Below are positions 1-64,000 of a stretch of DNA of 64,000 bases, in pieces. Made by a program: the position numbers and the translations under genes. The first letter of the stretch is position 1. Each line of letters opens with the position of its first letter. The stretch covers positions 133,864 to 197,863 of the forward strand of contig JAZKIP010000001.1 in NCBI GenBank assembly GCA_040384805.1, in the 5' to 3' direction. The notes below the pieces were generated by a model. That model ran no database searches. It had not been told where the DNA came from and worked only from the letters and a program-made list of their open reading frames with translations. Origin of the DNA: Patescibacteria group bacterium (GTDB taxonomy: Bacteria; Patescibacteriota; Minisyncoccia; Phycocordibacterales; UBA9973).

Positions 1-973
1 CAAGGGCCTTGGTGCCGGCATGAATCCCGAGATCGGCAGACGAGCAGCCGAGGAGACAAAAGCTGAAATCCAGGATGTTATCAAGGGTGCCGATATGGTC
101 TTTATCGCTTGCGGTATGGGAGGAGGCACAGGCACGGGAGCAGCGCCAATCGTCGCTCAGGCCGCCAAAGAACAGGGTATTTTGACAGTCGCGGTCGTTA
201 CGAAACCATTCTCCTTCGAGGGCAATCAGCGCATGAAGCTTGCAGAACAGGGATTAGCCGAGCTTGAACGCGAAGTTGACGCCATCATCGTCATTCCGAA
301 TGATCGTCTTCTCGTTATTTCCGGCAAGGATGTAGGCTTTCGACAGGCATTCGCCATGTGCGACGAGGTTCTTAAGCAAGCCGTTGAAGGAATTTCAGAA
401 TTGATTACGACCCCCGGAATGATCAATGTCGACTTTGCCGATATTAAAGCCGTGATGCATGACGCAGGATCAGCTATTATGGGAATCGGCATTGCTGCAG
501 GCGAAGGCCGTGCTGAAAAGGCCGCTCTTCAGGCGATCAACTCCCCTCTCCTTGATCTTTCGATCTCAGGCGCTCGAGGAGTCCTCTTTGCCATCTCGGG
601 TGGCGATGATCTGACGATTCATGAAATCCAGGAAGCTGCGCGCATTATCACCGAATCGATCGACAAGGATGCCAAAGTCATATTCGGAACGATCAAAGAT
701 GAGAAGCTTAAAAAAGGAGAGATGAAAGTAACAGTTATCGCTACAGGTTTCCCAACCGATATGCCGAAGAGATCCCTTTTCCAAAGCACTCAGAAATCCG
801 ATCAAACGGTTGCAAACTCGACAAAAGAAGACATTCTACAGGCAGCAACAGGCAGCAAGGATTCCTCAAATGACTATATAAAGAAATCGGACAAGGAAAA
901 AGATGATGATCTTTTCATTGACGATACTGATGACTGGAGCACAGTTCCGGCATTCCTGCGAAGAAAGAAGTAG
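1..973 (+). CDS. ftsZ: Cell division GTPase FtsZ, 5'-partial. The frame is open from the window start; the first in-window Met is at 20.
   Basis: Translation from position 2 reads [18 protein letters not shown]. It carries the tubulin/FtsZ signature [16 protein letters not shown] and the C-terminal core ...VIATGF. The ORF track gives 20..973, but the frame is open upstream to the window edge. Confidence 0.9.
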
Positions 974-981
974 CTAACATA

Positions 982-1013
982 CCAAAAACCGCGCAGGAAT
1001 GCGCGGTTTTTGG
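982..1013 (+). terminator. Rho-independent terminator after ftsZ
   Basis: Hairpin CCAAAAACCGCGCAGGAATGCGCGGTTTTTGG, a GC stem followed by a T-run, immediately after the ftsZ stop. Confidence 0.6.
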
Positions 1014-1056
1014 TATGTTATTCTTCCTAATATTCATATATGATATAATACGCTTT

Positions 1057-2001
1057 ATGTACGATTTAATCATCTTGGGAGGAGGACCGGCAGGCGCTGC
1101 AGGCGCTGTGTATAGTGCCCGCAAACAGCTTAAAACAGCGCTTATTACGCCTGAATTTGGAGGCCAATCAATAGTCTCGGAACTTATTTATAACTGGATT
1201 GGAACACCAGAAATATCAGGAGCCGATCTTGGAGCTAACTTAAAAAAACATGTTCTTTATTACAAAGGGCCCTTTTTGGATGTTATCGAACATGAACAAG
1301 TAATTAAAGTGGAAAAAACCGAGAATATAACAGTAATGACTGACCACGGAAATACTTATGAAACAAAAGCCCTTCTTGTGGCCACAGGCTCAGGCAGACG
1401 CAAGCTTGAAGCCATTAACGCTGATACATTTGAGCATAAGGGTATTACCTATTGCGCATCGTGCGATGGTCCCCTTTTTGCCGATCAGGATGTTATTGTT
1501 ATCGGCGGAGGCAATGCGGGGTTTGAGTCCGCAGCCCAGCTTCTTGCCTACTGCAAAAGTGTCACACTTGTTCACCGAAGTGCCGAATTCCGAGCTGATG
1601 AAATTACGGTGAAGAAAATCTTTGAGAACCCGAAATTCCGGGCAATTACAAATGCCGACATTACCCGCGTTGACGGCCTGCCTGTGCAGGCAGGTGAACC
1701 TCAATTCGTAAGTTCTCTTACATATAGAGACAAATCGACTGGGCATGAAGTTACTCTTCCGACAGCCGGCATATTCGTTGAGATCGGACAGACGCCAAAT
1801 ACGGATTTCATGAAGGGAGTGGTGGGCATCGACGATTTCAACAAGATCATTGTCGATCCCATGACACAAATGACGAGTGTGCCGGGAATATGGGCGGCCG
1901 GCGATTGTACGAATGGCAAGTATCACCAGAACAATATCGCGGCCGGTGACGCAGTGAAGGCCCTTGAAGACGCGTATCAGTGGATCCATAAGAATGGATA
2001 A
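1057..2001 (+). CDS. trxB: Thioredoxin-disulfide reductase (FAD/NAD(P)-binding). Start placed at MYDLIILGGG.
   Basis: N-terminal dinucleotide-binding motif LIILGGGPAGAAGAVY. Redox-active CxxC in CASCDG. Second Rossmann motif VIGGGNAGFESA. C-terminal AAGDCT motif. The ORF track starts at 1015; the internal Met at 1057 fits the Rossmann N-terminus better. Confidence 0.8.
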   Translation: MYDLIILGGGPAGAAGAVYSARKQLKTALITPEFGGQSIVSELIYNWIGTPEISGADLGANLKKHVLYYKGPFLDVIEHEQVIKVEKTENITVMTDHGNTYETKALLVATGSGRRKLEAINADTFEHKGITYCASCDGPLFADQDVIVIGGGNAGFESAAQLLAYCKSVTLVHRSAEFRADEITVKKIFENPKFRAITNADITRVDGLPVQAGEPQFVSSLTYRDKSTGHEVTLPTAGIFVEIGQTPNTDFMKGVVGIDDFNKIIVDPMTQMTSVPGIWAAGDCTNGKYHQNNIAAGDAVKALEDAYQWIHKNG

Positions 2002-2010
2002 TAAGAACAA

Positions 2011-2057
2011 GCGTTAAATATAAATCCCCGCAATTTGCGGGGATTTATATTTAACGC
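2011..2057. terminator. Bidirectional terminator between the convergent trxB and nucleotidyltransferase genes
   Basis: A ~21-bp perfect inverted repeat GCGTTAAATATAAATCCCCGCAATTTGCGGGGATTTATATTTAACGC. Confidence 0.6.
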
Positions 2058-2080
2058 TTGCAGTTTCGGATTGTAAAGTA

Positions 2081-2815
2081 TTATAGATTTTCAAGAAGCT
2101 CCAATTGCTCTTTCGTATTGACCCCTAACGCTTCGCGCGGGTCAATAGTGACGGTCGTTATCTTTTGGTTCTCTTTAAAAGCCATGGCCACCAAATCAGT
2201 CAAATAATATTCTTGCTGTGCATTCTCATTCTTTAGATTGTGAAGATGTTTCCACATCCATGATGCATCAAAGCACATATAGGCCGGATTTACTTCCTTG
2301 ATGTCCTTCTCGTAATCCGTTGCATCTTTTGATTCAACGATTTTCACCACTGTATCCTTATCATTCCGAATAAACCGTCCAAATGCGACAAATGCCTCTC
2401 GCCAATCGTTAAAATCAGGAACAACGGCGGTTGCCATGGTGATCGTAGCCTTTTCTTTTTGATGAGTCACAATAAGGTTTTGTATTGTTTCCGCGCTAAT
2501 CAAAGGGTGGTCTGCATATAAAACCAAGATTGATGTTGCCTTTTCTGCAATGTTTTCAGCGCACATAACCGCGTGTCCTGTTCCAAGTTGTTCTTCCTGA
2601 ACCGCATACAAATACCGAGGGCCAAGAGCGCTACGCACAGAGTCTCCTTTTTGACCTATAACGATAATAGGATTGTCGCACATCCCTGATTTCTTTATGG
2701 AATGCAGGACATGCGTAATAAATGGTTTGCCATTGAGAAGCGTGAGGGCTTTCGGAAGTTCTGATTGCATGCGTTTGCCATGGCCGGCGGCAAGAATGAT
2801 GATTTGGGTGTTCAT
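2081..2815 (-). CDS. Sugar-phosphate nucleotidyltransferase (GlmU N-terminal domain-like)
   Basis: N-terminal LAAGHGKRM...PKAL signature of the GlmU/RmlA-type nucleotidyltransferase fold. Only ~244 aa, so the left-handed beta-helix acetyltransferase domain is absent. Confidence 0.6.
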   Translation of the reverse strand: MNTQIIILAAGHGKRMQSELPKALTLLNGKPFITHVLHSIKKSGMCDNPIIVIGQKGDSVRSALGPRYLYAVQEEQLGTGHAVMCAENIAEKATSILVLYADHPLISAETIQNLIVTHQKEKATITMATAVVPDFNDWREAFVAFGRFIRNDKDTVVKIVESKDATDYEKDIKEVNPAYMCFDASWMWKHLHNLKNENAQQEYYLTDLVAMAFKENQKITTVTIDPREALGVNTKEQLELLENL

Positions 2816-2855
2816 GGGGAAATATAATTAAATTAAGGAGATTTTGTGGTCAGGC

Positions 2856-2883
2856 GTAATTTTCTGCTGAAAATTCGCACGAC
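2856..2883. promoter_or_regulatory. Copy 1 of a conserved ~45-nt GC-rich/palindromic 5'-region motif (core AATTTTCTGCTGAAAATT)
   Basis: GTAATTTTCTGCTGAAAATTCGCACGAC. About 25/28 nt identical to the copy at 3303..3332 and the same element as 29884..29913. It lies ~40 nt upstream of the nucleotidyltransferase start on the minus strand. Confidence 0.4.
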
Positions 2884-2941
2884 TCTGGCTCCTCCGACCA
2901 AGATCGGAGTCCGGCTCGCACAAAAGTTCCCCGAACTTTTG

Positions 2942-3014
2942 TGCGCGATAGAGGAGTCGAACCTCTGACCTACCCCACGTCAAGGGGTCGCTCTACCAAC
3001 TGAGCTAACCGCGC
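2942..3014 (-). tRNA. tRNA-Val (anticodon GAC)
   Basis: Minus-strand sequence GCGCGGTTAGCTCAGTTGGTAGAGCGACCCCTTGACGTGGGGTAGGTCAGAGGTTCGACTCCTCTATCGCGCA. It folds as a cloverleaf with anticodon loop TTGACGT and T-loop GGTTCGA. Confidence 0.85.
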
Positions 3015-3064
3015 AAATAAATTCTATAAATAGACTGCCGTTTTTTTCGTGATCCCGTACGAAG

Positions 3065-3151
3065 CGGAGGGTACAGGATTTGAACCTGTGATCCCCTTAC
3101 GGAGATTCCGCTTTTCGAAAGCGGTGCATTCAACCTCTCTGCCAACCCTCC
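3065..3151 (-). tRNA. tRNA-Ser (anticodon CGA), with a long variable arm
   Basis: GGAGGGTTGGCAGAGAGGTTGAATGCACCGCTTTCGAAAAGCGG...CACAGGTTCAAATCCTGTACCCTCCG. It aligns position-for-position with E. coli tRNA-Ser (D-arm GAGAGGTTGAA). The anticodon loop is TTCGAAA. Confidence 0.85.
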
Positions 3152-3302
3152 GCTTCGTACGGGACGAGACGGTGCCTTCAACCACTCACCCACCCTTCCA
3201 ATAGGTTGGAAGGGAATCTCGGCTACCGCCGCAAGTGCTTTTCCATCTCCGATAAGGAAAAGCCTTTCGATTTCCCAACGCACGCAAAGCAGGAACCGGT
3301 CA

Positions 3303-3332
3303 TGTATAATTTTCTACTGAAAATTTGCGCGA
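3303..3332. promoter_or_regulatory. Copy 2 of the conserved GC-rich/palindromic motif, upstream (minus orientation) of the tRNA-Ser/Val unit
   Basis: Minus-strand reading is GGGGTCGCGCAAATTTTCAGTAGAAAATTATAC, preceded by GCCGACGGGCCGAGGC. Compare 29884..29913. Confidence 0.4.
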
Positions 3333-3687
3333 CCCCGCCTCGGCCCGTCGGCCTGTGGCTTTCGATTCTTCCCAAACGTGATTCCCATCACGTTTGGGAA
3401 TCACAAATTCGCTTAAAGCGAATTTGTGACCCTATAACCTGGATTTCCGAACTACCCTCCCTCTATCACCAGATCATCCAGAGTATACAAGATTTAGAGG
3501 CTTTTTTCAAGAAGAGCAAAAGAGCTCCAGATCCATAGCAAGCGTGTGTATTTTGCCCTACCTGATTATCATTTTTATGGTTCGCTATATTGATTTATAT
3601 GAAAGACATCATTACAAAATACCCCAATACATTACGGGAACATCGAATCAAACATCGCTTAACACAAAAGCAGATAGAGCGGTATTG

Positions 3688-4098
3688 TCATTCTTGAAAA
3701 AGGTAGAACTTCTTGTTTTTCTTCTCAAATTTCACCTTAAACTTTTCAAAAAAATCTTTCTGACCTAGTAAAGCCCCAAAGCGCATGTCAGGAACAAAAA
3801 TGACATCCATTTCTAAGAAATCTTTGAATCCCTCTACTTTAATATTGACAGTCGAAGTAAAAGAATCTATTCCTTTATCAGCAATTCCGGAAACTTTTAC
3901 TTTCTTGCATTTACTTATATCTATTCTTAAAGCGTCTGCTATTTCAGCATTGATAAGAGTCGTATCACATCCCGAATCTATCAAGCCAATACAAGAAAAA
4001 TGTTCTTCGTTGTGAGAAAGCTCTAATCCGATGATAGGACGATACATGATATGATCTCCCGACCATTCATTTGAATAACTGTATTCTTTCCATGCCAT
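3688..4098 (-). CDS. Retropepsin-like (clan AA) aspartic peptidase
   Basis: Contains GLIDSGCDTTLI, the hydrophobic-hydrophobic-D-S/T-G-A catalytic motif of retroviral-type aspartyl proteases. The size of ~136 aa is typical of single-domain bacterial retropepsin-like proteins. Confidence 0.55.
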   Translation of the reverse strand: MAWKEYSYSNEWSGDHIMYRPIIGLELSHNEEHFSCIGLIDSGCDTTLINAEIADALRIDISKCKKVKVSGIADKGIDSFTSTVNIKVEGFKDFLEMDVIFVPDMRFGALLGQKDFFEKFKVKFEKKNKKFYLFQE

Positions 4099-4104
4099 AG
4101 ATGT

Positions 4105-4317
4105 TTAGAAAGCAAATGAAATATCCTTTGGGAGAACTTTCATGTAGACAGCATTCGTTGTTCCTACTTTTTTCTTAAGTTGTACCAGACTATCCGAAGA
4201 AGCAAGAACTTTATCCCGGTTTGATGACAAAGCGACCCACTTGTTTTCGTGGCTCTTTGTTAGAATTTTGCTGAAATTAGTGTTCTTTTTCATAACTATA
4301 TTATATCTCATTGTCAT
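4105..4317 (-). CDS. Small hypothetical protein
   Basis: 70-aa ORF tightly spaced (6 nt) upstream of the protease gene. No recognisable motif. Confidence 0.35.
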   Translation of the reverse strand: MTMRYNIVMKKNTNFSKILTKSHENKWVALSSNRDKVLASSDSLVQLKKKVGTTNAVYMKVLPKDISFAF

Positions 4318-4368
4318 TAAAATTCCAACACTGCGATATATGTTTGTTTTAAAGTCAATATCTTACAA

Positions 4369-5490
4369 TTATGATATTTCTTTGGATTTCATCTGAATAA
4401 AATTGATTCCATTTTCAGTAATTAAAAATGCACGGTCAGCATGGCACCACCGGAACTGTACTGTATTTGGAGACTGTAGAACTGGAATCGAAGGGTGTAC
4501 ATTATGCCCTGATATCTCGCGAAAACTTGAAACATCTTTCCAATTTTCTTCTTCTAAAAAGGCGTTAATTTGTGATATATCTTCATTAAGTACTTTTATG
4601 GCAGTGATTTCGTCTGGTTGCATTTTAACTACTTCCAATCGATCTTCAAAAATTTTCTTTACATCTTTAAGGTACTTTACAAATCCTTTGTTTTTTAAAT
4701 TGAAAGAAAAAGTACTTTTTTCATAAGTATAATCTCTCGATAGTCCTGCATCCTCCTCTGGAAAATCCAATACACTTAATCCTTCAATACTACGCTCTGA
4801 ACTTCCAATAGGTTTAACATCACTAGAAGCGCTCAGGATATCAAAAATCTTACTCATCTGTTCTTTTGAAACTACATTTTCGCTGATCAATTTTTCTATG
4901 GTTTTTCCAGCCAGGACACTTGAAGGCAGTAAGCCTCTACGAATTCTAAATCTTTCATATCCAGGGATGACATTTGCCAAATCAATAGGCTTCTTTGTTT
5001 TTGCATCATAAAATGAATATAAATAGGTTGCACCTCCAGTAGGTTTTCTTTCTAATAAAGTAGTTTTAAAATCAAAAATTTTTTGTTTTAACATTCCTCC
5101 TTTTATAAAAAGTTCATTACTATTAGCAGTAAAACGATCAACTCCATCAAAAATATGAGCGAAGGAATGACCATCTATCATTTTCGAAAAATGTAATTTC
5201 TCCATTATAGAATTTAGTTTCTTTTGAAAATCATAATTTTGATACATTTTCTGGTTATATGACAATCTAGAATCTACCCCAGGAATAATTTTTGATAATT
5301 CCTCCCATGAGATCTTGAAGCGCGTATACCCTTCCACACCACCTGTTTCTTTTATGAATTGTTCATCAAAATCAACAATGTGTTTTTCAACGCTTATTTT
5401 TATATCGAGAACCTCCAAATCAAAATTTCCACGAATTGATTGCTCGTTTTTTTCAACAACTTTTTGAGAAAAGGGATTTTGTTTTTCCAT
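4369..5490 (-). CDS. Hypothetical protein (373 aa), no recognisable domain
   Basis: Long ORF in an AT-rich segment, ending 16 nt from tRNA-Glu. Lys/Glu/Phe-rich. Confidence 0.5.
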   Translation of the reverse strand: MEKQNPFSQKVVEKNEQSIRGNFDLEVLDIKISVEKHIVDFDEQFIKETGGVEGYTRFKISWEELSKIIPGVDSRLSYNQKMYQNYDFQKKLNSIMEKLHFSKMIDGHSFAHIFDGVDRFTANSNELFIKGGMLKQKIFDFKTTLLERKPTGGATYLYSFYDAKTKKPIDLANVIPGYERFRIRRGLLPSSVLAGKTIEKLISENVVSKEQMSKIFDILSASSDVKPIGSSERSIEGLSVLDFPEEDAGLSRDYTYEKSTFSFNLKNKGFVKYLKDVKKIFEDRLEVVKMQPDEITAIKVLNEDISQINAFLEEENWKDVSSFREISGHNVHPSIPVLQSPNTVQFRWCHADRAFLITENGINFIQMKSKEIS

Positions 5491-5505
5491 AAGCTTAAAA
5501 ATCTG

Positions 5506-5577
5506 TGACCCTACGGGGAATCGAACCCCGATTACCGGCTTGAAAAGCCGATGTCCTAACCGTTAGACGATAGGGCC
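5506..5577 (-). tRNA. tRNA-Glu (anticodon TTC)
   Basis: GGCCCTATCGTCTAACGGTTAGGACATCGGCTTTTCAAGCCGGTAATCGGGGTTCGATTCCCCGTAGGGTCA, with anticodon loop TTTTCAA. Confidence 0.85.
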
Positions 5578-5756
5578 AAATATGTAATTATTCTTACGTT
5601 CTTCTGGAATTACCCGATTACCAGTTCATGAAGCTGACATCCGCTATGGTCTTAATCTGGTTAAATATAAGGCCATAATGCTAGAGAGTATAGCATTTTT
5701 ACTTAAAAAGGCAATGATTTTAGTAAATTAAGCCTTGTAAAACAAGCTTATTTAGC

Positions 5757-5785
5757 TTGACAGATCTATACAAATATGCTATTAT
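5757..5785 (+). promoter_or_regulatory. Consensus sigma70-type promoter (TTGACA, 17-nt spacer, TATTAT)
   Basis: -35 TTGACA at 5757..5762, a 17-nt spacer, then -10 TATTAT at 5780..5785. It lies upstream of the 5'-UTR hairpin and ORF 5889. Confidence 0.5.
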
Positions 5786-5814
5786 ATAAATATATATCTC
5801 GTTCTTTGACAAGA

Positions 5815-5872
5815 AATTGTTAGAAAAAGCAAAGTATTCAAACTCTTGAATTTTTTGCTTTTTCTAACAATT
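5815..5872 (+). promoter_or_regulatory. Strong ~25-bp near-perfect hairpin in the 5' UTR of ORF 5889
   Basis: AATTGTTAGAAAAAGCAAAGTATTCAA-ACTC-TTGAATTTTTTGCTTTTTCTAACAATT. It has no downstream U-tract on the + strand and ends 16 nt before the start codon. Confidence 0.5.
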
Positions 5873-5888
5873 AAATAAACCCACAAAC

Positions 5889-6356
5889 ATGGCACATAAC
5901 TCTAAACCAGCGTCACCCCACGCCGCTCATCATGAACCTGACCCTGATCTGGTACCCCAAGTAACGGGATCCCAATCATGGGGAGTCATAGCAATTATTA
6001 TTGTTATCATAACGATAGCATTGATAACAACGGCTCTCTGGAGTAAATTTTCCGCAAAAACGTACTCCATGCAGGATGTCCAGTATGGGCAAGTTCTCAC
6101 GATCACCATTAAACCAAACAAGAGAGTCATTGTTGACGTAACACCTCGCGACTGGTGTCCGTTCTATTCGAACGGCACTCTACATGTCTATGACAGCAAC
6201 GACAACGAAAGGACACTTGAAGGAGACTCTTTTACAAGCGGCCGAGCCGTAAGCAAAGGATCTTTCACGTATGTCTTCAAGAACAAGCAAAAAAAATCAA
6301 TCACCCTCAAAGTAGGAAGATGCCGCTCGCAACAGAAGTGCAACATCCAATTTTGA
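5889..6356 (+). CDS. Hypothetical single-pass membrane protein
   Basis: His/Pro-rich N-terminus, then a TM helix IIAIIIVIITIALITTALW, then a ~100-aa extracytoplasmic domain. Confidence 0.5.
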   Translation: MAHNSKPASPHAAHHEPDPDLVPQVTGSQSWGVIAIIIVIITIALITTALWSKFSAKTYSMQDVQYGQVLTITIKPNKRVIVDVTPRDWCPFYSNGTLHVYDSNDNERTLEGDSFTSGRAVSKGSFTYVFKNKQKKSITLKVGRCRSQQKCNIQF

Positions 6357-6370
6357 AAAAACCCAAAACC

Positions 6371-7360
6371 ATGGCAACATTTATTGTAAATCTGTGGATT
6401 ATGCTGGGAGCATTGGCATTAATGGCGATTTTGAAATTTTTATTGCCCAAACTCTCCTATACCCTCAGAACCTCTCTGATTATTTCTTTTTTTCTTGTGA
6501 TTATTTTTCTGTACCAGATTGTCATCCTAATTCGCGATGACGCGACCTTTTGGTCGGTATTCTGGCCAGTGTTTCATCTGGGTGTTACAACCCTGTTCAT
6601 CTATCGGGGAGGCGTCGGACTTGCGTATAAGACAAGCACAATCGTCTTCTCAAAAGTTAACGGGGAGCCGGTTGGAGTCATCGGTGCCGGATCAATGAAC
6701 TGGAGAGATCCTTTTCTTGAAGAGGTAGGAAAAACCTTAAGCTTAAAAGAAATACTTATTGAGATACCTGAAACTCCTGAATTGCAAACAGCGAGCCGGG
6801 GTATTAAAGCTAAAATAAAAGAAATAAGTGCCACTTTACAGCTTATCGGTGACATCAGAAGTGTTTTCAAGATTGAAGGAGACTTTAAAACCATCAAGAA
6901 AAGAATTCAGTCATTCATCGATGAATTCTTTATCCATGAGGTCGGTGCCCTTACTCCGGAAAATCTGGATAAGGACAAAAAAGATACAATCCATACAATG
7001 GTCAAGAAACTCAAGCGTGAAACCAATGAATTTTGCCGCCACAGAAATTACCCGTACAGACTGACGGATGTTCTGATCGGAGACACTGAATTGGAAAAGG
7101 TATATTACGAAGCCTTGGCTGATATAATCCTAACTACCTTGAGAGAAGAGGCTAAGATGGTAAGCGCAGAAGGACACAAAGCTCGGATCCTAATGTTAGG
7201 AGGCGCCATTATGCCAAACGGAACCGAAGCAGAGAAAGTGACGGCCGCTCAAGTCACACTGGATATCGTGAAAAGAGACATCCAGGAAAAGAAATTTTCC
7301 TTGGATGATGATCTCCGGAAGCTTGTAAAAGAGGTAGTCGAGATCTTAAAAAGAAGATGA
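6371..7360 (+). CDS. Hypothetical membrane protein. Start placed at the internal Met MATFIVNLW to avoid overlap with the previous gene.
   Basis: Three N-terminal TM helices followed by a charged, helical ~220-aa domain. The ORF track starts at 6320. Confidence 0.5.
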   Translation: MATFIVNLWIMLGALALMAILKFLLPKLSYTLRTSLIISFFLVIIFLYQIVILIRDDATFWSVFWPVFHLGVTTLFIYRGGVGLAYKTSTIVFSKVNGEPVGVIGAGSMNWRDPFLEEVGKTLSLKEILIEIPETPELQTASRGIKAKIKEISATLQLIGDIRSVFKIEGDFKTIKKRIQSFIDEFFIHEVGALTPENLDKDKKDTIHTMVKKLKRETNEFCRHRNYPYRLTDVLIGDTELEKVYYEALADIILTTLREEAKMVSAEGHKARILMLGGAIMPNGTEAEKVTAAQVTLDIVKRDIQEKKFSLDDDLRKLVKEVVEILKRR

Positions 7361-7386
7361 TCAAATAAGTGAATCAAACAAAACCA

Positions 7387-7418
7387 AAACGCCCCGACAG
7401 TTAGTCGTGGCGTTTTTT
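7387..7418. terminator. Bidirectional terminator
   Basis: AAAACGCCCCGACAGTTAGTCGTGGCGTTTTTT between convergent genes. Confidence 0.55.
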
Positions 7419-7426
7419 ATTTTTGG

Positions 7427-8473
7427 CTAACGGGCTTCGATAGCGATCCAGTAATCATAGTTCCCTGCCGGAGTCGTCGGCGGGAAATACGTTTCTTCCA
7501 AGTAGGTTACATTCCCAATATTCGCAAAATCATTCAATCCCTTCTGCCGAGCGATCTCGATAAGGGCATTCTTAAGAGCGATCGCGCGCGCATCAACAAG
7601 CTTTTTGGCGACGCCGGAATCAACCGCGCGATAAGCCGAGGCTGTCGTCACGTATCTGCCGATAAGGGCGCTCGGCTTACTGCTCCGGAATGTAGGCGCC
7701 GGAAGAAGGGTGCAATCCTCTCTCGTTCCACTTCCAATCGGAGCGCGCGCATCCCACCAGACATAATAATATTTCGCATCCTTGTCATAGAGGGTTCGTG
7801 TCGCATAGGGCACGGGATACTCCTTGTCTATTTGGTCATCGCGCAGGCCCGTGTCCTGAAGCAGCCGCGCTCGGGCGATGGAAGCGATGGAATTAAGAGC
7901 CTTATATTCCGAAACATCGCGCACATAGACGTCCTTATGCCAGCACACGGAAGGATTATCGATATATTTTATGAAAGGACTTTGCGTGTAATTGCCGTTT
8001 GCCGCGACAGTCGAGGGATCGAATGCCTGATCCGGAGAACCGAGATCAACCATAGAACCGATATCGAGAGAATTCGTGTTTACTTCTCCGGAATCACCAA
8101 GATTTCCCTGTTGGTTATTGGCCGCTTGGTTCGGATTTTGCGTATTGACTGCGGTATTGTTGACTTCATAGTCGCCGCTATCTTGGATTTTGATCTTGTC
8201 TTCACCGACAGTACCGAGGATGAGCCTCATAATGCCGAATACGGCAACCATGATAAACAACCCGACAATCCCCCAGATCATGACTGATTTGCTCTTCTTG
8301 CGGACTTCCTCGTTGTTGGGAGAAAGCAAATATTGAGCGACCCCATAGAGAAAGTAAGCCATCGCACATCCGAACAAGAAGAATATAATAGGGTTAATAA
8401 TAACCCTATTGATACTCTGCATGAATGTTACAACGCTTGCGTCTGCAACATTGATGATGTGGAAATCAAACAT
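7427..8473 (-). CDS. Pilin-like N-terminal domain (TrbC/VirB2 or T4SS-pilin type) fused to a ~230-aa C-terminal extracellular domain
   Basis: The N-terminal region NPIIFFLFGCAMAYFLYGVAQYLLSPNNEEVRKKSKSVMIWGIVGLFIMV matches the FIWGxIQY...EE.K..GK..MIWGIVALFVM pattern of the three downstream paralogs. It is followed by an Asn/Gln-rich linker and a globular C-terminal domain. Confidence 0.5.
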   Translation of the reverse strand: MFDFHIINVADASVVTFMQSINRVIINPIIFFLFGCAMAYFLYGVAQYLLSPNNEEVRKKSKSVMIWGIVGLFIMVAVFGIMRLILGTVGEDKIKIQDSGDYEVNNTAVNTQNPNQAANNQQGNLGDSGEVNTNSLDIGSMVDLGSPDQAFDPSTVAANGNYTQSPFIKYIDNPSVCWHKDVYVRDVSEYKALNSIASIARARLLQDTGLRDDQIDKEYPVPYATRTLYDKDAKYYYVWWDARAPIGSGTREDCTLLPAPTFRSSKPSALIGRYVTTASAYRAVDSGVAKKLVDARAIALKNALIEIARQKGLNDFANIGNVTYLEETYFPPTTPAGNYDYWIAIEAR

Positions 8474-8485
8474 GACAACGCGTGC

Positions 8486-8851
8486 TTACGGACAGACGAT
8501 ACCCAAGTTGGCATTAGGAATACATGGAATCGAGCTTTCATTAAGCGCTGTCGGGCCGACACCGAATGTCGCCGTAATAACCTTGATAATGCCCCAGAAC
8601 GCAACGATAACGAAAAGGCCGATGAGCCCCTGGATGATTTTTCCGCGAGCTCCTTTTTTCGCTTCTTCGTCTGCTGAGACAGTGTACTGGATGATTCCCC
8701 AGATAAACCACACAACCGCGAGCGTGATCAAAACAGGAATGATAACATTGAGGATTCTCTGTATCGTCAAGATGATATCAAACGCGTCAGCTGCAAACAC
8801 AGAAACCGGAAAACTTCCAAGCACAGCCCCGAACCCGATAATTTTTTTCAT
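8486..8851 (-). CDS. T4SS-type pilin-like small membrane protein (TrbC/VirB2-like family)
   Basis: Signal peptide, then two hydrophobic helices separated by a short charged loop (WFIWGIIQYTVSADEEAKKGARGKIIQGLIGLFVIVAFWG). Family assignment is from pattern recall, not a database search. Confidence 0.5.
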   Translation of the reverse strand: MKKIIGFGAVLGSFPVSVFAADAFDIILTIQRILNVIIPVLITLAVVWFIWGIIQYTVSADEEAKKGARGKIIQGLIGLFVIVAFWGIIKVITATFGVGPTALNESSIPCIPNANLGIVCP

Positions 8852-8964
8852 ATAATATATTATATTACTAATGACTAATAATTGTCTTTTCTTGCCTGAG
8901 GCAATACAGAGACTATTGTGTATGGTTTGATTATATCACACAAACCAGCAAAAAATGCAATATC

Positions 8965-9375
8965 CTATTGAGAAAGCTGTGGAACCAAAGTCTTTACCCC
9001 AAACGTATTCGACAGTACCCCAACGACGCCCCACATGCTGATCATAACGAACAGGGCCACGATTCCCCAGATCATGAAGCTTTTGCCCTGTTTCCTTTTC
9101 TCTTCATTGTCGGGATTGAGGAAGTACTGGATCATTCCCCAGATAAAGCCAACAGTCGCCAAGGCGAAAAGAAGCGGGACGATCGATTTGATAAGGAAAC
9201 AGGTCGCCCAATTGAATATTTGCCCGAGCGTCTTAAAGGGCGCTCCGACAGACTTGCACACGTCTACCGCCTGCTGTGCCGTTTCCTGCTGCGTTGGAAC
9301 TCCGTCGATGGCAAATACTGCAAACGGCGCCCATGCTGCGATTAAAAAGCTAAGAATAATGATTTTCCTTTTCAT
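8965..9375 (-). CDS. T4SS-type pilin-like small membrane protein, paralog. Start placed at MKRKIIIL.
   Basis: GFIWGMIQYFLNPDNEEKRKQGKSFMIWGIVALFVMISMWG. Overlaps the upstream paralog by ~26 nt. Confidence 0.5.
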   Translation of the reverse strand: MKRKIIILSFLIAAWAPFAVFAIDGVPTQQETAQQAVDVCKSVGAPFKTLGQIFNWATCFLIKSIVPLLFALATVGFIWGMIQYFLNPDNEEKRKQGKSFMIWGIVALFVMISMWGVVGVLSNTFGVKTLVPQLSQ

Positions 9376-9907
9376 AAAAATATGTTGTTTTTTTAATTTC
9401 ATCGACCGTTCCCTTTATTGCTTCCGCTATGACAAGCGACCCCAGGAGCAATGCCGCCCCGATAATCGTATACAAAAGGGTCGCTTTGGCTTTCTTGAGC
9501 TTCTCGGAGTTGCCGGCAGCCGTCACAAACAGGAATCCCGAATAGATGATCGCCAAAGCGACGATCGGTATGCCAATGATAAGAACGATATTTAAGACAG
9601 TGACAATGAAATCAGGAATGTCTTTGATGCCGTTACCAAGGGGATTTTTGATTCCCGTGTTAATCTTAACGCCGTTTACGTTTACATTTTCTGGGTCCGT
9701 ATTGTCGGCGCCAGCTTTCACGCCATCTGTGTTATCAGCACCGGCTTTAACTTGGCAAGGTTGGCCTGTTTGTGTGTCTTTTCCGTTTACACATTCCGCG
9801 TAGACGGAAAATGTCGGAATGATTACCATACATGCAATTGCGATTATAAATCCGCTTTTGAAAATACGTGCTCTCTTATTCTGTCTATTTTTGTTGAAAA
9901 TTTTCAT
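9350..9907 (-). CDS. Pilin-like membrane protein, paralog with an extended Gly/Asn-rich N-terminal region
   Basis: C-terminal half IVLIIGIPIVALAIIYSGFLFVTAAGNSEKLKKAKATLLYTIIGAALLLGSLVIAEA has the same two-helix/charged-loop layout. The N-terminal region carries a duplicated VKAGADNTD motif. Confidence 0.45.
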   Translation of the reverse strand: MKIFNKNRQNKRARIFKSGFIIAIACMVIIPTFSVYAECVNGKDTQTGQPCQVKAGADNTDGVKAGADNTDPENVNVNGVKINTGIKNPLGNGIKDIPDFIVTVLNIVLIIGIPIVALAIIYSGFLFVTAAGNSEKLKKAKATLLYTIIGAALLLGSLVIAEAIKGTVDEIKKTTYFYEKENHYS

Positions 9908-9952
9908 ATAGTGCTATTAATTGATAATGTCTTGCGCTATTTCTCATAAACG

Positions 9953-11257
9953 CTACCTCTTATTTATCAAATCAAGTTCGCTTGAGGCCTTGGCGACAGC
10001 CGCGCTCATCGAGAGCCTGTTGGAAATGATATTTTGGATCATGCTGTCGAATATAGCGTCAGATGCGATTGTATCGGGGTCGGGCCATGCACGCGATATG
10101 AGACTTGCATTGAAGAATGTGAAAAGATACGGATCAGCCGGTCGAGAGGAGAGGAGCGATCGCAAAGCAGGCGGCAATGACACGGTCGTAGCGAAATTTT
10201 TCGCCGCTTCATCGGACCCTAAAAGAGTCGCGACTCCGAAGGCGATTCCCATGTTCGGGGATTTCTTATTGATCGCAAGGGCATAAATATCGGCGTATGT
10301 GCGCTTGGTGGCAAGTCCTTTAGTCTGAAGGATATCCGTGACGTCGAACGAGAGATTCGGATTTATCGATTGGATTTTAAAAAGTTCGCTTGCATGTCCG
10401 AGATAAAAGGCTTCCCTCCCGCCGGTAAACATATCCAGAGAATTCGGGAGCGATCGATTCCACGCATATGACGACAGTGAGGGATTTGAAAATTCCACAT
10501 AGAATTCAAGAATTTGCTCTGCGACCGATTGCGCTCCGGAAGCAGATGTGGCGCTAAGAACGGACTGGTAACGTGTGTCGCTTCGAGAAACGATCTGGTT
10601 GCCGCTTTGCAACAGGAGAGTTGCGAGGATGTCCTTCGCATTGGCTACGTTTTCGAAGCGCCCCAGACCGATCATGCTTTGGGTGATTGTTCCGTCATCT
10701 GTTCGCTTTGTCAGCCGACCGTTAAGCTCAAAAAGCTCGTTCCAATACGCGGGAGGCGTTGCAATGCCTTCATTGGCCAAGAGATCTTTGTTGTAATATA
10801 AAACCATAGGATCAACGACAAGCGGAAAACCGAGAGTTCCTTCCGTGGTGAGATAAATATCGGCCCCGTCTATGAATGAGGAGCGGAATGATTTCTCAGG
10901 ATAACTTGCGTAAGGAATCGCATAGATGAAATTCCTATTGTTTTGAATCATGTCGGGAGATATGATGAAAAGATCAGGTCCTGTACCGTTGGCGAAAGCC
11001 TCGACCAACTCCTTCTGATATGTCGCCTCTTTTTTTGTCACATAGCTTATCACAAGCTCCTGATTTGTCTCGCTTATTTTGTCGAAAACCTCATGGATTT
11101 CAGGATTGGAAAACGTCCCCCAGATAACCACTTTTCCGACAAGCCCGTTGGACGTATCTGAGGATCCGCCAATATTGATAAGTCCCGAAAAAATCAAAAC
11201 TGCGAAGACAAAAAATGCCATAAAGACGGCCACAAGGATTGTCTGAAAATTATTCAT
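9953..11257 (-). CDS. Extracellular solute-binding protein (family 1, MalE-like), membrane-anchored
   Basis: N-terminal TM anchor, then KVVIWGTF...ELVISYVTK...LVEAFANGTGPDLFIISPDMI, typical of SBP_bac_1. No adjacent permease genes. Confidence 0.55.
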   Translation of the reverse strand: MNNFQTILVAVFMAFFVFAVLIFSGLINIGGSSDTSNGLVGKVVIWGTFSNPEIHEVFDKISETNQELVISYVTKKEATYQKELVEAFANGTGPDLFIISPDMIQNNRNFIYAIPYASYPEKSFRSSFIDGADIYLTTEGTLGFPLVVDPMVLYYNKDLLANEGIATPPAYWNELFELNGRLTKRTDDGTITQSMIGLGRFENVANAKDILATLLLQSGNQIVSRSDTRYQSVLSATSASGAQSVAEQILEFYVEFSNPSLSSYAWNRSLPNSLDMFTGGREAFYLGHASELFKIQSINPNLSFDVTDILQTKGLATKRTYADIYALAINKKSPNMGIAFGVATLLGSDEAAKNFATTVSLPPALRSLLSSRPADPYLFTFFNASLISRAWPDPDTIASDAIFDSMIQNIISNRLSMSAAVAKASSELDLINKR

Positions 11258-11380
11258 CCCGTATGAGATAGGGAACCCTTGGTCTCCCGTGTCTTGTTAA
11301 TTATTATGAGCGGCATAATCATATTCTTTATATTACACTATCTTTTAGAATTCTAACATCACATCTCTAACGGGATTCAT
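11252..11380 (-). promoter_or_regulatory. ~130-nt inverted-repeat leader element, copy 1 (minus strand), enclosing the SBP gene start codon
   Basis: Minus-strand reading: ATGAATCCCGTTAGAGATGTG ... ~90 nt AT-rich ... CCTATCTCATACGGGATGAAT, where ATGAAT is the SBP start. It is homologous to 18219..18354. Confidence 0.45.
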
Positions 11381-11900
11381 GCGTAAAAATTATACCATAT
11401 TGATGGTCGCTTGGGGAGATCGTTTCAGATATTCTAAATCCCCGCCGCTCGAAAAGTTCCCGGGCTTTCTCCGCACTTACGGCATCCCGCCCGCGCGGTC
11501 CGGCAACGGATGATGAACCGTAAAAGTCTACCAGAAGAATCTTTCCGTTTTTAGCGATAATCCGTCGGGCTTCATCGATCAATCCTATTTTATCTTCTGC
11601 TTGAAACAAGACATTGGAAATAATGACGGCATCCATGCTTTTATCGGCAAGCTTGCGTCCATGAAGCTTTTCAACATCCCCCCAAATGCATTCCATGTTT
11701 GAAATTCCTTCCTTGGCAATCTCGCTTTCCAATTTCTTAACCAGACCTTTTTGAACTTCTATAGCATATACCTTTCCCGTATGTCCGACGCGGGCTGCCG
11801 CAGCTTTCGCAAAGAATCCAGAACCCGCCCCGAAATCCGCAACACGCATACCTTCGGTAAGATCAAGCTCTGCCACACATTGTTGCGGATAAGCGAACAT
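11367..11900 (-). CDS. Class I SAM-dependent methyltransferase
   Basis: Motif I VADFGAGSGFFA and the overall Rossmann-fold MTase layout. Confidence 0.75.
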   Translation of the reverse strand: MFAYPQQCVAELDLTEGMRVADFGAGSGFFAKAAAARVGHTGKVYAIEVQKGLVKKLESEIAKEGISNMECIWGDVEKLHGRKLADKSMDAVIISNVLFQAEDKIGLIDEARRIIAKNGKILLVDFYGSSSVAGPRGRDAVSAEKARELFERRGFRISETISPSDHQYGIIFTHESR

Positions 11901-11930
11901 ATATCGATTATTATAGCACGCTCCCCTTAT

Positions 11931-14384
11931 TTATAGACATGTAATGGAGGCGATACTGTCTCCTGGGCGAAGCTTCATAACGGTCACCCCTTGCGTCTGA
12001 CGGCCCGATGTCGGAATTGACGAGAGCTCAACGCGGATAACCTGACCTTTCTGAGAAACAGCAATGATTTGATTTTCATCACCGACAATCTTGGCAACGA
12101 TCAAGGCGCCTGTTTTAGCCGTGACTTTGGCTGTTTTGATTCCCGAACCGCCGCGCTTTTGAGTCTTGTATTCCTTTATGTTCGTTTTCTTGCCGAGGCC
12201 ATTGGCGCCAAGAATCAAAAGAGAAAGATTGGTTTCCCCTTTCGGAACACGGTCAACACCGATGATACTGTCTCCTTTTCCAAGCTTCATGGCACGCACG
12301 CCTCCTGCCGCTCTTCCCATTTCGCGAACATCGGACTCTTTGAATCGTATCGACTGGCCGAGAGCTGTGGCAAGCATGACATCATCTCCCTTATTGACCG
12401 CAAGCACGGCTTCAAGTTCATCTCCCTTCTCAAGCTTGATCGCGATCAAGCCGCTCCGTCGAACATCTTTGAAGCTTTCAGCTGACACTTTTTTGACGAT
12501 ACCCATCTGAGTAACAAGCATCAAATGCTCAACGGTCTTCTTGGCTTCTTTGCCGATCGGAAGTATTGAGGTTACTTTTTCATCTCCTTCAAGTGTCAGA
12601 AAATTCATGACTGATTTTCCTTTTGTCGCGCGCTTGCCTTCGGGGATATCGTACATCTTGATCTGATATGCCTTGCCGCGATTGGTGAAGAAAAGAAGAT
12701 CGCTGTGGGTATTGGCCGACACGAGCATCGTCACGAAATCCTCTTCTTTCGGTTCGATATCTATGACGCCAACACCGCCGCGCTTTTGAGTGCGATATTC
12801 TCCGGGGTCGGTACGTTTGACATATCCGCCTTTGGTAAACACGAGAACTGATTCCTTTTCGGGGATAAGATCTTCTTCGTTGATCGCCTTGACGCCTCCT
12901 TTGACAATGCGGGTCTTTCGTTCATCGGCATATTTGTCCCTGATCTCACGAAGTTCGTCGCCGATCACTTTAAGCATCTTCTTCGGGCTTGCAAGCAAGG
13001 CTTCCAGTTCCGCTATCAATGCCTGTTTTTCTTTCAATTCCAGTTCGACATTCTTGCGTTCAAGACCGGCAAGTTTCTGAAGTCTCATTTCAAGGATAGC
13101 GGTTGCCTGAAGATCCGAGAATTTAAACTCTTTCATCAGATTCATCTTGGCAGCAAGCGTGTCTTTCGATCCGCGAATCACCGAGATGACGCGGTCAATG
13201 TGATCAAGCGCTTTTTTAAGACCAAGAAGGATATGTTCGCGATCCTTTGCTTTTTGAAGGTCAAATTCAGTGCGGCGGCGAACGACAACGGTACGGTGAG
13301 TGATAAATTCAGAAAGCAAACTCTTAAGCGACAATGTCTGGGGAACGCCATCGACAAGAGCGACAATGTTGAAATTGAATGATTGTTCAAGCTGGGTGTG
13401 CTTGTATATATAATTGAGGACCTTTTGAGGAAAGACCCCGGATTTAAGATCAATGGCAATCCTCATATCCTTTGCAGACTCGTCGCGCAGGCCCTTGATG
13501 CCTTCGAGCTTCTTTTCCTGAATAAGACCTGCAATTGATTCGATCAAGACGGATTTATTAACGCGATACGGAATCGACGTAATGATGATCTGAAAGAGGC
13601 CGTTCTTCTGTTCCACGATTTCCGCTTCTCCGCGCGTTACCACCCCGCCGCGGCCTGTCGAATACGCATGAACAAGATCCGCCTGACCGTATACGATTCC
13701 GCCTGTTGGAAAATCAGGGCCTTTGATGAACTGCATCAGGTCTTCCGTCGTTGCATCCTTATTGTCGATCAAATGAATAGTTGCATCAATCGTCTCGGCA
13801 AGATTGTGCGGCGGGATGTTCGTGGCCATCCCGACAGCGATACCGAGAGTACCGTTAAGAAGGAGACTGGGAACGGCAGTCGGAAGGACAGCGGGCTCTT
13901 TGCGGGTCTGATCGTAGTTTGGACGAAAATCAACTGTTTCCTTTTCAAGATCAAGAAGAAGGAGAGATGACAAACGCGACATTTTCGCTTCCGTATAACG
14001 CATCGCGGCCGCATTGTCCCCGTCGATCGAGCCGAAGTTTCCCTGACCGAAGATCAGAGGATAGCGGTACGAGAAATCCTGAGCCATATTGACCATCGAA
14101 TCGTAAACAGCAACGTCACCATGCGGGTGATATTTTCCGAGAACGTCTCCCACGACCGCCGCGCTTTTGCGGAAACGGCTTTGGTACGTCAATCCCATTT
14201 CGTGCATCGCATACAGGATACGGCGGTGAACGGGTTTTAATCCATCGCGCACATCGGGTAAAGCGCGATCGGTAATAACCGACATCGCGTAATCAATGAA
14301 TGAATCTTTCATTTCAGAACTGATATTGACCGAAATGACACTCGCATGTTCAGTTTTAACCTCTTCTTTTTTTTCTTTCGCCAT
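11931..14384 (-). CDS. gyrA: DNA gyrase subunit A
   Basis: [28 protein letters not shown] (active-site Tyr region), the [12 protein letters not shown] motif, and a C-terminal beta-pinwheel repeat region. 817 aa. Confidence 0.95.
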
Positions 14385-14392
14385 AATTAATT

Positions 14393-14707
14393 TTATTCAG
14401 TTGCAGGATGATCGACAACGATAAGATCCACCTGTTTTTCTCCGGATATATCCTTATCTCCCGAAAATGAAATGTTCCCGACGCTTGCGCTTATGTTTTG
14501 ATATGCGCTTGAGACCGAATTTTTAAAAAGCGCGAAAGGTTTCAAGGATGACTCGGAAGATGCCTGAGTACGCGGACGGGATTCATGGGCGGAAAGCCCG
14601 TACACCCACACGGAACCGACAAGAAACATCGACACCGCCAGAATGCCGACAAGTATCTGCTTGCGAACATGCTCGGGCTTTGACTGCAGTTTTTTTACGT
14701 AATGCAT
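14393..14707 (-). CDS. Hypothetical small membrane protein
   Basis: Single TM helix [21 protein letters not shown]. Immediately upstream of gyrA. Confidence 0.4.
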
Positions 14708-14721
14708 ATAATAAATATTCC

Positions 14722-15348
14722 TTATGATGATAATACTATGATCTCGCCCTCCCGACCGGAGAGCTCTTTTGCTTTGATTGTCAACTTGTCGATTGGCTTT
14801 ACCGTGTCCTGACCTCCTTCTTTAAGAAATGCCTTGAGAGTTTTGTCGTCATAATCCATCGGAATAATGATCTTGGGCTCTAAAGATACGGCAAGCTTGT
14901 ACGCTTCGGCCGTTGTCATCAGTTCTTCATTTCCAACCGGTACGAAGATAATGTCCGAAGACTCAATTTGTCCGCGAACTGCCGCATCAATCTTTTTTGA
15001 AGAAATTGCACCGAGAAAGCAAAGGGAAATATTTTCAATTGTTAACATATAGATCGTATTAATATATTTCTTTTTATCGATGGTCGTTTCAGTCATGATT
15101 CCCTTGATAAAAATATCTCGGATCTCGTAGTCTCCGGGACCATGGATCGCAAAGGGTACCGTTTCTCCATGAGAAACCGATTCAAAACCGTTGTAATCGG
15201 GGTGATTTATGGTCGAAAGAGCGATCGCCGAACCGAATCGGGATATTTTGGAACTGTCTTTCGATTCGCGGCTTATCGGATTGAATGCCACAACGAGATC
15301 TCCTTGCTGTATTTTGAAGAATTGCTTGCCGAGATAGCTGATGATCAT
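14722..15348 (-). CDS. MBL-fold metal-dependent hydrolase-like protein (UPF0173-like), degenerate metal motif
   Basis: The N-terminus MIISYLGKQFFKIQQGDLVVAFNP resembles the MKITWLGHSAFLIE...ILIDP start of UPF0173/MBL-fold hydrolases. INHPDYNG sits where the HxHxDH motif would be. Confidence 0.45.
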   Translation of the reverse strand: MIISYLGKQFFKIQQGDLVVAFNPISRESKDSSKISRFGSAIALSTINHPDYNGFESVSHGETVPFAIHGPGDYEIRDIFIKGIMTETTIDKKKYINTIYMLTIENISLCFLGAISSKKIDAAVRGQIESSDIIFVPVGNEELMTTAEAYKLAVSLEPKIIIPMDYDDKTLKAFLKEGGQDTVKPIDKLTIKAKELSGREGEIIVLSS

Positions 15349-15650
15349 GGATGCATTATACCAGATTTTACCTAAATAAAAAGGGCATGACTGGAGTCAC
15401 ACCCTTTCCCCTTTTATTTGCCATCTTTTAACCTCAGCTATATTAAATCAAAATAAAAGATAAAAATCAAGAGACCCTTGTGCCATGTTGCAATGTCTGA
15501 ATATATGTAGTATAGTTCTCCTATTATTAAGCCCAGGTGAAGGATAGCCCTTTTACATGATCTCGGTGGCGAGACAGGCAAAAGACCCTCATCTGCGCCG
15601 CGGATCCTGATAGTTTTATCAGGAAGAGCGGTTTTTTTAATTTTATATAT

Positions 15651-16793
15651 ATGAAAAACGAAGAAGATAAAGATACTGTCGCAAGCATTGCGGAACATGC
15701 CAAGATAGAGCTCTCGAGCATCGGAAAGATGCTCGATAAGGCCGAAACTCCTCCTCAGGTGGATATGCTTGTCGAAGGTCCCGTGATCTCGATCCAAAAG
15801 TCATCTGTCTATATCGATCTTGCACCATTCGGCACAGGTATCATCTACGGCCGCGAATTCATCAATGCCAAAGACATCATCAAGAAGGTAAATATCGGCG
15901 ATGTCGTTAAAGCCAAGATCGTTTCAACCGACAACGACGAAGGCTACATAGAGCTATCGCTCAAGGAAGCAAAGCAGGCTCTCATCTGGAGCGAAGCCGA
16001 CAAGGCGATCAAATCAAAACAGCCGTTGGAACTCACGGTAAAGGAAGCAAACAAAGGCGGGCTTATTCTTGAATGGCAGGGAATCCAGGGATTTCTTCCC
16101 GCATCGCAGCTTAAAAGCGAACATTATCCCCGTGTCGAAGATTCCGACAAAGACAAGATACTCAAGGCTCTCAAGCAGCTTGTCGGCAAGAGAATCAATG
16201 TGGTCATGATCTCAGCGCTTCCCAAGGAAGGCAAGCTCATCTTCTCCGAGAAAGACAATAATCCGGAAGAACGAAAAGAGATTATCGGCAAATACGCGGT
16301 TGGCGAAGAACTCGACTGCACTGTCGCCGGAATCGTTGATTTCGGCGTCTTCCTCAAGATTGAAGACGGCCTTGAAGGACTTGTTCATATCTCTGAGATA
16401 GACTGGGGTCTCGTTGAAGATCCGCGAACCATGTTCAAAGTCGGCGACACGGTAAAGGCGAAAATTATCGAGATCAAAGAGGGCAAGATCTCTCTTTCAA
16501 TCAAGACGTTAAAGGAAAACCCATGGAATGAATTCGAGAATTCTCTTAAAAAGGGCGATATCGTCTCGGGAGTAGTGATCAAATTCAACAAGCACGGGGC
16601 TCTCGTGTCGATCAAGCAAGGGGTTGCCGGACTCGTCCACAATTCAAGCTTCGGTTCCGAAGAGAAGCTGAAGAAAACTCTTGAACTCGGAAAAACTTAC
16701 AATTTCCAGGTCACCCTTTTCGAACCGAAGGACCAACGTATGACTCTTGTCTATCTTGATAAAGAAGCAGGTGCTGCAACGGAAAGTAAATAA
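15651..16793 (+). CDS. rpsA: 30S ribosomal protein S1 (four S1 domains)
   Basis: Repeated S1/OB motifs: GDVVKAKIVSTDNDEGYIELSLKEA, GKRINVVMIS, GDTVKAKIIEIKEGKISLSIK, GDIVSGVVIKFNKHGALVSI. Confidence 0.85.
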   Translation: MKNEEDKDTVASIAEHAKIELSSIGKMLDKAETPPQVDMLVEGPVISIQKSSVYIDLAPFGTGIIYGREFINAKDIIKKVNIGDVVKAKIVSTDNDEGYIELSLKEAKQALIWSEADKAIKSKQPLELTVKEANKGGLILEWQGIQGFLPASQLKSEHYPRVEDSDKDKILKALKQLVGKRINVVMISALPKEGKLIFSEKDNNPEERKEIIGKYAVGEELDCTVAGIVDFGVFLKIEDGLEGLVHISEIDWGLVEDPRTMFKVGDTVKAKIIEIKEGKISLSIKTLKENPWNEFENSLKKGDIVSGVVIKFNKHGALVSIKQGVAGLVHNSSFGSEEKLKKTLELGKTYNFQVTLFEPKDQRMTLVYLDKEAGAATESK

Positions 16794-16801
16794 GATACAT
16801 T

Positions 16802-16830
16802 AAATCACCCCGATCTGATCGGGGTGATTT
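16802..16830. terminator. Bidirectional terminator between rpsA and pth
   Basis: Perfect hairpin AAATCACCCCGATCTGATCGGGGTGATTT. Confidence 0.6.
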
Positions 16831-16870
16831 AAATTTGTGCTGTAAGGCACAATCGATCGGCATTTATACA

Positions 16871-17461
16871 TTAGGAATTATACAGACTCATCGCCTTGTC
16901 TTTTCCGTCTTCTGCAATACAGGAAATGATCGAGGCAACCGTCTTGGACAATTTTTTTAGTGTCTTTTGTTCATCTTCTTTAAAGTTGCCAAGGAGAAAT
17001 GTAAGAACAGCCGCTTCCCCTTTAGGCTTGCGTATCTTTCCGTTCGGAGTATGAGGAGAAACGCCAATGCGGATACGAATGAATTCCCGTGATTTTACTT
17101 TCTTAATGATCGATTCCACGCCATTATGTCCTCCCGAACTTCTATTGAAAGATATTTTCAGGCTGCCAACGGCAAGATCAAGATCATCGTAGATGACCAC
17201 AAGCCCGGAGAGTTTCTTGGGAGAATCAATCAAGGGAACGACGGCACTCCCTGAATTATTCATAAAAGTGTTCGGGAGGATAATTTCCATTTTATTATTT
17301 TCAATGCTGCCTTTTGCGCGCAGGAATTTTAATTTCATATCGTTTTTCCACTCGGAAAAATCATATTCCTTCGCGATATGCTCAAGAATAATACGTCCCG
17401 CATTATGTCGGGTTTTTTCATATTCTTTTCCTGGGTTACCAAGACCGACAAGAAGTAGCAT
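16871..17461 (-). CDS. pth: Peptidyl-tRNA hydrolase
   Basis: N-terminal LLVGLGNPGKEYEKTRHNAG signature. Confidence 0.9.
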   Translation of the reverse strand: MLLLVGLGNPGKEYEKTRHNAGRIILEHIAKEYDFSEWKNDMKLKFLRAKGSIENNKMEIILPNTFMNNSGSAVVPLIDSPKKLSGLVVIYDDLDLAVGSLKISFNRSSGGHNGVESIIKKVKSREFIRIRIGVSPHTPNGKIRKPKGEAAVLTFLLGNFKEDEQKTLKKLSKTVASIISCIAEDGKDKAMSLYNS

Positions 17462-17596
17462 ACAGTGAGTGTAGACTAATATTTTTGAAATATCAATCTT
17501 ATCTTTTTTAAAAAATTCTAAATTTTTCTTAAAAATTACCAGAACATATAAACATCTATTCCGTCAATGGGTATTGTATGGTAAAATAACGCCTAT

Positions 17597-18205
17597 ATGG
17601 AAAATAAAACCGAAAAATCGGATACTCACATGCCTCAAGAAAAAAAGTCGAACTTCAGCAAGCATATGGCAAGCGCATGGGATCTGGTCAAATTCGCCGC
17701 TATCGCCCTTGCAATCGTCATTCCTATCCGGACTTTCGTCGCGCAACCATTCGTGGTGAATGGCGAATCCATGTTCCCTACATTCGATAACGGACAATAC
17801 CTTATCGTCGATGAACTCTCGTACATCATCGGAGAACCGGAGCGCGGCGATGTTGTCATTTTTCGATACCCAAAAGATCCTTCGCGGTATTTCATTAAAA
17901 GAGTTATCGGTCTCCCGAATGAGGAAGTCAGCATTTCCGGCGGCACGGTTACCGTGTTCAATAAAGATAGCGAAAAAGGCTTTATTCTTTCTGAGCCTTA
18001 CCTCAACGAGAACTTCCGCACGGAAGGGACCTATACGACCGGAAACGATGAATACTTCGTGATGGGAGACAATCGAAACGCAAGTTCCGATTCGCGGCTC
18101 TGGGGAATTCTTCCTCGCAAGCTCATGATCGGGCGCGCCTATCTGCGGCTTCTGCCGGTTAAAAGCATGTCATATCTTCCGGGAGAATATAAGCAGGTTC
18201 AATAA
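17597..18205 (+). CDS. lepB: Signal peptidase I
   Basis: GESMFPTF (catalytic Ser box), RGDVVIF, KRVIGLPNE, and the YFVMGDNRNASSDSRLWG boxes. Confidence 0.9.
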   Translation: MENKTEKSDTHMPQEKKSNFSKHMASAWDLVKFAAIALAIVIPIRTFVAQPFVVNGESMFPTFDNGQYLIVDELSYIIGEPERGDVVIFRYPKDPSRYFIKRVIGLPNEEVSISGGTVTVFNKDSEKGFILSEPYLNENFRTEGTYTTGNDEYFVMGDNRNASSDSRLWGILPRKLMIGRAYLRLLPVKSMSYLPGEYKQVQ

Positions 18206-18218
18206 GATGAAAAATAAA

Positions 18219-18354
18219 ATGAATCCCGTATGAGATGTGCTTGTGGGATCATGAAAGATATATAAGAAAGATTACCAGTACGAGTATTACTAAGATTTAA
18301 TTAACAAGATACGGAAGACTTACGCAAAAGCTTCCTATCTCATACGGGATGAAT
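18219..18354 (+). promoter_or_regulatory. ~130-nt inverted-repeat leader element, copy 2, between lepB and hisS. Its right arm contains the hisS start codon.
   Basis: AATGAATCCCGTATGAGATGTG ... 91 nt ... CCTATCTCATACGGGATGAAT. The 14-nt arms ATCCCGTATGAGAT / ATCTCATACGGGAT are perfectly complementary. The internal sequence shares AATTAACAAGATACGGAAGAC with copy 1 (19/21 identical). Confidence 0.45.
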
Positions 18355-19650
18355 ACCGAAAAGAAAAAATCAAACAAAGAGCCGCTTGTGTCAGTCAAAG
18401 GAATGCGCGATATCATCGACGAAAAGTATTACCAGTATCAGGGATTCTTTGAGAAAGCCCAGGAGATAGCGGTCTATTACGGTTTCAAGCCGATCGAAAC
18501 GCCGATCCTTGAGCATGAAAATACATTTACCACCGCGATCGGTATCGGAACCGATGCGATCGACAAGGAAATGTACACCCTCAAAACAAAAGGCGGCGAC
18601 CATCTTGCCATGCGTCCTGAAAATACGGCAGGAATCATGCGCGCATACATCGAGCACGGAATGCAATCTCTTCCGCAGCCAGTCATGCTCTATTCGTACG
18701 GTCCCTTTTTCCGGCATGATAAGCCGCAGCGCGGAAGATACCGCCAGCTCTATCAATTTGGCCTTGAATCTTTAGGAAGCGAAAAAAGCATTATCGATGC
18801 TCTCATCATCAAGACGACTCTTGCCATCCTCGAAGAAGCCGGGGCGTCAAATCTTTCAGTCAGCATCAATTCCATCGGCGACAAGGAATGCCGCAGCGCA
18901 TATCTTCGCGAACTGACCGCATACTACAAAAAGAATCTTGCCAATCTGCCTGTTGTCGATCGTGAGAGGCTGAAGATCAATCCCCTTCGCATTCTTGATT
19001 CGAAAGAAGAGAAAACGATTGCCATCAACGCAGGCGCTCCTGATTCGCTTTCCTACCTCTGCGCTTCATGCAAGAAGCATTTCAAAGAGGTCCTTGAATA
19101 TTTGGAACAGATGGAAGTCCCCTATGTCATGAACAAGAATCTCGTTCGCGGCCTTTCATACTACACGCGCACCGTCTTTGAAATCATCGAGGAGAATGCT
19201 GGTGAGGACGGCACGCCGCTCACGATCGCAGGCGGTGGGCGATATGATTATCTCGGCAAGCAGCTCGGTGCAAAAAAAGATATCCCGGCTATGGGTGTCG
19301 GCATCGGGGTTGACCGCGTCGTGGAATCAAGCTGGTACAAGAAGCTCTGTCCTCGAATCCTCAAGAAACCGAAGATTTATTTTATTCAGCTCGGATTCGA
19401 CGCAAAGTTAAAATCTCTCAATGTCATCGAGATCCTACGAAAAGGGAAAGTGCCGATCGCTCAATCAATATCAAAAGACAATCTGGGCGCTCAGCTTGCC
19501 GTTGCCGAGAAACTCGGCATGAGATACGCCATCATTTTTGGACAAAAGGAAGCTATGGAAAACTCGGTCATTTTCAGGGATATGAACAACAGGTCTCAGG
19601 AAACGGTAAAGCTTTCCAAGCTTTTGGAGTACATAAAAGAACTTAAGTAA
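18349..19650 (+). CDS. hisS: Histidine--tRNA ligase
   Basis: Class II aaRS motifs: MRPENTAGIMRAY, the YSYGPFFRHDKPQRGRYRQLYQFGLE motif 2 region, and motif 3 GGGRYD. Confidence 0.9.
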   Translation: MNTEKKKSNKEPLVSVKGMRDIIDEKYYQYQGFFEKAQEIAVYYGFKPIETPILEHENTFTTAIGIGTDAIDKEMYTLKTKGGDHLAMRPENTAGIMRAYIEHGMQSLPQPVMLYSYGPFFRHDKPQRGRYRQLYQFGLESLGSEKSIIDALIIKTTLAILEEAGASNLSVSINSIGDKECRSAYLRELTAYYKKNLANLPVVDRERLKINPLRILDSKEEKTIAINAGAPDSLSYLCASCKKHFKEVLEYLEQMEVPYVMNKNLVRGLSYYTRTVFEIIEENAGEDGTPLTIAGGGRYDYLGKQLGAKKDIPAMGVGIGVDRVVESSWYKKLCPRILKKPKIYFIQLGFDAKLKSLNVIEILRKGKVPIAQSISKDNLGAQLAVAEKLGMRYAIIFGQKEAMENSVIFRDMNNRSQETVKLSKLLEYIKELK

Positions 19651-19651
19651 T

Positions 19652-20185
19652 ATGATAGAGATTCTTCAAAATGGAGACCCTGTCTTGCGAAAAATTGCAC
19701 AAGAAGTTCCCTTAGAAAGCATTGTCACGCCCAAAATCAGGAAAATCCTCAAGGACATGTCGGAAGCCCTTCATTCGCAAGATGACGGCGTCGCCATCGC
19801 TGCGCCGCAGATCGGCGTATCACTCCGGATATTCATTATCGCAGGCAAAGTCTTCAGTGAGGATTTTGTCCGCGGCAAGGGAAAACAGGACATATCGGTT
19901 GAAAAAGATCTCATATTCATTAATCCTGTCTTTCAGAAAATATCGAAGGATCGGAAACTTTTGTCGGAAGGATGCCTCTCCGTCCGGCCGCTCTATGGCA
20001 AAGTCCGCCGCGCCACCAAGGCGACTATGGAAGCCTATGACGAAAATGGCAAGAAATTCACGAAAAGCGGGAGCGGCCTTCTTGCACATATATTTCAGCA
20101 TGAGACCGATCATCTCGATGGTATTCTTTTCATCGACAAGGCGAAGGATCTTCACGAATCGACACCCGAGGAGGAATATAAATAA
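19652..20185 (+). CDS. def: Peptide deformylase
   Basis: Three signature motifs: GVAIAAPQIG, EGCLSV, and QHETDHLDG. Confidence 0.9.
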   Translation: MIEILQNGDPVLRKIAQEVPLESIVTPKIRKILKDMSEALHSQDDGVAIAAPQIGVSLRIFIIAGKVFSEDFVRGKGKQDISVEKDLIFINPVFQKISKDRKLLSEGCLSVRPLYGKVRRATKATMEAYDENGKKFTKSGSGLLAHIFQHETDHLDGILFIDKAKDLHESTPEEEYK

Positions 20186-20216
20186 AAGCTTATTTCATAC
20201 TGAAAAGCGAAGCACT

Positions 20217-21077
20217 ATGCAAAATCCACATTTAAAATTCGCATTCTTCGGGACGCCGGATGTCGCATCCCGAACGCTTGATATCCTCGAACAGAACGGA
20301 TATAGTCCGACTGTTATCATTACCTCTGTCGACAGGCGATCGGGCCGCGGCATGCATATGACGGAAAGTCCTGTAAGCATGTGGGCAAAGACGCATGGTA
20401 TCCCCTGCCTCAAACCGGAAAAGATAACAAAAGACTTCATAGAGGAATTAAAAGGATACGATGTTGATCTATCAATAGTCGTAGCCTATGGAGTACTGCT
20501 TCCTCAAGATTTGATCGATCTGCCCCGCTATGGAACAATCAATATACACTATTCTTTATTGCCGCTTTACCGTGGTGCATCTCCTGTCGAAGAAGCGCTT
20601 CTTAATGGGGACACAGAAACAGGAGTGAGCATTCAAGAGATGCGATTGAAGCTCGACTCAGGTCCCATTGTGGCCGACGAAAAAGTAAAAATAGAGATCG
20701 ATGATCGAAAGGAATCTCTTCGAGAAAAGCTCATTTCACTAGGAGGAAATTTACTTTCCCGCATACTTCCTTCCGTCATAGAAGGAAAAACTGTTTTGCA
20801 ACCTCAGGATGAATCAAAAGCGACATATTGTACAAAAATAAAAAAGGAGGACGGCGAAATAGATCCGGACGGCAACGCATGGCAGAATTATAACAAATAC
20901 CGAGCGTACGAAGGCTGGCCGGGGGTGTATTTTTTCCTCATGCGACATAATAAAAAGATCCGGATAAAAGTGACGGGAGCTCGCTATTCCGACGACTCAT
21001 TTATCATTGAAAAGGTCATTCCTGAGGGCAGGCATGAGATGGCATATACTGATCTTCTTCGAGGAAGATCCTTATAA
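20217..21077 (+). CDS. fmt: Methionyl-tRNA formyltransferase
   Basis: MQNPHLKFAFFGTPDVA... and NIHYSLLPLYRGASPVEEALLNGDTETGVSI (formyltransferase SLLP motif). The start at 20217 is in frame with the long artefactual ORF 19722. Confidence 0.85.
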   Translation: MQNPHLKFAFFGTPDVASRTLDILEQNGYSPTVIITSVDRRSGRGMHMTESPVSMWAKTHGIPCLKPEKITKDFIEELKGYDVDLSIVVAYGVLLPQDLIDLPRYGTINIHYSLLPLYRGASPVEEALLNGDTETGVSIQEMRLKLDSGPIVADEKVKIEIDDRKESLREKLISLGGNLLSRILPSVIEGKTVLQPQDESKATYCTKIKKEDGEIDPDGNAWQNYNKYRAYEGWPGVYFFLMRHNKKIRIKVTGARYSDDSFIIEKVIPEGRHEMAYTDLLRGRSL

Positions 21078-21219
21078 AAGCTTTATGTTAGCTATTGACA
21101 ACTGAAACCTAAATGGTAGTCTTTAGGTGATAATAGTTTTTCGTAAAGTCTGGATTAAGATTTGCATACTTACCAATATGCAAGCGAAAAGCCGTGGGTG
21201 TCTACCCAGGGCTTTTTAT

Positions 21220-21606
21220 TTACTCATTTTTTGATGTAAAGGGATTGCGCTTGGAAATGCCTTTCATCATTTTCTTGACGCTTACCGCTCCTCGCTTAAA
21301 AAGCGTTTTCTTGCGGTCCTTTCTGCTTGTAACCAAGCGAACAATTTCCTCCTTTGCAGCATCGATAGCGCCATACAGATCGTCTGTTTCCGATATTGCA
21401 AAAAACTGCTCTCCGTTGAGGCTCAGGTCGAATTCTGCCTTGAAAACATCTCCCTGCTTATGGTGGTTTGTCGTCTTGCCTATTTCCACCTGACCGGTAA
21501 GTTCTCCTTTCTTGATGAATTTCCCGATCGAAGATAAGCGGTTATTGATATGATCGCTGATATGATCGGTTAACTCTATATTCGTCGCTTTGATATTAAT
21601 GTTCAT
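21220..21606 (-). CDS. hpf: Ribosome hibernation promoting factor (HPF/RaiA family)
   Basis: MNINIKATNIELTDHISDHINNRL matches the N-terminal signature of YfiA/HPF proteins. ~128 aa. Confidence 0.8.
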   Translation of the reverse strand: MNINIKATNIELTDHISDHINNRLSSIGKFIKKGELTGQVEIGKTTNHHKQGDVFKAEFDLSLNGEQFFAISETDDLYGAIDAAKEEIVRLVTSRKDRKKTLFKRGAVSVKKMMKGISKRNPFTSKNE

Positions 21607-21690
21607 ATATAAAAATAGATGTATTAAAAATAATTTTTTCCCTCTAAAAGTACTGATATATTCAGTATATCAAATATTCATTATTAATGA

Positions 21691-21722
21691 AAAAATCCTT
21701 CCGCTTGCATGGAAGGATTTTT
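21691..21722. terminator. Bidirectional terminator
   Basis: AAAAATCCTTCCGCTTGCATGGAAGGATTTTT. Confidence 0.55.
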
Positions 21723-21740
21723 AATGGCTCACATTGATCA

Positions 21741-22376
21741 TTAAAGATCAAAATTAACTTTGGCCGTAAGAATGACAGCTGGCGCCAAGGTCGGCAAGAT
21801 TTTAAATCCCTCCTTGTGAGTATTCCTGACAGGAAGACAAATCCCGACACTGCATGCTTTCTTATTCTCTCGTGCTAAAAAGTAATGCTCGTAACTCGGA
21901 CCAATTCCCCATTCTTTTGTCCAGAGCAGACCAAAAGCATTTTTTTCCGAGAATTCGCAGTGTATGCTCAGCCGATACCATTTATCGAACAGTTCTCCCT
22001 GCAATCGGGTGGAAAATTTTCCCGTTTTCAGAAAAACATTTCCACCAAGCCGATAATAGGCAGTATCCCGGCCTGTTTCCGATTTACCTATTTCGAATCC
22101 TGTTAGAATGCCGCATCTCATTATCCGTGTATGGTATCCCAATCCGCCCATGAATTGGTATTGGTTGTCACAAACTACCGTTTGATAGACAAGCATGATC
22201 TTTCCGCTGTCGCTTAATTGGATTTCCCCTGAAAGGATAGCCTCCCACGAGTTCTCTCCATTGCGCGCGAACGAAACTTCCCATTCGTTTCGAACTTTAG
22301 TTGTATCATCTTGAGCCTGAAGATCAAAAAGTGAGATCAATAATACAAAGCCGCCAAGTGCTATTCCTTTTTTCAT
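21741..22376 (-). CDS. Hypothetical secreted protein
   Basis: Signal peptide MKKGIALGGFVLLISLFDLQAQ, followed by Gly/Tyr/Trp-rich beta-type sequence ending ...VNFDL. Confidence 0.45.
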   Translation of the reverse strand: MKKGIALGGFVLLISLFDLQAQDDTTKVRNEWEVSFARNGENSWEAILSGEIQLSDSGKIMLVYQTVVCDNQYQFMGGLGYHTRIMRCGILTGFEIGKSETGRDTAYYRLGGNVFLKTGKFSTRLQGELFDKWYRLSIHCEFSEKNAFGLLWTKEWGIGPSYEHYFLARENKKACSVGICLPVRNTHKEGFKILPTLAPAVILTAKVNFDL

Positions 22377-22512
22377 GTACAGTTATTTTTTAGTTATAGA
22401 TTGATTATCACTATACCCCATGGCGGTACACTGACAATCAATCTAAAATATACCTAAACTTTTTTTAAATATTAGCATGTATATATTCAAAAGTCAATAG
22501 AATATAAGGGTT

Positions 22513-24039
22513 TTATTCCAATTCCGTGGTTGCTGGCGGCTTGGGAGTCTCATCGAAAAATATGCGGTTAAATCCATGCTTGGTAACTTCTGAAATTATC
22601 TTTCGGCGCACCTCAGAGGGTATCTCAACGCCTTTGACTGTCATAAAATCAGTCGAGGAAATTGCCCGCACAACGATCGGATATTCATATGAACGGCTGT
22701 CGCCCTGAACGCCGACAGTTTTTGCACCAAGGAGAGCAACGACAACCTGCGATATGTCCTTGTAAAAATCCTCTTTTTTCAAAATTTCGGTAACGATATG
22801 ATCAGCCGTACGGACTTTTTCAATAAGTTCGGGAGTAACAGCGACGCCCACGATACGGATGAAAAGTCCGGGGCCGGGAAAAGGTTTACGTTCGCTCACC
22901 GCTTCTTCAAGACCGATCATTCGAGCAATTTCCCGCACTTCGTGCTTAAAAAGACCTGCAAACGGGGCAAGCTCCTCGACATCAAAGCCGAGACCGACAT
23001 TGTGATGGGATTTGATCATCGATGCTCCTCCGAGAGATCCTGACTCGATGAGATCGGTTGCAAGAGTTCCCTGCAAGATGTGCGTGATGTTATTTTCTTT
23101 TATAACAGTATTGAAAATAGGTTTATAAACATCTTTAAATCTTTTGCGCTTTTCTTCAGCATCCGTTATTCCGGAGAGGACACTAAAAAAATCTTTCTTT
23201 GCATCAATAATATGAAGATCGATTCCCGCAGTGCGGCACATGGCTCTCACATCCTCGACTTCATTGTGTCTCATGCCGCCTGTATCGATGAAGAAAGGGT
23301 AGAGCTTATCGTGAAGGACGGGCGACAAAAGCGCGGCTAGGGTCGTTGAATCGACTCCGCCGGAGACACCGATCGCTGCTTTGCCATTCCCTACTTTCTT
23401 GAGCACCGCATCTTGTATTTCCTTGATGCGATCAAGAGGCTCCCAGTTCTTATGGCATCCGCATATATCGTCGGCAAAATTCTTTAAAATGAGATTATTG
23501 TCTTCTGTTTCAAGCACTTCCGGATGGAATTGAACGCCATAAAGATGCTTGGTCCCATTTTCAATTCCTTCAATGACATCATTCGAGCGCGCGATAATAC
23601 GAAAACCTTCGGGCGCATCGCAAACGACATCCCCATGGCTTGCCCATACTTTCAGTTTCTTTCCTAACCCTTTAAAAAGAGCACTTTCTTCGAGCATGAT
23701 TTCAAGCGGACCGTATTCCTTGCCTGATTTGGCGCTTCCAACAACTAAAGTCTTATCTTCACGATATGCCATATACTGCATGCCAAAGCAGATGCCTAAT
23801 ATTGGACATGAGAGCGAAAATATTTCCGAAGGAATAAGAGGTGCATTTTCATCGTAGACGCTTGCCGCGCCGCCCGAGAGAATGATCCCCCGCGGTTTTG
23901 TATTTGAGAGATAAGAGACAACCTGATCCGGACGAAGAATCACAGACGTAAATCCGAGACTCAAAAGCTCCCGGCCGATCACATGAGTATACTGAGAACC
24001 GAGATCAATGATTACTAATTGCGGCTTTATATCGGTCAT
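22513..24039 (-). CDS. guaA: GMP synthase (glutamine-hydrolysing)
   Basis: N-terminal class I GATase domain (LVIIDLGSQYTHVIGRELLSLG; catalytic ICFGMQ) and a C-terminal ATP-PPase domain (GVSGGVDSTT). Confidence 0.95.
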   Translation of the reverse strand: MTDIKPQLVIIDLGSQYTHVIGRELLSLGFTSVILRPDQVVSYLSNTKPRGIILSGGAASVYDENAPLIPSEIFSLSCPILGICFGMQYMAYREDKTLVVGSAKSGKEYGPLEIMLEESALFKGLGKKLKVWASHGDVVCDAPEGFRIIARSNDVIEGIENGTKHLYGVQFHPEVLETEDNNLILKNFADDICGCHKNWEPLDRIKEIQDAVLKKVGNGKAAIGVSGGVDSTTLAALLSPVLHDKLYPFFIDTGGMRHNEVEDVRAMCRTAGIDLHIIDAKKDFFSVLSGITDAEEKRKRFKDVYKPIFNTVIKENNITHILQGTLATDLIESGSLGGASMIKSHHNVGLGFDVEELAPFAGLFKHEVREIARMIGLEEAVSERKPFPGPGLFIRIVGVAVTPELIEKVRTADHIVTEILKKEDFYKDISQVVVALLGAKTVGVQGDSRSYEYPIVVRAISSTDFMTVKGVEIPSEVRRKIISEVTKHGFNRIFFDETPKPPATTELE

Positions 24040-24040
24040 A

Positions 24041-25432
24041 TTATTTCTTGACCTCGATCATCTCATCGCGGCCGGGGCCGGTTGATATGAATGAAATCGG
24101 AACTCCGACGGAGGTTTCGATAAATGAGAGATACTCTTTCGCTTTCTCTGGTAACTGCTCGTACGAAGTTACTCCTCGGGTATTTAATTTCCATCCGGGC
24201 AGTGTTTTGTAAATTGGCTTTGCAGTATACAGTCTTGCCATATCAACATACTCTCTGCCTCCATATCCTACACAGACAAGTATTTCATCAAGAGTATCAA
24301 GCACATCGAGCTTCGTAATGCCGAGGCTTGTGACGCCATTGAGGCTTATTGCGTATTTAAGAAGTGGCAGATCAAGCCATCCGCACCTCCTCAAGCGGCC
24401 CGTCGTTGCGCCGTACTCCTTGCCGAGAGTACGAAGAGCAATACCCTGACGCAATGGATCAGTATCATTGATATCGTATCCGAGATTTTCCTCATCCTTC
24501 CGGGTATGCGTTGCCGACCATAGAGAGGCCTCTTCTCCGCCGATCTCCGTCGGGAAAGGTCCTGATCCGACTCGAGTCGCATATGCTTTGCAAATACCGA
24601 GAACCTCGCCGATAGAATGCGGAGCAATACCGAGACCGACACACACACCGCCCGATGTCGTATGAGACGATGTGACATCGCGGCGCGTACCGAACCGCAC
24701 ATCAAGAAGAGTTCCTTGCGCTCCTTCGGCAATTATTTGCTTGCCGTTTGCGATTGATTCCTGCATAAAGGCATGAGACGACACAGTACGAAGAGTTCGT
24801 AGGAACGCAATTCCAGCAAAGAATTTCTCCTCTTCGAGCGCTAATTCATTTTCATATATGGAAATACCGTATCGTCCCGAAAGAGTTTTCATATGAGAAG
24901 CCTTGATCTCTTCGTATCGCTTTTTAAAAACGTCTTCGTCGAGTGCCTCATACACTGACAAGTCGTCAGTGCGTCCATAAAAGTCGCTGTATGTCGGACC
25001 GATCGCCTTCCCTGTGGTCCCGATTTTTGAGGCTCCACGATCAGCTTCCTGAGCGGCGTCGAGGATCTTGGCGGTCGGAACGACCACAGTCGCCTCCGAT
25101 GCTATAAAAAGATTTTCTCTCCACCACGGAGCAATGTCCTTGATTTCAGCAATTTCTTTTTGCAATGAGACAACATCGACGACGACTCCTGCGCCTATAA
25201 AGTTAAGAGTATTCTTTTCAAGCATTCCTGACGGAAGCGCATGGAATACGACATGCCGGTCGCCGAATTGGATCGAGTGGCCCGCATTTGATCCTCCCTG
25301 GAATCGCGCAACAACAAGAGATTCTTTCTTGCTTAAGAATAAGACAAGGAAGTCGATAAACTTTCCCTTGCCTTCGTCGCCCCACTGGAGCCCAAGAATA
25401 ACCTCCACTTTTTTCTTTTGCTTATCGTTCAT
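24041..25432 (-). CDS. purA: Adenylosuccinate synthetase
   Basis: ILGLQWGDEGKGKFIDFL P-loop, GTTGKAIGPTY, and the downstream GTTGRLRRCGWLD region. Confidence 0.95.
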   Translation of the reverse strand: MNDKQKKKVEVILGLQWGDEGKGKFIDFLVLFLSKKESLVVARFQGGSNAGHSIQFGDRHVVFHALPSGMLEKNTLNFIGAGVVVDVVSLQKEIAEIKDIAPWWRENLFIASEATVVVPTAKILDAAQEADRGASKIGTTGKAIGPTYSDFYGRTDDLSVYEALDEDVFKKRYEEIKASHMKTLSGRYGISIYENELALEEEKFFAGIAFLRTLRTVSSHAFMQESIANGKQIIAEGAQGTLLDVRFGTRRDVTSSHTTSGGVCVGLGIAPHSIGEVLGICKAYATRVGSGPFPTEIGGEEASLWSATHTRKDEENLGYDINDTDPLRQGIALRTLGKEYGATTGRLRRCGWLDLPLLKYAISLNGVTSLGITKLDVLDTLDEILVCVGYGGREYVDMARLYTAKPIYKTLPGWKLNTRGVTSYEQLPEKAKEYLSFIETSVGVPISFISTGPGRDEMIEVKK

Positions 25433-25441
25433 GAGAGTGTA

Positions 25442-26920
25442 TCATTTGGAATAATTCGGAGCTTCTTTGGTAATAGTGATATTGTGTGGGTGGCTTTCTG
25501 CAATGCCGCTTGATGTGATCTTCGTGAAAGAAGCATCCCACATATCTCGGATCGTTTTGGCTCCAATATACCCCATACCAGAGCGCAAGCCTCCCACATA
25601 TTGATACGCGATCTCGGCAACGGTTCCTTTAAAAGGAACTATCCCGACAATCCCTTCAGGAACGAGCTTGGAGGCTTCTCGCTCTCCATCCTGAAAATAC
25701 CTGTCTTTCGATCCGTCTTTCATCGCTTCAACCGATCCCATACCGCGATAGCTTTTATATTTGCGCCCCTCGAGAAGCACTACTTCTCCGGGAGACTCTT
25801 CTGTTCCCGCGAAAAGCGATCCCATCATAACGATGGACGCGCCTGCTACAAGCGCTTTGACCATATCGCCGCTATAGCGGATGCCGCCGTCGGCGATGAC
25901 GGGAATATCATATCGGGCTTTTACGAGAGCGTCATGGGCTTGCATGATCGCATGGACTTGCGGTACGCCGATGCCTGCGATAACGCGGGTGGTGCAGATC
26001 GATCCCGGACCGACACCGACTTTGATCGCATCAGCGCCAGCTTTTGCAAGTGCTACTGCTGCCTCACCGGTCGCGATATTGCCGACAATAAGCTGTGCAC
26101 CCGGATGCGCTTTCTTTATTTTTTTCGTCGCATTGATGATCCCCTTGGAGTGTCCATGCGCGCTATCGAGAACAAGAACGTCTGCTCCGGCTTCAAGTAG
26201 CGCCTTGGCGCGATCAAGAACATCGGCGCCTGCACCAAGCGCAGCGCCGACCCGCAAGCGTCCCCTGTCATCCTTGCATGCATGAGGATTTGCCTCCTCT
26301 TTTTGTATGTCTTTGTATGTAATCAATCCGACGAGGATTCCTTTTTTATCGACGATGGGAAGCTTTTTAATCTTATTCTGAAGAAGAATCTTCTTGGCTT
26401 CAGAGAGGGTACATGATGTCGGCGCAGTGATAAGCGTGCGCGTCATGACGTTCGTTACTTTCTTCGAGAGATCCGTTTCGGAGCGCATATCGCGACTGGT
26501 GAGAATTCCAATGAGTGCACCCTTGAAGCCGATGATCGGCATCCCGCTTATACCCTTTTCTTTCATAAGCTCCGTTGCCTCTTGGAGGGTCGCGTTTTCG
26601 GACAGAGTATATGGATCCTGGATAATGCTGTTTTCGGAACGTTTGACCTGTTTGACTTGGCTTACCTGCTCTGCAAGAGACATATTCTTGTGAATGATAC
26701 CGATGCCACCCGCCTGAGCGATCGCGATCGCAAGACGCGATTCGGTGACCGTGTCCATTGCTGCAGAAACAATGGGGATATTGAGGAGAATTTTTTTGGT
26801 CAAGCGCGTTGTGACATTCACATCGCGCGGAAGAATTTCCGAATATCGCGGGACAACAAGGACGTCGTCGAACGTCAATGATTCCTGTATCGGGGCCCGT
26901 GGTGAGACCTTTTTTGCCAT
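25442..26920 (-). CDS. guaB: IMP dehydrogenase
   Basis: Tandem CBS pair plus the catalytic loop [11 protein letters not shown] and the GGIRYSGD motif. The gene order guaB-purA-guaA on the minus strand suggests an operon. Confidence 0.95.
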
Positions 26921-27036
26921 ACACGGAGTATATCATGACGATGTCGAGAAAAGAAAGTGTAGTATTGACTTATGGCTTTATAAGTTTTATTGTATGTAAA
27001 ACCATATCTCAAAACTAAAATCAAAGGAGGATAACC

Positions 27037-27459
27037 ATGAGTATCATAATTCTCAAAATCGCCTTATACATCGTCATAGCGGTGTTTATATGGCTGCAAG
27101 TTGCAACCATTCGCCTCGGACGGAAGTTCTCACAATCGAAGTATACACCCGACAGCACGAAAACGTATTATGCCCACAAGAAGGCTGGAAAAAGACTATT
27201 CTGGCTTATTCTTATAATCCTTTTTGGACTTGAGGCTTTTGTCAGATTAAAGGGTGGAGCTTCGGTCATCGACAGACTGCTGGTTATTCACATAGGACTA
27301 AGCTTTGTATATCTGGTACTTCTGGGATTGCTCAATTGGCCTCTCTCTGGTAAGGGAAATCAAAAAAGGAAAAAGAGGCACAAGATCGTGGCGTATATAT
27401 CTCTCATTTTCTTTTTAGGAATGATTGCTACGGCGATTCCTATTATATATAGATTGTGA
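27037..27459 (+). CDS. Hypothetical 4-TM membrane protein
   Basis: Four hydrophobic helices separated by Lys/Arg-rich loops. Confidence 0.5.
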   Translation: MSIIILKIALYIVIAVFIWLQVATIRLGRKFSQSKYTPDSTKTYYAHKKAGKRLFWLILIILFGLEAFVRLKGGASVIDRLLVIHIGLSFVYLVLLGLLNWPLSGKGNQKRKKRHKIVAYISLIFFLGMIATAIPIIYRL

Positions 27460-27480
27460 AATTTCTAATCAGGAGAAGTA

Positions 27481-27512
27481 GTGACCAGAGTGAAAGCTCT
27501 GGTCATTTTTAT
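27481..27512. terminator. Bidirectional terminator
   Basis: GTGACCAGAGTGAAAGCTCTGGTCATTTTTATT. Confidence 0.55.
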
Positions 27513-29251
27513 TCAATAAAACCGCCGCTTTGATGATTCCATAAATTAGCATAGACGCCGCCTTTTTCAATAAGCTCCTTGTGCGTTCCCATTTCGGCGA
27601 TAGCTCCCTCCTCAAGGACAATGATGCGGTCCATTTTCTGAATAGTGGAGAGACGGTGAGCGATGACGAGGGTGGTCTTCCCTTTCATGAGCTCGGTAAA
27701 CGCTTGTTGAATATATCCTTCGCTTATGCTGTCGAGCGAGCTTGTCGCTTCATCGAGAATCAGGATCGGGGCGTTCTTTATCATCGCCCGGGCAATAGCC
27801 ACCCTTTGGCGTTCGCCGCCCGAGAGCTTTACTCCCCGCTCGCCGACAAGAGTATCGTATCCGTGCGGCAATTTTGAAATAAATTCATGCGCATGGGCTT
27901 TCTGAGCAACAACTTCGATCTCTTCCGATGACGCCTCCTGCCTGCCATACGCAATGTTGTCCTTGATCGAACGATGAAAAAGTATCGACTCCTGAGGAAC
28001 ATAGGCAATTGCCGAACGCAGATCATTTTGAGCAATCGTCCGTATATCCTGTCCATCGATCGCGATAGTGCCGTCCGACACATCCGCAAACCGCAGGAGT
28101 AGTTTCGTAATCGTCGACTTGCCCGCACCCGAGTGTCCCACAAGGCCGATTCGTTCGCCGGCTGTAACTTCAAGATTCAAATTCTCAAACACTCTAATGC
28201 CCCCTGCATACTCAAACGAAACATTTTCAAATGAAATAGCTCCCTGTGTGATACGGACTGGCTCGGGATTCTCCGGATCTGCGATGTCGATCGTCTGGTC
28301 GAAAATATCGACAATCTCCTTCATATCGGTCAATGCCTTAACCGCCTTAGTTAAGGACTTGCCCAGATTCCATAGAATATCGAAAAGGTTGAAAAGATAG
28401 ATCTGAAGCAAAACGATGATTCCGAGCGTTATCTGTCCCTGATACCATAAATAAACGCTTACTACGAGAGTCCCGATCCGCAAGATGGCCATCAATAAAG
28501 CCTGTATAGAATTTTGCAGATTTCCGAAGTACCAGGCTTTTCGGCGCTTTTGTTCTTCATTTTCCGTTATTACTTCATATTTTTCTTTTTCATTTTTATC
28601 ACCCCCGAAGATCTTGATGTTAAGTACGTTGAGAATCGCATCGGCAAGGTGGCCCGTTACGCGTGAATCCGCTTCCGCTTCCTCGACGTCATATAATATT
28701 TTTCGTCGTATGAAAAGAAAGCTGATTCCTATATACACGACAGACCATATGACGAATATCTGTGCAAGCAATGGAGCTTTCAGGAAAAGAACGATGCTGA
28801 TTCCGATAATGGTCGTGACTGAGAAAAAGATCTGATACGTAACGACATCCGCAAGAGTTTCAAATGACTTGGTGAACCGCTTCGCCTTTGCTACGAGGCT
28901 ACCTGAAAAATTGTTTGAGAAAAAATGATATGAATGCTTCAAGAGACGCTCGAAGGTCGCATCGTTGAGTTCTTTCATCACCTTGCTCTGGACATATGAA
29001 TTCATATAGTCTCCCGTTCGATATCCGACGTTATACAGTAGGACGCCCCCGGCTACGAGAAGCACCAGATGGAGAGCATGGCTCAAGATGGCATCTGGAG
29101 CCGCACCCGATGATAAAACATCAATAATTTCCTTATAAAGATACGGATTAATAACGAGAAGATAACCTAAAAATATAACCGAAGAAGCAAGCCAGTACTT
29201 TTTCAAATGAGGTTTTATATAAAAGAAAATTCGAGAGAAATTCGTTTTCAC
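27509..29251 (-). CDS. ABC transporter, fused permease/ATPase (MsbA-like exporter)
   Basis: Six-TM N-terminal domain, then Walker A GHSGAGKST, the ABC signature LSGGERQRVAIARAM, and Walker B ILILDEATSSLD. Confidence 0.9.
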   Translation of the reverse strand: MKTNFSRIFFYIKPHLKKYWLASSVIFLGYLLVINPYLYKEIIDVLSSGAAPDAILSHALHLVLLVAGGVLLYNVGYRTGDYMNSYVQSKVMKELNDATFERLLKHSYHFFSNNFSGSLVAKAKRFTKSFETLADVVTYQIFFSVTTIIGISIVLFLKAPLLAQIFVIWSVVYIGISFLFIRRKILYDVEEAEADSRVTGHLADAILNVLNIKIFGGDKNEKEKYEVITENEEQKRRKAWYFGNLQNSIQALLMAILRIGTLVVSVYLWYQGQITLGIIVLLQIYLFNLFDILWNLGKSLTKAVKALTDMKEIVDIFDQTIDIADPENPEPVRITQGAISFENVSFEYAGGIRVFENLNLEVTAGERIGLVGHSGAGKSTITKLLLRFADVSDGTIAIDGQDIRTIAQNDLRSAIAYVPQESILFHRSIKDNIAYGRQEASSEEIEVVAQKAHAHEFISKLPHGYDTLVGERGVKLSGGERQRVAIARAMIKNAPILILDEATSSLDSISEGYIQQAFTELMKGKTTLVIAHRLSTIQKMDRIIVLEEGAIAEMGTHKELIEKGGVYANLWNHQSGGFIE

Positions 29252-29277
29252 TTTAAAAGTATAGCAAAAAATTATAA

Positions 29278-29775
29278 TTAATATTCTCCGACAATCAATC
29301 CCCCTGCTTCGTTTCTTCCTAGCCGTTTTTTGTCTTTGATATAAAACAGTGTGTCGTATGGTCGCCTTTTACAACACAAATAGTGCTCATCGGCTGCGTT
29401 GCGGTGTGCCTCTTGTTCAAGCGCAGTGAAATAGTATGCCTGTCTTCTGTCGAGCTTTTTAATGAGCCGTGCATAAGCATATTCAAGAATAAACAACACC
29501 CATGCTCCGATAATGAATAATTCCAGTTGTTGCTGAATATGAATAGTCTCATGACGTATCAATTCTCTATGATTTCGCGTATCCGCACGGACAAAAAGAA
29601 AAGGATAGAATGTAATCCCCATAGCATTCGATCCGAGAGAGATAAGTCTCCCGAGCCTCCGGACGACCATGTCAGATGTCACGATCCAGTAATACCCCTT
29701 GAACTCGAATTTCATAGCTTGATTATACCAGACAAGCTTTGCTTTTCTGTCGATTCTTTGATAGTATAAATCCAT
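29278..29775 (-). CDS. Putative HExxH zinc metallopeptidase-like protein. Start placed at MDLYYQ.
   Basis: HETIH (HExxH) motif in RNHRELIRHETIHIQQQLEL, followed by hydrophobic helices. The ORF track extends the N-terminus through the tandem 36-bp repeats to 29865. Family not assignable from the sequence. Confidence 0.4.
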   Translation of the reverse strand: MDLYYQRIDRKAKLVWYNQAMKFEFKGYYWIVTSDMVVRRLGRLISLGSNAMGITFYPFLFVRADTRNHRELIRHETIHIQQQLELFIIGAWVLFILEYAYARLIKKLDRRQAYYFTALEQEAHRNAADEHYLCCKRRPYDTLFYIKDKKRLGRNEAGGLIVGEY

Positions 29776-29865
29776 TCCGGAGTAGTTGAAATGCGAAGAT
29801 ATGCAGCATATAACTACTCTTGATGTCGTATTCCGGAGTAGTTGAAATGCGAAGATATGCAGCAT
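29774..29865 (+). repeat. Two perfect tandem copies of a 36-bp repeat that begins with the tRNA-Asn 5' end (ATTCCGGAGTAG)
   Basis: ATTCCGGAGTAGTTGAAATGCGAAGATATGCAGCAT at 29774..29809 and 29829..29864. The first 12 nt equal the 2 nt before tRNA-Asn plus its first 10 nt. Confidence 0.7.
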
Positions 29866-29883
29866 TTCAAGGGCGGAGGCGCA

Positions 29884-29913
29884 ATGGCGCCGAGACGGGG
29901 TCGCGAGATTTTT
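29884..29913 (+). promoter_or_regulatory. Copy 3 of the conserved GC-rich/palindromic motif, ~55 nt upstream of tRNA-Asn
   Basis: GGCGCCGAGACGGGGTCGCGAGATTTTTCAGCAGAAAAATAC. Compare the minus-strand readings of 3303..3332 and 2856..2883. Confidence 0.4.
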
Positions 29914-29967
29914 CAGCAGAAAAATACTTGTGACCAGCGGTCCCGCTGACTACTCCATCTAAAATAT

Positions 29968-30039
29968 TCCGGAGTAGCTCAGCGGTAGAGCAATCGACTG
30001 TTAATCGATTGGTCGCAGGTTCGATCCCTGCCTCCGGAG
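29968..30039 (+). tRNA. tRNA-Asn (anticodon GTT)
   Basis: TCCGGAGTAGCTCAGCGGTAGAGCAATCGACTGTTAATCGATTGGTCGCAGGTTCGATCCCTGCCTCCGGAG. Anticodon loop CTGTTAA. Confidence 0.85.
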
Positions 30040-30046
30040 CATAAAA

Positions 30047-30781
30047 CTAATTTTTTAAACCCGTCCACTGTATCAGGCTGACTTTCCAATCAGTAAAATC
30101 ACTATTTATTTCAACTAAGTAAGACACAGGATGATTATTCCCCAAACATGTAACTGAATAGTTTTGTGCGCCATCTGATTTTGTAGATACTAAACTGACA
30201 CAATATATGCTGCCGAATGGATGCTTACCATGAAAATTTTGATCTACTTTCCGTGGATGCCATTCTCCTGATCCATTACTAAATACAAAAACGGCAAGAT
30301 TTTTATTTTTTGCATATCCAGGATGCTCGGTATCCTTTTTCACCTTTTTATTTATTGCATCAATTATGAGCTCATCTGTAGTTAATAGTGTGTTCGTATT
30401 TGGAGGATTCATTGCAATGACATGCTCAAATAAATAGCCTTTTTTGGTCTGTTTGTTCATAATTATTCCATCACCTCCTTTGATTTCCTGGAATGTAAAA
30501 ACATCTCCATGAATTTCATTCAGCACAGCACACATCAACCAGTTCACCCATGCTTCTCTTGGTCTCATATCAAAACTGTTTCCATCATCAATTCCGATTC
30601 TATCTGTTTTTTTGGGTAAATTATTTCCATCAATCAAAAATGGTCGTCCTTTCATATCGGCACTTTTTACCATTGATTCAAGCTCTTTAAGAGTAGTTTT
30701 TAAATCCCTTATTCGATAACCAATTTTGTGCACAGTCCGGTCTTCTTCGGCTGAATCATTTGGTGTAGTATGTCCTGCCAT
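30047..30781 (-). CDS. Hypothetical protein (244 aa), first gene of the tRNA-Asn island
   Basis: ORF only. No integrase-like motifs. Confidence 0.4.
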   Translation of the reverse strand: MAGHTTPNDSAEEDRTVHKIGYRIRDLKTTLKELESMVKSADMKGRPFLIDGNNLPKKTDRIGIDDGNSFDMRPREAWVNWLMCAVLNEIHGDVFTFQEIKGGDGIIMNKQTKKGYLFEHVIAMNPPNTNTLLTTDELIIDAINKKVKKDTEHPGYAKNKNLAVFVFSNGSGEWHPRKVDQNFHGKHPFGSIYCVSLVSTKSDGAQNYSVTCLGNNHPVSYLVEINSDFTDWKVSLIQWTGLKN

Positions 30782-30823
30782 AAAATGATTTTACCATTTT
30801 TCATTTGTTTTGTGTCAAACTCT

Positions 30824-31000
30824 TTCGAATATCCTCCCACGTTTGGAGCTATTAAAATTTTAAGCCCTTAGCGGGGCTTGTAATTTTTTAGCTCCGGAGG
30901 AGTAAGGCAATTTCTTGCCTTACGTCAGGGATCGAAAGATTGGCAATGTTTCGGTTACAAAACTGCCAATCACGCGCAGTCAGCGCGATTCCCTGCCAAA
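30824..31000 (+). ncRNA. Structured repeat element A (~175 nt): tRNA-3'-end-like hairpin, long hairpin, conserved core, two covarying hairpins
   Basis: Shares the 48-nt core GCTCCGGAGGAGTAAGGCAATTTCTTGCCTTACGTCAGGGATCGAAAG with element B. Two downstream helices differ from B by compensatory changes. The core is an antisense copy of the tRNA-Asn 3' end split by a hairpin insertion. Confidence 0.45.
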
Positions 31001-31120
31001 ATTCTATGAATGGAAAAGGTGTACTGATCCTGTAAGGATCGATTCCTAGTCAATTACCCGTTGTAGACGAGATCTCTCCTTCTATTAGTATAAGTTCAAA
31101 CCTGTGATATAATTTTAATT

Positions 31121-31372
31121 ATGCAGGAACAACTTCCAAAGAAAAAATATACACTTGAAACTATTCCCAAAGATGTCGCAACAAGCGCTCATACATATTT
31201 AAGTGCTATTGCGTCAGGTACAGCTTCAAATGAGGAAATAAATTGGCTTATTGATAATATAGAACCTAAAGCCATTAAAGATTTATCCCGTCTAAATGAG
31301 TATCTTTCTGAATCAAAAGCTCTTGAAGAAATTATAAAACGGAAATCGCTCCCACCTAATTTTTTTGACTAA
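31121..31372 (+). CDS. Small hypothetical protein
   Basis: 83-aa ORF between structured elements A and B. Confidence 0.35.
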   Translation: MQEQLPKKKYTLETIPKDVATSAHTYLSAIASGTASNEEINWLIDNIEPKAIKDLSRLNEYLSESKALEEIIKRKSLPPNFFD

Positions 31373-31400
31373 GTAATTTGACTATCCTCGATAATAGCCA

Positions 31401-31572
31401 TTCGAACATCACCCCACGTTCGGAGCCATATAAAAAACCGCACTTTCGTGCAGTTTTTTATATGGCTCCGGAGGAGTAAGGCAATTTCTTGCCTTACGTC
31501 AGGGATCGAAAGTTTGGTGATATTTCGGTTACGAAATCACCAAACACGCCCTGTAAGGGAGATTCCCTGCCA
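31401..31572 (+). ncRNA. Structured repeat element B (~170 nt), paralog of element A
   Basis: The 48-nt core is identical to A. Helices TTGGTGA..TCACCAA (B) versus TTGGCA..TGCCAA (A), and CCCT-GTAA-GGGA (B) versus CGCGC-AGTCA-GCGCG (A). Long hairpin GAGCCATATAAAAAAC...GTTTTTTATATGGCTC. Confidence 0.45.
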
Positions 31573-31611
31573 TATGGTATATTCTAAATATATTCGATAC
31601 AATACATTTGT

Positions 31612-32100
31612 ATGACTGATATATCTACTCTTTTATCGCTTAAACAAATTTGGATTCTTTCTCCACTTGCCCAAATTGTTATTATGGTTGTTTTGTATAT
31701 TATAACTGGCTTTACACAGTTACCTTTCTACAAAAAAACTGGTAAGCTCTTTTATAACTATCCTCCAAACTCTTTCCTGATTTTTGCTCCCATATATGAA
31801 GAAGTGATTTTTCGAGGAATTCTTCTTGTAACATTTACAAATTTATATGGGCTAGTATGGGCAATAATCTTGCAATCAGTTTTATTTGGTCTTTGGCATC
31901 TACGATCACTTCTTTTTATGTCGCCTAAAAGAGTTACGATTCAAGTCCTCTATACAGGTCTTATTCTAGGGCCACTATTTGCCATTATTACTATCTGGGC
32001 TGGAACCATCTGGATAGCGGTTATCCTGCATTTCTTAAACAATTTCTTAGCTTGCGTAACCCACAGAGAATCCCAAGAGTTGCTTAGTGCACCAAAATAG
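31612..32100 (+). CDS. CPBP family intramembrane metalloprotease (CAAX protease/Abi-like)
   Basis: EEVIFRG motif 1, FGLWH motif 2, and HFLNNF motif 3 in TM helices. Confidence 0.65.
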   Translation: MTDISTLLSLKQIWILSPLAQIVIMVVLYIITGFTQLPFYKKTGKLFYNYPPNSFLIFAPIYEEVIFRGILLVTFTNLYGLVWAIILQSVLFGLWHLRSLLFMSPKRVTIQVLYTGLILGPLFAIITIWAGTIWIAVILHFLNNFLACVTHRESQELLSAPK

Positions 32101-32105
32101 TCACT

Positions 32106-32129
32106 CAAGCATCGTCCAAGTTCGGAGCA
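32106..32129 (+). repeat. Hairpin-repeat family copy (partial, right arm only)
   Basis: CAAGCATCGTCCAAGTTCGGAGCA, immediately after the stop of ORF 31612. Confidence 0.4.
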
Positions 32130-32142
32130 TCATAAGTTATCC

Positions 32143-32772
32143 TTATTTATTAAGGTTATTTTTTCTACTTAAGAATAATTTAGAATTAGGATTATCATAG
32201 TAAGTTTTACATGCATCTTCAAAAACTTCTTGGAAAATTTCTTTTACATAAACAGAACTCTTGGCGATAAACTCTTCGTCTTTTTTACAAAATTGTTCAT
32301 AAGTGACACCAAAACTTTTATAAGGACGCCAATTATCAATATCTCCCATGATTATTCCTTGCATCTTGTCCACACTCCAAACAAAAAGTGCCTCTTCATT
32401 AAGTTCTTCATAACTATTTAATGTTTCAGTAAAATCCTTGAAGTCACGAAATTCATTACCTATCTTATCTAGTTCAAGACTCTCGCGTTCTTTTTTAAGA
32501 TTCTTTTCTTCTTTTCCCGCATAGGTATTTACATCGGACTTTAAGCCTCGCTCTGAAAAATCATGTATTAATGCGTATTTTAATATTTTTTCTAAATTTA
32601 GAGGCGGCTTCACCGTTTCATAGATCTTCCAACAAAGCATCGCCAAAGAAAAAGAGTGTTCTACTACATTTTCATGACGCTCAATTCCAGGAACACTATG
32701 ATTACGTTCGACCTTCATTATTTCCAAAACCAACTGTTGAATCTCGCTTAATGAAGTTAGGTTAGATTTCAT
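32143..32772 (-). CDS. HD-domain phosphohydrolase-like protein
   Basis: H...HD metal-binding signature: ENVVEHSFSLAMLCWKIYE ... YALIHDFSE. Confidence 0.55.
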   Translation of the reverse strand: MKSNLTSLSEIQQLVLEIMKVERNHSVPGIERHENVVEHSFSLAMLCWKIYETVKPPLNLEKILKYALIHDFSERGLKSDVNTYAGKEEKNLKKERESLELDKIGNEFRDFKDFTETLNSYEELNEEALFVWSVDKMQGIIMGDIDNWRPYKSFGVTYEQFCKKDEEFIAKSSVYVKEIFQEVFEDACKTYYDNPNSKLFLSRKNNLNK

Positions 32773-32803
32773 AACTCTATTCTATCATACTCATCCGAAC
32801 ATC

Positions 32804-32830
32804 GTCCCAGGTTCGGAGCAAATTTTTGAG
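32804..32830 (+). repeat. Hairpin-repeat family copy
   Basis: TCCGAACATCGTCCCAGGTTCGGAGCA. Arms CCGAAC/GTTCGG around loop ATCGTCCCAG. Confidence 0.5.
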
Positions 32831-32897
32831 CCATATAATTGAATGGTTATTTTTTCTATTTTAGCGCAAATTCGAACTCGTGATACAATAAATATAT

Positions 32898-33431
32898 ATG
32901 GGAAAATCTAAACCTCAAAAAATAATACACGGTACAGGAATGGAAACCGTTACATTCAGACAGGTAGAGATGTTTACAGAGATGGCAAACAAGGTTTTTG
33001 AAGAGCAAAAAAAAGAAATTTTAGCCAAACTACCTTATGCTGAAGTTCATCATATTGGCAGCACAACTATACCAGGTTCAATAACAAAAGGAGATCTAGA
33101 TGTTAATGTAAGAGTTGAAAAAAAAGATTTCAATACGGCTATTGAATCAATGAAACAAATGTATGATATAAATCAGCCAGAAAACTGGAGAGGAGGTTTT
33201 GCAAGTTTCCAGACTGATACACTAGAAATAGATTTTGGAGCTCAGTTAACTATTATAGATTCAGAAGAAGATGTTTTTTTAAGAAACAAAGCTGTCTTGC
33301 AATCTCATCCTGAACTTGTTGAAAAGCTGAATCAAATTAAATTAAAATATGAAGGTAAATTAATGACTGCATATAGAAAAGAAAAGTATGAGTTTTTTAA
33401 ACAAATTGAATTCCAAAAACAAGACAACTAA
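32898..33431 (+). CDS. GrpB (UPF0157) family nucleotidyltransferase-fold protein
   Basis: HHIGSTTIPGSITKGDLDVNV matches the GrpB signature HVGSTSVPGL.AKPIIDI. Confidence 0.55.
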   Translation: MGKSKPQKIIHGTGMETVTFRQVEMFTEMANKVFEEQKKEILAKLPYAEVHHIGSTTIPGSITKGDLDVNVRVEKKDFNTAIESMKQMYDINQPENWRGGFASFQTDTLEIDFGAQLTIIDSEEDVFLRNKAVLQSHPELVEKLNQIKLKYEGKLMTAYRKEKYEFFKQIEFQKQDN

Positions 33432-33482
33432 CATTTAATTTTCTTTAAGTTTTCTGCTTGTCTATGCTTGTCTAAAAGGGCT

Positions 33483-33510
33483 TTCCGAACATCCTCCCAC
33501 GTTCGGAGCA
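33483..33510 (+). repeat. Hairpin-repeat family copy (consensus-like)
   Basis: TTCCGAACATCCTCCCACGTTCGGAGCA. Confidence 0.5.
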
Positions 33511-33616
33511 AACGAAAACCGCTTTAGAAATAAGGAAATTTTTGTGACCTTAATAGAAGTTTGAACCTAGTGATATAATACACTTAGGTTCTATTATTAA
33601 TTATAAAATAATATTT

Positions 33617-33802
33617 ATGAGAAAACTTAAATGTAAAGATATAAACCCAACTACAACATGCAATTACGAAGCTACTGCTGAGAGTGCTCAAGAGGTAGCT
33701 CTAAAAATGATAGAACATGCAAAAATCCACCATACAGCCGATGTAGAAAATATGACAGACGGAGAAATGATCAAAGCATTTGAAGCCAAAGTACATGAGT
33801 AG
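33617..33802 (+). CDS. DUF1059-like small protein
   Basis: 61 aa. MRKLKCKD...C....E.....HAK.HH pattern. Confidence 0.4.
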   Translation: MRKLKCKDINPTTTCNYEATAESAQEVALKMIEHAKIHHTADVENMTDGEMIKAFEAKVHE

Positions 33803-33835
33803 ATAAAGAGTATTTAATTATTAAATTAAAAAAAC

Positions 33836-34213
33836 ATGAAAACAAATAGTAAAAAATATGTTGATGGTTTTGTTATCCCGATAAAAAAGAAAGATCTAGC
33901 AGCTTACAAGAAGATGGCAGAATGGGGGGCTAAAATATGGAAAAAGAACGGTGCATTGGAGTATTTTGAGTGCGTGGGAGATGATTTAAAAGTACAAAAA
34001 GGCGGGGGACAAGGCTTTGCCAAACTTGCAAAGCTCAAACCAAATGAAACAGTAGTTTTTTCATGGATCGTATACAAATCTAAGGCGCATCGCGATCAGG
34101 TGAACAAGAAAGTAATGAGCGATCCTAGTATGAATAGTTTCGACCCCTCTACGATGCCATTTGATATGAGGCGTTTTGCTACTGGCGGGTTCAAACCAAT
34201 AGCGGAAGCCTAA
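33836..34213 (+). CDS. DUF1428 (YbaA-like) protein, paralog 1
   Basis: KYVDGFVIPIKKKDLAAYKKMAEWGAKIWKKNGALEYFECVGDDL ... VVFSWIVYKSKAHRDQVNKKVMSDP...MPFDMRRFATGGF aligns with E. coli YbaA along its full length. Confidence 0.65.
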   Translation: MKTNSKKYVDGFVIPIKKKDLAAYKKMAEWGAKIWKKNGALEYFECVGDDLKVQKGGGQGFAKLAKLKPNETVVFSWIVYKSKAHRDQVNKKVMSDPSMNSFDPSTMPFDMRRFATGGFKPIAEA

Positions 34214-34232
34214 TAAATTAAACTGTTAAAGT

Positions 34233-34263
34233 TCTTCGAACTTCGTTCCAAATTCGAAGCCAT
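34233..34263 (+). repeat. Hairpin-repeat family copy (diverged)
   Basis: TTCTTCGAACTTCGTTCCAAATTCGAAGCCA. Confidence 0.4.
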
Positions 34264-34490
34264 TACCCAATAGGGATTTGCCTGCTCTCTTTTTACAAGG
34301 TGTAGAATTTTCTTGTCGAAAAAAATTTTAATTTCCAAAATTGACTTATATATAAAACCATGCTACTATATGTTTTATAAATTAGTTCTTTGATAGATGG
34401 TTATTTATTGTTTGTTTTATTAAGTTCCTTCTGTTTCTTTAAAGAATTAGAAGGAGCTTAATAAATCTCTAACAATTAAAAAAACCAAAG

Positions 34491-34850
34491 ATGAAACAAG
34501 CGATTTTAATTATTGCAATTGCAAGCCTTCTGTCTTGTACTTCTGACATCCCCCAAACCACCCCGGAACCTGGGGCTGTTAGCAGCATAAAGCTGCAATT
34601 CGAAGACAATACCGTCGACTATTCGACGGATGAAAGTTTTCGTAAATTTAAGGTCGGCGATAAACTGACCGTTCAGCGGTCAAGTGATGGATATTCATCC
34701 TCTGAATGGGAAGTGTCCTCATCTCCCATTGTAAGGGATACTGTCACATGGGCTCCTTACTTAAAAACCTTCCCAGAAGCAAGCATATACGCGGGGCATA
34801 CATACCGGGAAGAGAGGGCCTACCGTAAGGCCGTAATAGTTAAAAATTAA
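34491..34850 (+). CDS. Putative lipoprotein
   Basis: MKQAILIIAIASLLSCTSD lipobox-type signal. It is preceded by a ~110-nt leader homologous to the one before ORF 36297. Confidence 0.45.
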   Translation: MKQAILIIAIASLLSCTSDIPQTTPEPGAVSSIKLQFEDNTVDYSTDESFRKFKVGDKLTVQRSSDGYSSSEWEVSSSPIVRDTVTWAPYLKTFPEASIYAGHTYREERAYRKAVIVKN

Positions 34851-34911
34851 GACCTGGGTCTAAACTCAAGGCTGATACTTACGTATCAGCCTTTTTTATT
34901 TCTTTAAAATA

Positions 34912-34943
34912 CCATTCGAACATCCTCCTGTATTCGAAGCTAC
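34912..34943 (+). repeat. Hairpin-repeat family copy (diverged), preceded by a terminator hairpin at 34869..34898
   Basis: CCATTCGAACATCCTCCTGTATTCGAAGCTA. Confidence 0.4.
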
Positions 34944-35286
34944 CTATTGACTTATATGATGAAATATGTTATTATATAAGTAATAATAATTCATTTTTTA
35001 CACGGTTTTTGATTACATAAAGAGATGACTTTAGGGTCTTTAAGGAAGTTAAAATCATCTATTTATAATAACCCAAAAAACTAAGAAATGAAAAAAATTT
35101 TTGTTTTTGTTCTTCTTGTAATTATGTTGACTTCTTGCGCAACAACCAAAAAGGATTGCCAGGGGGTTAAACATTATAAGCAAAAAGGCGGATTTTACAT
35201 GTAAGCCGCAGCAAAGCTATCTGGTTGTTTTAATTCCAGATAGCTTTTCTTTATTCACAATCTATAAATCATTCTAAATTTATCTC

Positions 35287-35631
35287 TTACAATCTCTTTT
35301 TAGAAAGTTTACCAAGTACATACTTTTGCGAAGGGCTTATCGGCTTATCTGTTCGGTGAGTACACCCTATCCAGCAGCACGGGCGGCGCTTCCCTTCTGC
35401 AAGTTCCGCAATAACTCTTTTGACATGTTCTTTTCTCGTCTCTTCGCTCTTGACCGAGACAGTCCAGCAGATCCACTCATTGCGCGCAAGCCGCGTAATA
35501 TCTTCCCACGCCGCAAGAGCCTTCCTGGAAGCAGTAAGAGCCTTTCGCAAATCCTCCGGTAATGCATGCGCCGTACCACTCGAAATTCCTTTTGTAGGCA
35601 TATAATTATAATAACATATAAACAAAAGCAT
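35287..35631 (-). CDS. YdeI/OmpD-associated family protein-like
   Basis: LPEDLRKALTASRKALAAWEDITRLARNEWICWTVSVKSEETRKEHVKRVIAEL resembles the PF13376-type pattern. Confidence 0.45.
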   Translation of the reverse strand: MLLFICYYNYMPTKGISSGTAHALPEDLRKALTASRKALAAWEDITRLARNEWICWTVSVKSEETRKEHVKRVIAELAEGKRRPCCWIGCTHRTDKPISPSQKYVLGKLSKKRL

Positions 35632-35697
35632 TATTGACTTACTTTAAGACATGTTAAAATGAGTAGGTAGTTGATTATAAATTTATAAAAAAATAAC

Positions 35698-36087
35698 ATG
35701 AAAACAAATAGTAAGAAATATGTTGATGGATTCGTTATCCCTCTTAAGAAAAAAGATGTTGCAGCATACCGCAAGATGGCAGAATGGGGAGCAAAAACGT
35801 GGAAAAAGTACGGCGCGCTCGAATACTTTGAATGCATTGGAGATGACTTGAAAGTGCAAAAGGGTATGGGGCAAGGGTTTGGAAAACTCGCGAAATTGAA
35901 GCCCGATGAAACTGTCGCCTTTTCATGGATCGTCTATAAGTCTCGCAAGCATCGCGATGAGGTTAACAAGAAAGTTATGGAAGAAATGAACAAACCGGCA
36001 AACAAGAAGAAATACGAAGACCAGCCTATGCCAATGGATATGAAACGGTTCACGTATGGCGGATTTAAACCGATAGTTGAAGCTTAG
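35698..36087 (+). CDS. DUF1428 (YbaA-like) protein, paralog 2
   Basis: ~75% identical to the protein from 33836..34213 over the N-terminal 100 aa. Confidence 0.65.
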   Translation: MKTNSKKYVDGFVIPLKKKDVAAYRKMAEWGAKTWKKYGALEYFECIGDDLKVQKGMGQGFGKLAKLKPDETVAFSWIVYKSRKHRDEVNKKVMEEMNKPANKKKYEDQPMPMDMKRFTYGGFKPIVEA

Positions 36088-36296
36088 TAAATTAAGCCCG
36101 TAAGCTCTTCAAAGACGCATCTTCGCGTTCATATATAAATTATTGACAATTTATATATTTTATATTACTGTAAACTACAGTAATAGTTCTTTGATATTAT
36201 CAATTTAGTTGTTAGATTTTATTAGGTTCTCCCAGTCTCTATAGGGAAACTGAGAGAACTTAATAAATAATTTTACTAACAATTAAATATTTCAAT

Positions 36297-36734
36297 ATGA
36301 AAAAAGGTAATTTTTCCATATTTTTTGTCATTGCAATTTCTATGTTTTCATCCTCCTGCCGGTTATCAGAAAAAAGAAACAACGAAAAAATAGGAGCAGC
36401 AAGCCCGGAAGCAGTGGCAATAGATACTCTAACAAATTCGGAAATTGAGGCTGCTTACAGAATTCTCCCTCTTGATCAGCAATTAATACTATGGAGAATT
36501 TCAACTGTGACCGATCCTGAAGATGCTTATCAGATATATTTACATGCTTATGTGAATCGTATGAGTACAGAAGTCGAAGACATAGCTTATGCAAAATGGG
36601 AAGAATTGATGGTCATCAAAATCGACACTATGACTGATCCTGAAGAAGTTTACCGTATTTACTTGGATCTTTACGGAGAGGTCATTGAATCGGCAGCGTA
36701 TCAAAGGTATAAAAAATTAGGAGGGAAAAATTAA
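36297..36734 (+). CDS. Putative lipoprotein with an internal repeat
   Basis: Signal/lipobox FFVIAISMFSSSC. Duplicated motif TDPEDAYQIYLHAY / TDPEEVYRIYLDLY. Confidence 0.45.
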   Translation: MKKGNFSIFFVIAISMFSSSCRLSEKRNNEKIGAASPEAVAIDTLTNSEIEAAYRILPLDQQLILWRISTVTDPEDAYQIYLHAYVNRMSTEVEDIAYAKWEELMVIKIDTMTDPEEVYRIYLDLYGEVIESAAYQRYKKLGGKN

Positions 36735-37239
36735 ATGCATTTAACCAATAATCAAAAGCCACCCTTATCCGGTGGCTTTTTTATTTCTGATCGTATGGAA
36801 AGTTATGTAGTGTGTATCCCTTTTCTGTTCATTACGGGCAGAAATACGGTCTAAAAGATATGCACTAAGCTGCTTTGGAGATATCGCACCAAGAGAGATC
36901 TATGGTGCTCGTACTCTACTGTCATTCAAAACAGAGAAAAGTTCTTATCCTCTAAGGATTTTTCTCTACTGTGACCAACACTTTGGTTTACTTAGGCCCG
37001 GAAGCTGAAGGGATTTTTAATTGTGCTGTTGCTGATGTTGCAAAAGCAATTGCCATGGCGAATAAAAACATTTTTTTCATTTGTCAGAATTTTAGGTATG
37101 ATAAAAAAGTTAAATATTCAATTCTTTTAAGAAGACCATAACAATGGTAATATGTCAATATACTGTTGCCGTCACATTATTTTCTCATATTATAAAAGCC
37201 GGGTCATATGACCCGGCTTTTATATACATAAATTAACAT

Positions 37240-37725
37240 TTAGTGGGCATGGGCTCCGTGACCGTCATGGCCGCGAGCAGTCAGTGCGCGAGCAATAATG
37301 ACAACAGCTAAGATGAGAAGTATGACAAGCAGCCACTGCCAGATCGAACTCGGCATAAATCCGCCCGAACCTCTGATAGAAAGCGCTGTTAACTCGTTTC
37401 CTGAATTCTGGCTCTGAGTTGTCACGACCGGCGGCAAACCGATCGGATTGGTCACTGTCGTAACCGTTGTTTCTTTTGGAAGAGGCTTTACCGGCTGGAT
37501 GACAGTTGTTGTCGTTGTTGTCGCATGTGTTGTTGTCTGCGTCGGCTGATTGCTAGCAGGCGTTGAGGTATATGATATATCCTCTCCAATAGGAATGACG
37601 GTAAAGGCGGGCTTTGGAGGAATTTGAGGATATGGGATATACGCGCTGGCAGATACAGTCTGGGCACTTACAAAGGCAATCGCAAAAGCGCTTAAAGATA
37701 TTAAAATGTATTTAAGGTTATTCAT
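37240..37725 (-). CDS. Secreted Thr/Pro-rich protein with a C-terminal TM anchor and a His-rich tail
   Basis: Signal peptide, a TTTHATTTTTTV low-complexity stretch, a C-terminal hydrophobic helix, then RGHDGHGAHAH. Confidence 0.45.
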   Translation of the reverse strand: MNNLKYILISLSAFAIAFVSAQTVSASAYIPYPQIPPKPAFTVIPIGEDISYTSTPASNQPTQTTTHATTTTTTVIQPVKPLPKETTVTTVTNPIGLPPVVTTQSQNSGNELTALSIRGSGGFMPSSIWQWLLVILLILAVVIIARALTARGHDGHGAHAH

Positions 37726-37879
37726 AAGAGGTATTATAGCATATAATATACATACTTGTCAAGTATCCCTGACATGTGTTTTCTATGAGAAATAAGGCTC
37801 AAAAGCAACATTATTATAGGTAATTTAGAAATAGAGTATAATACATACTATTATATCTAATATTATTCATTATATTATC

Positions 37880-39109
37880 ATGAGTGACCCTTTTACAAAT
37901 GCCCTTGCACAGCTTGAACGAGCAAATAAAGTTATGCCTTTTAATCCTGAATTTCTTTCACGGCTCTATCAGCCGAATCGTGAAGTCCGCGTTTCTATAC
38001 CGGTATTGATGGATGATGGAACACTCAAGATCTTCGAGGGTTACCGAGTCCAATACAATAACGCTCGCGGACCGTACAAGGGCGGCATTCGTTATCATCA
38101 AGATACCGATATCGCCGAAGTGAAAGCCCTCGCCTTCTGGATGGCCCTTAAGTGTGCTGTTGTCGATATTCCTATGGGCGGTGGAAAGGGCGGCATTACC
38201 GTTGATCCGAAAAAACTATCGAAGGGAGAATTGGAGAGTCTTTCGCGCGGGTGGATCCGAGGTATGGCTCCAATTATTGGCCCATCTATCGATGTCCCCG
38301 CTCCCGATGTCAATACAACGCCCGAAATTATGAAGTGGATGGCTGACGAGTATGAGAAGATCACGGGGGACGCGACAGGCGCAGTCATTACCGGCAAACC
38401 GATCGAGAACGGCGGCTCTGAGGGCCGCGGTCCCGCAACCGGACTCGGCGGATTCTATGTATTCGATGTTGCCCGAACTCTTTTGAGTTTGCCGCAATCA
38501 TGCACTGTCGTTATCCAAGGATTCGGCAATGTCGGGGCCAATGCAGCAGAGATTTTTGAAAATAACGGACATCATGTTATTGCTACATCGGATTCAAAAG
38601 GAGCCATCTACAAAGAAGATGGCATCCGGATTGCCGACCTTATGCAATTTAAAAAAGATAACGGCAGTATTGTCGGATTCCCCGGATCGCAAACTGTCAC
38701 AAACGAAGAACTCCTGACTCTCTCCTGCGATGTTCTCGTACCGGCGGCTTTAGAAAACCAGATAACTGATAAGAACGCGGCTGATATCAAAGCGAAGATA
38801 ATTCTTGAGCTCGCTAACGGGCCAACAACTCCGGAAGCAGATGATATTTTGTACCATCATGGAATCGTTGTTATACCCGATATCCTTGCAAATGCGGGCG
38901 GAGTAACCGTATCGACATTCGAATGGGAGCAGAATTTAAAAAAGGAGCATTGGGCAGAGCAGGATGTTTTTGCAAAACTCAAAAGCATTATGGAAGAGCA
39001 AACAAAGGTTATTTTTATCAGATCTCAAGAACTTAAAACTGATTTACGCCGAACGGCCTTCATTGTCGCTCTTGAGCGTATAGAAAAAGCGATCACTAAT
39101 AAAAATTAA
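37880..39109 (+). CDS. gdhA: Glutamate dehydrogenase
   Basis: KGGIRYHQD...DIPMGGGKGG catalytic Lys region and the GFGNVG dinucleotide-binding motif. Confidence 0.9.
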   Translation: MSDPFTNALAQLERANKVMPFNPEFLSRLYQPNREVRVSIPVLMDDGTLKIFEGYRVQYNNARGPYKGGIRYHQDTDIAEVKALAFWMALKCAVVDIPMGGGKGGITVDPKKLSKGELESLSRGWIRGMAPIIGPSIDVPAPDVNTTPEIMKWMADEYEKITGDATGAVITGKPIENGGSEGRGPATGLGGFYVFDVARTLLSLPQSCTVVIQGFGNVGANAAEIFENNGHHVIATSDSKGAIYKEDGIRIADLMQFKKDNGSIVGFPGSQTVTNEELLTLSCDVLVPAALENQITDKNAADIKAKIILELANGPTTPEADDILYHHGIVVIPDILANAGGVTVSTFEWEQNLKKEHWAEQDVFAKLKSIMEEQTKVIFIRSQELKTDLRRTAFIVALERIEKAITNKN

Positions 39110-39112
39110 AAT

Positions 39113-40600
39113 ATGGAAAAGAAAATCACAACGGCACTTATTTCAGTTTTCAATAAAGACGGGCTTGAACCCATCATTAAAGAACTCAACAGGCACAGTG
39201 TGCGGATTATCTCAACAGGAGGAACGGCTGATTTCATACGCACGTTCAATATTCCCGTTACTGACGTTGAAACGATCACCGGATTCCCTTCTGTGTTCGG
39301 CGGGCGTGTAAAGACTCTCCAGCCTCAGATTTTCGGAGGAATCCTTAACCGCAGGGATAATGCCGATGATCAAAAAGAAAAAGATATTCACAAGATAGAA
39401 GACATCGATCTCGTGATTGTCGATCTATATCCGTTTGAAGAAACGCTTAAAAGTGGCGCATCCGACGAAGACATCATCGAGAAGATCGACATCGGGGGCA
39501 TTTCTCTTATTCGTGCGGCAGCAAAGAATTTCAACGATGTTGTTGTCATCCCTTCAAAAGATCACTACTCTTCCCTTGCGGCAATTCTTGAGAAAGGAAA
39601 TACCACGACCCTCGATGAACGAAAGAAATATGCGGGAAGTGCGTTTGAAGTGACAAGCATGTATGATACGGCAATTCGCGGATACTTTCAGGGCACAGCG
39701 CTCCGCTACGGCGAAAACCCTCATCAAAAAGGCTCCTTTATCGGCGATATGGAGCGTATATTTGCTATTATGCAAGGCAAGGAGCTTTCATATAACAATA
39801 TCCTCGATGTTGATGCCGCGATCCGTCTGATAAATGATTTCAAGATGCCTGCATTCGCCATCCTCAAACATACAAATGCTTGCGGCCTTGCCTGCGGGAC
39901 GCTCGATACGCTCTCTTTGTGCAAGAAAGCCTACTCATCGGATCCGGTATCCGCTTTCGGCGGGATTCTTGTAACCAATCAAGAGGTCACCGAAGACACT
40001 GCCCGATATCTTGTCGAAGAAATTAAATTATTCTTCGAAATAATTATTGCGCCAAAATTTTCATCACAATCTTTAGAAGTTTTTGCCAAGAAGCCCGATA
40101 TTCGCGTATTAGAGACTACCGGCACTCCTCTCCCGACAACAGAACTGCGTACATCTCTTAATGGATTTCTTGCCCAAGACCGTGATATACAAACAGAGAG
40201 CTTGGATAATTTAAAAGTTGTAACCAAGAAAATTCCAACGGATAATGAGAAGCAGGATATGATCATCGCAAGCATCGCTGCCAAGCATCTCAAATCAAAC
40301 TGCATCGCTATCGTCAAAGACGGCAACATGATTACCATGGGCGCAGGTCAGGTCTCCCGCGTCGATGCATTGAAAAATGCTCTTGAGAAAGCGAAAGGAT
40401 TCGACCTTCATGTCGGAGGTGCGGTCCTTGCCTCTGAAGCCTTCTTTCCTTTCCCCGATTGCGTGGAGATCGCGGCCGCTTCCGGCATCACAGCCATTGT
40501 TCAGCCCGGTGGATCAAAAAATGATCAGAAATCGATCGATAAGGCAGACGAACTAGGGCTTTCTATGACTATGACCGGATTCAGACATTTTAAGCATTAA
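39113..40600 (+). CDS. purH: Bifunctional AICAR transformylase / IMP cyclohydrolase
   Basis: N-terminal MGS-like domain (ALISVFNKDGLEPIIKEL...ISTGGTADFI) and a C-terminal AICARFT domain. Confidence 0.9.
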   Translation: MEKKITTALISVFNKDGLEPIIKELNRHSVRIISTGGTADFIRTFNIPVTDVETITGFPSVFGGRVKTLQPQIFGGILNRRDNADDQKEKDIHKIEDIDLVIVDLYPFEETLKSGASDEDIIEKIDIGGISLIRAAAKNFNDVVVIPSKDHYSSLAAILEKGNTTTLDERKKYAGSAFEVTSMYDTAIRGYFQGTALRYGENPHQKGSFIGDMERIFAIMQGKELSYNNILDVDAAIRLINDFKMPAFAILKHTNACGLACGTLDTLSLCKKAYSSDPVSAFGGILVTNQEVTEDTARYLVEEIKLFFEIIIAPKFSSQSLEVFAKKPDIRVLETTGTPLPTTELRTSLNGFLAQDRDIQTESLDNLKVVTKKIPTDNEKQDMIIASIAAKHLKSNCIAIVKDGNMITMGAGQVSRVDALKNALEKAKGFDLHVGGAVLASEAFFPFPDCVEIAAASGITAIVQPGGSKNDQKSIDKADELGLSMTMTGFRHFKH

Positions 40601-40623
40601 GAATTTTCTATTATAATAAATCA

Positions 40624-43302
40624 ATGAAAAAGACCAAGAAACCTTCCGTTCGTCTGGTACCTCATGTGCGGCCCGAACGCTATACTCTAATATTGAAGCC
40701 TGATCTTGAGGCCTTTATTTTCGAAGGGAAAGAGGTTATCGATATCATTATCAATAAACCTGTCACAGAAATAACTCTCCATTCCAAGGATATAAAAATC
40801 CAAACAGCTGAGATCGTACAAAAGAAAAACGCGGATTTTGCATATAAGATTTCATATGACGAAAAAGCAGAAACTGTTACTTTCTTTTTTAAGAATTTTA
40901 TTGCGAAAGGCAAAGCCAAGCTTTCAATCATATTCTCGGGCATGATCAATGAACATCTGCGCGGATTTTATAGGAGTCGCTATACAATCGACGGGGTCGA
41001 GAAACACTTGGCAACGACCCAGTTTGAATCAACCGACGCACGTCGCGCATTTCCCTGCTTCGACGAACCTGCTCACAAGGCAATTTTCGATGTTTCGCTC
41101 ATTGTACCCGGCACTCATACGGCGATCTCCAATACCCTTCCGACAAAAATAAGCGAACACGAGGGAGGATATAAGGTCGTTGAGTTCGCTTCAACGCCAC
41201 GCATGTCGACATATCTCCTGGCATTCATTATCGGCGAATTCGAATATATCGAGGGATGGACCAAGGGAGGAGGCAAGGTATCAGCCGAAATTTCACGGTC
41301 TGGCCGAGCTATTTCCGCAAGTAAAAAAAATAGTAGCGAGGAAATCCGAGGACCTGAAATTTCGGCTGGTGCTGGGATGACCCCTCAAAGCGTACAGATC
41401 CGCGTCTTCACGACGCCCGGCAAGAAGCATCAGGCGAAATTTGCTCTCGATGTCGCCATCAGGTCGCTTGAATTCTATAACGAATATTTTGATATTCCCT
41501 ACCCGTTTCCCGTCCTTGACCTTATCGCCATTCCTGATTTCGAATCGGCTGCCATGGAAAACTGGGGAGCTGTCACATTCCGCGAAACTGCGCTCTTGGT
41601 AGACGAGAACAATACCTCCCTTTCGACCAAGCAGTGGGTGGCTGTCGTCATTGCTCATGAAATCGCCCATCAGTGGTTTGGCAATCTGGTCACTATGCGC
41701 TGGTGGACCGATCTCTGGCTCAACGAGGGATTCGCCTCATATATGGAGAATCTCTGTGTTGATCACATGTTCCCCGACTGGCATATATGGGACCTTTACC
41801 TTGCGGATCGCTATACGGTGGCACTCCGCCTTGATTCGCTCGCCAATTCCCACCCAATTGAGGTTACTGTCCACCATCCGGATGAGATAAGCGAAATCTT
41901 CGATATGGTCTCGTATGCAAAGGGTTCGGCTGTCATTCGTATGATCGCCCAATATCTCGGATATGAGAAGTTCCGCGACGGCTTGCGCCATTATTTGAAG
42001 AAGCACAGCTACGGGAATACCGATACGAAAGATCTCTGGCATTCATTCGAAAAAGTAAGCCGCAAACCTGTTACCAAGATGATGGAATCTTGGACAGGCA
42101 GAACCGGCTATCCTCTCATCTCTATATCCCAAACGAAAAATCAGTGGAGCGCCCGCCAAGAAAGATTCTTTTCAAGCCGCATTTCGGCAAAAAATAATAA
42201 AGAGAAGACTCTCTGGCATATTCCTTTTGCATATGAAAGCAATAAAGAATCAGAAATAATGCTTGCAACGAAAAAATCCTTCCCTCTCATTGGATCATCA
42301 ATCGGCAAAATAAATAAGGATGAAGGATCATTCCTAAGAGTAAGATACGACAAGGCTACGTTGGCGCGCTTGCGGTCGGAAATAGAGAACAATACTCTTC
42401 CCGTCGCTGACAGGCTCGGCATTATCCGTGATCTCTTCGCTCTTGCTGAAGGAGGATACATCGGAACTGCCGAGGCCCTCGAATTCTCCCTTGCATATAA
42501 GAACGAGGAACAATATATCGTATGGTTTGAGATCACATCGGGAATAAGCAAAGTCTATAATCTTATTCGTGATGAGGTATTCAAAGAAAGCTTCAGATCA
42601 TATGCCCGATCGCTATTCACTCCGATCGCCGAGAAAATGACATTTGAAGAACATAAAGGAGAGGATCATTCGCAGAAATTCTTGCGCAGTCTCTCCTTGT
42701 CTCATGCCGCAGCATATGGAAATAAGACTATTATCAGACAAGCTCACGAATTATTCAAAGAAAGAAATAAAAATCCGATCAGGGCCGATATTCGAAGCGC
42801 CGTATACGGTATTGTTGCAGCAGAAGGCAGTACAAAAGAATGGGAAACTTTTCAGAAACTCTATATAAAAGAAACTCATCACGAAGAGCAGGAGCGTTTT
42901 GGCCGGGCCCTTGCTTCATTTCGCGACAAAACCCTTCTTGCCCGCACTCTTATGTTCACCCTTTCGAAGCATGTGCGCATGCAGGATGCTCCGTTTCTTT
43001 TAAGCGCCGTATGGCAAAATAGTAATGGACGCGATCTTGCATGGAAATTCATACAGCATAACTGGAAAGAAACGACCAAGCGCTTTGGAGAAGGCGGGTT
43101 CATCTCGCGCATTCTCTCTGCTCTCGGAACTCATATTAAAATAAAAGATGCGCGTGATGCGAAGAAATTCTTTGCCAAGAATCCAGCCCCCGAAGCAGAC
43201 CGGACCCTTGAGCAGGCATACGAGCGAATACATTCGAATGCCGCATGGATAAAGGCAGATAGGCAGACAGTCAAGAAGTGGCTGGCTAAAAATTATAAAT
43301 AG
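40624..43302 (+). CDS. pepN: Aminopeptidase N (M1 family), with a low-complexity insertion near residues 215-260
   Basis: GAMEN-like AMENWG motif, the zincin motif HEIAHQWFGNLVTMRWWTDLWLNEGFASY, and a C-terminal ERAP1-like domain. Confidence 0.9.
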   Translation: MKKTKKPSVRLVPHVRPERYTLILKPDLEAFIFEGKEVIDIIINKPVTEITLHSKDIKIQTAEIVQKKNADFAYKISYDEKAETVTFFFKNFIAKGKAKLSIIFSGMINEHLRGFYRSRYTIDGVEKHLATTQFESTDARRAFPCFDEPAHKAIFDVSLIVPGTHTAISNTLPTKISEHEGGYKVVEFASTPRMSTYLLAFIIGEFEYIEGWTKGGGKVSAEISRSGRAISASKKNSSEEIRGPEISAGAGMTPQSVQIRVFTTPGKKHQAKFALDVAIRSLEFYNEYFDIPYPFPVLDLIAIPDFESAAMENWGAVTFRETALLVDENNTSLSTKQWVAVVIAHEIAHQWFGNLVTMRWWTDLWLNEGFASYMENLCVDHMFPDWHIWDLYLADRYTVALRLDSLANSHPIEVTVHHPDEISEIFDMVSYAKGSAVIRMIAQYLGYEKFRDGLRHYLKKHSYGNTDTKDLWHSFEKVSRKPVTKMMESWTGRTGYPLISISQTKNQWSARQERFFSSRISAKNNKEKTLWHIPFAYESNKESEIMLATKKSFPLIGSSIGKINKDEGSFLRVRYDKATLARLRSEIENNTLPVADRLGIIRDLFALAEGGYIGTAEALEFSLAYKNEEQYIVWFEITSGISKVYNLIRDEVFKESFRSYARSLFTPIAEKMTFEEHKGEDHSQKFLRSLSLSHAAAYGNKTIIRQAHELFKERNKNPIRADIRSAVYGIVAAEGSTKEWETFQKLYIKETHHEEQERFGRALASFRDKTLLARTLMFTLSKHVRMQDAPFLLSAVWQNSNGRDLAWKFIQHNWKETTKRFGEGGFISRILSALGTHIKIKDARDAKKFFAKNPAPEADRTLEQAYERIHSNAAWIKADRQTVKKWLAKNYK

Positions 43303-43901
43303 CTGCCAAGAAAACTTTTTCGATGGAGCGCAGTCAGCCCGTTCTTTTTTATCGCATCAAAATGCGCTTTTGTTCCATATCCGGCATGTTTCTCGAATCC
43401 ATATGCTGGATACTCTTGTGCGTATTCTGTCATTAATTTATCGCGCGTAACCTTTGCCACGATAGACGCGCAGGAAATGACAGGATGAAGCTCGTCGCCT
43501 TTGATCACTGTTTCCTGATTAACATACTCAATAGGCGCTTTCAATCCCCCATCCAAATAGACTTTCGCATCGGCAGGATCGACCAATAGCTTCGCAAGAG
43601 ATTGATTCAAAGCCTTCTTAATTGCGCGAACAATCCCCACTTTATCAATCCATTCTGCAGAGACCATCGATACCGCAAAGTCACATTGTCCTTTTTCTTT
43701 TTCACTCTTTAGATATTCAAACCATTTCTCACGTTGCTTCGCAGTGAGTTTTTTCGAATCCCGTATCTGTACTCCTGTTATCTGTATTCCATTAGTAATT
43801 AGTAATTCGTAATTTGTCTTTATACATAAAAAAGCGCATACGGCCACCGGTCCTGCGATCGGACCGCGGCCTACTTCGTCGATACCCATAGTATAATTCA
43901 T
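43293..43901 (-). CDS. rnhB: Ribonuclease HII
   Basis: GIDEVGRGPIAGPVAVCAF active-site motif. Overlaps the end of pepN by 10 nt. Confidence 0.9.
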   Translation of the reverse strand: MNYTMGIDEVGRGPIAGPVAVCAFLCIKTNYELLITNGIQITGVQIRDSKKLTAKQREKWFEYLKSEKEKGQCDFAVSMVSAEWIDKVGIVRAIKKALNQSLAKLLVDPADAKVYLDGGLKAPIEYVNQETVIKGDELHPVISCASIVAKVTRDKLMTEYAQEYPAYGFEKHAGYGTKAHFDAIKKNGLTALHRKSFLGSYL

Positions 43902-43976
43902 AATTAAATTGCTCTTGACTTTATATATAAAAATGTTATTCTAATAATAGATTTTGTAACCATTAAAACAGTATAT

Positions 43977-44390
43977 ATGAAATCAGATTTTGAATCTATT
44001 ATTCATGTTATGAAGACCAACGGAGTTGGCTTTATAAAATCCTTTTTTTCTGAAGACTCGTCTTTGGATGAAAAACCTTCTATCCTAAAGGAAAATTTCA
44101 TAACTATCAAATTCTCCGATGGCAAGGAAAAGCTAGGATGGCTGATACTTACAGGAGATGACTATATCAATCATCTGATTACGCACATAAATGATTCTGA
44201 AAAAGAAGCCAGGGCAATGGTTACTGGGCCTGATTATACAACATATATCCGGCTCCGTAGCATACCGTACGAACCGACGAGCAAGAGAGAGAATATCTGC
44301 CATATAGATATTCTCTTAAAGCATCTCGATAAAGGTATCGGAGAAGCAATCATAACCCCAAGCCTTGAAAGCAGGAACGATTTCAAATAG
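43977..44390 (+). CDS. Hypothetical protein
   Basis: 137-aa ORF with no recognisable motif. Confidence 0.4.
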   Translation: MKSDFESIIHVMKTNGVGFIKSFFSEDSSLDEKPSILKENFITIKFSDGKEKLGWLILTGDDYINHLITHINDSEKEARAMVTGPDYTTYIRLRSIPYEPTSKRENICHIDILLKHLDKGIGEAIITPSLESRNDFK

Positions 44391-44457
44391 TAACCAAAAC
44401 AGCATCCTTTAATACTCCTGAGCATTATGCGCAGGAGTATTTTACAATGAAAGTCTC

Positions 44458-44567
44458 ATTTGTCGATAATATCTATTCACTGTTATAATGACCCAATCAT
44501 GGATTCAAAGTTTATTCACCTCCACACTCATTCCCACTATTCCCTCCTCGACGGATTGTCTAAAATC
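44458..44567 (+). repeat. Left 110-bp direct repeat: a copy of the dnaE promoter plus the first ~27 codons
   Basis: 108/110 nt identical to 57504..57613, including the TTGTCG/TTGTCA -35 box, a 17-nt spacer, the TTATAAT -10 box, and ATGGATTCAAAGTTTATTCACCTCCACACTCATTCCCACTATTCCCTCCTCGACGGATTGTC. Confidence 0.9.
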
Positions 44568-44654
44568 ATCATTAATAAAATTTATCGCCTTTGTACCCAG
44601 AGAAAATTATTGCCTAACTATCGAAAATCCAGCTTATTCTTACGATGCATATGA
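44460..44654 (+). pseudogene. Truncated duplicate of the DnaE N-terminus (first ~35 aa, then unrelated tail)
   Basis: MSIISIHCYNDPIMDSKFIHLHTHSHYSLLDGLSKI is identical to the start of ORF 57506. It diverges after the repeat boundary. Confidence 0.8.
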
Positions 44655-44776
44655 GTAAGGCGATTTAGATTGTCATAGGAAAATGAAGTAACATTTTGCC
44701 CGCTAACTGATAGCCAATACACATTCATAAATATGAACAAAATAAACCGCATGACAATCTTTTTTACTATTCCAAT

Positions 44777-45229
44777 CTAATAACTTTTAAAATACTCAAA
44801 AGTCATTTTCTTTATTATTTCAGCGATTGTGAGGGCATTCCTAATAAATTTTATCCTGGAATTTATTTCTCCATCGGAATCCCAGTTGTCTTTGTTTCCC
44901 CATATGTGCCTCAAAAGCTTCTCTTTGAATTCATCCAATTGGAGACTCTTTGCATCCTTTTTAAACTGCAATTTGATTTTAATTCTCTGATTAAGAAAAA
45001 TATCAAATCCGAAAAATGGGCCAACAGTTCCTACTTTATGGATTGCTATTATACTAAATGAGTCTCCTTTGCTATCCACAATTTTAGCATTCTCAAAATA
45101 TAATTTCCCCTTTTTTGTACATACTGTTAAATCACTGTCATTTCTAAAAAATGCTATAACTTCTTTGCCAAAACAAATTATAGGATATTCAAAACTATTT
45201 TTAGTCGTTTCGTCCATAATTGTTACCAA
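44777..45229 (-). CDS. Hypothetical protein, between the left boundary repeat and the first 37-bp array repeat
   Basis: 150-aa ORF only. Confidence 0.35.
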   Translation of the reverse strand: MVTIMDETTKNSFEYPIICFGKEVIAFFRNDSDLTVCTKKGKLYFENAKIVDSKGDSFSIIAIHKVGTVGPFFGFDIFLNQRIKIKLQFKKDAKSLQLDEFKEKLLRHIWGNKDNWDSDGEINSRIKFIRNALTIAEIIKKMTFEYFKSY

Positions 45230-45297
45230 TACTTTTAATTATATATAGTCCAGTTTTTAAGTTGCACAACCTCCTTTTAACGACACTAGTATGCAAG

Positions 45298-45911
45298 TTG
45301 TAATACAAGTAATGTTCGTTTCTTGATGACGATTTTCTTATTTTATATAAGCTGAATTTTCTTTGAATAGTAATGGCTTTTGTTATATTTCTTAGATAGT
45401 AGATTGCCCCATTTCCCCATCTTTTTTTATTACTTTCAGCGTCAAAACCAATTATCCCAAACTTTACGTTGTAATCCACGGAGACATAATAGTAGTAATA
45501 ATAGTATTCATGATTGCCAAGGTCTTTCAATTCAAATGTTAGCCTGAAATCTGTTTCGGAATCTCCTTCTTTCTTTTGCGATTTTAAGTATTCCTTAATT
45601 GCTTCAATTTTCTTTCTGCTCTTGTTTTTAGACAAATTTTTGTGATTGTAAATATCACAGACATATCTTGCTGAAACAACCTCTTGTTTATTTTTTTCTT
45701 CTAGAATATTGCGATTTGCGTGATTATTGATATTCGTCGCGATAGTACTATAATTTGCAGGGTTTTTTAATTTTCCTTGTGGCGGGTTATCCTTAAAATA
45801 GTCACGTAACAAGCGAACAACTTCTTTTAAATCTGTAGTGGAATACAGTTCCGTTTTCCGAACGCGGGCTGTAAGTTTCTTATATATATTAGGATCAATG
45901 GTTTTTTTCAT
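45298..45911 (-). pseudogene. Spacer-1 gene fragment, C-terminally truncated at the repeat junction
   Basis: ORF 45201..45911 reads through repeat 1. The tail translated from the repeat, LHTSVVKRRLCN, recurs in every ORF that crosses a repeat on the minus strand. Confidence 0.4.
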
Positions 45912-46827
45912 GAGTTCAAAATAGAAAATTGTGAAGATTTTTGTGAACTTTTTTTAAAAAATGTGTATGTCTCCGTTAACATGATCTATAGAAATGGTGG
46001 GAATTTTACCGCGATGGTAGCTAATAAAAAAACCCACCAGTTTTTTACTAGTGGGCCATCATCGGAAGGAACAGTATTCCGAGATGTAGCCTATAAGGTT
46101 GTTCAAAGCAACCAAGTGGCGTTCCTTTATTATACTGATTGTCAGTATAATAGCAACGTTATCTCTGTCTGTTCCAAATTAAACATGTAAAATCTATGTT
46201 TTATGGAACAGTATACATCCTTAAGATTCTCTGAATTAAGCGACGCAATTCTTGCCGGCTACAAGCATGATTTTGTAATACAAGTTAGTGGTACGCTTAA
46301 ATGCCTCTCAAAACCGGGTAAAGTTTATTCTCCTGATGAGGTTGATATAAGAGTCATTACTTCTTTGAAGAAGAAGGCTAGCCTTCTTCTTATTACTACC
46401 AATGATGGATTATACAAGGGAACGTCGGTGGATTATTGGGAATATTAAGTAAGGTCTAAATTTATTATCCTAAATAAGATTAGTTGCACAACCTCCTTTT
46501 AACGACACTAGTATGCAAGGTAATAATTTTTTTTATTTATAACATCATTGAGACATTGTAGAACAGTCTATTATTCTTCTCTTCACATTACGGAGAGCCA
46601 TCAGTAAAAAAAACCATCAACATTTGTTGATGGTTCACCCGTTCGGTAACAGCTTACCGAGAGATTATTTTACATAGTGGTGACACACTACGTAACGTAA
46701 TGATAATCTATCACTTATAGGTTATTTGTCAACTCTTTGTAGCCTGTTCCGACCATATCTGTAAAAAATATGGTTTATGGAACAATATAAGTTGCACAAC
46801 CTCCTTTTAACGACACTAGTATGCAAG

Positions 46828-47517
46828 GCTTATGATCCAGGAAATAAGTTCTCAATCCCATTTCAGTATTCAGCCTGTGGAATAGGAGTTGACACAAGCA
46901 AAGTCAAAAACTTCAAGAAAAGCTGGTCACTCCTCTTTGATGAAAAATATAAGGGCAAAATCAGTATGTTAGATGATATTCGTTATGGAATGGTTCCGGC
47001 ATTGAAGACCCTTGGCTATTCGCTAAACACAACTAACGAAACCGAATTAAGTCACGTTAGAGATTTATTGTTAAGGCAAAAATCTTTGGTCCGAGCCTAT
47101 ACTAGCGATACATATATTGATCTTCTCAAGTCAGGGGAAGTCTGGATAGCGTATGGATACACTGGGGATATTTATCAGGCGATAAAGGAAAATTCTAATA
47201 TTGTTTATTTTATTCCAGAAGAAGGGTCTGCGCTTGCAGTAGAAAGCATGTGCATCCTGAAAGGAGCTAAAAATAAAAAAACGGCCGAACAATTTATGAA
47301 TTATATTCTGGAACCTCAAGTAGATGCGGATATAGTAAATCACACTCAATATGCAACTCCAAATGATTCGGCTAAACAGTTTATTAACCCCAAAATTCTG
47401 AATGATGAGAATATTTTTCCAGGAAATTCAGTTTTTCTGAAAAGTGAGTATATACGAGATCTTGGTAAAGCAAATCTGCTATATGATAAACTATGGACCG
47501 AAATAAAGACCAAATAA
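46828..47517 (+). pseudogene. Spacer-3: N-terminally truncated PotD/PotF-like polyamine ABC substrate-binding protein fragment
   Basis: C-terminal ~230 aa of a spermidine/putrescine-binding protein fold (…GEVWIAYGYTGDIYQA…NYILEPQVDADIVNHTQYATPN…). It starts directly at the repeat junction with no start codon. Confidence 0.5.
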
Positions 47518-47610
47518 CAGTTTTTCCTTTGACAATTCAATAAACTTGCATCGTATTAGTTGGCGTAGTAAAATCTAATATTATTAGAGATTATAGGACT
47601 TCATGCCAAG

Positions 47611-48495
47611 ATGAATGAAAAATATAAGCTGAGAAATATCGAGCCCGGAATTTATCGCCAGCGAGGTATAGCCGAATTTCGCATTCTTGAATCCTCGATT
47701 TCAAAACGGGTATTTATAAAATACCTCAAGGAACTTTCCCGAAATTTAGGAATGCAACCACATCCAGAATTGCCAGAGCCAGTTATTACTTCAGCTTCTG
47801 GCTATACTTTACAAAAGCATGATGGCCTTGAAGGATTTCTATTCTGGCTAGAATCAGGACTTCACGCTTATTACTGGAAGCGTCCACAGATAATAACTGT
47901 GGACATGCATTCTTGTAAACCACTTATTGAAGAAGCTGTTGAAAATACAAGTAGAAGTAACTTTAGTATTGTTGAGTACAATTATGTAGACCTAGTTTTA
48001 AAAGAAAAGAAAGACAGTCAAAAAGTAAGGACCAGAATATATTCAATATCCCGAAAAGGCCTAATCGCTTCAAAACGCATCAAAAAAGATGAGTATATTT
48101 CTGGGTATTATGGTGAAGTTCACGAAATAAGAAGGACAAAGAAATTTTATAGAGCAGAATTTAAGAATGCAGTTCAATTCGCCGAACATAAATGGCGGGA
48201 ACCTGTCTTAAATAGTCTTGCACAAAACATTAACCATGCGTGTGTACCAAACTGCGGCATTAAAGGTATGTTTGATATAGTTGCCATTAGAAATATTGAA
48301 ATTGGTGAAGAATTATTGTTAGATTATGCAATGACAGAGGATTCCGACTTGAATATCCCTAAAGAAAAATGTTTATGTGGCACAAAAAAGTGCCGTGGAA
48401 AAGCAGTTCCTTATAAAAAGCTACCAAAAGAAGTCAAAGTATTATATAATAATTACATCTCCGAATGGTTAAAAAATAAGTATTATATCAACTAA
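47611..48495 (+). CDS. SET-domain protein (lysine methyltransferase-like), complete gene inside spacer 3
   Basis: NHACVPNC (SET NHxCxPN motif), EELLLDY (ELxxDY motif), and the post-SET Cys cluster CLCGTKKCRG. Confidence 0.65.
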   Translation: MNEKYKLRNIEPGIYRQRGIAEFRILESSISKRVFIKYLKELSRNLGMQPHPELPEPVITSASGYTLQKHDGLEGFLFWLESGLHAYYWKRPQIITVDMHSCKPLIEEAVENTSRSNFSIVEYNYVDLVLKEKKDSQKVRTRIYSISRKGLIASKRIKKDEYISGYYGEVHEIRRTKKFYRAEFKNAVQFAEHKWREPVLNSLAQNINHACVPNCGIKGMFDIVAIRNIEIGEELLLDYAMTEDSDLNIPKEKCLCGTKKCRGKAVPYKKLPKEVKVLYNNYISEWLKNKYYIN

Positions 48496-48796
48496 CATTA
48501 GCCATATCAGTTCCCCTGCATATAATATAGTTTGAAAAAACGCTAAAGTTTTGAAGGCTCAAGCAGCTGTATATTCGCGGGTTATTAAATCTGCAAAATC
48601 GTGAGGTTTAAGCAATACCATGTTAAAATTGAATGGACAAAGCTTTCCCTGATGAAATTTATAGCGTTTGTTCCTATCAAGAACTATTGCTTATTGATAC
48701 AAGATCCAACTCATATATTTGGAGTAATTGCAGGCACAGAGATTATGGAATTTTTAACCGTTGCACAACCTCCTTTTAACGACACTAGTATGCAAG

Positions 48797-49227
48797 TGAT
48801 CCACGCAACGGCCCATGAAAGTCGCTTGAATAGGACATCGATCTTGGAAATGTCAGAACATGGTGCAGACCCATACAGTATCGAAGAATTGATCGCAGAA
48901 ATGGGAGCCTCATACCTCTGCTATCATGCCGGCATTCTTCCGACCCCAATAGGAGACTATTTCGCCTACCTGAACGGCTGGCTCTGGATAAGCTTCGGCA
49001 AGATACTCACCTTGTTGTTACAGCAAGCGTATATGCGCAGCGGGCGGTTGACTACATTCTGGGGTATAAGGAGGCAACCAGCGAGAAAAAAGAGGAAGCG
49101 GAAGTGCCCGAAGCCATGGATGGGGAATAGGAGACATCTATACACAAAGCCCGGACTTTTCCGGGCTTTTTATAATTACTATTTCTTTTTTACTTCGTTA
49201 TATTTCAAACAAAAATTACAAGTATGA
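48797..49227 (+). pseudogene. Spacer-4: 3' fragment of an ArdC-like antirestriction/zincin gene, starting mid-gene at the repeat junction
   Basis: Begins ...IHATAHESRLNRTSILEMSEHGADPYSIEELIAEMGASYLCYHAGI (the HExxH...RLNR ArdC C-terminal metallopeptidase motif). The first 258 nt are 100% identical to 51706..51963 in spacer 6, then the two copies diverge. A terminator hairpin AAGCCCGGACTTTTCCGGGCTTTTT follows. Confidence 0.55.
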
Positions 49228-49256
49228 AAACAAGTATTCTGATTAACAATTTCATT

Positions 49257-49502
49257 CTATTCTTTATCTCTTATTTCTTGTCTTGCTCTTGAAAGATTTT
49301 CAAAGTAGTTCCCCTCAAAAGTTTCAGACACAATTTTCTCTAATGATGATTCAATATCAAAAAGAATTCTTTCTTCTGCTTGATCTTCAAATAGCAACGG
49401 GTGTTCTTTCTGATTGAATTTGGTTAACCATTCGAGCAGAACGAGAGCTTCATTACTACTTAGTTTTAGGAATATGTTTTTATTGTCTTTTATAACTTCC
49501 AT
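49257..49502 (-). CDS. Hypothetical small protein inside spacer 4
   Basis: 81-aa ORF. Confidence 0.35.
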   Translation of the reverse strand: MEVIKDNKNIFLKLSSNEALVLLEWLTKFNQKEHPLLFEDQAEERILFDIESSLEKIVSETFEGNYFENLSRARQEIRDKE

Positions 49503-49738
49503 AATTTATAGACCTCCGTGTTCAAGAACATTTTTTAATTGTACGGGATTAAGTTTCCAGCCGCTAATAAATTGTCCCGAAGGACTAGAGATAACATTAA
49601 GACCAGTATTTGGATTGAGATAGTGTATTACTGATTGACCTCTATATGTTCCATTAATAGCTTGAACACCTGCGGAATTGTTGCACAACCTCCTTTTAAC
49701 GACACTAGTATGCAAGAAATGGCGAGCAAATAAAAATT

Positions 49739-50380
49739 TTGGGCGTAGTGGCTCTTCAAAGAAATAGATCAATAATTAAAAAAATAGATAGAGTAATATC
49801 TACCATTTGGGACATAGCCAAGAAAAATTCTACTCCTAATGAAAATATAGTTATCCTGGAGATTTCAGAAGTTACCGGGATATCTCCAAAAGAAGTTAGT
49901 CTTTGTTTGCACCTCATTTCTGATTATGGTCAGTATGTTACGGGGAGTATAAGCGAGCAGAACACAAGGCTCTACACCGCAATTCAGATAAACGAAGATA
50001 TAAATGTATACTATAGGTATAGCGAATTTCCTGAGGCAAGTTCTCTCCTTGCATTGGATGAAATTAAGAATCAGACGCAACCCCAGGAGTATTTTAAGGA
50101 TGATGAAATTCTGACAATCGGTTGGCAATTGGATAGATTAAGGGAAGAATTTAAAAACGGCATATGTGTATTACAAACCGGACAGGAAATCATCTGGACG
50201 GATAATCAAGAAGATATCGCAGAAATGAAAATTCAGCTTTCCAAATTATCGAAGAAAAACTGGTTTCAACTCTTTATTGGTAAATTATTTTCAAAAGGCA
50301 TTGATAAGCTTTTCTTTGAACCTCTGTTTGAAAAGATTAAGAATTTTGTTGATCCGGCAATAAGTGGATTACTGAATTGA
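49739..50380 (+). CDS. Hypothetical protein inside spacer 5
   Basis: 213-aa ORF starting 23 nt after repeat 5. Confidence 0.4.
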   Translation: MGVVALQRNRSIIKKIDRVISTIWDIAKKNSTPNENIVILEISEVTGISPKEVSLCLHLISDYGQYVTGSISEQNTRLYTAIQINEDINVYYRYSEFPEASSLLALDEIKNQTQPQEYFKDDEILTIGWQLDRLREEFKNGICVLQTGQEIIWTDNQEDIAEMKIQLSKLSKKNWFQLFIGKLFSKGIDKLFFEPLFEKIKNFVDPAISGLLN

Positions 50381-50544
50381 GGCTGCGCTTAATGCGATCC
50401 GTTACAATTTGCTGTTTTCCGTCCAATGATAAACTGTGTTTTCAGTGGCTTCGACAACTTTACATAATTACTTATGCCGGTTCTTCTGCTTCCTGTCATT
50501 TCTTCCCCGCTGCTGAAGAGAATTTATGTAGGGATTAGCAATCT

Positions 50545-50919
50545 TTATTCATCTGAGAATTCTTCAAGATCGAGTATGGCAAGCCCTTTGATTCCGTCTG
50601 GTGTCCTGATCCAGTATACGACAGAACTCGAATCAAAACACACTTCTAGATTGGAAATACATGCGTGTATTCGATAGCTGGTGGCAAGATCAGAGGAGCA
50701 ACGGAGTAAGCCATCTCTAAACTCAAACTTGACGGTATAACCATCCGCTAGGGCTTTTATGACTACCGGTGAGCATAGTTCTAATTCTGAAAAAGCTTTC
50801 ATTAAGAAAGGGTAATTGACTTCCTTCATGCTAGGCTGTGATTTCTCCGGATTATTCCGACCGGAATCTGAAGAGGCCGGCATTTCATACTGGCATTGAA
50901 TAGTAGATTTCTGTTCCAT
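50545..50919 (-). CDS. Hypothetical protein inside spacer 5
   Basis: 124-aa ORF. Confidence 0.35.
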   Translation of the reverse strand: MEQKSTIQCQYEMPASSDSGRNNPEKSQPSMKEVNYPFLMKAFSELELCSPVVIKALADGYTVKFEFRDGLLRCSSDLATSYRIHACISNLEVCFDSSSVVYWIRTPDGIKGLAILDLEEFSDE

Positions 50920-51264
50920 AACATTATTTTTTAGAGTTTGATAATGTCGGAACAGCCTGCGGAGAGGTTGACAGATCAGTCTATAAATGACAGAATGTCA
51001 TTATGTTACGTAGTGGTGGTACACTATGTAAAATAATCTCTCGGTATGCTGTTACCGAAGGGGTGAACCATCAACAAAATGTTGGTGGTTTTTTTCTTTG
51101 CTAATAGTCTATCCCAATAAAAGAAGAAACAAATGGCTGTAATCCACTGTCTTAATGCTGTTATAAATAAAAAAAATTATTACATTACTGTATTAAAAGC
51201 TGCGTTAATGGGAAACCGCTTAAAACCGTTGCACAACCTCCTTTTAACGACACTAGTATGCAAG

Positions 51265-52045
51265 CAAAAACCTCTATCTCACCTGGGACCAAATCAAGGA
51301 GGTCGGCGGATCGGTAAACCGGGGGCAGAAAGGGCATGTCGTTGCCTACTGGAAAATGATCTCGAAAGAACAAACCCGAATGGTACACGAGAAAAATGAA
51401 CTTACTCCGCTTCTCCGGTACTACAAAGTGTTTAACATTTCGCAGTGCAGGGACCTTCCCGATAACCTACTTACTCGGGCGGAGACGTTCCCACAGGGTA
51501 TTGACGCTGGCAGTTCTTCCAAAAAGAAAAATTCGATCTTCTGCGAGGCGATCTACAACAACATGCCTCTGCCCCCAGAGATTAAGTATGAATCCCAGAA
51601 GGCTCTCTATGACCCCGCTCAGGATTACGTCAGCATGCTCAGGAAAAAGAGCTATAAAGAGCCTTCAGGCTACTATGCAGCCCTGTTCCATCAGTTGATC
51701 CACGCAACGGCCCATGAAAGTCGCTTGAATAGGACATCGATCTTGGAAATGTCAGAACATGGTGCAGACCCATACAGTATCGAAGAATTGATCGCAGAAA
51801 TGGGAGCCTCATACCTCTGCTATCATGCCGGCATTCTTCCGACCCCAATAGGAGACTATTTCGCCTACCTGAACGGCTGGCTCTGGATAAGCTTCGGCAA
51901 GATACTCACCTTGTTGTTACAGCAAGCGTATATGCGCAGCGGGCGGTTGACTTTATTTTGGGATATAAAGAGGCAACCAGTAAGAAAAAAGAGGAACGGG
52001 AAGGGTCCGCAGCCATCGAAGGGGAATAACAAATATTTAACATAA
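51265..52045 (+). pseudogene. Spacer-6: N-terminally truncated ArdC-like antirestriction gene (longer fragment than in spacer 4)
   Basis: The frame is open from the repeat junction: KNLYLTWDQIKEVGGSVNRGQKGHVVAYWK (ArdC N-terminal ssDNA-binding domain), then ...LFHQLIHATAHESRLNR.... No start codon. A terminator hairpin AAGCCCGGATACCGGGCTTT follows. Confidence 0.55.
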
Positions 52046-52288
52046 TAAGCCCGGATACCGGGCTTTCTTTAATTAAGTGTTAACTATTAGCCATTATAAC
52101 TTGTTATTAAAAATCTCACTAGTTTTTTGAAATTACCTTAGAAAACCTCTAATTTACTACCTTTGCCATCCATTAAAGGAAATAAACATACAGTAAGATT
52201 ATCCTTAATGTGTATATAGGTCGTTTACAATAAGTTAACAAGTGGTACAATAATGGTAAGCTTTTTGTCACCTTAAATTTATTACATT

Positions 52289-52537
52289 ATGAAAAAGTAT
52301 TTCATACCAACGTTTAGACTTCCTTTCTCTTGGAAAGAGAAATTATTGGATAAGGTTGTTTATCAGCCTTATAAGTATTTTAATGGGGTTTATAAGGAAA
52401 CCGGCATTCTTGTCACAGAGAACCAACTAAATGAGATTGTAGAAATATTGTCTCTCAAATTGGTGTCCCAAAAGATGTCCGCTGAACCTGACATTATTGA
52501 AGTAACCGTCAGAAAATTGGACACGGTAGCAGCCTAG
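52289..52537 (+). CDS. Hypothetical small protein inside spacer 6
   Basis: 82-aa ORF. Confidence 0.3.
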   Translation: MKKYFIPTFRLPFSWKEKLLDKVVYQPYKYFNGVYKETGILVTENQLNEIVEILSLKLVSQKMSAEPDIIEVTVRKLDTVAA

Positions 52538-52571
52538 ACGAATACCATATTTAGGTCCCTTAGGGGACCTT

Positions 52572-53542
52572 TTATTTTATCAGCTTATCGGAGTAAAAAA
52601 TATGATTCATAAATTCACTTATTAACTTAAAATCTGAATTCTTTAATCCGTCAATTAACAGCTTATATATATTCTTTCCTGTAAGGTTTATTCTATGGAT
52701 TACGTTGTTTTTTATGTAAGCAATTTCTTGTAAGTGGTAATCCTCCTTGGTTAAATCATAAAATATCCGGTCTCTATCTTTATTTAGCGCTATAGCTGGT
52801 CCTGAAATTTCGATGTTTGGTTTTTCAGAAAGTATTTTAAGAACTTCCGTAAGACACTGGGCAAAATCAAAAGTTCTGTTGTATAGCTTGTTCAATAACT
52901 CTAACTGATAAAACCAAATTAAATAGCGATTAACTCGCCTAATCTGGATTAATTTGAGATTTCCCTGAAGTGGGTTAAATGAAAACGTAGTTTCAAGTGC
53001 AGTATGAATTGAACTAATGGAATAGTCAATTAATTTACGCGAATCCTTATTTAAAGATTCACTAGCATAAAAAACGATGTCAGTGATAATAGCAAACGCA
53101 TCCGCTTGGTAGTCTGCTTCTTCTACCACTTTCGGAAAATTTCCAATCCCTTGTACCGTTCGCCGATCTAAATTGTGGAACTTATGCAGTGCTTCGTGAA
53201 GCACATAAAGTCGACAAGCTTGATAAAATTTATCATAGTTTAATGGATGATTACCTGTAAGAAATCTGTGATAAATGGATGCGAAGAAATTCACTTTAAT
53301 TTTCCACTGTTTACTGATATCCAAAAAATCTATATCTTGGTCCTCATCTACAAGCCCTTCTACGATGGTATTAGAAAAAAATTGGCTCGTATCATCCAAC
53401 TCAAAATAATTAGAATATACCTCCGCCGGAAATTTCCAATAACTACTATGACAGAATATATCTTCGGGATGAATTTGATATCCGCTTAAAAGGGTTTTAT
53501 ACCACAGCTTCTTATTAAAATCCTGGTTTTTAATAAATTTCT
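52572..53542 (-). pseudogene. Spacer-6: HExxH-containing gene (HEALHKFH), N-terminally truncated at the repeat 7 junction
   Basis: The ORF reaches the repeat with no ATG; the ORF track uses a GTG inside the repeat. Possible ImmA/IrrE-like metallopeptidase, low confidence. Confidence 0.35.
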
Positions 53543-53868
53543 GTTGCACAACCTCCTTTTAACGACACTAGTATGCAAGGATTTTTGAATTGCATTCAAA
53601 TAGCCAAGAAGGTTTTGTATCAGTAGCTTCCTATAGGCTTCTACGAGTAAAACACTATTTCCTCCAGCCGGTAAAGCTGTGTAATATCTTGATTCTAACA
53701 TTCCCCGGTGTAATTAGTTCTGCGACTGATGTGTCTCCATTGTTTTTGTGATAAACAGAATAGGTGCAAAATCAATTTCTACCTTTTCAATTTCGAGCAA
53801 TGTTTGTTCTGTTTGAATATTGTCGTTCATTTTATTATGGGTTGAGTTGTTAATCGATGGCGCCAAAA

Positions 53869-54789
53869 TCAGAAACATTGACGTCCATAGTATTTTTCCC
53901 TTCGCAAAAAAAAATTTTTAAGTTGGTAATATCTTTTGTCTATTAATGACCTGCTTTGACCAGCCCCCGAAATATCATTTTTGGTGACTTTAAACTCATT
54001 ATAAAATGCATCTTTAAATGATTTCGAATTTAAGTCTTCTATTTCTTTGGCTGGATAGTATATCATTACGCATTTGCCTGTTTTAGCATTACCTATATCG
54101 CTGATATGAAGAAAAAGGCCAGCCGCAAACCCAACATGGCCAACATATGAATCAATATCACGTCCACAATTCATAACGTGGTAGGTGGGCTCATTGTTTA
54201 CCTCACTCTGCAGCTGTAGTACGAAGTTAGTACCTTTTATAACAACAGTGCCTTTCCCCCAATTTTTGCCATGGTAGTATTGAACTGTATCACCTATCTC
54301 GTTTTGCCATTTAATGAGAAAGGCAATCCTCCCCAAAATTGCTTCTCCCTCGTTCTCTAAGTTTTCTCTAAACCGGCCGTCCTTGTCATAGAAGCATTCC
54401 CAATAACCGTCGAGTTTTTGTAATTGTAGGATAGAGGATGTCGGAGTGGGTACTTGGCCCCCAGACGAAAAGAATTCACCCCTGTCACATCCATACGCAT
54501 AACGATACATCGTATTTATGAATTTCTTTCGGAAGGTCCGTACACCGTGCTTAGAATGATGAAAAAGAACTGCCAAAGGTTTGTTGGAACGAATGTTAAT
54601 ATTTTTTAGCGCTTTTCCTTTATTGATGGCTTCGTATAATGGATCGTAATTTCGCAAATTGGAGTTTAATATCTTATCAGGATTTTCGATTGCATTTCCT
54701 GTCGTGCTTTTATATTTTTCAATTACTGCCTTTCTAAGTTCGCTTAACTCGTGGTGCTCAAGTGTAATATTCCCAATTTCTGCTGTCAT
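53869..54789 (-). CDS. Hypothetical protein inside spacer 7
   Basis: 306-aa ORF. Confidence 0.4.
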   Translation of the reverse strand: MTAEIGNITLEHHELSELRKAVIEKYKSTTGNAIENPDKILNSNLRNYDPLYEAINKGKALKNINIRSNKPLAVLFHHSKHGVRTFRKKFINTMYRYAYGCDRGEFFSSGGQVPTPTSSILQLQKLDGYWECFYDKDGRFRENLENEGEAILGRIAFLIKWQNEIGDTVQYYHGKNWGKGTVVIKGTNFVLQLQSEVNNEPTYHVMNCGRDIDSYVGHVGFAAGLFLHISDIGNAKTGKCVMIYYPAKEIEDLNSKSFKDAFYNEFKVTKNDISGAGQSRSLIDKRYYQLKNFFLRREKYYGRQCF

Positions 54790-56115
54790 TTTTTACCCAG
54801 TTAAGTAAAGTAAATCAGAATTAAGCCCAAAAATACCATTAAATGCACACAATTAGGTAAAAAACTATAGTTTACTCTATGTAGGTGAAATACAATGGTT
54901 AAAATATTTTATTTTTTTAACTTATTTACCTAAATTTGGAATAGGGATACAGGTTTTCTGGCTCTTAAAAAAAGAGCCTAACGGTCTAACCACCGTTAAG
55001 CCCTGTAATAGCGGTAGTCTCGTTGACAATTATACCGCCTAGATAACAGTCTAACATGTTTTTCTAGTATAAATAACGTTAGACATATAGTATAGGTTTT
55101 TGTCAACTTGATTAGACCGCTAAGAAGCGATCCGATCAGGTTTTTTTATTTATATACACAAAATTAGAAATATACAATATGGTGGCATGGCTACATAAAA
55201 AATTGGGCAGACATCCCCCATAAAGGAAGAATCTGCCCACATGAAATATACCTGCTTTCGCAGACGTACAATTCAACTAGTCATTGCAAATGTATATAAA
55301 GCGGAAGCAGGTTAAAAAATCTTTTTTAACCTGTAATACGCTTTACAATGATAAGCAACATTAACAAGTGTCCTTTCCATGGGCACACCTCCGTTACATC
55401 AGCATCGAGTACAGACGAATTAGTCAGCCTTAAATCGTTGCACAACCTCCTTTTAACGACACTAGTATGCAAGTATTCATTAAGGGGCAGCGCTTCACTA
55501 CGAGGTGTCTGCCCTTTTTGTGTATATATGCGCCATAATATTATATTTGAACGAAAAATAAACAGTCTCAAATAAAAAAAGCCAGACTCGACAATTTATC
55601 TATTGCGGAGAGCTGGCTAAACCGTGTAGTGCTGCTGCTAGACGAACTTGACTTTTTAAGGCATTGAATGATAATATATTAGCAGCGGTTTAGCTTAAAA
55701 TTGATACCGCACAATTCACCGCTCAGGCCACGAACCTGAGCGGTTTTTATTTTTGTCTAAGGATATTGAAATAGGGACGGATAGTAAAGATAAGGGTAAA
55801 CATTTATTCGTTGCACAACCTCCTTTTAACGACACTAGTATGCAAGTATTTGTTTAGTTTAAATAAAAAACCTGACCAGATCGCTATTCGTGCGGTCTAA
55901 TCAGGTTGACAAAAAACCTATAATGTTGCCTAACGTTATTTATACTAGAAAAACATGTTAGACTGTTATCTAGGCGGTATAATTGTCAGCCAGACTACCG
56001 CTAATAGGGTTACGACGGTCTGATCACCGCCGGCCCTATTTTTTTATACTATGTGTATATGATTAAATTTGTTGCACAACCTCCTTTTAACGACACTAGT
56101 ATGCAAGTGCTTGTA

Positions 56116-56451
56116 TTATATATCTTTTTTAGGTTTTTTTCCAATTTTCCCCGAAAGTTGAATGATTTCAAAGGGTGGCATAGCTGCCGCTTTTTCTTTG
56201 GAAAGAATATCAAGATTAATAAAGCAAGATTGGCATAAACTGCTAATAAATACCTTTTCAGTTTTCTTGATGAACAATCCGCTCAAAAGGGTCTGGACTG
56301 TGCGCTTCTCCTTTTGATATAGCGGACCTATGTATAGATTTCTCATAATTGGTTTAAGTCCATAATTCTTACATACGATAACAGCTTTATTCCTATGTCG
56401 CCAATTATTGCTTTCCCAACTGATAATTATAGTCGAAGTGATGTTATTCAT
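56116..56451 (-). CDS. cas2: Cas2-like protein (divergent)
   Basis: ~111 aa. N-terminal IIISWESNNWRHRNKAVIVCKNYGLK aligns with the Cas2 pattern YDI...RR.Kv.k.L..yG (YD replaced by WE). Overlaps cas1 by 8 nt, as is typical for cas1-cas2 operons. Confidence 0.5.
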   Translation of the reverse strand: MNNITSTIIISWESNNWRHRNKAVIVCKNYGLKPIMRNLYIGPLYQKEKRTVQTLLSGLFIKKTEKVFISSLCQSCFINLDILSKEKAAAMPPFEIIQLSGKIGKKPKKDI

Positions 56452-57457
56452 TTTTTAAATTAAAAAGCTCTGTAGCATTGAATGCTTTTAGTGTCTTTTC
56501 TTTTCCTTGAAAGAATCGCGCAAGCGATCGCACTTGATCTTCCATGATCTGCTTGAGCGTATACTGTTTGCCTTTCCATATCACTTTTTCCTCCCAACGA
56601 TTTAAAATGGCTTCCGTGATGATAGCTATTCCTTCGGGCGAAAGTTTATATTTACCCTTGCCGATTGATTCAAACAATGACCGTTTACTCATTTTCTTTT
56701 CAATTATGAGCTGAAAGAGCACAGAGTCAACCACCGGCACCCGAAATTCTTCCACCAAATCGCAGACAAGCGCCGGTTTGCCGTACCGTTCTGTATGACA
56801 AAGACCGAAATAAGGATCAAGACCTACATAGAGGCATAATCGTTCCATTTCAGTATACAAAAAACCGTAACCATAATTAATAATATTGTTAAATTTATCC
56901 CCTCGTTTTCTGTCACGACCAGCGAAACGAATCAGTTTCCGAAGAGCAAAGAAATACGTGTTAGCAATTTGTCCTTCAATCCCCATGAGCTGATCTCGAT
57001 TCTTAGGATGATTCGGAATTGTATCTACTGTTTTAAGTATCGCTTCGCATTGTAAGATCTCTGTAGAAAAATCCTTTTTATATTTATAACCCAAATATCG
57101 CAAATGCAATATTTGATTAGTGCATTTACCTTTTATAAAAATCTTGGCAATGCTAAAAGATTCAGGAGATGTGGAAACTTCAAGCTGAGCGCGACGCAAA
57201 CTTGCAATTCCTTTTGGGGCACTTGAAAAGATTCTGCCGATAGGTATAGCGCGAAAATCCATATATACAATATCAACTTCGTGTTTAAGGGCGAGCTCAA
57301 CAGCAGCAGTAGTAAGAGAAGCGGGCCGGAGAATACGTATCTTTTCAACTCGTATCGCCGGATATTCCTTCTTCTCCTTCATCTTTGGGAACGTGAGAAC
57401 AAAACGTTCTCCACTTGCACGAATACTTGTACCATATTCATTGACGATTATATCCAT
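56444..57457 (-). CDS. cas1: CRISPR-associated endonuclease Cas1
   Basis: Hallmark C-terminal motifs NNIINYGYGFLYTEMERLCLYVGLDPYFGLCHTERYGKPALVCDLVEEFRVPVVDSVLFQLI (Cas1 NYGY...GLDP..G.LH...R.sL..DL.EeFRp..vD). N-terminal beta-rich domain. 337 aa. Confidence 0.9.
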   Translation of the reverse strand: MDIIVNEYGTSIRASGERFVLTFPKMKEKKEYPAIRVEKIRILRPASLTTAAVELALKHEVDIVYMDFRAIPIGRIFSSAPKGIASLRRAQLEVSTSPESFSIAKIFIKGKCTNQILHLRYLGYKYKKDFSTEILQCEAILKTVDTIPNHPKNRDQLMGIEGQIANTYFFALRKLIRFAGRDRKRGDKFNNIINYGYGFLYTEMERLCLYVGLDPYFGLCHTERYGKPALVCDLVEEFRVPVVDSVLFQLIIEKKMSKRSLFESIGKGKYKLSPEGIAIITEAILNRWEEKVIWKGKQYTLKQIMEDQVRSLARFFQGKEKTLKAFNATELFNLKNE

Positions 57458-57503
57458 ATATTTTAGGGATAAATAATAAACACATTATATTACAGAACGT
57501 CCA

Positions 57504-57613
57504 ATTTGTCAATAATATCTATTCACTGTTATAATGACCCAATCATGGATTCAAAGTTTATTCACCTCCACACTCATTCCCACTATTCCCTCCTCGACGG
57601 ATTGTCCAAAATC
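57504..57613 (+). repeat. Right 110-bp direct repeat: the native dnaE promoter and 5' coding region
   Basis: See 44458..44567. -35 TTGTCA and -10 TTATAAT lie upstream of the dnaE ATG at 57545. Confidence 0.9.
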
Positions 57614-60600
57614 GAAGACATGGTCAGGATCGTCAAAGAGCACGGCATGGGTGCACTTGCCGTCACCGATCACGGCAATATGTACGGCGCGATCGAACTC
57701 TACAAAGAATGCAAGAAACAAGGCATAAAACCGATCATCGGTGTTGAAGCGTATATCGCTGAACGCGGGCGTAAGGATAAGGAGCCGGGTGTCGATAACA
57801 AACGCTATCACCTGACACTTCTTGCCAAGAATCTTCAAGGGTACAAGAATCTCATGCGCCTTGTCACGCTTGCCAATCTTGAAGGATATTACTACAAGCC
57901 TCGCATGGACAAAGAGATCCTCAGGCAATATCATGAGGGTATTATATGCCTCTCGGGCTGCATGGGCAGTCAATTGTCTCAAGCAGTTCTTTCCGGCAAC
58001 ACTGAACGCCAGGAAATGCTCATCAAGGAGCATCAGAGTATATTTGGCGCTGAGAATTACTTCCTCGAGCTACACTCGCATCCCCATATCGAAGGAGATA
58101 AAAAGCTCCGCGACGGAATTATTGCTCTCGGACGGAAATTCAACATACCGCTCGTTGCAGCACAGGACTCCCACTACCCGTGCAAAGACGATCACGAGGC
58201 CCATCATACACTTCTTCAGGTCAATACCGGATCCGAAGGCAAGGACACCGGCAAATTCGAATTTTCTGAAGACGACTTTTCTCTTATCGATGAAAAAACC
58301 GCTCTTGAATATTTTGCAGATATTCCTGAAGCAGTCCCCAATACGCGCCTTGTGGCGGATCTTTGTGAAAACTATGATCTTGAGCTCGGCAAAGCATACT
58401 TCCCTGATTTTCCGATTCCGGAAGGGACAAATGCCGATGATATTCTTCGCGATTTGGCATACAAGGGATTCGAGTTCAGAGAATTGCCTCAGTCTCAGGA
58501 ATATACAGAGCGTCTTGAATACGAACTCGGCATTATCAAGCAAAAAGGATACCCAACATACTTTCTCGTAGTGGGAGATCTTCTTCGGTATGCCCGTGAG
58601 CACGGGATACTCACCAATATCCGAGGATCTGTCGCAGGATCGCTTGCGACCTATCTTTTAGGCATCACCAATGTCGATCCCCTCGACTATAAACTCCCGT
58701 TCGAACGATTCCTTAACCCTGAGCGTCCATCTCTCCCCGATATTGATATGGACTTTGCCGACAACCGCCGCGATGAGATTATCGCCTATGCAAAGCAGAA
58801 GTATGGCGAAGACAAGGTCGCCCAGATCGGAACGTTTGGTACCATGCTTGCTAAAGGTTCTGTTCGTGATGTCGCACGGGCGCTCGGATACCCTTATGCA
58901 GTTGGAGACCGAATCTCAACCATGATTCCGCTTGGCTCCCAAGGAATGCCGATGACGATCGAACACGCTTTTGAGCTTGTACCCGAACTTGCTGCAGCGT
59001 ATAAGAGCGAACCCGATACCAAGAAAATCATTGACCTTGCAAAGAAGATGGAAGGCTGCGTCCGCCATATCTCGGTCCATGCCGCAGGCGTCGTCATCGC
59101 TCCACGACCGCTCTATGAATTCTCGCCGATCCAGTTTGATCCGAAAGGAGGAAATATGATCACCCAATATGACATGTACAATATCGAAGATGCAGGACTT
59201 CCGAAATTCGACTTTCTCGGGATCCGCAACCTGGCAATTCTCGCCGATGCGGTAAAGCTCGTGAAAGAGCTTCATAATGTCGACATCGATCTTGATCGCA
59301 TTCCCCTTGAAGATAGGAAAACATTCGAAATGCTTGCCCGAGGAGAAACTATGGGCCTTTTCCAGCTCAACGGCTCTGGCATGACTCATTATCTTAAGGA
59401 GCTCCGGGCAACGACTATCCACGATATCAACGCCATGGTAGCCCTCTACCGCCCCGGACCGATCCAGTTCATTCCAATGTACATCGAGCGCAAGCATAAT
59501 CCTCGATTGATAAAATACTTGGATCCCGCGCTTGAGCCAATCCTCAAGCAGACATATGGAGTCCTTGTCTATCAGGATGATCTGCTTCTCATCGCGATAG
59601 AGATCGCCGGATACAGCTGGGGCGAAGCTGATAAGTTTCGAAAGGCGGTCGGAAAGAAGATCCCGAAAGAAATGGCCGAACAGAAGGATCGCTTCATCAA
59701 TGGCTGTGTCGAGCATAGCGGTTGGCCGCTTAAAAAGGCAACGGAACTCTGGAATCAGATCGAGCCGTTTGCCGCGTACGGTTTCAACAAGGCTCATTCG
59801 GCAAGCTACGGGCGGGTTGCATATCAGACGGCATATCTGAAGGCAAACTTCCCTGTCGAATACATGACGGCGATTATGACTGCCGAATCAGGAGACATCG
59901 AGAAGGTCGCCGAAATTGTGCACGAATGCCAGAAAATGAGCATCAACGTCCTTCCTCCGAACATTAATGAAAGCTTCGGCGGATTTACAGTGATAGTGGG
60001 GTCCGATAAGCCCGATGGACGGACGATCAGATTCGGTTTGCATACAATCAAGAATCTGGGCATAGACATTGCTGATTCGATTATCGAAGAACGCAAAAGA
60101 GGCGGCCCATTTAAATCATTGGCTGATTTCTTCGAGCGAATCAATCATAAGAATTTAAACAAAAAATCCGTTGAAGCGCTTGCCAAATCGGGCGCCATGG
60201 ATGATTTCGGCGATCGCAACATGATCATTGGCAATCTTGAAACTCTTTTAGCATTCAACAAAGAATTCCGTACCGTAGCGACGCAGGACTCTCTGTTCGG
60301 CTCTATCGGAGGCATCCAGACGACTCTTTCGCTCTCTCCTCAAGCGGAAACAACGATGAATGAAAAACTTGTATGGGAAAAGGATCTCCTAGGACTTTAT
60401 ATCTCAGGACATCCGCTTGATGCATACCGGGAGAAAATTGAGAAATTCGGAACACTCATCAAGAAGATAAAGGTAGAAACGCAGGTAGGCATGCCGGTAA
60501 CGGTCGCCTGCATCATCGACGATGTCCGCGTCATTACAACGAAAAAAGGTGATCGCATGGCATTTATAAAGGTTTCAGACCATAGCGGATCGATCGACGG

Positions 60601-60733
60601 CGTTCTTTTCAGCAAGCTTTTCGAAGGCCACAAGGATATTCTCATAAACGACACCATCATCGCCCTTCAAGCGAAAGTCACTGAGCGCAACGGCGACAAA
60701 AGCTTAATGATCGAAAGCCTAAAGAAAATATAA
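57545..60733 (+). CDS. dnaE: DNA polymerase III alpha subunit. Start placed at MDSKFIHLH.
   Basis: PHP domain (HLHTHSHYSLLDG), the polymerase core (GSVAGSLATYLLGIT...PDIDMDF), HhH and OB regions. 1063 aa from 57545. Confidence 0.95.
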   Translation: MDSKFIHLHTHSHYSLLDGLSKIEDMVRIVKEHGMGALAVTDHGNMYGAIELYKECKKQGIKPIIGVEAYIAERGRKDKEPGVDNKRYHLTLLAKNLQGYKNLMRLVTLANLEGYYYKPRMDKEILRQYHEGIICLSGCMGSQLSQAVLSGNTERQEMLIKEHQSIFGAENYFLELHSHPHIEGDKKLRDGIIALGRKFNIPLVAAQDSHYPCKDDHEAHHTLLQVNTGSEGKDTGKFEFSEDDFSLIDEKTALEYFADIPEAVPNTRLVADLCENYDLELGKAYFPDFPIPEGTNADDILRDLAYKGFEFRELPQSQEYTERLEYELGIIKQKGYPTYFLVVGDLLRYAREHGILTNIRGSVAGSLATYLLGITNVDPLDYKLPFERFLNPERPSLPDIDMDFADNRRDEIIAYAKQKYGEDKVAQIGTFGTMLAKGSVRDVARALGYPYAVGDRISTMIPLGSQGMPMTIEHAFELVPELAAAYKSEPDTKKIIDLAKKMEGCVRHISVHAAGVVIAPRPLYEFSPIQFDPKGGNMITQYDMYNIEDAGLPKFDFLGIRNLAILADAVKLVKELHNVDIDLDRIPLEDRKTFEMLARGETMGLFQLNGSGMTHYLKELRATTIHDINAMVALYRPGPIQFIPMYIERKHNPRLIKYLDPALEPILKQTYGVLVYQDDLLLIAIEIAGYSWGEADKFRKAVGKKIPKEMAEQKDRFINGCVEHSGWPLKKATELWNQIEPFAAYGFNKAHSASYGRVAYQTAYLKANFPVEYMTAIMTAESGDIEKVAEIVHECQKMSINVLPPNINESFGGFTVIVGSDKPDGRTIRFGLHTIKNLGIDIADSIIEERKRGGPFKSLADFFERINHKNLNKKSVEALAKSGAMDDFGDRNMIIGNLETLLAFNKEFRTVATQDSLFGSIGGIQTTLSLSPQAETTMNEKLVWEKDLLGLYISGHPLDAYREKIEKFGTLIKKIKVETQVGMPVTVACIIDDVRVITTKKGDRMAFIKVSDHSGSIDGVLFSKLFEGHKDILINDTIIALQAKVTERNGDKSLMIESLKKI

Positions 60734-60760
60734 AACCCGCCCTTAATAAGGGCGGGTTTT
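60732..60760. terminator. Bidirectional terminator after dnaE
   Basis: AAAACCCGCCCTTAATAAGGGCGGGTTTT. Confidence 0.6.
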
Positions 60761-60770
60761 ATATTTGTAT

Positions 60771-61343
60771 TTAAATTACATCCTGGCCGTCGATCATTTT
60801 CATGATACGGACGACTTCTTTCGGGTAATTTGGTATGACTGAGTTATATTTTCGTAATATTTGAAGAGTATCTTTCCCGTCATAGTAGTGAGCGGTGCCG
60901 ACATGGTTTCCTCCGAGGCTTGCCGATACCCTTTCGATCGCTTCGTCAACTGATTTGAAGTTGATCTTGCATGAACCATAGCCCAAGAAACTATTAGTCA
61001 CTTTCTTGCAGGCATGCCGGGCAAAGGTAGATTCACGGCCTGCAATTGCGACAAGAAGACGCCAATCGAGGTCATTTTTCTCGGCTTCGGTCACGAATTT
61101 CATTCCGTAACCCGCAAGCGGAGAGTCATAGGACTCAAGGAACTCATCAATGGCACGAGCGCGCTCTATGCGTATCTGGTCTTCCGGCGTTGTTATCGCA
61201 GGAGCCGGAGATTCGGCATTTTGGCTTACGCTTGCAATCGGCGCCTGTACCGGGATCGGCACAACTCCTGTAAGAGGACTTGCGACGGCCAACATCGGTA
61301 TGGCAACGAACGACTGCAGGAACTTTGTTATATTTTTATTCAT
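60771..61343 (-). CDS. Hypothetical secreted protein. Start placed at MNKNITKF; the ORF track extends to 61418.
   Basis: Signal peptide FLQSFVAIPMLAVASP. Weak resemblance to peptidoglycan-hydrolase-type domains (LLVAIAGRESTF). Not confidently assignable. Confidence 0.4.
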   Translation of the reverse strand: MNKNITKFLQSFVAIPMLAVASPLTGVVPIPVQAPIASVSQNAESPAPAITTPEDQIRIERARAIDEFLESYDSPLAGYGMKFVTEAEKNDLDWRLLVAIAGRESTFARHACKKVTNSFLGYGSCKINFKSVDEAIERVSASLGGNHVGTAHYYDGKDTLQILRKYNSVIPNYPKEVVRIMKMIDGQDVI

Positions 61344-61756
61344 AGTGTGGCGGTTATGCTCCGCCAAACCCCTCGACTGGACTCTGATATCTGCCTCCGT
61401 AAGGAAAGCTGACACCAAAATAAAAAGCCCTTATATATCATCACTGTAATGACAACATATGTGGACTGCGCATATAGTAGCACAAAGCATTATAAAAGTC
61501 AATAGTTATACCACTCTTTTAGGTATCGTCAAATATAAAATACCCTTATATTGTAAGGGTATTTTCTCTATTTATCCTTGACTAATTTTAACAAATATTA
61601 TCTAATTTGCCTTTAGAAACAAGCTTTTACGGGATTTTGACAGAAGTTTAGAAATACTTTATAAAAACTCTTAATATGTAAGGAGATATAGGTTTTTATT
61701 CCTTCCCTAAGCAAGCTTAGTAAAGCTTGCCGGGCGACCAGTAGCTTCCTAGTAGA

Positions 61757-64000
61757 CTACTGGTTTAGTCCATGACAATTTTTAAACTTCTTGCCAGATC
61801 CGCAATAACAAGGATCATTACGGCCGATTTTCGGCTTCCCTGCCTTGCTTGCTCCCGTACTTTCAGTTGAACTTTGAGATGAATTAAGGATAAATTCAGG
61901 TTCAACGGGAGCAAGAGTAACCATGGGAGCCTGTTCCGCCGCTTCGGCATTCATTGTCTTTATAAGAGAGGCTACCTGATCCTTGAATTGGACTTCCATC
62001 TCCTTGAAAAGATGTAGTCCTTCCTTCTTGTATTCTATGAGCGGTTCTCGCTGGCCATAAGCGCGCAAGTTAACAGATGAACGCATATAATCCATCGTTT
62101 CCAGATGTTCAACCCATAGCGTATCAGTCGTATATAAGGCAATACGACGAACAGTCTCAAAAAAGGCCGTGTCTCCGACTGCAGCGCGTTTTTGAACGAT
62201 AACATCTGCCAATTCTGGGTAGGCAGCAACTAATATATCAAGAAACGCCTGTAAAGCATCATACGTGCCCGCAAGCATGGTGCGGCGGCGTTCGTAGATG
62301 ATCTTGCGCTGGTGATTCATCACATTGTCATATTCGAGAGTGTGTTTGCGGGCATCAAAGTGGAATCCCTCGATCTTGGCCTGTGCACCCTCCAAGGTAC
62401 TTGAAATGAATCGATTGTCGATCGGCTGCTCTTCAGGTATGCCAAATCGGCCCATCATCTTTTTAATGCGGTCAGATCCGAAGATGCGCATAAGATCGTC
62501 TTCGAGTGATACGAAGAACTGTGTTTCGCCCGGATCCCCTTGGCGTCCCGCGCGGCCGCGGAGCTGATTGTCGATGCGACGGGCCTCGTGGCGCTCAGTT
62601 CCCAAAACAAACAATCCTCCGAGAGCTTTAACTTCCTCGTAGTGAGCGTCATCATACGGAACGCCTCCGAGCTTGATGTCGACTCCGCGTCCTGCCATAT
62701 TTGTGGCGACTGTTACCGCGCTCTTTCGTCCCGCATTGGCGATGATTTCTCCTTCCCGTTCGTGATTCTTGGCATTAAGGACTGTATGAGGAACGCCCGC
62801 TTGGGTCAGGTATGCCGACAAAAGCTCGTTCTTCTCGATCGAAACGGTACCGATGAGGACTGGCTGGCCTTGATCATGCAATTTCTTGACTTTCTCGGCT
62901 ACGGCTTGCAATTTTCCTTTTTCTGTCTGATAAATAAGATCATTGTGATCATTGCGGTTAATCGGCCTGTGCGTCGGCACGACAACAACATCAAGACCGT
63001 AGACTTTGAAGAATTCCTCTTTGGAGGTTTCCGCAGTTCCTGTCATACCGGCAAGCTTGTCGTAAAATCGGAAGTAATTCTGGAAGGTAATAGACGCAAC
63101 GGCGCGGGTTTCCTTTTCAATCTTAACGCCTTCCTTTGCTTCAATAGCCTGATGAAGCCCCTCGCTCCAGCGGCGCCCCGGCTGCATGCGGCCGGTAAAT
63201 GAGTCGACAATGATGACTTCGCCGTCTTTGACGACATAATCTTTGTTGTTTTCATAAAGAGCTCGCGCTTTAACCGCCGTTTCAAGATGATGAACATATT
63301 TAATACCTTTCTCAGTATAGATATTCGAAATACCTAAGAGATCCTCGGCTTTCGTAATGCCGACATCGGAAAGTGATACTGCCTTGAGCTTCTCATCAAC
63401 CGTATAATCCGTATCCTTGATAAGTTTCTTGGAGATATCGGCAAATGTATAATAAAGATCTTCCGAATCCTGCGCAGGGGCTGAAATGATAAGAGGAGTG
63501 CGAGATTCATCGATCAAGATCGAGTCCACCTCGTCAACGATCGCATAACTATGCCCTCTCTGGACCATATCGCCTGCACTTTGAACAAGATTGTCCCGAA
63601 GGTAATCGAAACCGAATTCATTGTTCGTGCCATATGTGATATCGCACTCGTATGCCTCGCGACGCGAACACGGACGCAGGAATTCATAGAGAACTTTGAA
63701 AGAACTCAAGTCTTCCGTTCCCTCCTCTTCCGGGGTCTTGTGCGATGGATCGAAAACGTAGGATGTATTTTGGGAATTTACCACGCCGACAGTCATGCCC
63801 AAGAGCGCGAATACCGGACCCATCCACACTGCATCACGACGCGACAGGTAGTCGTTGACGGTCACGATATGGACACCTTTTCCGGTAAGCGCGTTGAGAT
63901 AGGCGGGCGATGTCGCAACCAAGGTTTTCCCTTCTCCTGTCCGCATTTCGGCGATACTCTTTTCATGGAGCGCCATGCCTCCGATAAGCTGTACATCGTA
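61757..64000 (-). CDS. secA: Preprotein translocase ATPase SecA (N-terminus beyond the window)
   Basis: MALHEKSIAEMRTGEGKTLVATSPAYLNAL is the internal SecA Walker-A region. The reading frame is open to the window end. C-terminal zinc finger CYCGSGKKFKNCHG. Confidence 0.95.
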   Translation of the reverse strand, partial: YDVQLIGGMALHEKSIAEMRTGEGKTLVATSPAYLNALTGKGVHIVTVNDYLSRRDAVWMGPVFALLGMTVGVVNSQNTSYVFDPSHKTPEEEGTEDLSSFKVLYEFLRPCSRREAYECDITYGTNNEFGFDYLRDNLVQSAGDMVQRGHSYAIVDEVDSILIDESRTPLIISAPAQDSEDLYYTFADISKKLIKDTDYTVDEKLKAVSLSDVGITKAEDLLGISNIYTEKGIKYVHHLETAVKARALYENNKDYVVKDGEVIIVDSFTGRMQPGRRWSEGLHQAIEAKEGVKIEKETRAVASITFQNYFRFYDKLAGMTGTAETSKEEFFKVYGLDVVVVPTHRPINRNDHNDLIYQTEKGKLQAVAEKVKKLHDQGQPVLIGTVSIEKNELLSAYLTQAGVPHTVLNAKNHEREGEIIANAGRKSAVTVATNMAGRGVDIKLGGVPYDDAHYEEVKALGGLFVLGTERHEARRIDNQLRGRAGRQGDPGETQFFVSLEDDLMRIFGSDRIKKMMGRFGIPEEQPIDNRFISSTLEGAQAKIEGFHFDARKHTLEYDNVMNHQRKIIYERRRTMLAGTYDALQAFLDILVAAYPELADVIVQKRAAVGDTAFFETVRRIALYTTDTLWVEHLETMDYMRSSVNLRAYGQREPLIEYKKEGLHLFKEMEVQFKDQVASLIKTMNAEAAEQAPMVTLAPVEPEFILNSSQSSTESTGASKAGKPKIGRNDPCYCGSGKKFKNCHGLNQ

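Follow-up and report, generated by a model that had tools for sequence, protein, structure and literature searches.

The window analysed here is a 64-kb stretch of Patescibacteria DNA, and all coordinates are window positions. Within it a tRNA-Asn(GTT) gene is followed on the same strand by seven copies of a short repeat, which together span 30824–34941. Six are full copies of a ~27-nt element (starts 30824, 31401, 32794, 33484, 34235 and 34915, all on the plus strand), defined by at most seven mismatches to the consensus of a preliminary description of this DNA or by a loose hairpin pattern; a profile made from 187 copies in other genomes recovers the identical six. The seventh copy claimed in that description is present in degenerate form (32104–32130, nhmmer profile E=0.0065). 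ARAGORN, Rfam, and the pattern and profile searches place the tRNA gene and the repeats where they had been reported, with every copy on the strand of the tRNA and, on inspection of the sequence, with the arms and conserved loop as described. Four of the reported starts (32804, 33483, 34233 and 34912) had to be shifted by 10, 1, 2 and 3 nt, respectively, and the spacing held, the start-to-start distances being 577, 705, 688, 690, 751 and 680 bp. The chance expectation of the element, from dinucleotide shuffles, is 0. Searches with the consensus and the hairpin pattern found no further copy anywhere in the 64-kb window, and the profile search found no site in it to the right of 34941. The locus reads as follows.

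29968–30040, plus strand: tRNA-Asn(GTT) (ARAGORN and Rfam, 72.7 bits)
30041–30803, minus strand: unit 1 body, with a 244-aa ORF at 30047–30781 (ORF list)
30804–30850, minus strand: site copy 1, putative P-type half-site and orphan tail of a large serine recombinase (LSR) (nhmmer E=1.2e-8); reads LQTWEDIRKSLTQNK and a stop, with an in-frame stop immediately upstream
30851–31045, plus strand: unit 2 start, a terminator-like hairpin (30851–30889) and then pseudo-tRNA-Asn module D4a (30890–~31045)
31121–31372, plus strand: unit 2 cargo, 83-aa ORF (ORF list)
31381–31428, minus strand: site copy 2, reading ..FFIWLRTWGDVRMAIIEDSQIT and a stop (nhmmer E=2e-12)
31421–31572, plus strand: unit 3 start, a hairpin with 23-bp arms (31421–31470) and then decayed pseudo-tRNA-Asn module D4b (31464–31572)
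31612–32100, plus strand: unit 3 cargo, CPBP/Rce1-like membrane protease (Pfam PF02517, 6e-18)
32104–32130, minus strand: site copy 3, degenerate (nhmmer E=0.0065, 3′ half), with a scrambled 5′ arm and a 1-nt deletion; reads MLRTW, then a frameshift
32143–32772, minus strand: unit 4 cargo, HD_3/YfbR-like phosphohydrolase (Pfam PF13023, 1e-18)
32774–32821, minus strand: site copy 4, reading ..LKNLLRTWDDVRMSMIE and a stop (nhmmer E=2.9e-14, the lowest E of any window copy)
32898–33431, plus strand: unit 5 cargo, GrpB (Pfam PF04229)
33464–33511, minus strand: site copy 5, reading SGFRLLRTWEDVRKALLDK.. and a stop (nhmmer)
33617–34213, plus strand: unit 6 cargo, DUF1059 (33617–33802) and DUF1428 (33836–34213) (Pfam)
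34223–34262, minus strand: site copy 6, diverged, reading WLRIWNEVRRTLTV and a stop (nhmmer E=4e-6)
34491–34850, plus strand: unit 7 cargo, 119-aa putative lipoprotein (ORF list)
34899–34941, minus strand: site copy 7, the furthest from the tRNA and the most diverged (nhmmer E=1.2e-4); reads LRIQEDVRMVF and a stop, with a stop immediately upstream
34942–37190, no strand assigned: distal, GC-poor stretch of the island, devoid of recognisable sites (profile search)

The island comprises seven units of 0.58–0.81 kb, each terminating in an orphan LSR tail, and its G+C content is 31–39% against 44–49% in the flanks. The 244-aa ORF of unit 1, which occupies the place of the LSR in LSR-bearing units, has no match in Pfam, PHROGs, PADLOC or the PDB. 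A conserved pseudo-tRNA-Asn module opens units 2 and 3, in decayed form in both. Alignment and covariation show that the 5′ part of D4a reproduces the tRNA-Asn 3′ end in reverse complement, interrupted by a 25-nt hairpin; the module is 85% identical to the second copy (repeat family D4) and matches the pseudo-tRNA HMM at E=1.4e-10, and the start region of unit 2 folds with z=-7.0. The start of unit 3, composed of inverted repeat I5 and repeat family D4, likewise matches the pseudo-tRNA HMM and folds with z=-9.4.

Pfam bears out the earlier account of the gene content (CPBP, HD, GrpB, DUF1059, two DUF1428 and YdeI), as the ORF list does for genes on both strands, and the HD protein of unit 4 also matches the PHROG dATP triphosphohydrolase (5e-5). 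The label "defence-adjacent" for this cargo found no backing, with 0 of the 9 island proteins scanned matching PADLOC. A DUF1428 homologue lies inside a repeat-bounded unit of another locus (L042), and a homologue of the unit 7 lipoprotein within the array of a further one (L101). The distal part encodes a small lipoprotein, YdeI/OmdA (35287–35631, minus strand), the second DUF1428 protein (35698–36087) and a 145-aa lipoprotein; YdeI homologues were found in 15 other repeat-bearing loci. A promoter scan gave no enrichment over shuffles. The island had been said to lack an integrase gene, and no recombinase is encoded there or elsewhere in the window: tblastn with the LSR against the 64 kb returned 13–17-aa tails only and no LSR gene, and no Phage_integrase domain occurs among the window ORFs scanned.

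What is the repeat element? Its opposite strand encodes the last 12–17 residues of an LSR, (L)LRTW[D/E]DVR[M/I]x[I/L][I/L]..stop. At the eight positions left free in the search pattern, variation is confined to 0, 9 and 15, all third-codon positions; the information content of the unconstrained 5′ flank has a period of 3; and reverse frame 0 remains stop-free for 3 codons past the motif, with a stop peak at 6–7 codons, the other frames stopping immediately. ORFs with the motif as their C-terminus, in L079 (547 aa) and L040, contain Resolvase, Recombinase and Zn_ribbon_recom domains. The LSR family has 1944 matches at E<1e-20, and the 120 closest LSR relatives include 84 with tRNA-antisense endings (68 short, 16 long), 18 with long native tails and 10 with motif-type tails. 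Opposite-strand coding for the LSR C-terminal tail thus explains both the conserved loop and the hairpin. The preliminary description had suggested that the repeat arose from the tRNA-Asn 3′ end by duplication and divergence; we rejected a tRNA fragment, since only GGAGC and the TTCGA box are common to both and the box is displaced outwards by 5 bp in the repeat.

An attC or RNA hairpin was likewise rejected; the variable bases are opposite-strand third-codon positions. A function in RNA, as a terminator, processing site or cis-regulator for adjacent genes, is very improbable in our estimation: the single compensatory change of the 6–7-bp stem, from C-G to T-A, which together with G.U-type wobbles gives the plus strand the appearance of a structured RNA, is synonymous on the opposite strand, the 10-nt "loop" is conserved as codons, and LSR genes terminate in the element. 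Together with the hairpin after it and the D4 repeat, the element does fold strongly (z -7 to -9), but it matches no Rfam family and its orientation tracks the tRNA, not the neighbouring gene, so that it stands upstream of minus-strand and downstream of plus-strand genes. It is scarcely credible, too, that the copies are separate minus-strand small peptide genes (leader or toxin-like) ending in ..LRTWDDVR... Such genes would have the strong coding signature and conserved stop placement, and some copies do have a TTG or ATG ahead of them; in many, however, window copies 1 and 7 among them, a start codon is missing and LRTW is immediately preceded by an in-frame stop. Conservation starts abruptly at the junction, moreover, and recombinases of 500 aa end in this very peptide.

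The LSR gene spans its own recombination site, with the gene body on the cassette-start side of the junction after ..GGAGC and the tail on the opposite side. Once an LSR-bearing element is inserted at tRNA-Asn, its LSR ends in a few antisense tRNA codons, ..LLRG and a stop in the T-stem, and the native tail stays orphaned at the far end of the insert. Serine recombinase genes end within tRNA-Asn, on the antisense strand, in L122, L134 and L141; in L122 the LSR overlaps the tRNA gene by 13 nt, the orphan native tail lies 7.9 kb off (tblastn 7e-15) and both left halves terminate in CGAGC. A circular 9-kb form with an intact LSR tail and without the tRNA is represented by L209 and L210, circular permutations of each other at 100% identity, with a 55-nt terminal overlap in L209; its attP is palindromic around GA[GC]TC. 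The TTCGA box occupies half-site positions 21–25 in the repeat and 16–20 in the tRNA, an offset that equals the 5-bp ZD-motif shift described between LSR attP and attB (PMC3783163).

The element was matched in more than 118 genome stretches, almost all from the candidate phyla radiation (CPR, Patescibacteria), and forms with ~20 nt on its left a conserved ~50-nt Patescibacteria sequence. With nhmmer, 266 copies were found in 117 loci, never in mixed orientation within a locus, at a median spacing of 855 bp (interquartile range 641–1270 bp). tRNA-Asn is present in ~30 of ~110 loci, other tRNAs being rare, and the repeats lie downstream of it on the same strand in 23 of 25 tRNA-Asn loci; the first unit is usually small, the first repeat lying a median of ~765 bp beyond the tRNA end. 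Sites further from the tRNA are only slightly poorer in quality (Spearman -0.25, p=0.07), and a close LSR is present in only 2 of ~117 repeat-bearing 8-kb loci. As left junctions, the 3′ ends of tRNA-Asn and of the repeat (..GGAGC) can stand in for each other, and one and the same cassette start is found after tRNA-Asn in L009 and after a repeat in L093. Whole units are common to genomes whose flanks show only background identity, and in many genomes a conserved ~60-nt unit start (hairpin and promoter-like box) lies upstream of unrelated cargo. Relatives of the window's genome keep mem161–GDH synteny and differ in content at the same tRNA-Asn; none of the island genes, distal part included, was found in these GDH-relatives, and in L134 and L141, which belong to this comparison, serine recombinases read into tRNA-Asn.

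We propose that small units were probably deposited at tRNA-Asn by LSR recombination, leaving orphan tails and half-sites. The repeat would be the P-type (attP-like) left half-site of the LSR, and the last ~21 nt of the tRNA 3′ end (TTCGATCCCTGCCTCCGGAGC, 30020–30040) the B-type (attB-like) left half-site for the same recombinase, with the crossover predicted at the GC of GGA-GC, tRNA positions 73–74. Since tRNA and repeats are followed by sequences of the same kinds, the array can be read as attB (tRNA/B′) and then attR-type junctions (P/B′), and the seven units in the row would each take the form right half-site/hairpin/promoter, cargo, terminator, P half-site. The earlier suggestion of serial integration thereby stands for the repeats as site copies bounding units at tRNA-Asn, and falls for cores that are copies of the tRNA. 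In the most economical traffic, autonomous LSR elements would enter the tRNA and excise via alternative attR-type junctions, which would pick up or drop single units; this way of moving single-gene units is inferred. After pick-up, the P half of the unit would provide the LSR tail, which would account for orphan tails retaining their coding signature.

The window has no LSR, and its array would hence either depend on one acting in trans or be mostly a fossil. For arrays to grow serially, extra assumptions are needed, because canonical LSRs recombine only attP with attB. The right half-sites are heterogeneous and, at motif-type sites, show no obvious inverted symmetry with the left half, a ~31–37-nt hairpin often occupying the spot where the right half should abut; in L079/L213 an LSR is joined to a repeat within the chromosome, an attP-type junction that does not follow from the simple model. 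Neither circular single-unit forms nor empty-site polymorphism nor recombination activity came to light. We regard it as unlikely that the repeats are scars only, attR remnants of full-size LSR elements (8–10 kb or prophages) that were mostly deleted, and that the ~0.7-kb units were never mobile. Against this, unit sizes are tightly grouped, the units hold intact single genes and not fragments, and the first after the tRNA is usually small; whole units recur beside unrelated neighbours, with homology stopping at the junctions, and share the conserved unit start before unrelated cargo. On the other hand, autonomous elements in the LSR family are 8–9 kb or prophages, the weak decay with distance is compatible with scars, three site copies and both pseudo-tRNA modules in the LSR-less window have decayed, and the same explanation has been given for tycheposon islands.

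The recombination proposed here resembles that of the LSRs of phages and integrative elements (A118/LI, Bxb1, phiC31; PMC3783163) in the combination of Resolvase, Recombinase and Zn ribbon acting on short sites, in the attL/attR anatomy, in a circular form with intact attP and in the 5-bp shift of the box between P and B. It differs in its target, a tRNA 3′ end; tRNA sites of mycobacteriophages are used by tyrosine integrases (PMC9262239). In CPR, moreover, attP lies inside the 3′ end of the integrase gene so that integration swaps the C-terminal tail, the putative P-type halves pile up in long arrays around ~0.85-kb single-gene units, and the right half-sites are heterogeneous and often split from the left half by a hairpin.

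The preliminary description had also considered integron-like cassettes, and in layout this likeness holds: rows of mostly single-gene units are each closed by a conserved site copy, in one orientation and adjoining a fixed primary site, with small accessory cargo, and the recombinase is absent from many arrays, as in CALINs. The attC and IntI of that proposal do not hold, the site being the end of a serine recombinase gene, and the missing integrase is not the tyrosine recombinase for which it proposed a search but a serine recombinase, which other genomes carry at sites of this kind. That the array is a non-canonical integron or CALIN, with attC-like sites and a tyrosine (IntI-like) integrase encoded elsewhere, is extremely unlikely, even though single-gene units carry same-orientation repeats whose AAC...GTT arms resemble R′′/R′ boxes. 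A site of 25–27 nt with a single stem contrasts with the R/L boxes, extrahelical bases and 57–141 nt of attC; the arms TCGAAC/GTTCGG break RYYYAAC/GTTRRRY; the window ORFs scanned hold no Phage_integrase domain; and across genomes the site physically belongs to the serine recombinase gene. Unlike integrons, CPR arrays have a serine and not a tyrosine recombinase, a tRNA gene as primary site, a 25–50-nt double-duty coding sequence instead of a folded 57–141-nt attC, and units on either strand that bring promoter-like boxes and terminators of their own, with no sign of single-strand recombination.

In tycheposons of Prochlorococcus (bioRxiv 10.1101/2020.12.28.424599), too, recurrent integration at one tRNA shifts older material distally, most islands are without integrase, and cargo and degenerate remains build up. 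Their integrases are tyrosine recombinases (474 of 501) and their separators partial tRNA copies (bioRxiv 10.1101/2020.12.28.424599). The CPR separators, by contrast, are orphan integrase tails and putative P half-sites, and the units are far smaller and more regular.

SCC elements, moved by the CcrAB/CcrC serine recombinases, are inserted at the 3′ end of rlmH/orfX and thus, like the LSR elements, at a conserved housekeeping gene. Their composite tandem arrays, in which some units are without recombinase genes and direct site repeats lie between, recall the CPR array. SCC units, however, range from kilobases to tens of kilobases, none of the ccr genes runs across the site as the CPR LSR gene does, and target, host and recombinase lineage are different.

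In the integration-dependent immunity of mycobacteriophages, attP lies inside the repressor gene (PMC9262239, citing Broussard 2013). In both systems, tRNA integration exchanges the 3′ end of a gene and gives it a new stop at the junction, so that free and integrated forms differ in their C-termini; the split gene of the phage encodes a repressor and its integrase is a tyrosine recombinase, whereas in CPR the split gene is that of the serine integrase itself. That the tail swap of the CPR integrase has a regulatory role we can only hypothesize. We rate the island as a tRNA-anchored integrative island, integron-like in layout, and this array layout is common to many CPR bacteria and has apparently not been described so far.

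The island behind tRNA-Asn carries a single-strand array of a 27-nt element, with six full copies and one degenerate copy at a pitch of 577–751 bp:

29968-30040, + strand, tRNA-Asn(GTT)
30824 (start), + strand, full 27-nt element copy
31401 (start), + strand, full 27-nt element copy
32104-32130, + strand, degenerate 27-nt element copy
32794 (start), + strand, full 27-nt element copy
33484 (start), + strand, full 27-nt element copy
34235 (start), + strand, full 27-nt element copy
34915 (start), + strand, full 27-nt element copy

The array on the tRNA-Asn strand had been recognized in the preliminary description, four of whose start coordinates were off by 1–10 nt. Across the whole 64-kb window no copy lies outside 30.8–34.9 kb, with none expected from shuffled sequence, and the island (30.0–37.2 kb) has a G+C content of 31–39%, as against 44–49% in its flanks. 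Domain matches bore out the reported gene content (a CPBP/Abi-like protease, HD-domain, GrpB, DUF1059, DUF1428 and YdeI-like proteins, and lipoproteins). The label of defence-adjacent cargo found no support, with no match to known defence systems, and PADLOC, PHROGs and PDB searches with the cargo proteins returned nothing informative. Exact matches to window proteins came solely from short Logan contigs of one run (SRR26324625), broken at the repeats. The two DUF1428 paralogues (33821-34117 and 35683-35979; 78% identical DNA) lie one within the repeat-bounded array and the other in the repeat-free distal part, and the Logan assembly is broken here as well. Two lipoprotein genes are preceded by 50-nt palindromic leaders with compensatory changes (34416-34465 and 36218-36267), each behind a promoter-like site, TTGACT-17-TAnnAT, and a ..TAGTTCTTTGA.. 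box; the same box recurs at the start of units in three other loci (L022, L048 and L101). Upstream of tRNA-Asn, an exact 36-nt tandem repeat, ATTCCGGAGTAGTTGAAATGCGAAGATATGCAGCAT, occupies 29774-29809 and 29830-29865; its first 12 nt equal the tRNA-Asn 5' end plus the 2 nt preceding it, and one similar box is found 47 nt upstream of tRNA-Asn in a relative (L139). This repeat may represent a regulatory box or promoter, or else the trace of a rearrangement. A second low-GC region (44000-57500), which may represent another mobile element together with a CRISPR-Cas locus, contains or adjoins the following:

47611-48495, SET-domain protein
48601-49227, MPTase-PolyVal (ArdC-like) protein
51356-52045, MPTase-PolyVal (ArdC-like) protein
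56444-57457, - strand, Cas1, adjoining a 1075-aa ORF (57506-60733)

What is the nature of the element? Among the positions left free by the search pattern, variation is confined to 0, 9 and 15, each the third position of a codon in one reverse frame that translates as L-R-T-W-[D/E]-D-V-R. To the left, the 20 nt that the pattern did not constrain are conserved with a period of three, with T at hydrophobic second positions and then A at charged ones; this frame stays open before stopping 12–17 codons past the L, at TAA, TAG or TGA, while the other frames stop at once. The reading as an RNA hairpin or terminator, suggested by the complementary arms, was rejected on the coincidence of the variable positions with third-codon positions of the other strand: the stem consists of the codon pairs CGA-ACN and GTT-CGR, and in the opposite-strand frame the sole compensatory change of the window leaves the amino acid unaltered. 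No Rfam 15 model describes the repeat or the pseudo-tRNA module discussed below; only true tRNAs pass the gathering thresholds, and at E<=10 the matches of hairpins to miRNA or leader models between 29500 and 37900 were judged spurious. An independent small ORF was rejected on account of in-frame stops directly upstream and the lack of start codons. In most copies such a stop lies 0–40 codons upstream of LRTW, and these copies are therefore orphan 3' fragments. In two other loci, L079 (547 aa) and L040, the frame runs on into a large serine recombinase (LSR), recognizable by its Resolvase, Recombinase and Zn_ribbon_recom domains; the 3' end of the LSR gene and the site are one and the same sequence.

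The cognate enzyme is absent from the window, where tblastn with two LSRs over the 64 kb matched only 13–17-aa tails. No recombinase is encoded anywhere in these 64 kb, which extends an earlier remark that the island lacks an integrase, and the 30 window ORFs scanned gave no match to a Phage_integrase domain or IntI-type tyrosine recombinase. The LSR family is large (1944 matches at E<1e-20) and includes prophage integrases among its other members. Its 120 closest members differ at the C-terminus: 68 end in ..LLRG*, LLGR* or LLRR*; 18 carry a native tail of ~30 aa (..LLAWKDxLRTxNW..FPFPSVSLxQI..) and 10 a shorter tail of the LRTWDDVR type; 16 run into ..QGSNLRP.., ..DSNL.. or GIEPT, the translated antisense strand of a tRNA; and eight are of other kinds.

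Both integrated and free states exist. In L122, the LSR gene and a minus-strand tRNA-Asn overlap by 13 nt (TTG CTC GGG AGG TAG), and, at a distance of 7.9 kb, the orphaned native tail marks the opposite end of an element that also carries HTH_17, HTH_36 and DUF5659 genes; the left halves at both ends finish in CGAGC. L209 and L210, from two samples (ENA ERZ869925 and ERZ869929), represent one 8984-bp molecule, 100% identical in sequence and circularly permuted, and the ends of L209 overlap by 55 nt. The molecule encodes an LSR with its full native tail, a SNase-domain protein and unknowns, has no tRNA, and bears an attP that is palindromic around GA[GC]TC (GAGCTC); it is a candidate for the free form of an integrative element or for a plasmid of a CPR bacterium. 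An LSR site is expected to show an insert bounded by attL and attR, from whose rejoining an intact attP and gene result, and a free circular form; L122 provides the former and L209/L210 the latter. From the state integrated at tRNA-Asn and the intact free form, it follows that integration detaches the last 12–33 codons of the gene, which then mark the distal junction. Identical LSRs (that of L079, P0001, and P0037) had the same neighbourhood in all samples in which they were found, and no polymorphism was seen.

The geometry of repeat and tRNA points the same way. Counted from the G of the common GC, the TTCGA box occupies positions 21–25 in the repeat and 16–20 in the tRNA T-loop, whereas AGG at positions 2–4 and CC at 12–13 are in register. 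A hallmark of LSR sites is a distal zinc-ribbon-domain (ZD) motif placed 5 bp nearer the centre in attB than in attP (PMC3783163), and the TTCGA offset equals this 5-bp shift. Identity at the presumed crossover is short, (G)GAGC only. Between genomes the tRNA acceptor sequence changes, but the repeat retains GTTCGGAGC, which would place the crossover no further left than (G)AGC; the GC dinucleotide, which is also the dyad centre in L209, is the best candidate. With regard to the inverted-repeat half-sites expected of an LSR site, L209 has its palindrome around GAGCTC; sites of the motif type have A-rich or hairpin right flanks, and a box resembling the reverse complement of P becomes visible only when a hairpin of ~31 nt is discounted.

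Scanning 185,579 species genomes with a degenerate pattern gave at least 118 stretches, nearly all in Patescibacteria/CPR; among the matches listed are Paceibacteria, Nomurabacteria, Kaiserbacteria and MAGs labelled 'Saccharibacteria', often with 2–5 copies per 8 kb. A viral-contig scan with the element motif gave no matches. Profile search recovered 266 copies from 117 loci; no locus mixes orientations, and the median spacing is 855 bp (interquartile range 641–1270 bp). The arrays are anchored at tRNA-Asn, which is present in ~30 of ~110 element loci, other tRNAs being rare; in 23 of 25 cases the tRNA precedes the copies and shares their strand, and the median of ~765 bp from tRNA end to first repeat indicates that the first unit is usually small. 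A dispersed repeat of the REP/BIME type or a generic terminator, expected after unrelated genes throughout a genome, does not fit this clustering downstream of tRNA-Asn in other genomes or the confinement of copies to 30.8–34.9 kb within the 64-kb window. The tRNA end (..GGAGC[CA]) and the repeat (..GTTCGGAGC) are followed by the same kinds of sequence, and one particular unit start stands behind the tRNA in L009 and behind a repeat in L093, so that tRNA 3' end and repeat are equivalent left junctions. A variant left half-site, TTCTGAACTTGTCCACNAGRGGGAGC, replaces the repeat before hairpin and pseudo-tRNA modules in L119 (~2560-2600), L085, L101 and L077, which suggests further LSR/site subfamilies.

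The units between junctions are modular. Whole units recur among unrelated neighbours in different genomes: one common to L006 and L072 is 75% identical over 707 nt, end to end, one common to L010 and L092 is 94% identical over 327 nt, and one shared by L057 and L086 spans ~530 nt. In each of these pairs the unit body is 73–83% identical, as against a background of 58–62% in both flanks. Cargo of the window likewise recurs in other arrays, YdeI in 15 loci and also DUF1428 and the 119-aa lipoprotein. In many genomes a conserved unit start of ~60 nt, composed of an A-rich segment, a hairpin with a T-run, ..TAGTAGAAGTTCGAACC and TGnTATAAT, precedes unrelated cargo. A promoter and terminator scan showed no enrichment over shuffles, so the case for units having promoters of their own comes solely from individual TG-extended -10 boxes.

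Behind site copies 1 and 2, the window holds a 115-nt repeat (D4) that belongs to a family of ~25 members in the loci compared. Copies include:

30890-31045, window, D4/pseudo-tRNA-Asn
31464-31572, window, D4/pseudo-tRNA-Asn
3403-3542, L065, D4/pseudo-tRNA-Asn
1295-1445, L110, D4/pseudo-tRNA-Asn

In the full-length module, which has an acceptor-like stem, the 5' strand is the reverse complement of the host tRNA-Asn 3' end and the 3' end is identical to it; a 9-bp hairpin shows compensatory changes at several pairs, and a T-stem-like helix, which switches between U-A and C-G together with the host tRNA, encloses an insert of 70–100 nt, often with a GTAA-loop hairpin. The module always lies behind a hairpin placed directly after tRNA-Asn or a repeat junction, and another unit start comes next. 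The window copies are decayed and lack the 3' acceptor strand. The module may be a source of extra B-type half-sites, or an RNA. Weak matches to the pseudo-tRNA model occur beside tRNA-Ser/Val in the window (3208-3292, - strand) and downstream of tRNA-Glu in relatives (L146:4204-4262 and L178:5709-5817), and a serine recombinase gene of L153 (3664-5058) points at tRNA-Ser; other tRNAs may be used likewise by related recombinases.

Among relatives of the window genome, contigs with GDH 71–80% identical keep the synteny mem161(-)-GDH(+)-PurH/PepM1 and lack the island genes. In five relatives (L134, L139, L141, L103 and L049), tRNA-Asn comes immediately after the mem161 homologue; in L139 this tRNA is 98.8% identical to that of the window, and in L134 and L141 a serine recombinase reads into the tRNA. 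Thus the site is occupied by different content in different lineages, and the island is not an invariant syntenic block. Relative to all five, the segment comprising tRNA-Asn and island (~29735 to ~37190) is inverted.

How might such arrays arise? Read in order, the array may consist of an attB (tRNA|B') and, behind it, junctions of the attR type (P|B'). Autonomous elements would integrate at the tRNA, and excision through a more distal or internal P junction would capture or deposit single units. The P half of a captured unit would become the tail of the LSR, and orphan tails would for that reason be kept under coding selection. In its full form, which we put forward tentatively and with rather less than even confidence, this scheme describes an integron-like, LSR-run platform for gene capture in CPR bacteria: tRNA-Asn or pseudo-tRNA-Asn would act as attI, the tail-encoding P half-site of ~50 nt as attC, self-expressed single-gene units would move when autonomous LSR elements excise at alternative junctions, and the exchange of tails between free and integrated states would tune enzyme activity or directionality. 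Several points are difficult for the model. To our knowledge, canonical LSRs act on attP x attB and attL x attR alone. Right halves vary from site to site, with a hairpin often parting them from the left half; an attP-type junction lies within a chromosome in L079/L213; and an LSR is linked neither to the window array nor to most others.

CPR bacteria have tiny genomes, and their routes of gene acquisition are little known. In Paceibacteria, Nomurabacteria and allied groups, the tRNA-Asn locus seems to serve as a widely shared and conserved gateway for accessory genes. Should the units themselves prove mobile, cassette capture would have a second, mechanistically independent form, one that uses a serine instead of a tyrosine recombinase and whose enzyme has its own C-terminus set by the place of insertion. 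Genome engineers have a practical interest in LSR/att pairs with a defined tRNA target, of which the family supplies many natural examples, and annotators can readily recognize flexible islands in CPR MAGs by the conserved repeat and the pseudo-tRNA module. No paper on LSR/tRNA-Asn arrays or on cassette arrays in CPR was found in the literature searched, which does not prove that none has been published.

Among known systems, LSR elements share the physical linkage of the site to a gene with Resolvase, Recombinase and Zn_ribbon_recom domains, as in L079 and L040. Integration-dependent immunity in mycobacteriophages likewise involves a gene-splitting attP, but tRNA sites there are used by tyrosine integrases (PMC9262239). 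Integrons share the array of cassettes with sites in one orientation; the proposed reading as integron cassettes with a non-canonical attC nevertheless fails on the two defining features. Integrons employ an IntI-type tyrosine recombinase, whereas the site here belongs to a serine recombinase gene, and attC is an imperfect palindrome of 57–141 nt, R''(RYYYAAC)-L''...L'-R'(GTTRRRY), whereas the element has 25–27 nt and a single 6–7-bp stem. Moreover, one position of the arms TCGAAC/GTTCGG is at odds with the R/Y rule, and conservation of the loop is that of codons. Tycheposon-like islands resemble the present one in the full-length tRNA at the proximal end and the variable content in relatives, but their separators are partial tRNA copies and their hallmark is a tyrosine recombinase, not one of the serine type. 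The separators here have just GGAGC and a shifted TTCGA box in common with the tRNA, too little for the diverged copies of the tRNA-Asn 3' segment that had been suggested. Because these defining features were tested and found lacking, the system falls outside both the integron and the tycheposon families: in appearance it resembles an integron, and it operates as an LSR integrative element and a tRNA-seeded accretion island together would.

Follow-up and report, generated by a model that had tools for sequence, protein, structure and literature searches.

Structured non-coding modules carrying copies of tRNA gene ends in a Patescibacteria genome, read tentatively as folded attachment sites

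Two elements (A and B) and a fragment (A') in the window, which is the whole 64-kb stretch of DNA analysed, were assigned to an apparently undescribed Patescibacteria (CPR) family of small non-coding insertion modules. These modules adjoin tRNA gene ends, in most cases immediately on the 3' side, and consist of an optional palindromic hairpin (H), an AS block, a partly conserved scaffold and an S block. The AS block repeats the final 12-23 nt of the adjacent tRNA gene in inverted orientation and is broken by hairpin P2 at the point facing tRNA positions 64/65; the scaffold comprises the junction ATCGAAAG, hairpin P4 and hairpin P5 with a TGTAA loop, or hairpins X/Y; and the S block repeats that tRNA end in direct orientation. 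Within one strand AS pairs with S; the resulting stem has the duplex sequence of the tRNA gene between the T-loop and N73-C, P2 and the scaffold projecting from it. By analogy with integron attC and CTX phage attP, the elements may be attachment (recombination) sites folded from a single strand, a reading held tentatively and at somewhat under even probability. Such elements were not found described in literature searches. The region from tRNA-Asn to gdh is a low-GC island made up of single genes unrelated to one another; A and B lie in it, and the features at this locus were as follows.

29968-30040, + strand: tRNA-Asn(GTT) gene; its final 21 nt (30020-30040) serve as template for AS and S
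30845-30895, + strand: long hairpin H_A, made up of GGAGC, a bidirectional terminator-like palindrome and GCTCC
30891-30997, + strand: element A (repeat alignment, fold, covariance model)
30891-30900, 30902-30923 and 30926-30936, + strand: AS-acceptor block, P2 and AS T-arm block of A, the last followed by AG
30939-30970, 30973-30987 and 30987-30997, + strand: P4, P5 and partial S block GATTCCCTGCC of A
about 31007-31052, + strand: fragment A', a 5'-truncated further element with the 3' arm of P4, P5 as GATCC-TGTAA-GGATC and a degenerate S block
31422-31469, + strand: long hairpin H_B, made up of GGAGCC, a terminator-like palindrome and GGCTCC
31465-31571, + strand: element B (repeat alignment, fold, covariance model)
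31465-31474, 31476-31497 and 31500-31510, + strand: AS-acceptor block, P2 and AS T-arm block of B
31513-31544, 31549-31559 and 31561-31571, + strand: P4, P5 (CCC-TGTAA-GGG) and partial S block GATTCCCTGCC of B

Repeat comparison within the window gave 85% identity between 30884-30998 and 31458-31572. The 48-nt core attributed to both elements in an earlier, sequence-only reading was identical on alignment (GCTCCGGAGGAGTAAGGCAATTTCTTGCCTTACGTCAGGGATCGAAAG, at 30891-30938 and 31465-31512), and its description as an antisense copy of the tRNA-Asn 3' end was confirmed over 21/21 nt, TTCGATCCCTGCCTCCGGAGC (30020-30040) being the exact reverse complement of GCTCCGGAGG plus CAGGGATCGAA. The two halves of the antisense match are separated by a 25-nt insert, A-(GTAAGGCAA TTTC TTGCCTTAC)-GT, which contains P2; this gapped pattern was observed twice against 0.00 expected from shuffles. 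As CTCCGGAG, accounting for 8 of the 21 matched nt, is palindromic, only CAGGGATCGAA is unambiguously antisense. The layout reported for both elements, with a short hairpin repeat and a long hairpin upstream, was borne out. A hairpin previously drawn in B as CCCT-GTAA-GGGA is present, but its boundaries were corrected to the P5 listed above, and the closing pairing of CAGGGATC with GATTCCCTG was recovered, but with a 1-nt bulge. Both elements are truncated at the 3' side, ending at ...TCCCTGCC, where full-length relatives go on with TCCGGAGC; because the distal part of S is absent, A and B are probably relics rather than active sites. Fragment A', which follows A, is a third copy. Logan contigs from the same sample end exactly at the core shared by A and B, as expected of a true repeat, and exact look-ups of window proteins matched only short contigs of the same sample, which end at repeats.

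Folding was evaluated on both strands, and z-scores of -7.7 (A) and -11.3 (B) were obtained for the + strand and of -7.9 (A) and -10.3 (B) for the - strand, with 0/200 shuffles folding as well; over all copies computed the range was -4.4 to -11.3. The compensatory substitutions claimed between A and B were found in the alignment of P4 (C:G to T:A, A:T to G:C and A:T to T:A). When more homologues were aligned, covariation persisted in P2 and P5: between window and MAG copies 3 of the 9 pairs of P2 were altered on both sides and none was broken, and in P5 the TGTAA loop was invariant while both sides had changed in 3 of 5 pairs, with 15/500 shuffles doing equally well. Further copies were found by a covariance model search. 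Selection on the secondary structure of the elements is thus supported. In every full-length copy the AS:S pairing was present in the minimum-energy fold, the stem being equal to the TCCCTG-to-GGAGC duplex of the tRNA gene, with the T-stem/acceptor rebuilt; the folds of L016 1a, L016 2 and L011-1 were closed by P1 (GCTCCGGAGG/CCTCCGGAGC) and P3 (CAGGGA/TCCCTG). These folds bear on the earlier suggestion of an antisense RNA against tRNA-Asn processing, taken here as a trans-acting RNA that would pair with the 3' end of tRNA-Asn or of its precursor. The 21/21 complementarity speaks for such an RNA, but the antisense block of complete elements is already paired in cis with S, neither strand had a detectable promoter ahead of A or B, and A and B are placed just behind strong terminator-like hairpins. 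Recurrence of the same design for other tRNAs at their own loci argues for a cis or DNA-level relationship, and the antisense regulator is judged poorly supported and very improbable. An independent minus-strand small RNA was rejected on the missing promoter.

The copy set was small, with about a dozen copies from three genomes. In another CPR MAG, full-length relatives terminate in a direct copy of the tRNA end, TCCCTGCCTCCGGAGC. A Gly-type element lies directly after tRNA-Gly in L030, with a 14-nt direct repeat of the tRNA end, TCCTATCCCGCACA, on both flanks; 36 nt of its interior are identical to window fragment A', although the ABC transporter is only 72% identical between the genomes that have this scaffold stretch in common. 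L030 also carries a partial Phe-type copy after tRNA-Phe, in which a P2-like hairpin directly follows a 9-nt AS. Glu-type and Val-type copies are present in the window, each at the matching tRNA, and the point at which P2 splits AS does not differ between the Asn, Gly and Glu versions. All six evaluable copies sit beside the tRNA gene that they match, and none is dispersed. The Asn-type element was absent from L030-L032, relatives reached via the ABC transporter (67-72% identity). The pattern GCTCCGGAGG-N15-40-CAGGGATCGAA was met in 16 stretches of genome contigs and was real in a single MAG (CAYGHQ010000004.1, 3 sites), the other genome-contig matches being set aside as chance or as unrelated tRNA genes; none of 10 stretches in metagenome contigs was real, and viral contigs gave no match to core, scaffold or SH (the short hairpin repeat). 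Neither an excised form nor an empty site nor a presence/absence polymorphism could be demonstrated for an element of the A/B type, the LepA-orthologue loci L037-L040 being entirely without a tRNA-Gly gene.

A second proposal of the sequence-only reading, a tRNA-derived MITE or SINE, proved weak against these data. A non-autonomous transposon whose terminal inverted repeats happen to equal a tRNA end, with its transposase elsewhere, would be in keeping with the size of 115-275 nt, the lack of coding capacity, the 16-21-nt inverted-repeat ends, the structured interior and the several copies per genome. The confinement of all evaluable copies to the matching tRNA locus speaks against it, as do 'terminal repeats' that vary with the neighbouring tRNA, the absence of a consistent short target-site duplication of the MITE kind at element ends and the failure to find a transposase; a transposon of this sort is accordingly given a slim chance.

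Further units were mapped at other tRNA ends of the window.

29774-29956, + strand: element C in the tRNA-Asn leader, with two 36-nt repeats, hairpins X and Y and the tRNA 5' end in antisense
3205-3434, - strand: two related units in the tRNA-Ser/Val leader
2848-2945, - strand: tRNA-Val trailer, with the tRNA 3' end, a palindrome, a short AS (TGCG) and module alpha

In element C the 36-nt repeats (29774-29809 and 29830-29865) start like the tRNA 5' end, hairpins X and Y constitute 'module alpha', and the antisense copy of the tRNA 5' end lies at 29942-29956. The first of the two leader units is of Glu type (3434-3286, -) and consists of S (TAGGGTCACA), a hairpin, AS, P2 with a GGGA loop, GAATCGAAAG and module alpha; the second (3279-3205, -) reads GTTGGGAAATCGAAAG...GATTCCCTTCCAAC. 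The tRNA-Glu island of 2.1 kb is flanked by a 10-nt direct repeat, TAGGGTCACA, at 5513-5504 and 3434-3425. The tRNA-Asn gene terminates in N73-CA, CCA not being encoded. Fragments of tRNA and partial copies are plentiful around the tRNAs of the window.

The short hairpin repeat (SH, 27 nt) was located next to A and B and further along the island.

30823-30849, + strand: SH1, TTTCGAAT-N10-GTTTGGAGC; its GGAGC is the base of the following long hairpin
31121-31372, + strand: 83-aa cassette ORF between A and B
31400-31426, + strand: SH2, ATTCGAAC-N10-GTTCGGAGC
32102-32128 (degenerate), 32793-32819, 33483-33509, 34234-34260 and 34914-34940, + strand: further SH copies

SH copies delimit single-gene cassettes and are all on the + strand irrespective of the orientation of the neighbouring gene. 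Outside the window SH was a cassette boundary at three loci, which come from at least two further sources, with one orientation per locus; homologues of the 83-aa cassette ORF in L034, L035 and L036 have SH repeats on their flanks. Comparison of L035 with L036 showed the same cassette downstream of SH and different sequence upstream, the junction falling inside SH. TCCG...CGGA-G-CA is common to SH and tRNA-Asn, and on sequence SH is a mimic of the tRNA-Asn acceptor stem. If the elements are folded attachment sites, the folded single strand of a module would be the recombination site, and a trans-encoded recombinase would insert DNA at the tRNA gene end, regenerating the gene in the process. 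SH-bounded cassettes would have come in later at the tRNA-Asn locus by recombining within the shared CGGAGCA, and their insertion would have moved A and B 0.85 and 1.4 kb from tRNA-Asn.

Pairing is asymmetric between strands, and this was weighed for two readings. In the SH stem 12 G.T pairs were counted on the top strand against 3 A.C pairs; the tRNA-sense strand folded better by 8-23 kcal/mol in C, SerUp, M1a, M1b, M2 and M3; and the sense-strand fold of SerUp contained 12 G.U pairs, its antisense counterpart 2. Such asymmetry, in SH and in several elements, points to a single-stranded form, which could also be RNA. A structured RNA mimicking a tRNA minihelix, transcribed with or beside tRNA genes, would present AS:S as a 12-bp acceptor/T-stem stack with N73-CA, by which it would be recognised and excised by RNase P, RNase Z and the CCA-adding enzyme; it could then be a stable small RNA resembling a tRNA or, in a selfish insertion, a spacer that removes itself and does no harm. 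Hairpin Y has a G.U pair at the same position in four copies, and P2 carries a GGGA tetraloop in two element versions. SerUp is preceded by a TTGAAA-N17-TATACT promoter and followed by tRNA-Ser, C is upstream of tRNA-Asn, and the Gly element of L030 follows tRNA-Gly with no GC-rich terminator between them. With several copies inside tRNA transcription units and asymmetry of the G.U type, a role as RNA fits at least as well. Against it, A, B and the MAG copies stand directly behind strong terminator-like hairpins with T-runs and have no detectable promoter, so that the position of A and B does not favour their transcription, and A and B show no strand preference in folding. The T-loop is replaced, tRNA likeness being confined to helices; the orientation of SH is constant whatever that of the genes, several SH copies being at probably untranscribed positions; and no Rfam match was obtained. 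An RNA of this kind is the chief rival to folded attachment sites, considered possible, if rather unlikely.

A third view takes the elements as passive scars, with S an ordinary att duplication left by classical islands of double-strand tyrosine integrases and with AS and the hairpins as remnants of attP arms, inverted att sites and terminators. The identity block spans the T-loop to the tRNA 3' end, which is reportedly the classical pattern of tRNA-targeting integrases (the description is ascribed to Williams in 2002). The abundance of tRNA fragments and partial copies nearby and the truncation of A, A' and B would also be in keeping with debris, and recombination of inverted tRNA-related sequences by Thermococcales integrases is reported (PMC5495485). 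Against this view stand the constant position of P2 within AS across the Asn, Gly and Glu versions, its preservation by compensatory changes, the invariant P5 loop on a covarying stem and the 36-nt scaffold identity where the ABC transporter is only 72% identical; strand-asymmetric pairing is unexpected both for double-stranded sites and for debris. Scars of this origin are regarded as unlikely, with a small probability.

Rfam 15 was searched over the whole window and no family explained A or B, only four tRNAs passing the gathering threshold; in E-value mode, four regions gave only spurious long-hairpin miRNA matches far below threshold. Families for tmRNA, T-box, RNase P, ROOL/GOLLD and ribozymes (hammerhead and others) were thereby set aside, none reaching the gathering threshold. 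A retron ncRNA or group II intron was rejected on the lack of a reverse-transcriptase domain and on the length of 110-275 nt with a start at GCTCC, where an intron has six domains and a GUGYG 5' end; a tRNA primer-binding site was dropped because AS of the Gly type reproduces the trailer present in the genome instead of CCA. Permuted or split tRNA, group IIC intron and IS200/IS605 PATE were considered and dropped. Searches of Pfam, PHROGs and NCBIfam, covering most window ORFs of at least 110 aa, detected no integrase, transposase or reverse transcriptase in the 64 kb apart from Cas1 (56444-57457, Pfam), and none was found in 16 kb of the related MAG. The 244-aa protein adjoining tRNA-Asn and the 373-aa protein adjoining tRNA-Glu had no match in Pfam, PHROGs or NCBIfam, and the latter was not recognisable as an integrase. 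Of the three identities first put forward for A and B, an att-derived recombination substrate fitted best, on the cassette boundaries, the direct copy of the tRNA end and the 14-nt repeat. Counted against folded attachment sites are the missing recombinase, the failure to demonstrate an excised form, an empty site or a polymorphism, the at least equal fit of an RNA role to several copies, the small copy set and, for A and B, the lack of a strand preference and of the distal S block.

A retargetable insertion system guided by nucleic acid was also considered, in which an antisense 'guide' of about 20 nt, split by a hairpin, would pick the tRNA gene end and an enzyme would insert the element and its cassettes there with duplication of the end. 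Pairing would take place in single-stranded DNA or RNA, with a conserved scaffold and an exchangeable guide. The agreement of element ends with the adjacent tRNA (Asn, Gly, Phe, Glu and Val) is compatible with such a system, as is the 36-nt scaffold identity of a Gly-type and an Asn-locus copy from genomes about 72% identical at the protein level; we give it a low probability.

Patescibacteria have tiny genomes, and their acquisition of genes is little understood. Should the elements be recombination sites, they would represent an integron-like stockpiling of accessory and defence genes in Patescibacteria, anchored at tRNA genes by hairpins that imitate tRNA ends, and a second, independent solution to cassette capture with folded single-strand sites; the SH repeats and AS-P2-AS...S modules would then give a concrete search image for the enzyme. 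Exchangeable guides at the ends would make a compact, naturally programmable targeting module, and elements acting as RNA would form a new class of tRNA-mimicking RNAs linked to tRNA operons. On any reading, the elements account for assembly breaks beside tRNA genes in these genomes. Three points go beyond the sequence-only reading, namely that AS is one strand of a helix rebuilding the T-stem/acceptor, that versions exist for different tRNAs, and that SH delimits cassettes in several genomes.

Compared with minihelix substrates of RNase P and RNase Z (4.5S precursor, mascRNA-type), the elements share a coaxial 12-bp acceptor/T-stem helix with a discriminator base, but the T-loop and elbow are missing, the helix is 2 bp longer beyond position 1 and transcription is putative. 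The IS200/IS605 elements and the bridge/seek RNAs of IS110/IS1111 likewise have a hairpin-split internal sequence complementary to their own target or flank, apparently exchangeable, within a structured scaffold. In contrast to these, no gene for TnpA, TnpB or a DEDD recombinase is present here, the two halves of the guide are complementary to a single strand where bridge RNAs read opposite strands, and the pairing extends over 20+ nt as opposed to 4-9 nt in guide-bearing mobile elements. Att sites of tRNA-targeting integrases (T-loop class, e.g. mycobacteriophage L5) resemble the modules in the direct block repeats that flank the insert (14 nt in L030, 10 nt at the tRNA-Glu island); they differ in that the modules have an extra inverted copy split by a conserved hairpin, a covarying structured scaffold and no integrase gene adjoining the tRNA.

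Integron attC and CTX phage attP(+) are sites that fold from a single strand; their structure is conserved while their sequence varies, and they have extrahelical features that are asymmetric. In CTX attP(+)/IMEX, as here, two inverted target-like copies with about 100 nt between them form, in single-stranded DNA, a stem that mimics the chromosomal target, and tandem arrays arise from successive insertions; the recombinase is supplied by the host, and S - x - AS - spacer - S is the arrangement predicted after integration. The target here is a tRNA gene end, not dif, with no recognisable arms for binding XerC and XerD and no dif-like 11-6-11 motif, and the elements carry no phage or replicon functions and can be as small as about 150 nt. 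In integrons an IntI-type recombinase gene with attI and Pc adjoins the array, and none was found here among the window ORFs scanned; integron arrays without an integrase (CALINs) exist, and the missing integrase alone is not exclusive. The boxes are TCCGAAC/GTTCGGA or tRNA-derived, as opposed to RYYYAAC/GTTRRRY: SH (TYCGAAC...GTTCGGA) has AAC and GTT, with positions 4 and 4' off the attC consensus, and the A/B ends are GCTCCGGAGG and TCCCTGCC. Site length is 57-141 nt for attC and 27 nt (SH) or 110-275 nt (A/B-type) here, one site per cassette and a single orientation being shared. Also alike are the mostly single-gene cassettes, promoter-bearing or promoterless, with imperfect palindromes of uniform orientation between them; the keeping of structure more than sequence; the better folding of one strand; and the two paired boxes with an asymmetric extrahelical feature and a variable or branched terminal structure (here in A/B-type sites). 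Both kinds of array are anchored at a fixed primary site, which in integrons is attI and here is the 3' end of a tRNA gene, whose sequence the sites themselves mimic.

A repeat search of the window aligned positions 30884-30998 with 31458-31572 at 85% identity, both stretches being non-coding and downstream of tRNA-Asn. The features concerned were as follows.

29968-30040, + strand: tRNA-Asn(GTT)
30891-30997: structured element A
about 31007-31052, after A: A', a further fragment truncated at its 5' end
31465-31571: structured element B

Pairwise alignment confirmed the 48-nt core reported earlier as common to A and B; it contained no mismatch and consisted, in order, of GCTCCGGAGG, A, the hairpin GTAAGGCAA-TTTC-TTGCCTTAC, GT, CAGGGATCGAA and AG. 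The final 21 nt of the tRNA-Asn gene (30020-30040) were TTCGATCCCTG followed by CCTCCGGAGC, and their exact reverse complement was found in the outer core blocks GCTCCGGAGG and CAGGGATCGAA. The claimed hairpin-split antisense match of 21/21 nt was thus exact (two such gapped patterns in the window, 0.00 expected), and 8 of the 21 tRNA-matched bases, CTCCGGAG, form a palindrome. A and B folded on both strands with z of -7.7 to -11.3 against dinucleotide shuffles, and in the alignment helix P4 differed between them by three double substitutions with pairing retained. The compensatory changes claimed by the sequence-only reading were borne out by P4, and by P2 and P5 once homologues were added. 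Its end hairpin of B was present, but as CCC-TGTAA-GGG rather than CCCT-GTAA-GGGA, and its closing helix of CAGGGATC with GATTCCCTG did pair, with a 1-nt bulge added as a refinement; both elements ended in ...GATTCCCTGCC. From the repeat, core, tRNA match, fold z and P4 substitutions, that description was judged correct, with five refinements. The local sequence was confirmed by Logan contigs assembled independently from this sample, which broke at the 48-nt repeat.

Scans of public collections gave convincing matches at only three sites, all on contig CAYGHQ010000004.1 of a MAG labelled Candidatus Saccharibacteria. Its elements (1a, 1b, 1c and 2 of stretch L016; L011-1) were longer than A and B and, when read in the orientation of A and B, finished in ...TCCCTGCCTCCGGAGC, which repeats the tRNA end directly. 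In the minimum-energy folds (z -4.4 to -9.1) the antisense (AS) and sense (S) copies paired as P1 (GCTCCGGAGG/CCTCCGGAGC) and P3 (CAGGGA/TCCCTG); they enclosed an interior of several hairpins, and P2 bulged out across from tRNA positions 64/65. Three of the nine P2 pairs differed between the MAG and window copies, all compensated; in P5 the TGTAA loop was invariant and 3/5 pairs covaried (B, A', L011-1, M2, L030). A covariance model built on four training copies recovered the MAG copy M2, outside the training set, at 79 bits, and also 1c, the window unit upstream of tRNA-Ser and a new copy in the relative L030; the search of relatives suggested by the sequence-only reading had therefore yielded further copies. 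The compensation in P2 and P5 and this recovery are evidence for selection on the element helices. Neighbouring MAG genes were of defence type (AbiEi/AbiEii, KAP NTPase, NYN-ASCH, EEP nuclease). Elsewhere in L011 (about 3930-4240 and 4880-5010, - strand display), small GIY-YIG nuclease genes lay between inverted copies of CCCCCACACCAAAT and a neighbouring ORF was split by a similar palindromic pair, an arrangement suggestive of a homing or mobile unit of small size.

The same design was found at other tRNAs. In L030, a relative with 72% identity to the window in the ABC transporter, the stretch directly after tRNA-Gly(CCC) began with TCCTATCCCGCACA, the end of the tRNA, and continued through a small palindrome, AS TGTGCGGGATAG, A, P2, GT, ACGAGAATCGAAG (T-loop antisense), P4, P5 (GATCC-TGTAA-GGATC) and a second TCCTATCCCGCACA to the promoter of the next gene. 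This insert comprised about 144 nt between 14-nt direct repeats of the tRNA end, and 36 nt of its interior were identical to A'. In the Phe-type copy of L030, tRNA-Phe was followed by a terminator palindrome, then by an AS of 9 nt, and lastly by a P2-like hairpin with GT behind it. In the window, the tRNA-Ser/Val leader held a Glu-type unit (S TAGGGTCACA, hairpin, AS, GGGA-looped P2, GAATCGAAAG and hairpins X/Y) at the far end of a low-GC insert beginning at tRNA-Glu, and a second unit with different ends.

3425-5513, - strand: 2.1-kb insert directly 3' of tRNA-Glu, with the 10-nt direct repeat TAGGGTCACA at 5513-5504 and 3434-3425

The insert carried a small ORF and genes for a clan-AA aspartic-protease-like protein and for a 373-aa protein that matched no detectable family. 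The tRNA-Val trailer held hairpins X/Y after a palindrome and a short AS, and element C, in the tRNA-Asn leader, showed a mirror design that takes the 5' end of the tRNA as its basis. Three occurrences of the hairpin-Y motif TTTTCAGYAGAAAA were counted in the window (0.11 expected), always adjoining a tRNA in the same direction. In 6/6 evaluable copies the locus was the tRNA whose end is carried; a regulator acting antisense in trans was considered for the elements and is scarcely credible.

No encoded CCA was present in any tRNA gene checked (window 2941, 3064, 5505 and 29968; L030 tRNAs). The discriminator base was followed by CA in six tRNAs (window Asn, Glu and Val; L030 Gly, Phe and Arg) and by CTT in window tRNA-Ser. 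N73-C(A) was retained in the S blocks of full-length and Gly-type elements; the S blocks of A and B stop before it. Several tRNA genes had further partial copies or repeats beside them. On the - strand, tRNA-Ser lay within a 12-bp inverted repeat (leader CCCGTACGAAGC, 3152-3164; trailer GCTTCGTACGGG, 3053-3064) that lengthens its acceptor stem in a processing-stem-like arrangement, and just upstream was a class II type pseudo-tRNA 5' half, GGAAGGGTGGGTGAGTGGTTGAAGGCACCGTCTCG (3165-3199, -), preceded by the complementary 3'-strand copy CCCTTCCAA. The tRNA-Asn leader (29774-29865) contained two 36-nt repeats beginning TTCCGGAGTAG, tandem partial copies of its own 5' end, and L030 (9741-9828) two degenerate 5'-half copies upstream of tRNA-Phe.

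From tRNA-Asn to gdh (37880) this Patescibacteria (CPR) MAG carried a low-GC island (31-39% GC vs 44-50% in the flanks) of small, unrelated genes: 244-aa and 83-aa hypothetical proteins, a CPBP/Rce1-like protease, an HD_3 protein, GrpB, two DUF1428 proteins, OmdA and lipoprotein-like ORFs. The ABC transporter at 27509-29251 had nearest relatives at most 72% identical. The two DUF1428 cassettes (33821-34117 and 35683-35979) shared 78% DNA identity, each followed by an SH copy, one degenerate, and a common promoter-like sequence downstream. SH, a 27-nt short hairpin repeat (consensus TTCCGAAC-ATCCTCNAAG-GTTCGGAGC(A)), marked the gene boundaries of the island, always on the + strand regardless of neighbouring gene direction. 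As TTCCGAAC-N10-GTTCGGAGCA it delimited single-gene cassettes in four independent sources.

30823, 31400, 32102 (degenerate), 32793, 33483, 34234 and 34914, all + strand: starts of SH copies in the window
30041-36130: SH cassette locus of the window
10680-12302: SH cassette locus of contig L034 (3 copies)
346-2013: SH cassette locus of contig L035 (5-6 copies)
147-632: SH cassette locus of contig L036 (3 copies)

The latter three contigs carried homologues of the 83-aa protein in arrays with SH at the boundaries and no tRNA nearby. L035 and L036 were identical from SH position 13 on and unrelated upstream, placing a junction of different cassettes inside SH. Pairing held in 95% of the stem cells (C:G, U.G or U:A at base pair 2), with 12 G.T against 3 A.C pairs on the top strand. 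As an acceptor-stem microhelix, SH reads TCCGAAC/GTTCGGA then G and CA, and it shares TCCG...CGGA-G-CA with window tRNA-Asn (TCCGGAG/CTCCGGA-G-CA). The arrays look like a cassette system of Patescibacteria akin to integrons, in which no integrase was identified. Most ORFs of at least 110 aa in the window were scanned, and no recombinase, transposase or reverse transcriptase was found except Cas1; the reading of the elements as a MITE was given very little credence.

A separate low-GC region (45261-57457) held ten identical copies of a 37-nt CRISPR-like repeat, GTTGCACAACCTCCTTTTAACGACACTAGTATGCAAG, with 'spacers' of 224-2278 nt (usually about 30-40 nt), and its end adjoined a 111-aa ORF (56116-56451, no family match) and a bona fide cas1.

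56444-57457: cas1 (TIGR00287, 232 bits)

The spacers contained genes and gene fragments, among them a SET-domain protein, an SBP_bac_8 truncated at its N terminus and beginning right at a repeat, and two copies of MPTase-PolyVal with 98% identity across 300 nt; effector cas genes were not seen. The region is either a giant-spacer CRISPR-type array or a Cas1-linked cassette array, of highly unusual appearance.

With RNA parameters, the tRNA-sense strand folded 8-23 kcal/mol better in C, SerUp (the unit upstream of tRNA-Ser), M1a, M1b, M2 and M3, and SerUp had 12 G.U pairs on the sense and 2 on the antisense strand; no strand difference was found for A, B, ValDown (downstream of tRNA-Val) or L030-Gly. 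The asymmetry points to a single-stranded functional form and counts against purely double-stranded protein sites and neutral debris, and the reading of the elements as passive att scars is improbable. An RNA that mimics a tRNA minihelix and is processed by RNase P/Z would suit the copies within tRNA transcription units, but A, B and the MAG copies directly follow terminator-like hairpins with T-runs, no promoter was detected for them, and SH orientation is independent of gene orientation; this reading was considered rather unlikely.

We tentatively favour the elements as folded single-strand attachment sites on which a putative trans-encoded recombinase would act. Recombination within S between the tRNA gene end and a circle with one S and one AS would give the observed order of S, small hairpin, AS, scaffold and S, and the AS:S stem mimics this duplex target. 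At tRNA-Asn, the long terminator-like hairpins H-B and then H-A would once have adjoined a tRNA-Asn-type end; SH-bearing cassettes would have inserted later by crossover in the common CGGAGCA, leaving SH (left) plus GGAGC-H-AS distal and an intact tRNA proximal. This simple history fits the junctions, and A and B, without a distal S block, are probably relics. A bolder reading, a retargetable, guide-bearing insertion module, is a long shot. The data comprised about a dozen copies, and the three genomes that supplied them were all MAGs or metagenome contigs. Neither an enzyme nor an excised form nor an empty site could be demonstrated, and the literature searched contained no description of such elements. 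The attachment-site reading is favoured by the arrangement, the target mimicry and its closest precedents for folded single-strand sites, the attC sites of integrons and CTX phage attP(+) in its folded form.

What the first reader, a model, noticed from the sequence alone, without database searches (positions are those of the whole stretch)
44458..57613. The whole cas1-cas2 plus array module is an insertion at the dnaE 5' end, bounded by 110-bp direct repeats that include the dnaE promoter
Positions 44458..44567 and 57504..57613 are 108/110 identical. Each contains a -35 box (TTGTCG or TTGTCA), a 17-nt spacer, a TTATAAT -10 box, the dnaE ATG and its first ~23 codons.

- The left copy yields a 64-aa DnaE N-terminal pseudo-ORF, which then diverges.
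- The right copy continues into intact dnaE.

The 12.9-kb segment between them (cas1, cas2, the array and one small ORF) therefore looks like a mobile or horizontally acquired module. It is bounded either by long target duplications or by att-like repeats in which the element supplies a replacement gene start.

The duplicated promoter at the left end points into the array on the + strand. This is the repeat's GTTGCAC... orientation. It could drive array transcription even though no canonical leader is present.
Basis: seen in the sequence. Interest (0 to 1): 0.75.

Follow-up and report, generated by a model that had tools for sequence, protein, structure and literature searches.

The report
Mobile Cas1-Cas2 module with giant spacers
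A recently acquired Cas1-Cas2 gene pair sits just upstream of the DNA polymerase gene dnaE, flanked by a 110-base duplication of that gene's own start, and its CRISPR-like array holds 0.2-2.3 kb pieces of foreign DNA instead of ~35-base spacers, a trait its relatives in other ultra-small microbes share.

Summary
The 110-nt direct repeat is real: 44458-44567 and 57504-57613 match at 108/110. Each copy holds the dnaE promoter, the ATG and 23 codons.

The 12.9 kb between the copies is an insertion.
- The two closest relatives (DnaE 91% and 87% identical) have one copy of the dnaE start and no cas genes there.
- cas1 has GC3 0.34 against 0.54 for dnaE.
- The Cas1 tree disagrees with the host tree.
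- Both repeat copies use host-type codons, so the duplicated stretch is the recipient's own sequence.

No recombinase other than Cas1 is present, there are no terminal inverted repeats, and none of about 30 related loci has such a flanking repeat. I favour a one-sided homologous (Campbell-type or homology-facilitated) integration. This mechanism is inferred, not shown.

The larger result is the "array". Ten identical 37-nt repeats are separated by 224-2278 nt, and the repeats cut through genes. The same architecture (Cas1, a structurally confirmed Cas2, a short promoter-bearing leader, spacers of 140-4242 nt, no effector) recurs in 20 loci of Patescibacteria plus one DPANN archaeon. Some of these come from long-read assemblies. 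Eight full-text literature searches found no description of it.

The parts
44458..44567 (+). Left copy of the 110-nt direct repeat. It holds a decaying copy of the dnaE promoter (TTGTCG-18-TATAAT), the ATG at 44499 and 23 codons.
   Evidence: The derived G at 44465 weakens the -35 box; relatives have A.
44499..44654 (+). Pseudo-ORF: 23 DnaE codons fused to 28 unrelated codons.
44568..45260 (.). T0: a 693-nt foreign-like segment (GC 0.30) between the left repeat copy and the most distal array repeat. It has no repeat on its left side and is probably a truncated old spacer.
45261..56107 (-). Long-spacer array. Ten identical 37-nt repeats (read cas-forward: CTTGCATACTAGTGTCGTTAAAAGGAGGTTGTGCAAC) separate nine spacers of 1185, 271, 1932, 883, 1511, 2278, 1857, 336 and 224 nt.
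   Evidence: Genes are cut at spacer borders.
56108..56144 (-). Short leader with an array promoter (TTGGAA-18-TATAAT) overlapping the cas2 stop codon and abutting the first repeat.
   Evidence: 18 loci compared; promoter-like pair seen in the window, L003 and L005.
56116..56451 (-). Divergent cas2 (111 aa).
   Evidence: AF2 model pLDDT 90.4. The top 19 Foldseek PDB hits are all Cas2.
56444..57457 (-). cas1 (337 aa). The acidic and histidine residues at the expected Cas1 active-site positions are invariant in the family.
   Evidence: PF01867 E=7.8e-64. TIGR00287, 231 bits. Invariant E161, H221, D233 and E236.
57484..57512 (-). cas1 promoter, TTGACA-17-TATAAT (12/12). Its -35 box overlaps the -35 box of the dnaE promoter.
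57504..57613 (+). Right copy of the 110-nt repeat. It holds the working dnaE promoter (57506..57535) and the first 23 codons of intact dnaE.
57545..60733 (+). dnaE (1062 aa), intact.
43977..44390 (+). ORF137, an ORFan in the hypervariable slot between RNase HII and dnaE. It forms the left flank of the insertion.
17462..17596 (.). lepB/pth divergent intergenic region. This is the empty site of the related module found in the L003 genome.

Best explanation
A self-contained Cas1-Cas2 'long-spacer array' module entered this Patescibacteria chromosome recently by horizontal transfer. It landed in the hypervariable slot between RNase HII and dnaE, immediately upstream of the dnaE -35 box.

The integration duplicated 110 nt of the recipient's own dnaE promoter and first 23 codons.
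- The right copy stays functional. It drives dnaE and, through an overlapping -35 box, the divergent cas1 gene.
- The left copy is a decaying relic.

Most likely route for the duplication (inferred): a recombination with a homologous join in the dnaE 5' region and an illegitimate join at the other end. This could be Campbell-type single crossover of a circular intermediate, or homology-facilitated illegitimate recombination after DNA uptake.

The module itself works like a CRISPR adaptation unit without a length ruler (inferred from anatomy). Cas1-Cas2 inserts random 0.14-4 kb fragments of foreign DNA at the cas2-proximal repeat and duplicates the 37-nt repeat each time. The array is transcribed from a promoter in the short leader at the cas2 3' end.
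For: The repeat is real.

The module is an insertion and was acquired recently:
- Empty sites exist in L008 (DnaE 91%) and L009 (DnaE 87%), each with one dnaE start and no cas genes.
- There is a reciprocal empty site. The L003 module, from the same genome as L009, sits between lepB and pth. That site is empty in the window at 17462-17596.
- cas1 GC3 is 0.34 against 0.54 for dnaE.
- Cas1 and DnaE identities are incongruent across genomes.

The duplicated stretch is host sequence: both repeat copies have host-type composition, GC3 0.68 in the first 150 nt of dnaE.

No dedicated mobility machinery is visible:
- No recombinase other than Cas1 was found among the module's ORFs.
- No terminal inverted repeats were found.
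- No flanking repeat was found in about 30 related loci, and none at the L003 insertion.

The RNase HII-dnaE slot holds a different, non-homologous gene in every genome examined.

The long-spacer array:
- The window has ten exact repeats.
- Across 20 loci there are 52 spacers of 140-4242 nt, median 1473 nt. One of these loci is a complete 876-kb chromosome.
- 71% of 86 spacer borders open directly into runs of 60 or more stop-free codons. Random host positions give 79% and shuffled spacers 19%.
- Truncated SBP and ArdC-like genes lie at window spacer borders.
- Spacers overlap one another: S4/S6 at 92%, S2/S5 at 79% inverted, S7/S9 at 88% inverted.

The proteins and leader:
- Cas2 is confirmed by fold.
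- The leader and its promoter were compared across 18 loci.
- The most distal repeat in L003 is degenerate, 24/37.
- No gene family is conserved next to cas1-cas2 in more than 4 of 28 loci.
Against: Against the proposed integration route:
- No intermediate carrying the host's 110 nt was seen, either circular or in a conspecific donor.
- 110 nt is near the lower limit for RecA-type recombination.
- L005 (DnaE 78%) has a related module joined to dnaE at the same nucleotide but without a second dnaE copy. This could mean site-specific targeting or an old residence rather than a one-off recombination.
- The left edge of the repeat coincides with a 12-13-nt motif (TTTATTGACAAAT). The motif lies upstream of cas1 in all three close modules and also upstream of dnaE in the empty L008 site.
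- The short-read unitigs cannot phase the 96-nt identical core of the repeat.

Against the array model:
- Spacer acquisition by this Cas1-Cas2 has not been observed.
- No source for any spacer was found.
Confidence: 0.5

Rival explanations
1. Cas1-Cas2 itself integrated the whole module, in a casposon-like way. Its two strand-transfer reactions hit the dnaE promoter region 110 nt apart, and gap repair duplicated the stretch between them, just as the 37-nt repeat is duplicated at each spacer acquisition.
For: - Cas1 is the only integrase-like enzyme in the module.
- A staggered integration automatically duplicates the recipient's own sequence, which fits the native composition of both copies.
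- This family evidently handles kb-sized DNA.
- In other genomes a 1.5-kb cas1-cas2-first-repeat unit is 97-99.9% identical at six or more places with unrelated flanks. It ends exactly at the repeat border where Cas1 would cut.
- Both ends of the 110-nt repeat contain TTG(N)NCAA, as do the ends of the 37-nt repeat.
Against: - 110 nt is three times the repeat length. The motif offsets from the borders (2 and 4 nt) do not match those in the repeat (1 nt).
- One of the two motifs is simply the -35 box.
- The L003 insertion shows no duplication, and none of about 30 loci has a flanking repeat.
- There are no terminal inverted repeats.
Confidence: 0.17
2. The 110-nt copies are attL and attR of a site-specific integrative element. 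Its recombinase is encoded elsewhere or has been lost. The element carries a dnaE-start mimic so that insertion does not kill the gene.
For: - The window and L005 share the same junction at the dnaE -35 box.
- The motif TTTATTGACAAAT is present at the cas1-side end of three modules and in the empty L008 target.
Against: - No tyrosine or serine recombinase is in the module.
- L005 has no second copy.
- Both copies have host-type codons rather than those of the low-GC donor.
- The shared motif is a consensus -35 box, so function explains it.
- The L003 module sits at an unrelated site.
Confidence: 0.1
3. The module is an old resident of the dnaE locus, inherited from the ancestor shared with L005 and lost in L008 and L009. 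The left dnaE copy arose later by a local duplication or rearrangement.
For: - blastn homology from cas2 through cas1 and the intergenic region into dnaE is continuous between the window and L005.
- Cas1 at 71% against DnaE at 78% is compatible with co-divergence.
Against: - cas1 GC3 is 0.34 against 0.54 for the host, so it is not ameliorated. L005 and L003 cas1 match their hosts.
- L003 Cas1 is 88% identical to L005 Cas1, although the L003 host is closer to the window.
- This reading needs two independent losses plus a precise secondary duplication.
Confidence: 0.1
4. Assembly or population artefact. The real molecules are a chromosome with an empty site and a separate 13-kb circle that shares the 110 nt, and the assembler joined them.
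For: Independent Logan unitigs of the same run stop about 31 nt past the first mismatch in each copy. They therefore confirm each flank-repeat junction but do not phase the 96-nt identical core.
Against: - The two mismatches are each linked to a distinct flank.
- A 110-nt repeat is shorter than typical reads and the largest assembly k-mers (my own knowledge of assemblers).
- L005, from a different study, shows cas1 next to dnaE on one contig that continues through the array to RNase HII.
- The segment has no replication genes.
Confidence: 0.06

Closest known systems
Canonical CRISPR adaptation module (Cas1-Cas2, leader, repeat-spacer array)
   Same: - Cas1 with an intact active site.
- A Cas2 fold.
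- Identical 37-nt direct repeats directly after cas2.
- A short conserved leader with a promoter.
- A degenerate distal repeat (L003).
- Spacers that are foreign-looking random DNA fragments, some sampling the same source twice.
   Different: - Spacers are 140-4242 nt (median 1.47 kb) instead of about 25-70 nt.
- No effector or processing gene is linked in any of 28 loci.
- The repeat matches no Rfam CRISPR-DR family.
Casposons (Cas1-solo self-synthesising transposons)
   Same: A Cas1-family integrase associated with movement of kb-sized DNA and with target duplication. The cas1-cas2-repeat unit is multicopy in some genomes.
   Different: No family B polymerase and no terminal inverted repeats. 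Casposons duplicate 14-15 bp of target (my own knowledge), against 110 nt here. Cas2 is present, and Cas1 scores as CRISPR-type (TIGR00287).
SXT/R391 integrative conjugative elements at the 5' end of prfC (from my own knowledge)
   Same: Insertion at the 5' end of an essential gene, with the gene kept alive by a promoter and start at the element junction.
   Different: Those use a tyrosine integrase and a short att core, and the replacement start is element-derived. Here there is no such integrase and both copies are host-type sequence.
Campbell-type single crossover and homology-facilitated illegitimate recombination in naturally transformable bacteria (from my own knowledge)
   Same: They leave a direct duplication of the homologous anchor flanking the inserted DNA. 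They need no element-encoded recombinase and no terminal inverted repeats.
   Different: No intermediate has been seen, and the 110-nt anchor is short.
Integrons
   Same: An integrase gene next to an array of kb-sized units separated by short recombination sites and read from a promoter at the integrase end.
   Different: - No IntI tyrosine recombinase.
- The sites are identical 37-mers, not variable imperfect-palindrome attC sites.
- The units are random fragments that cut genes, not whole-gene cassettes.

Membership tests
CRISPR-Cas adaptation module | Cas1 integrase with conserved catalytic residues | tested here: met
   PF01867 E=7.8e-64. TIGR00287 scores 231 bits against a cut-off of 71.7. 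E161, H221, D233 and E236 are invariant in 27 family members.
CRISPR-Cas adaptation module | Cas2 partner encoded next to cas1 | tested here: met
   Single-sequence Pfam is below threshold. The family profile hits only Cas2 chains in PDB, best E=0.005. The AF2 model has pLDDT 90.4, and its top 19 Foldseek hits are all Cas2, with rmsd 1.3 A over 71 columns.
CRISPR-Cas adaptation module | Array of identical direct repeats adjacent to the cas genes, with a leader | tested here: met
   Ten exact 37-mers start 8 nt after the cas2 stop codon. A leader motif with a promoter was compared across 18 loci.
CRISPR-Cas adaptation module | Spacers of uniform short length (about 25-70 nt) set by the Cas1-Cas2 ruler | tested here: not met
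   Window spacers are 224-2278 nt. Across the family, 52 spacers range from 140 to 4242 nt and none is shorter than 140 nt.
CRISPR-Cas adaptation module | Linked effector or interference genes | tested here: not met
   No gene family recurs next to cas1-cas2 in more than 4 of 28 loci. The module's ORFs have no Cas effector hits. The rest of the genome could not be examined.
Casposon | Terminal inverted repeats, a family B DNA polymerase and a short (14-15 bp) target duplication | tested here: not met
   No inverted repeats at 44568 or 57503. No polymerase among the ORFs. The duplication is 110 nt.
Site-specific integrative element (att sites plus integrase) | Element-encoded tyrosine or serine recombinase | tested here: not met
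   Pfam and PHROGs scans of the module's ORFs find only Cas1.
Site-specific integrative element (att sites plus integrase) | Direct repeats at both ends and an empty site with a single copy in relatives | tested here: met
Site-specific integrative element (att sites plus integrase) | Excised circular form with a joined att site | not testable with these tools
   This needs read-level data from SRR26324625. The exact repeat was absent from the metagenome and viral contig collections.
Integron | IntI recombinase, attC sites and whole-gene cassettes | tested here: not met
   No IntI was found. The sites are identical 37-mers. 71% of spacer borders cut open reading frames.

The most novel reading that the evidence does not exclude
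This Cas1-Cas2 clade, found in CPR bacteria and at least one DPANN archaeon, is a ruler-less integrase. It archives kilobase-long random fragments of foreign DNA between 37-nt repeats, has no linked effector, and can also move its own cas1-cas2-repeat unit. On this reading the 110-nt duplication at dnaE is the footprint of such an off-array, Cas1-catalysed integration. The system would then be a living functional bridge between casposon-type transposition and CRISPR adaptation.
Probability: 0.15. Interest if true: 0.95.

Novelty: new variant of a known kind. Interest (0 to 1): 0.8.

Why it matters
The insertion alone is a neat but fairly ordinary case. It shows how an island can land in the promoter of an essential gene without killing it, and it leaves repeats that could later excise it.

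The module is what matters. Cas1-Cas2 is thought to measure spacers with a fixed molecular ruler. Here a conserved clade sits next to arrays whose units are 4 to 100 times longer, cut at random through genes, with no effector nearby.

If Cas1-Cas2 builds these arrays, several questions become directly testable:
- how spacer length is set;
- what a CRISPR-like memory does without a guide-sized RNA (long antisense RNA, a recombination substrate or DNA capture in organisms that live on imported DNA);
- how adaptation modules evolved from casposon-like integrases.

Such an enzyme would also be of interest as a tool that inserts kb-sized DNA at a defined 37-nt site.

Tried and rejected
- **Tandem repeats.** Tandem Repeats Finder sees nothing because the units are too long.
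- **Extra repeats.** No degenerate extra repeats lie near T0, the 110-nt copies or ORF137. Hits at 21/37 or better are no more frequent than in shuffles.
- **Flanking repeats as a family trait.** None was found in about 30 loci.
- **Exact 37-mer elsewhere.** 0 hits in metagenome and viral contigs.
- **Spacer sources.**
  - No match to the host part of the window or to other loci.
  - No close relatives of three spacer proteins in viral contigs.
  - One hit at 38% identity in metagenomes.
  - No megablast match in plasmids or phages.
  - PHROGs recognises only the ArdC-like anti-restriction fragment.
- **ORF137 homologues for a same-flank empty site.** None exist; it is an ORFan.
- **L003 carrying a decayed dnaE start beyond the TTTATTGACAAAT motif.** Not significant, p 0.06-0.47.
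- **RNA structure of the repeat, to fix the transcribed strand.**
  - A 7-bp terminal stem is 77% paired.
  - It has C/U-G wobble only in the cas-forward sense.
  - There is no compensatory change, and 448 of 500 shuffles do as well.
  - RNAalifold predicts nothing.
  - Result: inconclusive.
- **Mosaic donor patch in the dnaE 5' end.** None seen.
- **Literature.** Eight full-text searches and four papers read turned up no description of kb-long spacers next to Cas1-Cas2.

Full report
**1. The observation**

Positions 44458-44567 and 57504-57613 are identical at 108 of 110 positions. The mismatches are G/A at 44465/57511 and T/C at 44561/57607. The repeat finder extends the pair to 119 nt at 96%. 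It is one of six direct-repeat families of 40 nt or more in the window.

Each copy has a -35 box, a TG-extended TATAAT box, the dnaE ATG and exactly 23 codons.
- The right copy (TTGTCA-18-TATAAT, 11/12) continues into a 1062-aa DnaE with PHP, NTPase, finger, HhH and OB domains.
- The left copy (TTGTCG, 10/12) ends in a 51-codon pseudo-ORF.

On the minus strand of the right copy lies a perfect TTGACA-17-TATAAT promoter (57512..57484, 12/12) aimed at cas1. The dnaE and cas1 promoters therefore share one palindromic -35 region, and that region is the left edge of the repeat.

**2. What lies between the copies**

- cas1 is at 56444..57457 on the minus strand (PF01867, E=7.8e-64; TIGR00287).
- An overlapping 111-aa gene follows it. 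Single-sequence searches do not recognise this gene.
  - A family profile of it hits only Cas2 chains in the PDB, best E=0.005.
  - An AlphaFold model (pLDDT 90.4, beta-alpha-beta-beta-alpha-beta plus one extra helix) has Cas2 as its top 19 Foldseek matches.

The 'array' is not an ordinary CRISPR array.
- The 37-mer GTTGCACAACCTCCTTTTAACGACACTAGTATGCAAG occurs ten times without a mismatch (0 expected by chance).
- Successive copies are 261-2315 nt apart, which gives spacers of 224-2278 nt.
- The spacers have GC 0.33-0.39, against 0.436 for the host part of the window.

The repeats cut genes.
- A solute-binding protein begins at Pfam profile position 82 directly after the repeat at 46791.
- An ArdC-like anti-restriction gene is 5'-truncated at 51265. 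A second, shorter piece of a 92%-identical gene starts exactly at 48797.
- Six spacer borders open straight into 142-322 stop-free codons.

Spacers also overlap each other: S4/S6 direct at 92%, S2/S5 inverted at 79% and S7/S9 inverted at 88%. This looks like repeated sampling of related foreign DNA.

A 693-nt foreign-like segment, T0 (GC 0.30), lies between the left dnaE copy and the last repeat. It has no repeat on its outer side.

**3. The long-spacer array is a family trait, not an artefact**

The source is an NCBI Patescibacteria MAG. Cas1 relatives were fetched with their flanks.

In 20 loci a homologous 37-nt repeat starts a few to roughly 40 nt after the Cas2 coding region. Read cas-forward, its consensus is CCTGCA-N8-GTCGCAAAAAGGA-NN-TTGTGCAAC. 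It recurs at kb spacing. The loci include:
- Taylorbacteria, Kaiserbacteria, Adlerbacteria and Parcubacteria MAGs;
- a complete 876-kb chromosome;
- one Aenigmatarchaeota MAG.

There are 52 spacers of 140-4242 nt, median 1473 nt. A more distant Cas1 (36% identical, Methanosarcinales) has a normal array with a 72-73-nt period.

Of 86 borders of spacers 400 nt or longer, 71% start an open run of 60 or more codons. Random host positions give 79% and shuffled spacers 19%. The units are therefore random cuts of gene-dense DNA, not gene cassettes.

Other family-wide features:
- The sequence abutting the first repeat was compared in 18 loci. Most end alike (...GGCT). The window, L003 and L005 show a promoter-like pair there: L003 and L005 have TTGACA-17-TATAAT/G, and the window has TTGGAA-18-TATAAT at 56144..56115.
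- The most distal repeat of L003 is degenerate, 24/37.
- No other gene family is linked to cas1-cas2 in more than 4 of 28 loci.
- The Cas2 family is rare, with 55 clusters among 1.84 billion representatives.

**4. Is the module an insertion?**

Yes.
- L008 (DnaE 91% identical) and L009 (87%) have the order GDH, peptidase M1, RNase HII, one unrelated gene, dnaE, SecA. Each has a single dnaE start and no cas genes.
- The gene in the slot between RNase HII and dnaE differs in every genome and the versions are not homologous. In the window it is ORF137, an ORFan.
- The genome of L009 keeps its own module elsewhere (L003), between the divergent lepB and pth genes. That site is empty in the window at 17462-17596. 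The two genomes are therefore reciprocal empty sites.

Evidence for transfer:
- cas1 GC3 is 0.34 against 0.54 for dnaE in the window. In L005 the values are 0.31 and 0.27. For L003/L009 they are 0.54 and 0.45.
- Cas1 of L003 and L005 is 88% identical although their DnaE proteins are 78% identical. The window's Cas1 is only 71-72% identical to both.
- In other MAGs a 1.5-kb unit is 97-99.9% identical at six or more places with unrelated flanks, four of them in one MAG. The unit consists of an imperfect palindrome, cas1, cas2 and the first repeat.

The module is mobile.

**5. Origin of the 110-nt duplication**

- Both copies carry host-type codons. GC3 is 0.68 in the first 150 nt of dnaE, and there is no donor-like patch. 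The duplicated stretch is the recipient's own sequence.
- The left copy carries the derived A-to-G change in the -35 box, as expected for a relic.
- Nothing in the module other than Cas1 looks like a recombinase, and there are no terminal inverted repeats.
- No other locus has such a flanking repeat. The L003 insertion has no duplication.

I therefore favour a one-off recombination with one homologous join in the dnaE 5' region and one illegitimate join at the T0 end. This could be Campbell-type or homology-facilitated.

Caveats:
- L005 has a related module joined to dnaE at the same nucleotide but without a second copy.
- A 12-13-nt motif, TTTATTGACAAAT, is shared by the cas1-side end of three modules and by the empty L008 site. 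It is also simply a consensus -35 box.
- Cas1-catalysed staggered integration, a trans-acting site-specific recombinase, an old residence with secondary duplication, and an assembly join remain as rivals.
- Independent unitigs confirm each flank-repeat junction with its linked mismatch but cannot phase the identical 96-nt core.

**6. Direction of array transcription**

The leader promoter points the other way (minus strand, cas-forward). The left dnaE copy is unique to this genome and weakened. A test for RNA structure in the repeat was inconclusive.

**7. Novelty**

Eight full-text searches and four papers read gave no description of Cas1-Cas2 arrays with kb-long spacers. Rfam has no matching repeat family.

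- The insertion with its duplication is a moderately interesting instance of known island biology.
- The long-spacer Cas1-Cas2 module fails the defining short-spacer feature of CRISPR while meeting the others. I class it as a new variant of a known kind.
- That Cas1-Cas2 builds these arrays is inferred from anatomy and conservation. It has not been shown.

Noticed in passing
window 48797-49178 vs 51696-52075; 46520-46784 vs 50912-51183; 55006-55162 vs 55849-56006: Different spacers of the same array contain related but not identical copies of the same foreign DNA (92% direct, 79% inverted, 88% inverted). One pair begins exactly at a repeat border inside an ArdC-like anti-restriction gene. This suggests repeated sampling of one family of mobile elements.
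   Followed up: partly
L012, L013, L017, L031, L035 at 9899-11402; L038 at 10005-11124: A 1.5-kb unit (30-nt imperfect palindrome TGTCCACGACGGGGACCCTTCGTGAACA, cas1, cas2, first repeat) is 97-99.9% identical at six or more places with unrelated flanks, four of them in one MAG. Its right end is exactly the repeat border. Perfect solo copies of the palindrome occur elsewhere (L035 at 2147 and 6185).
   Followed up: partly
L038 9967-11124: A cas1 gene lacking its first 93 codons starts directly after a full repeat and is followed by cas2, a repeat and five more units. Either a unit was inserted into cas1, or a cas1-cas2 fragment was captured as a spacer.
   Followed up: no
window 17462-17596: The 135-nt divergent lepB/pth intergenic region is the empty site for the 8.2-kb Cas1-Cas2 module of a related genome (L003). 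Both known insertion sites are divergent promoter regions.
   Followed up: yes
window 43902-44457 (ORF137): The slot between RNase HII and dnaE holds a different, non-homologous gene in each of four related genomes. Here it holds an ORFan with GC 0.35 and no relative among 5.8 billion proteins.
   Followed up: partly
window 56116-56451 (Cas2) and alignments A5/A9: The Cas2 family has near-invariant W12, C27, C73 and C76 (a CxxC motif after the last strand) and an extra C-terminal helix. The acidic residue usual at the end of strand 1 is E, Q or S. Whether this relates to the loss of spacer-length control is unknown.
   Followed up: no
window 30811-30858, 31388-31435, 32781-32828, 33471-33518; also 30884-30998/31458-31572 and 33821-34117/35683-35979: Four copies of a 48-nt motif with an inverted repeat (CCGAACATC-N-TCCCACGTTCGGAGC), plus two pairs of 115-nt and 297-nt diverged repeats, lie among small ORFs of 125-177 aa. 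This looks like a cluster of paralogous small genes with a shared hairpin element.
   Followed up: no
window 2847-2891 and 29892-29936: 45-nt inverted repeat (78% complementary), each arm about 30-50 nt from a tRNA gene (tRNA-Val and tRNA-Asn). Possibly a shared tRNA promoter or regulatory element.
   Followed up: no
L041 (Aenigmatarchaeota) 11310-12929; L042 11343-14894: The most distant Cas1 relatives that still show the trait (39-40% identity) include a DPANN archaeon. The long-spacer architecture therefore crosses the bacteria-archaea boundary among ultra-small episymbionts.
   Followed up: no
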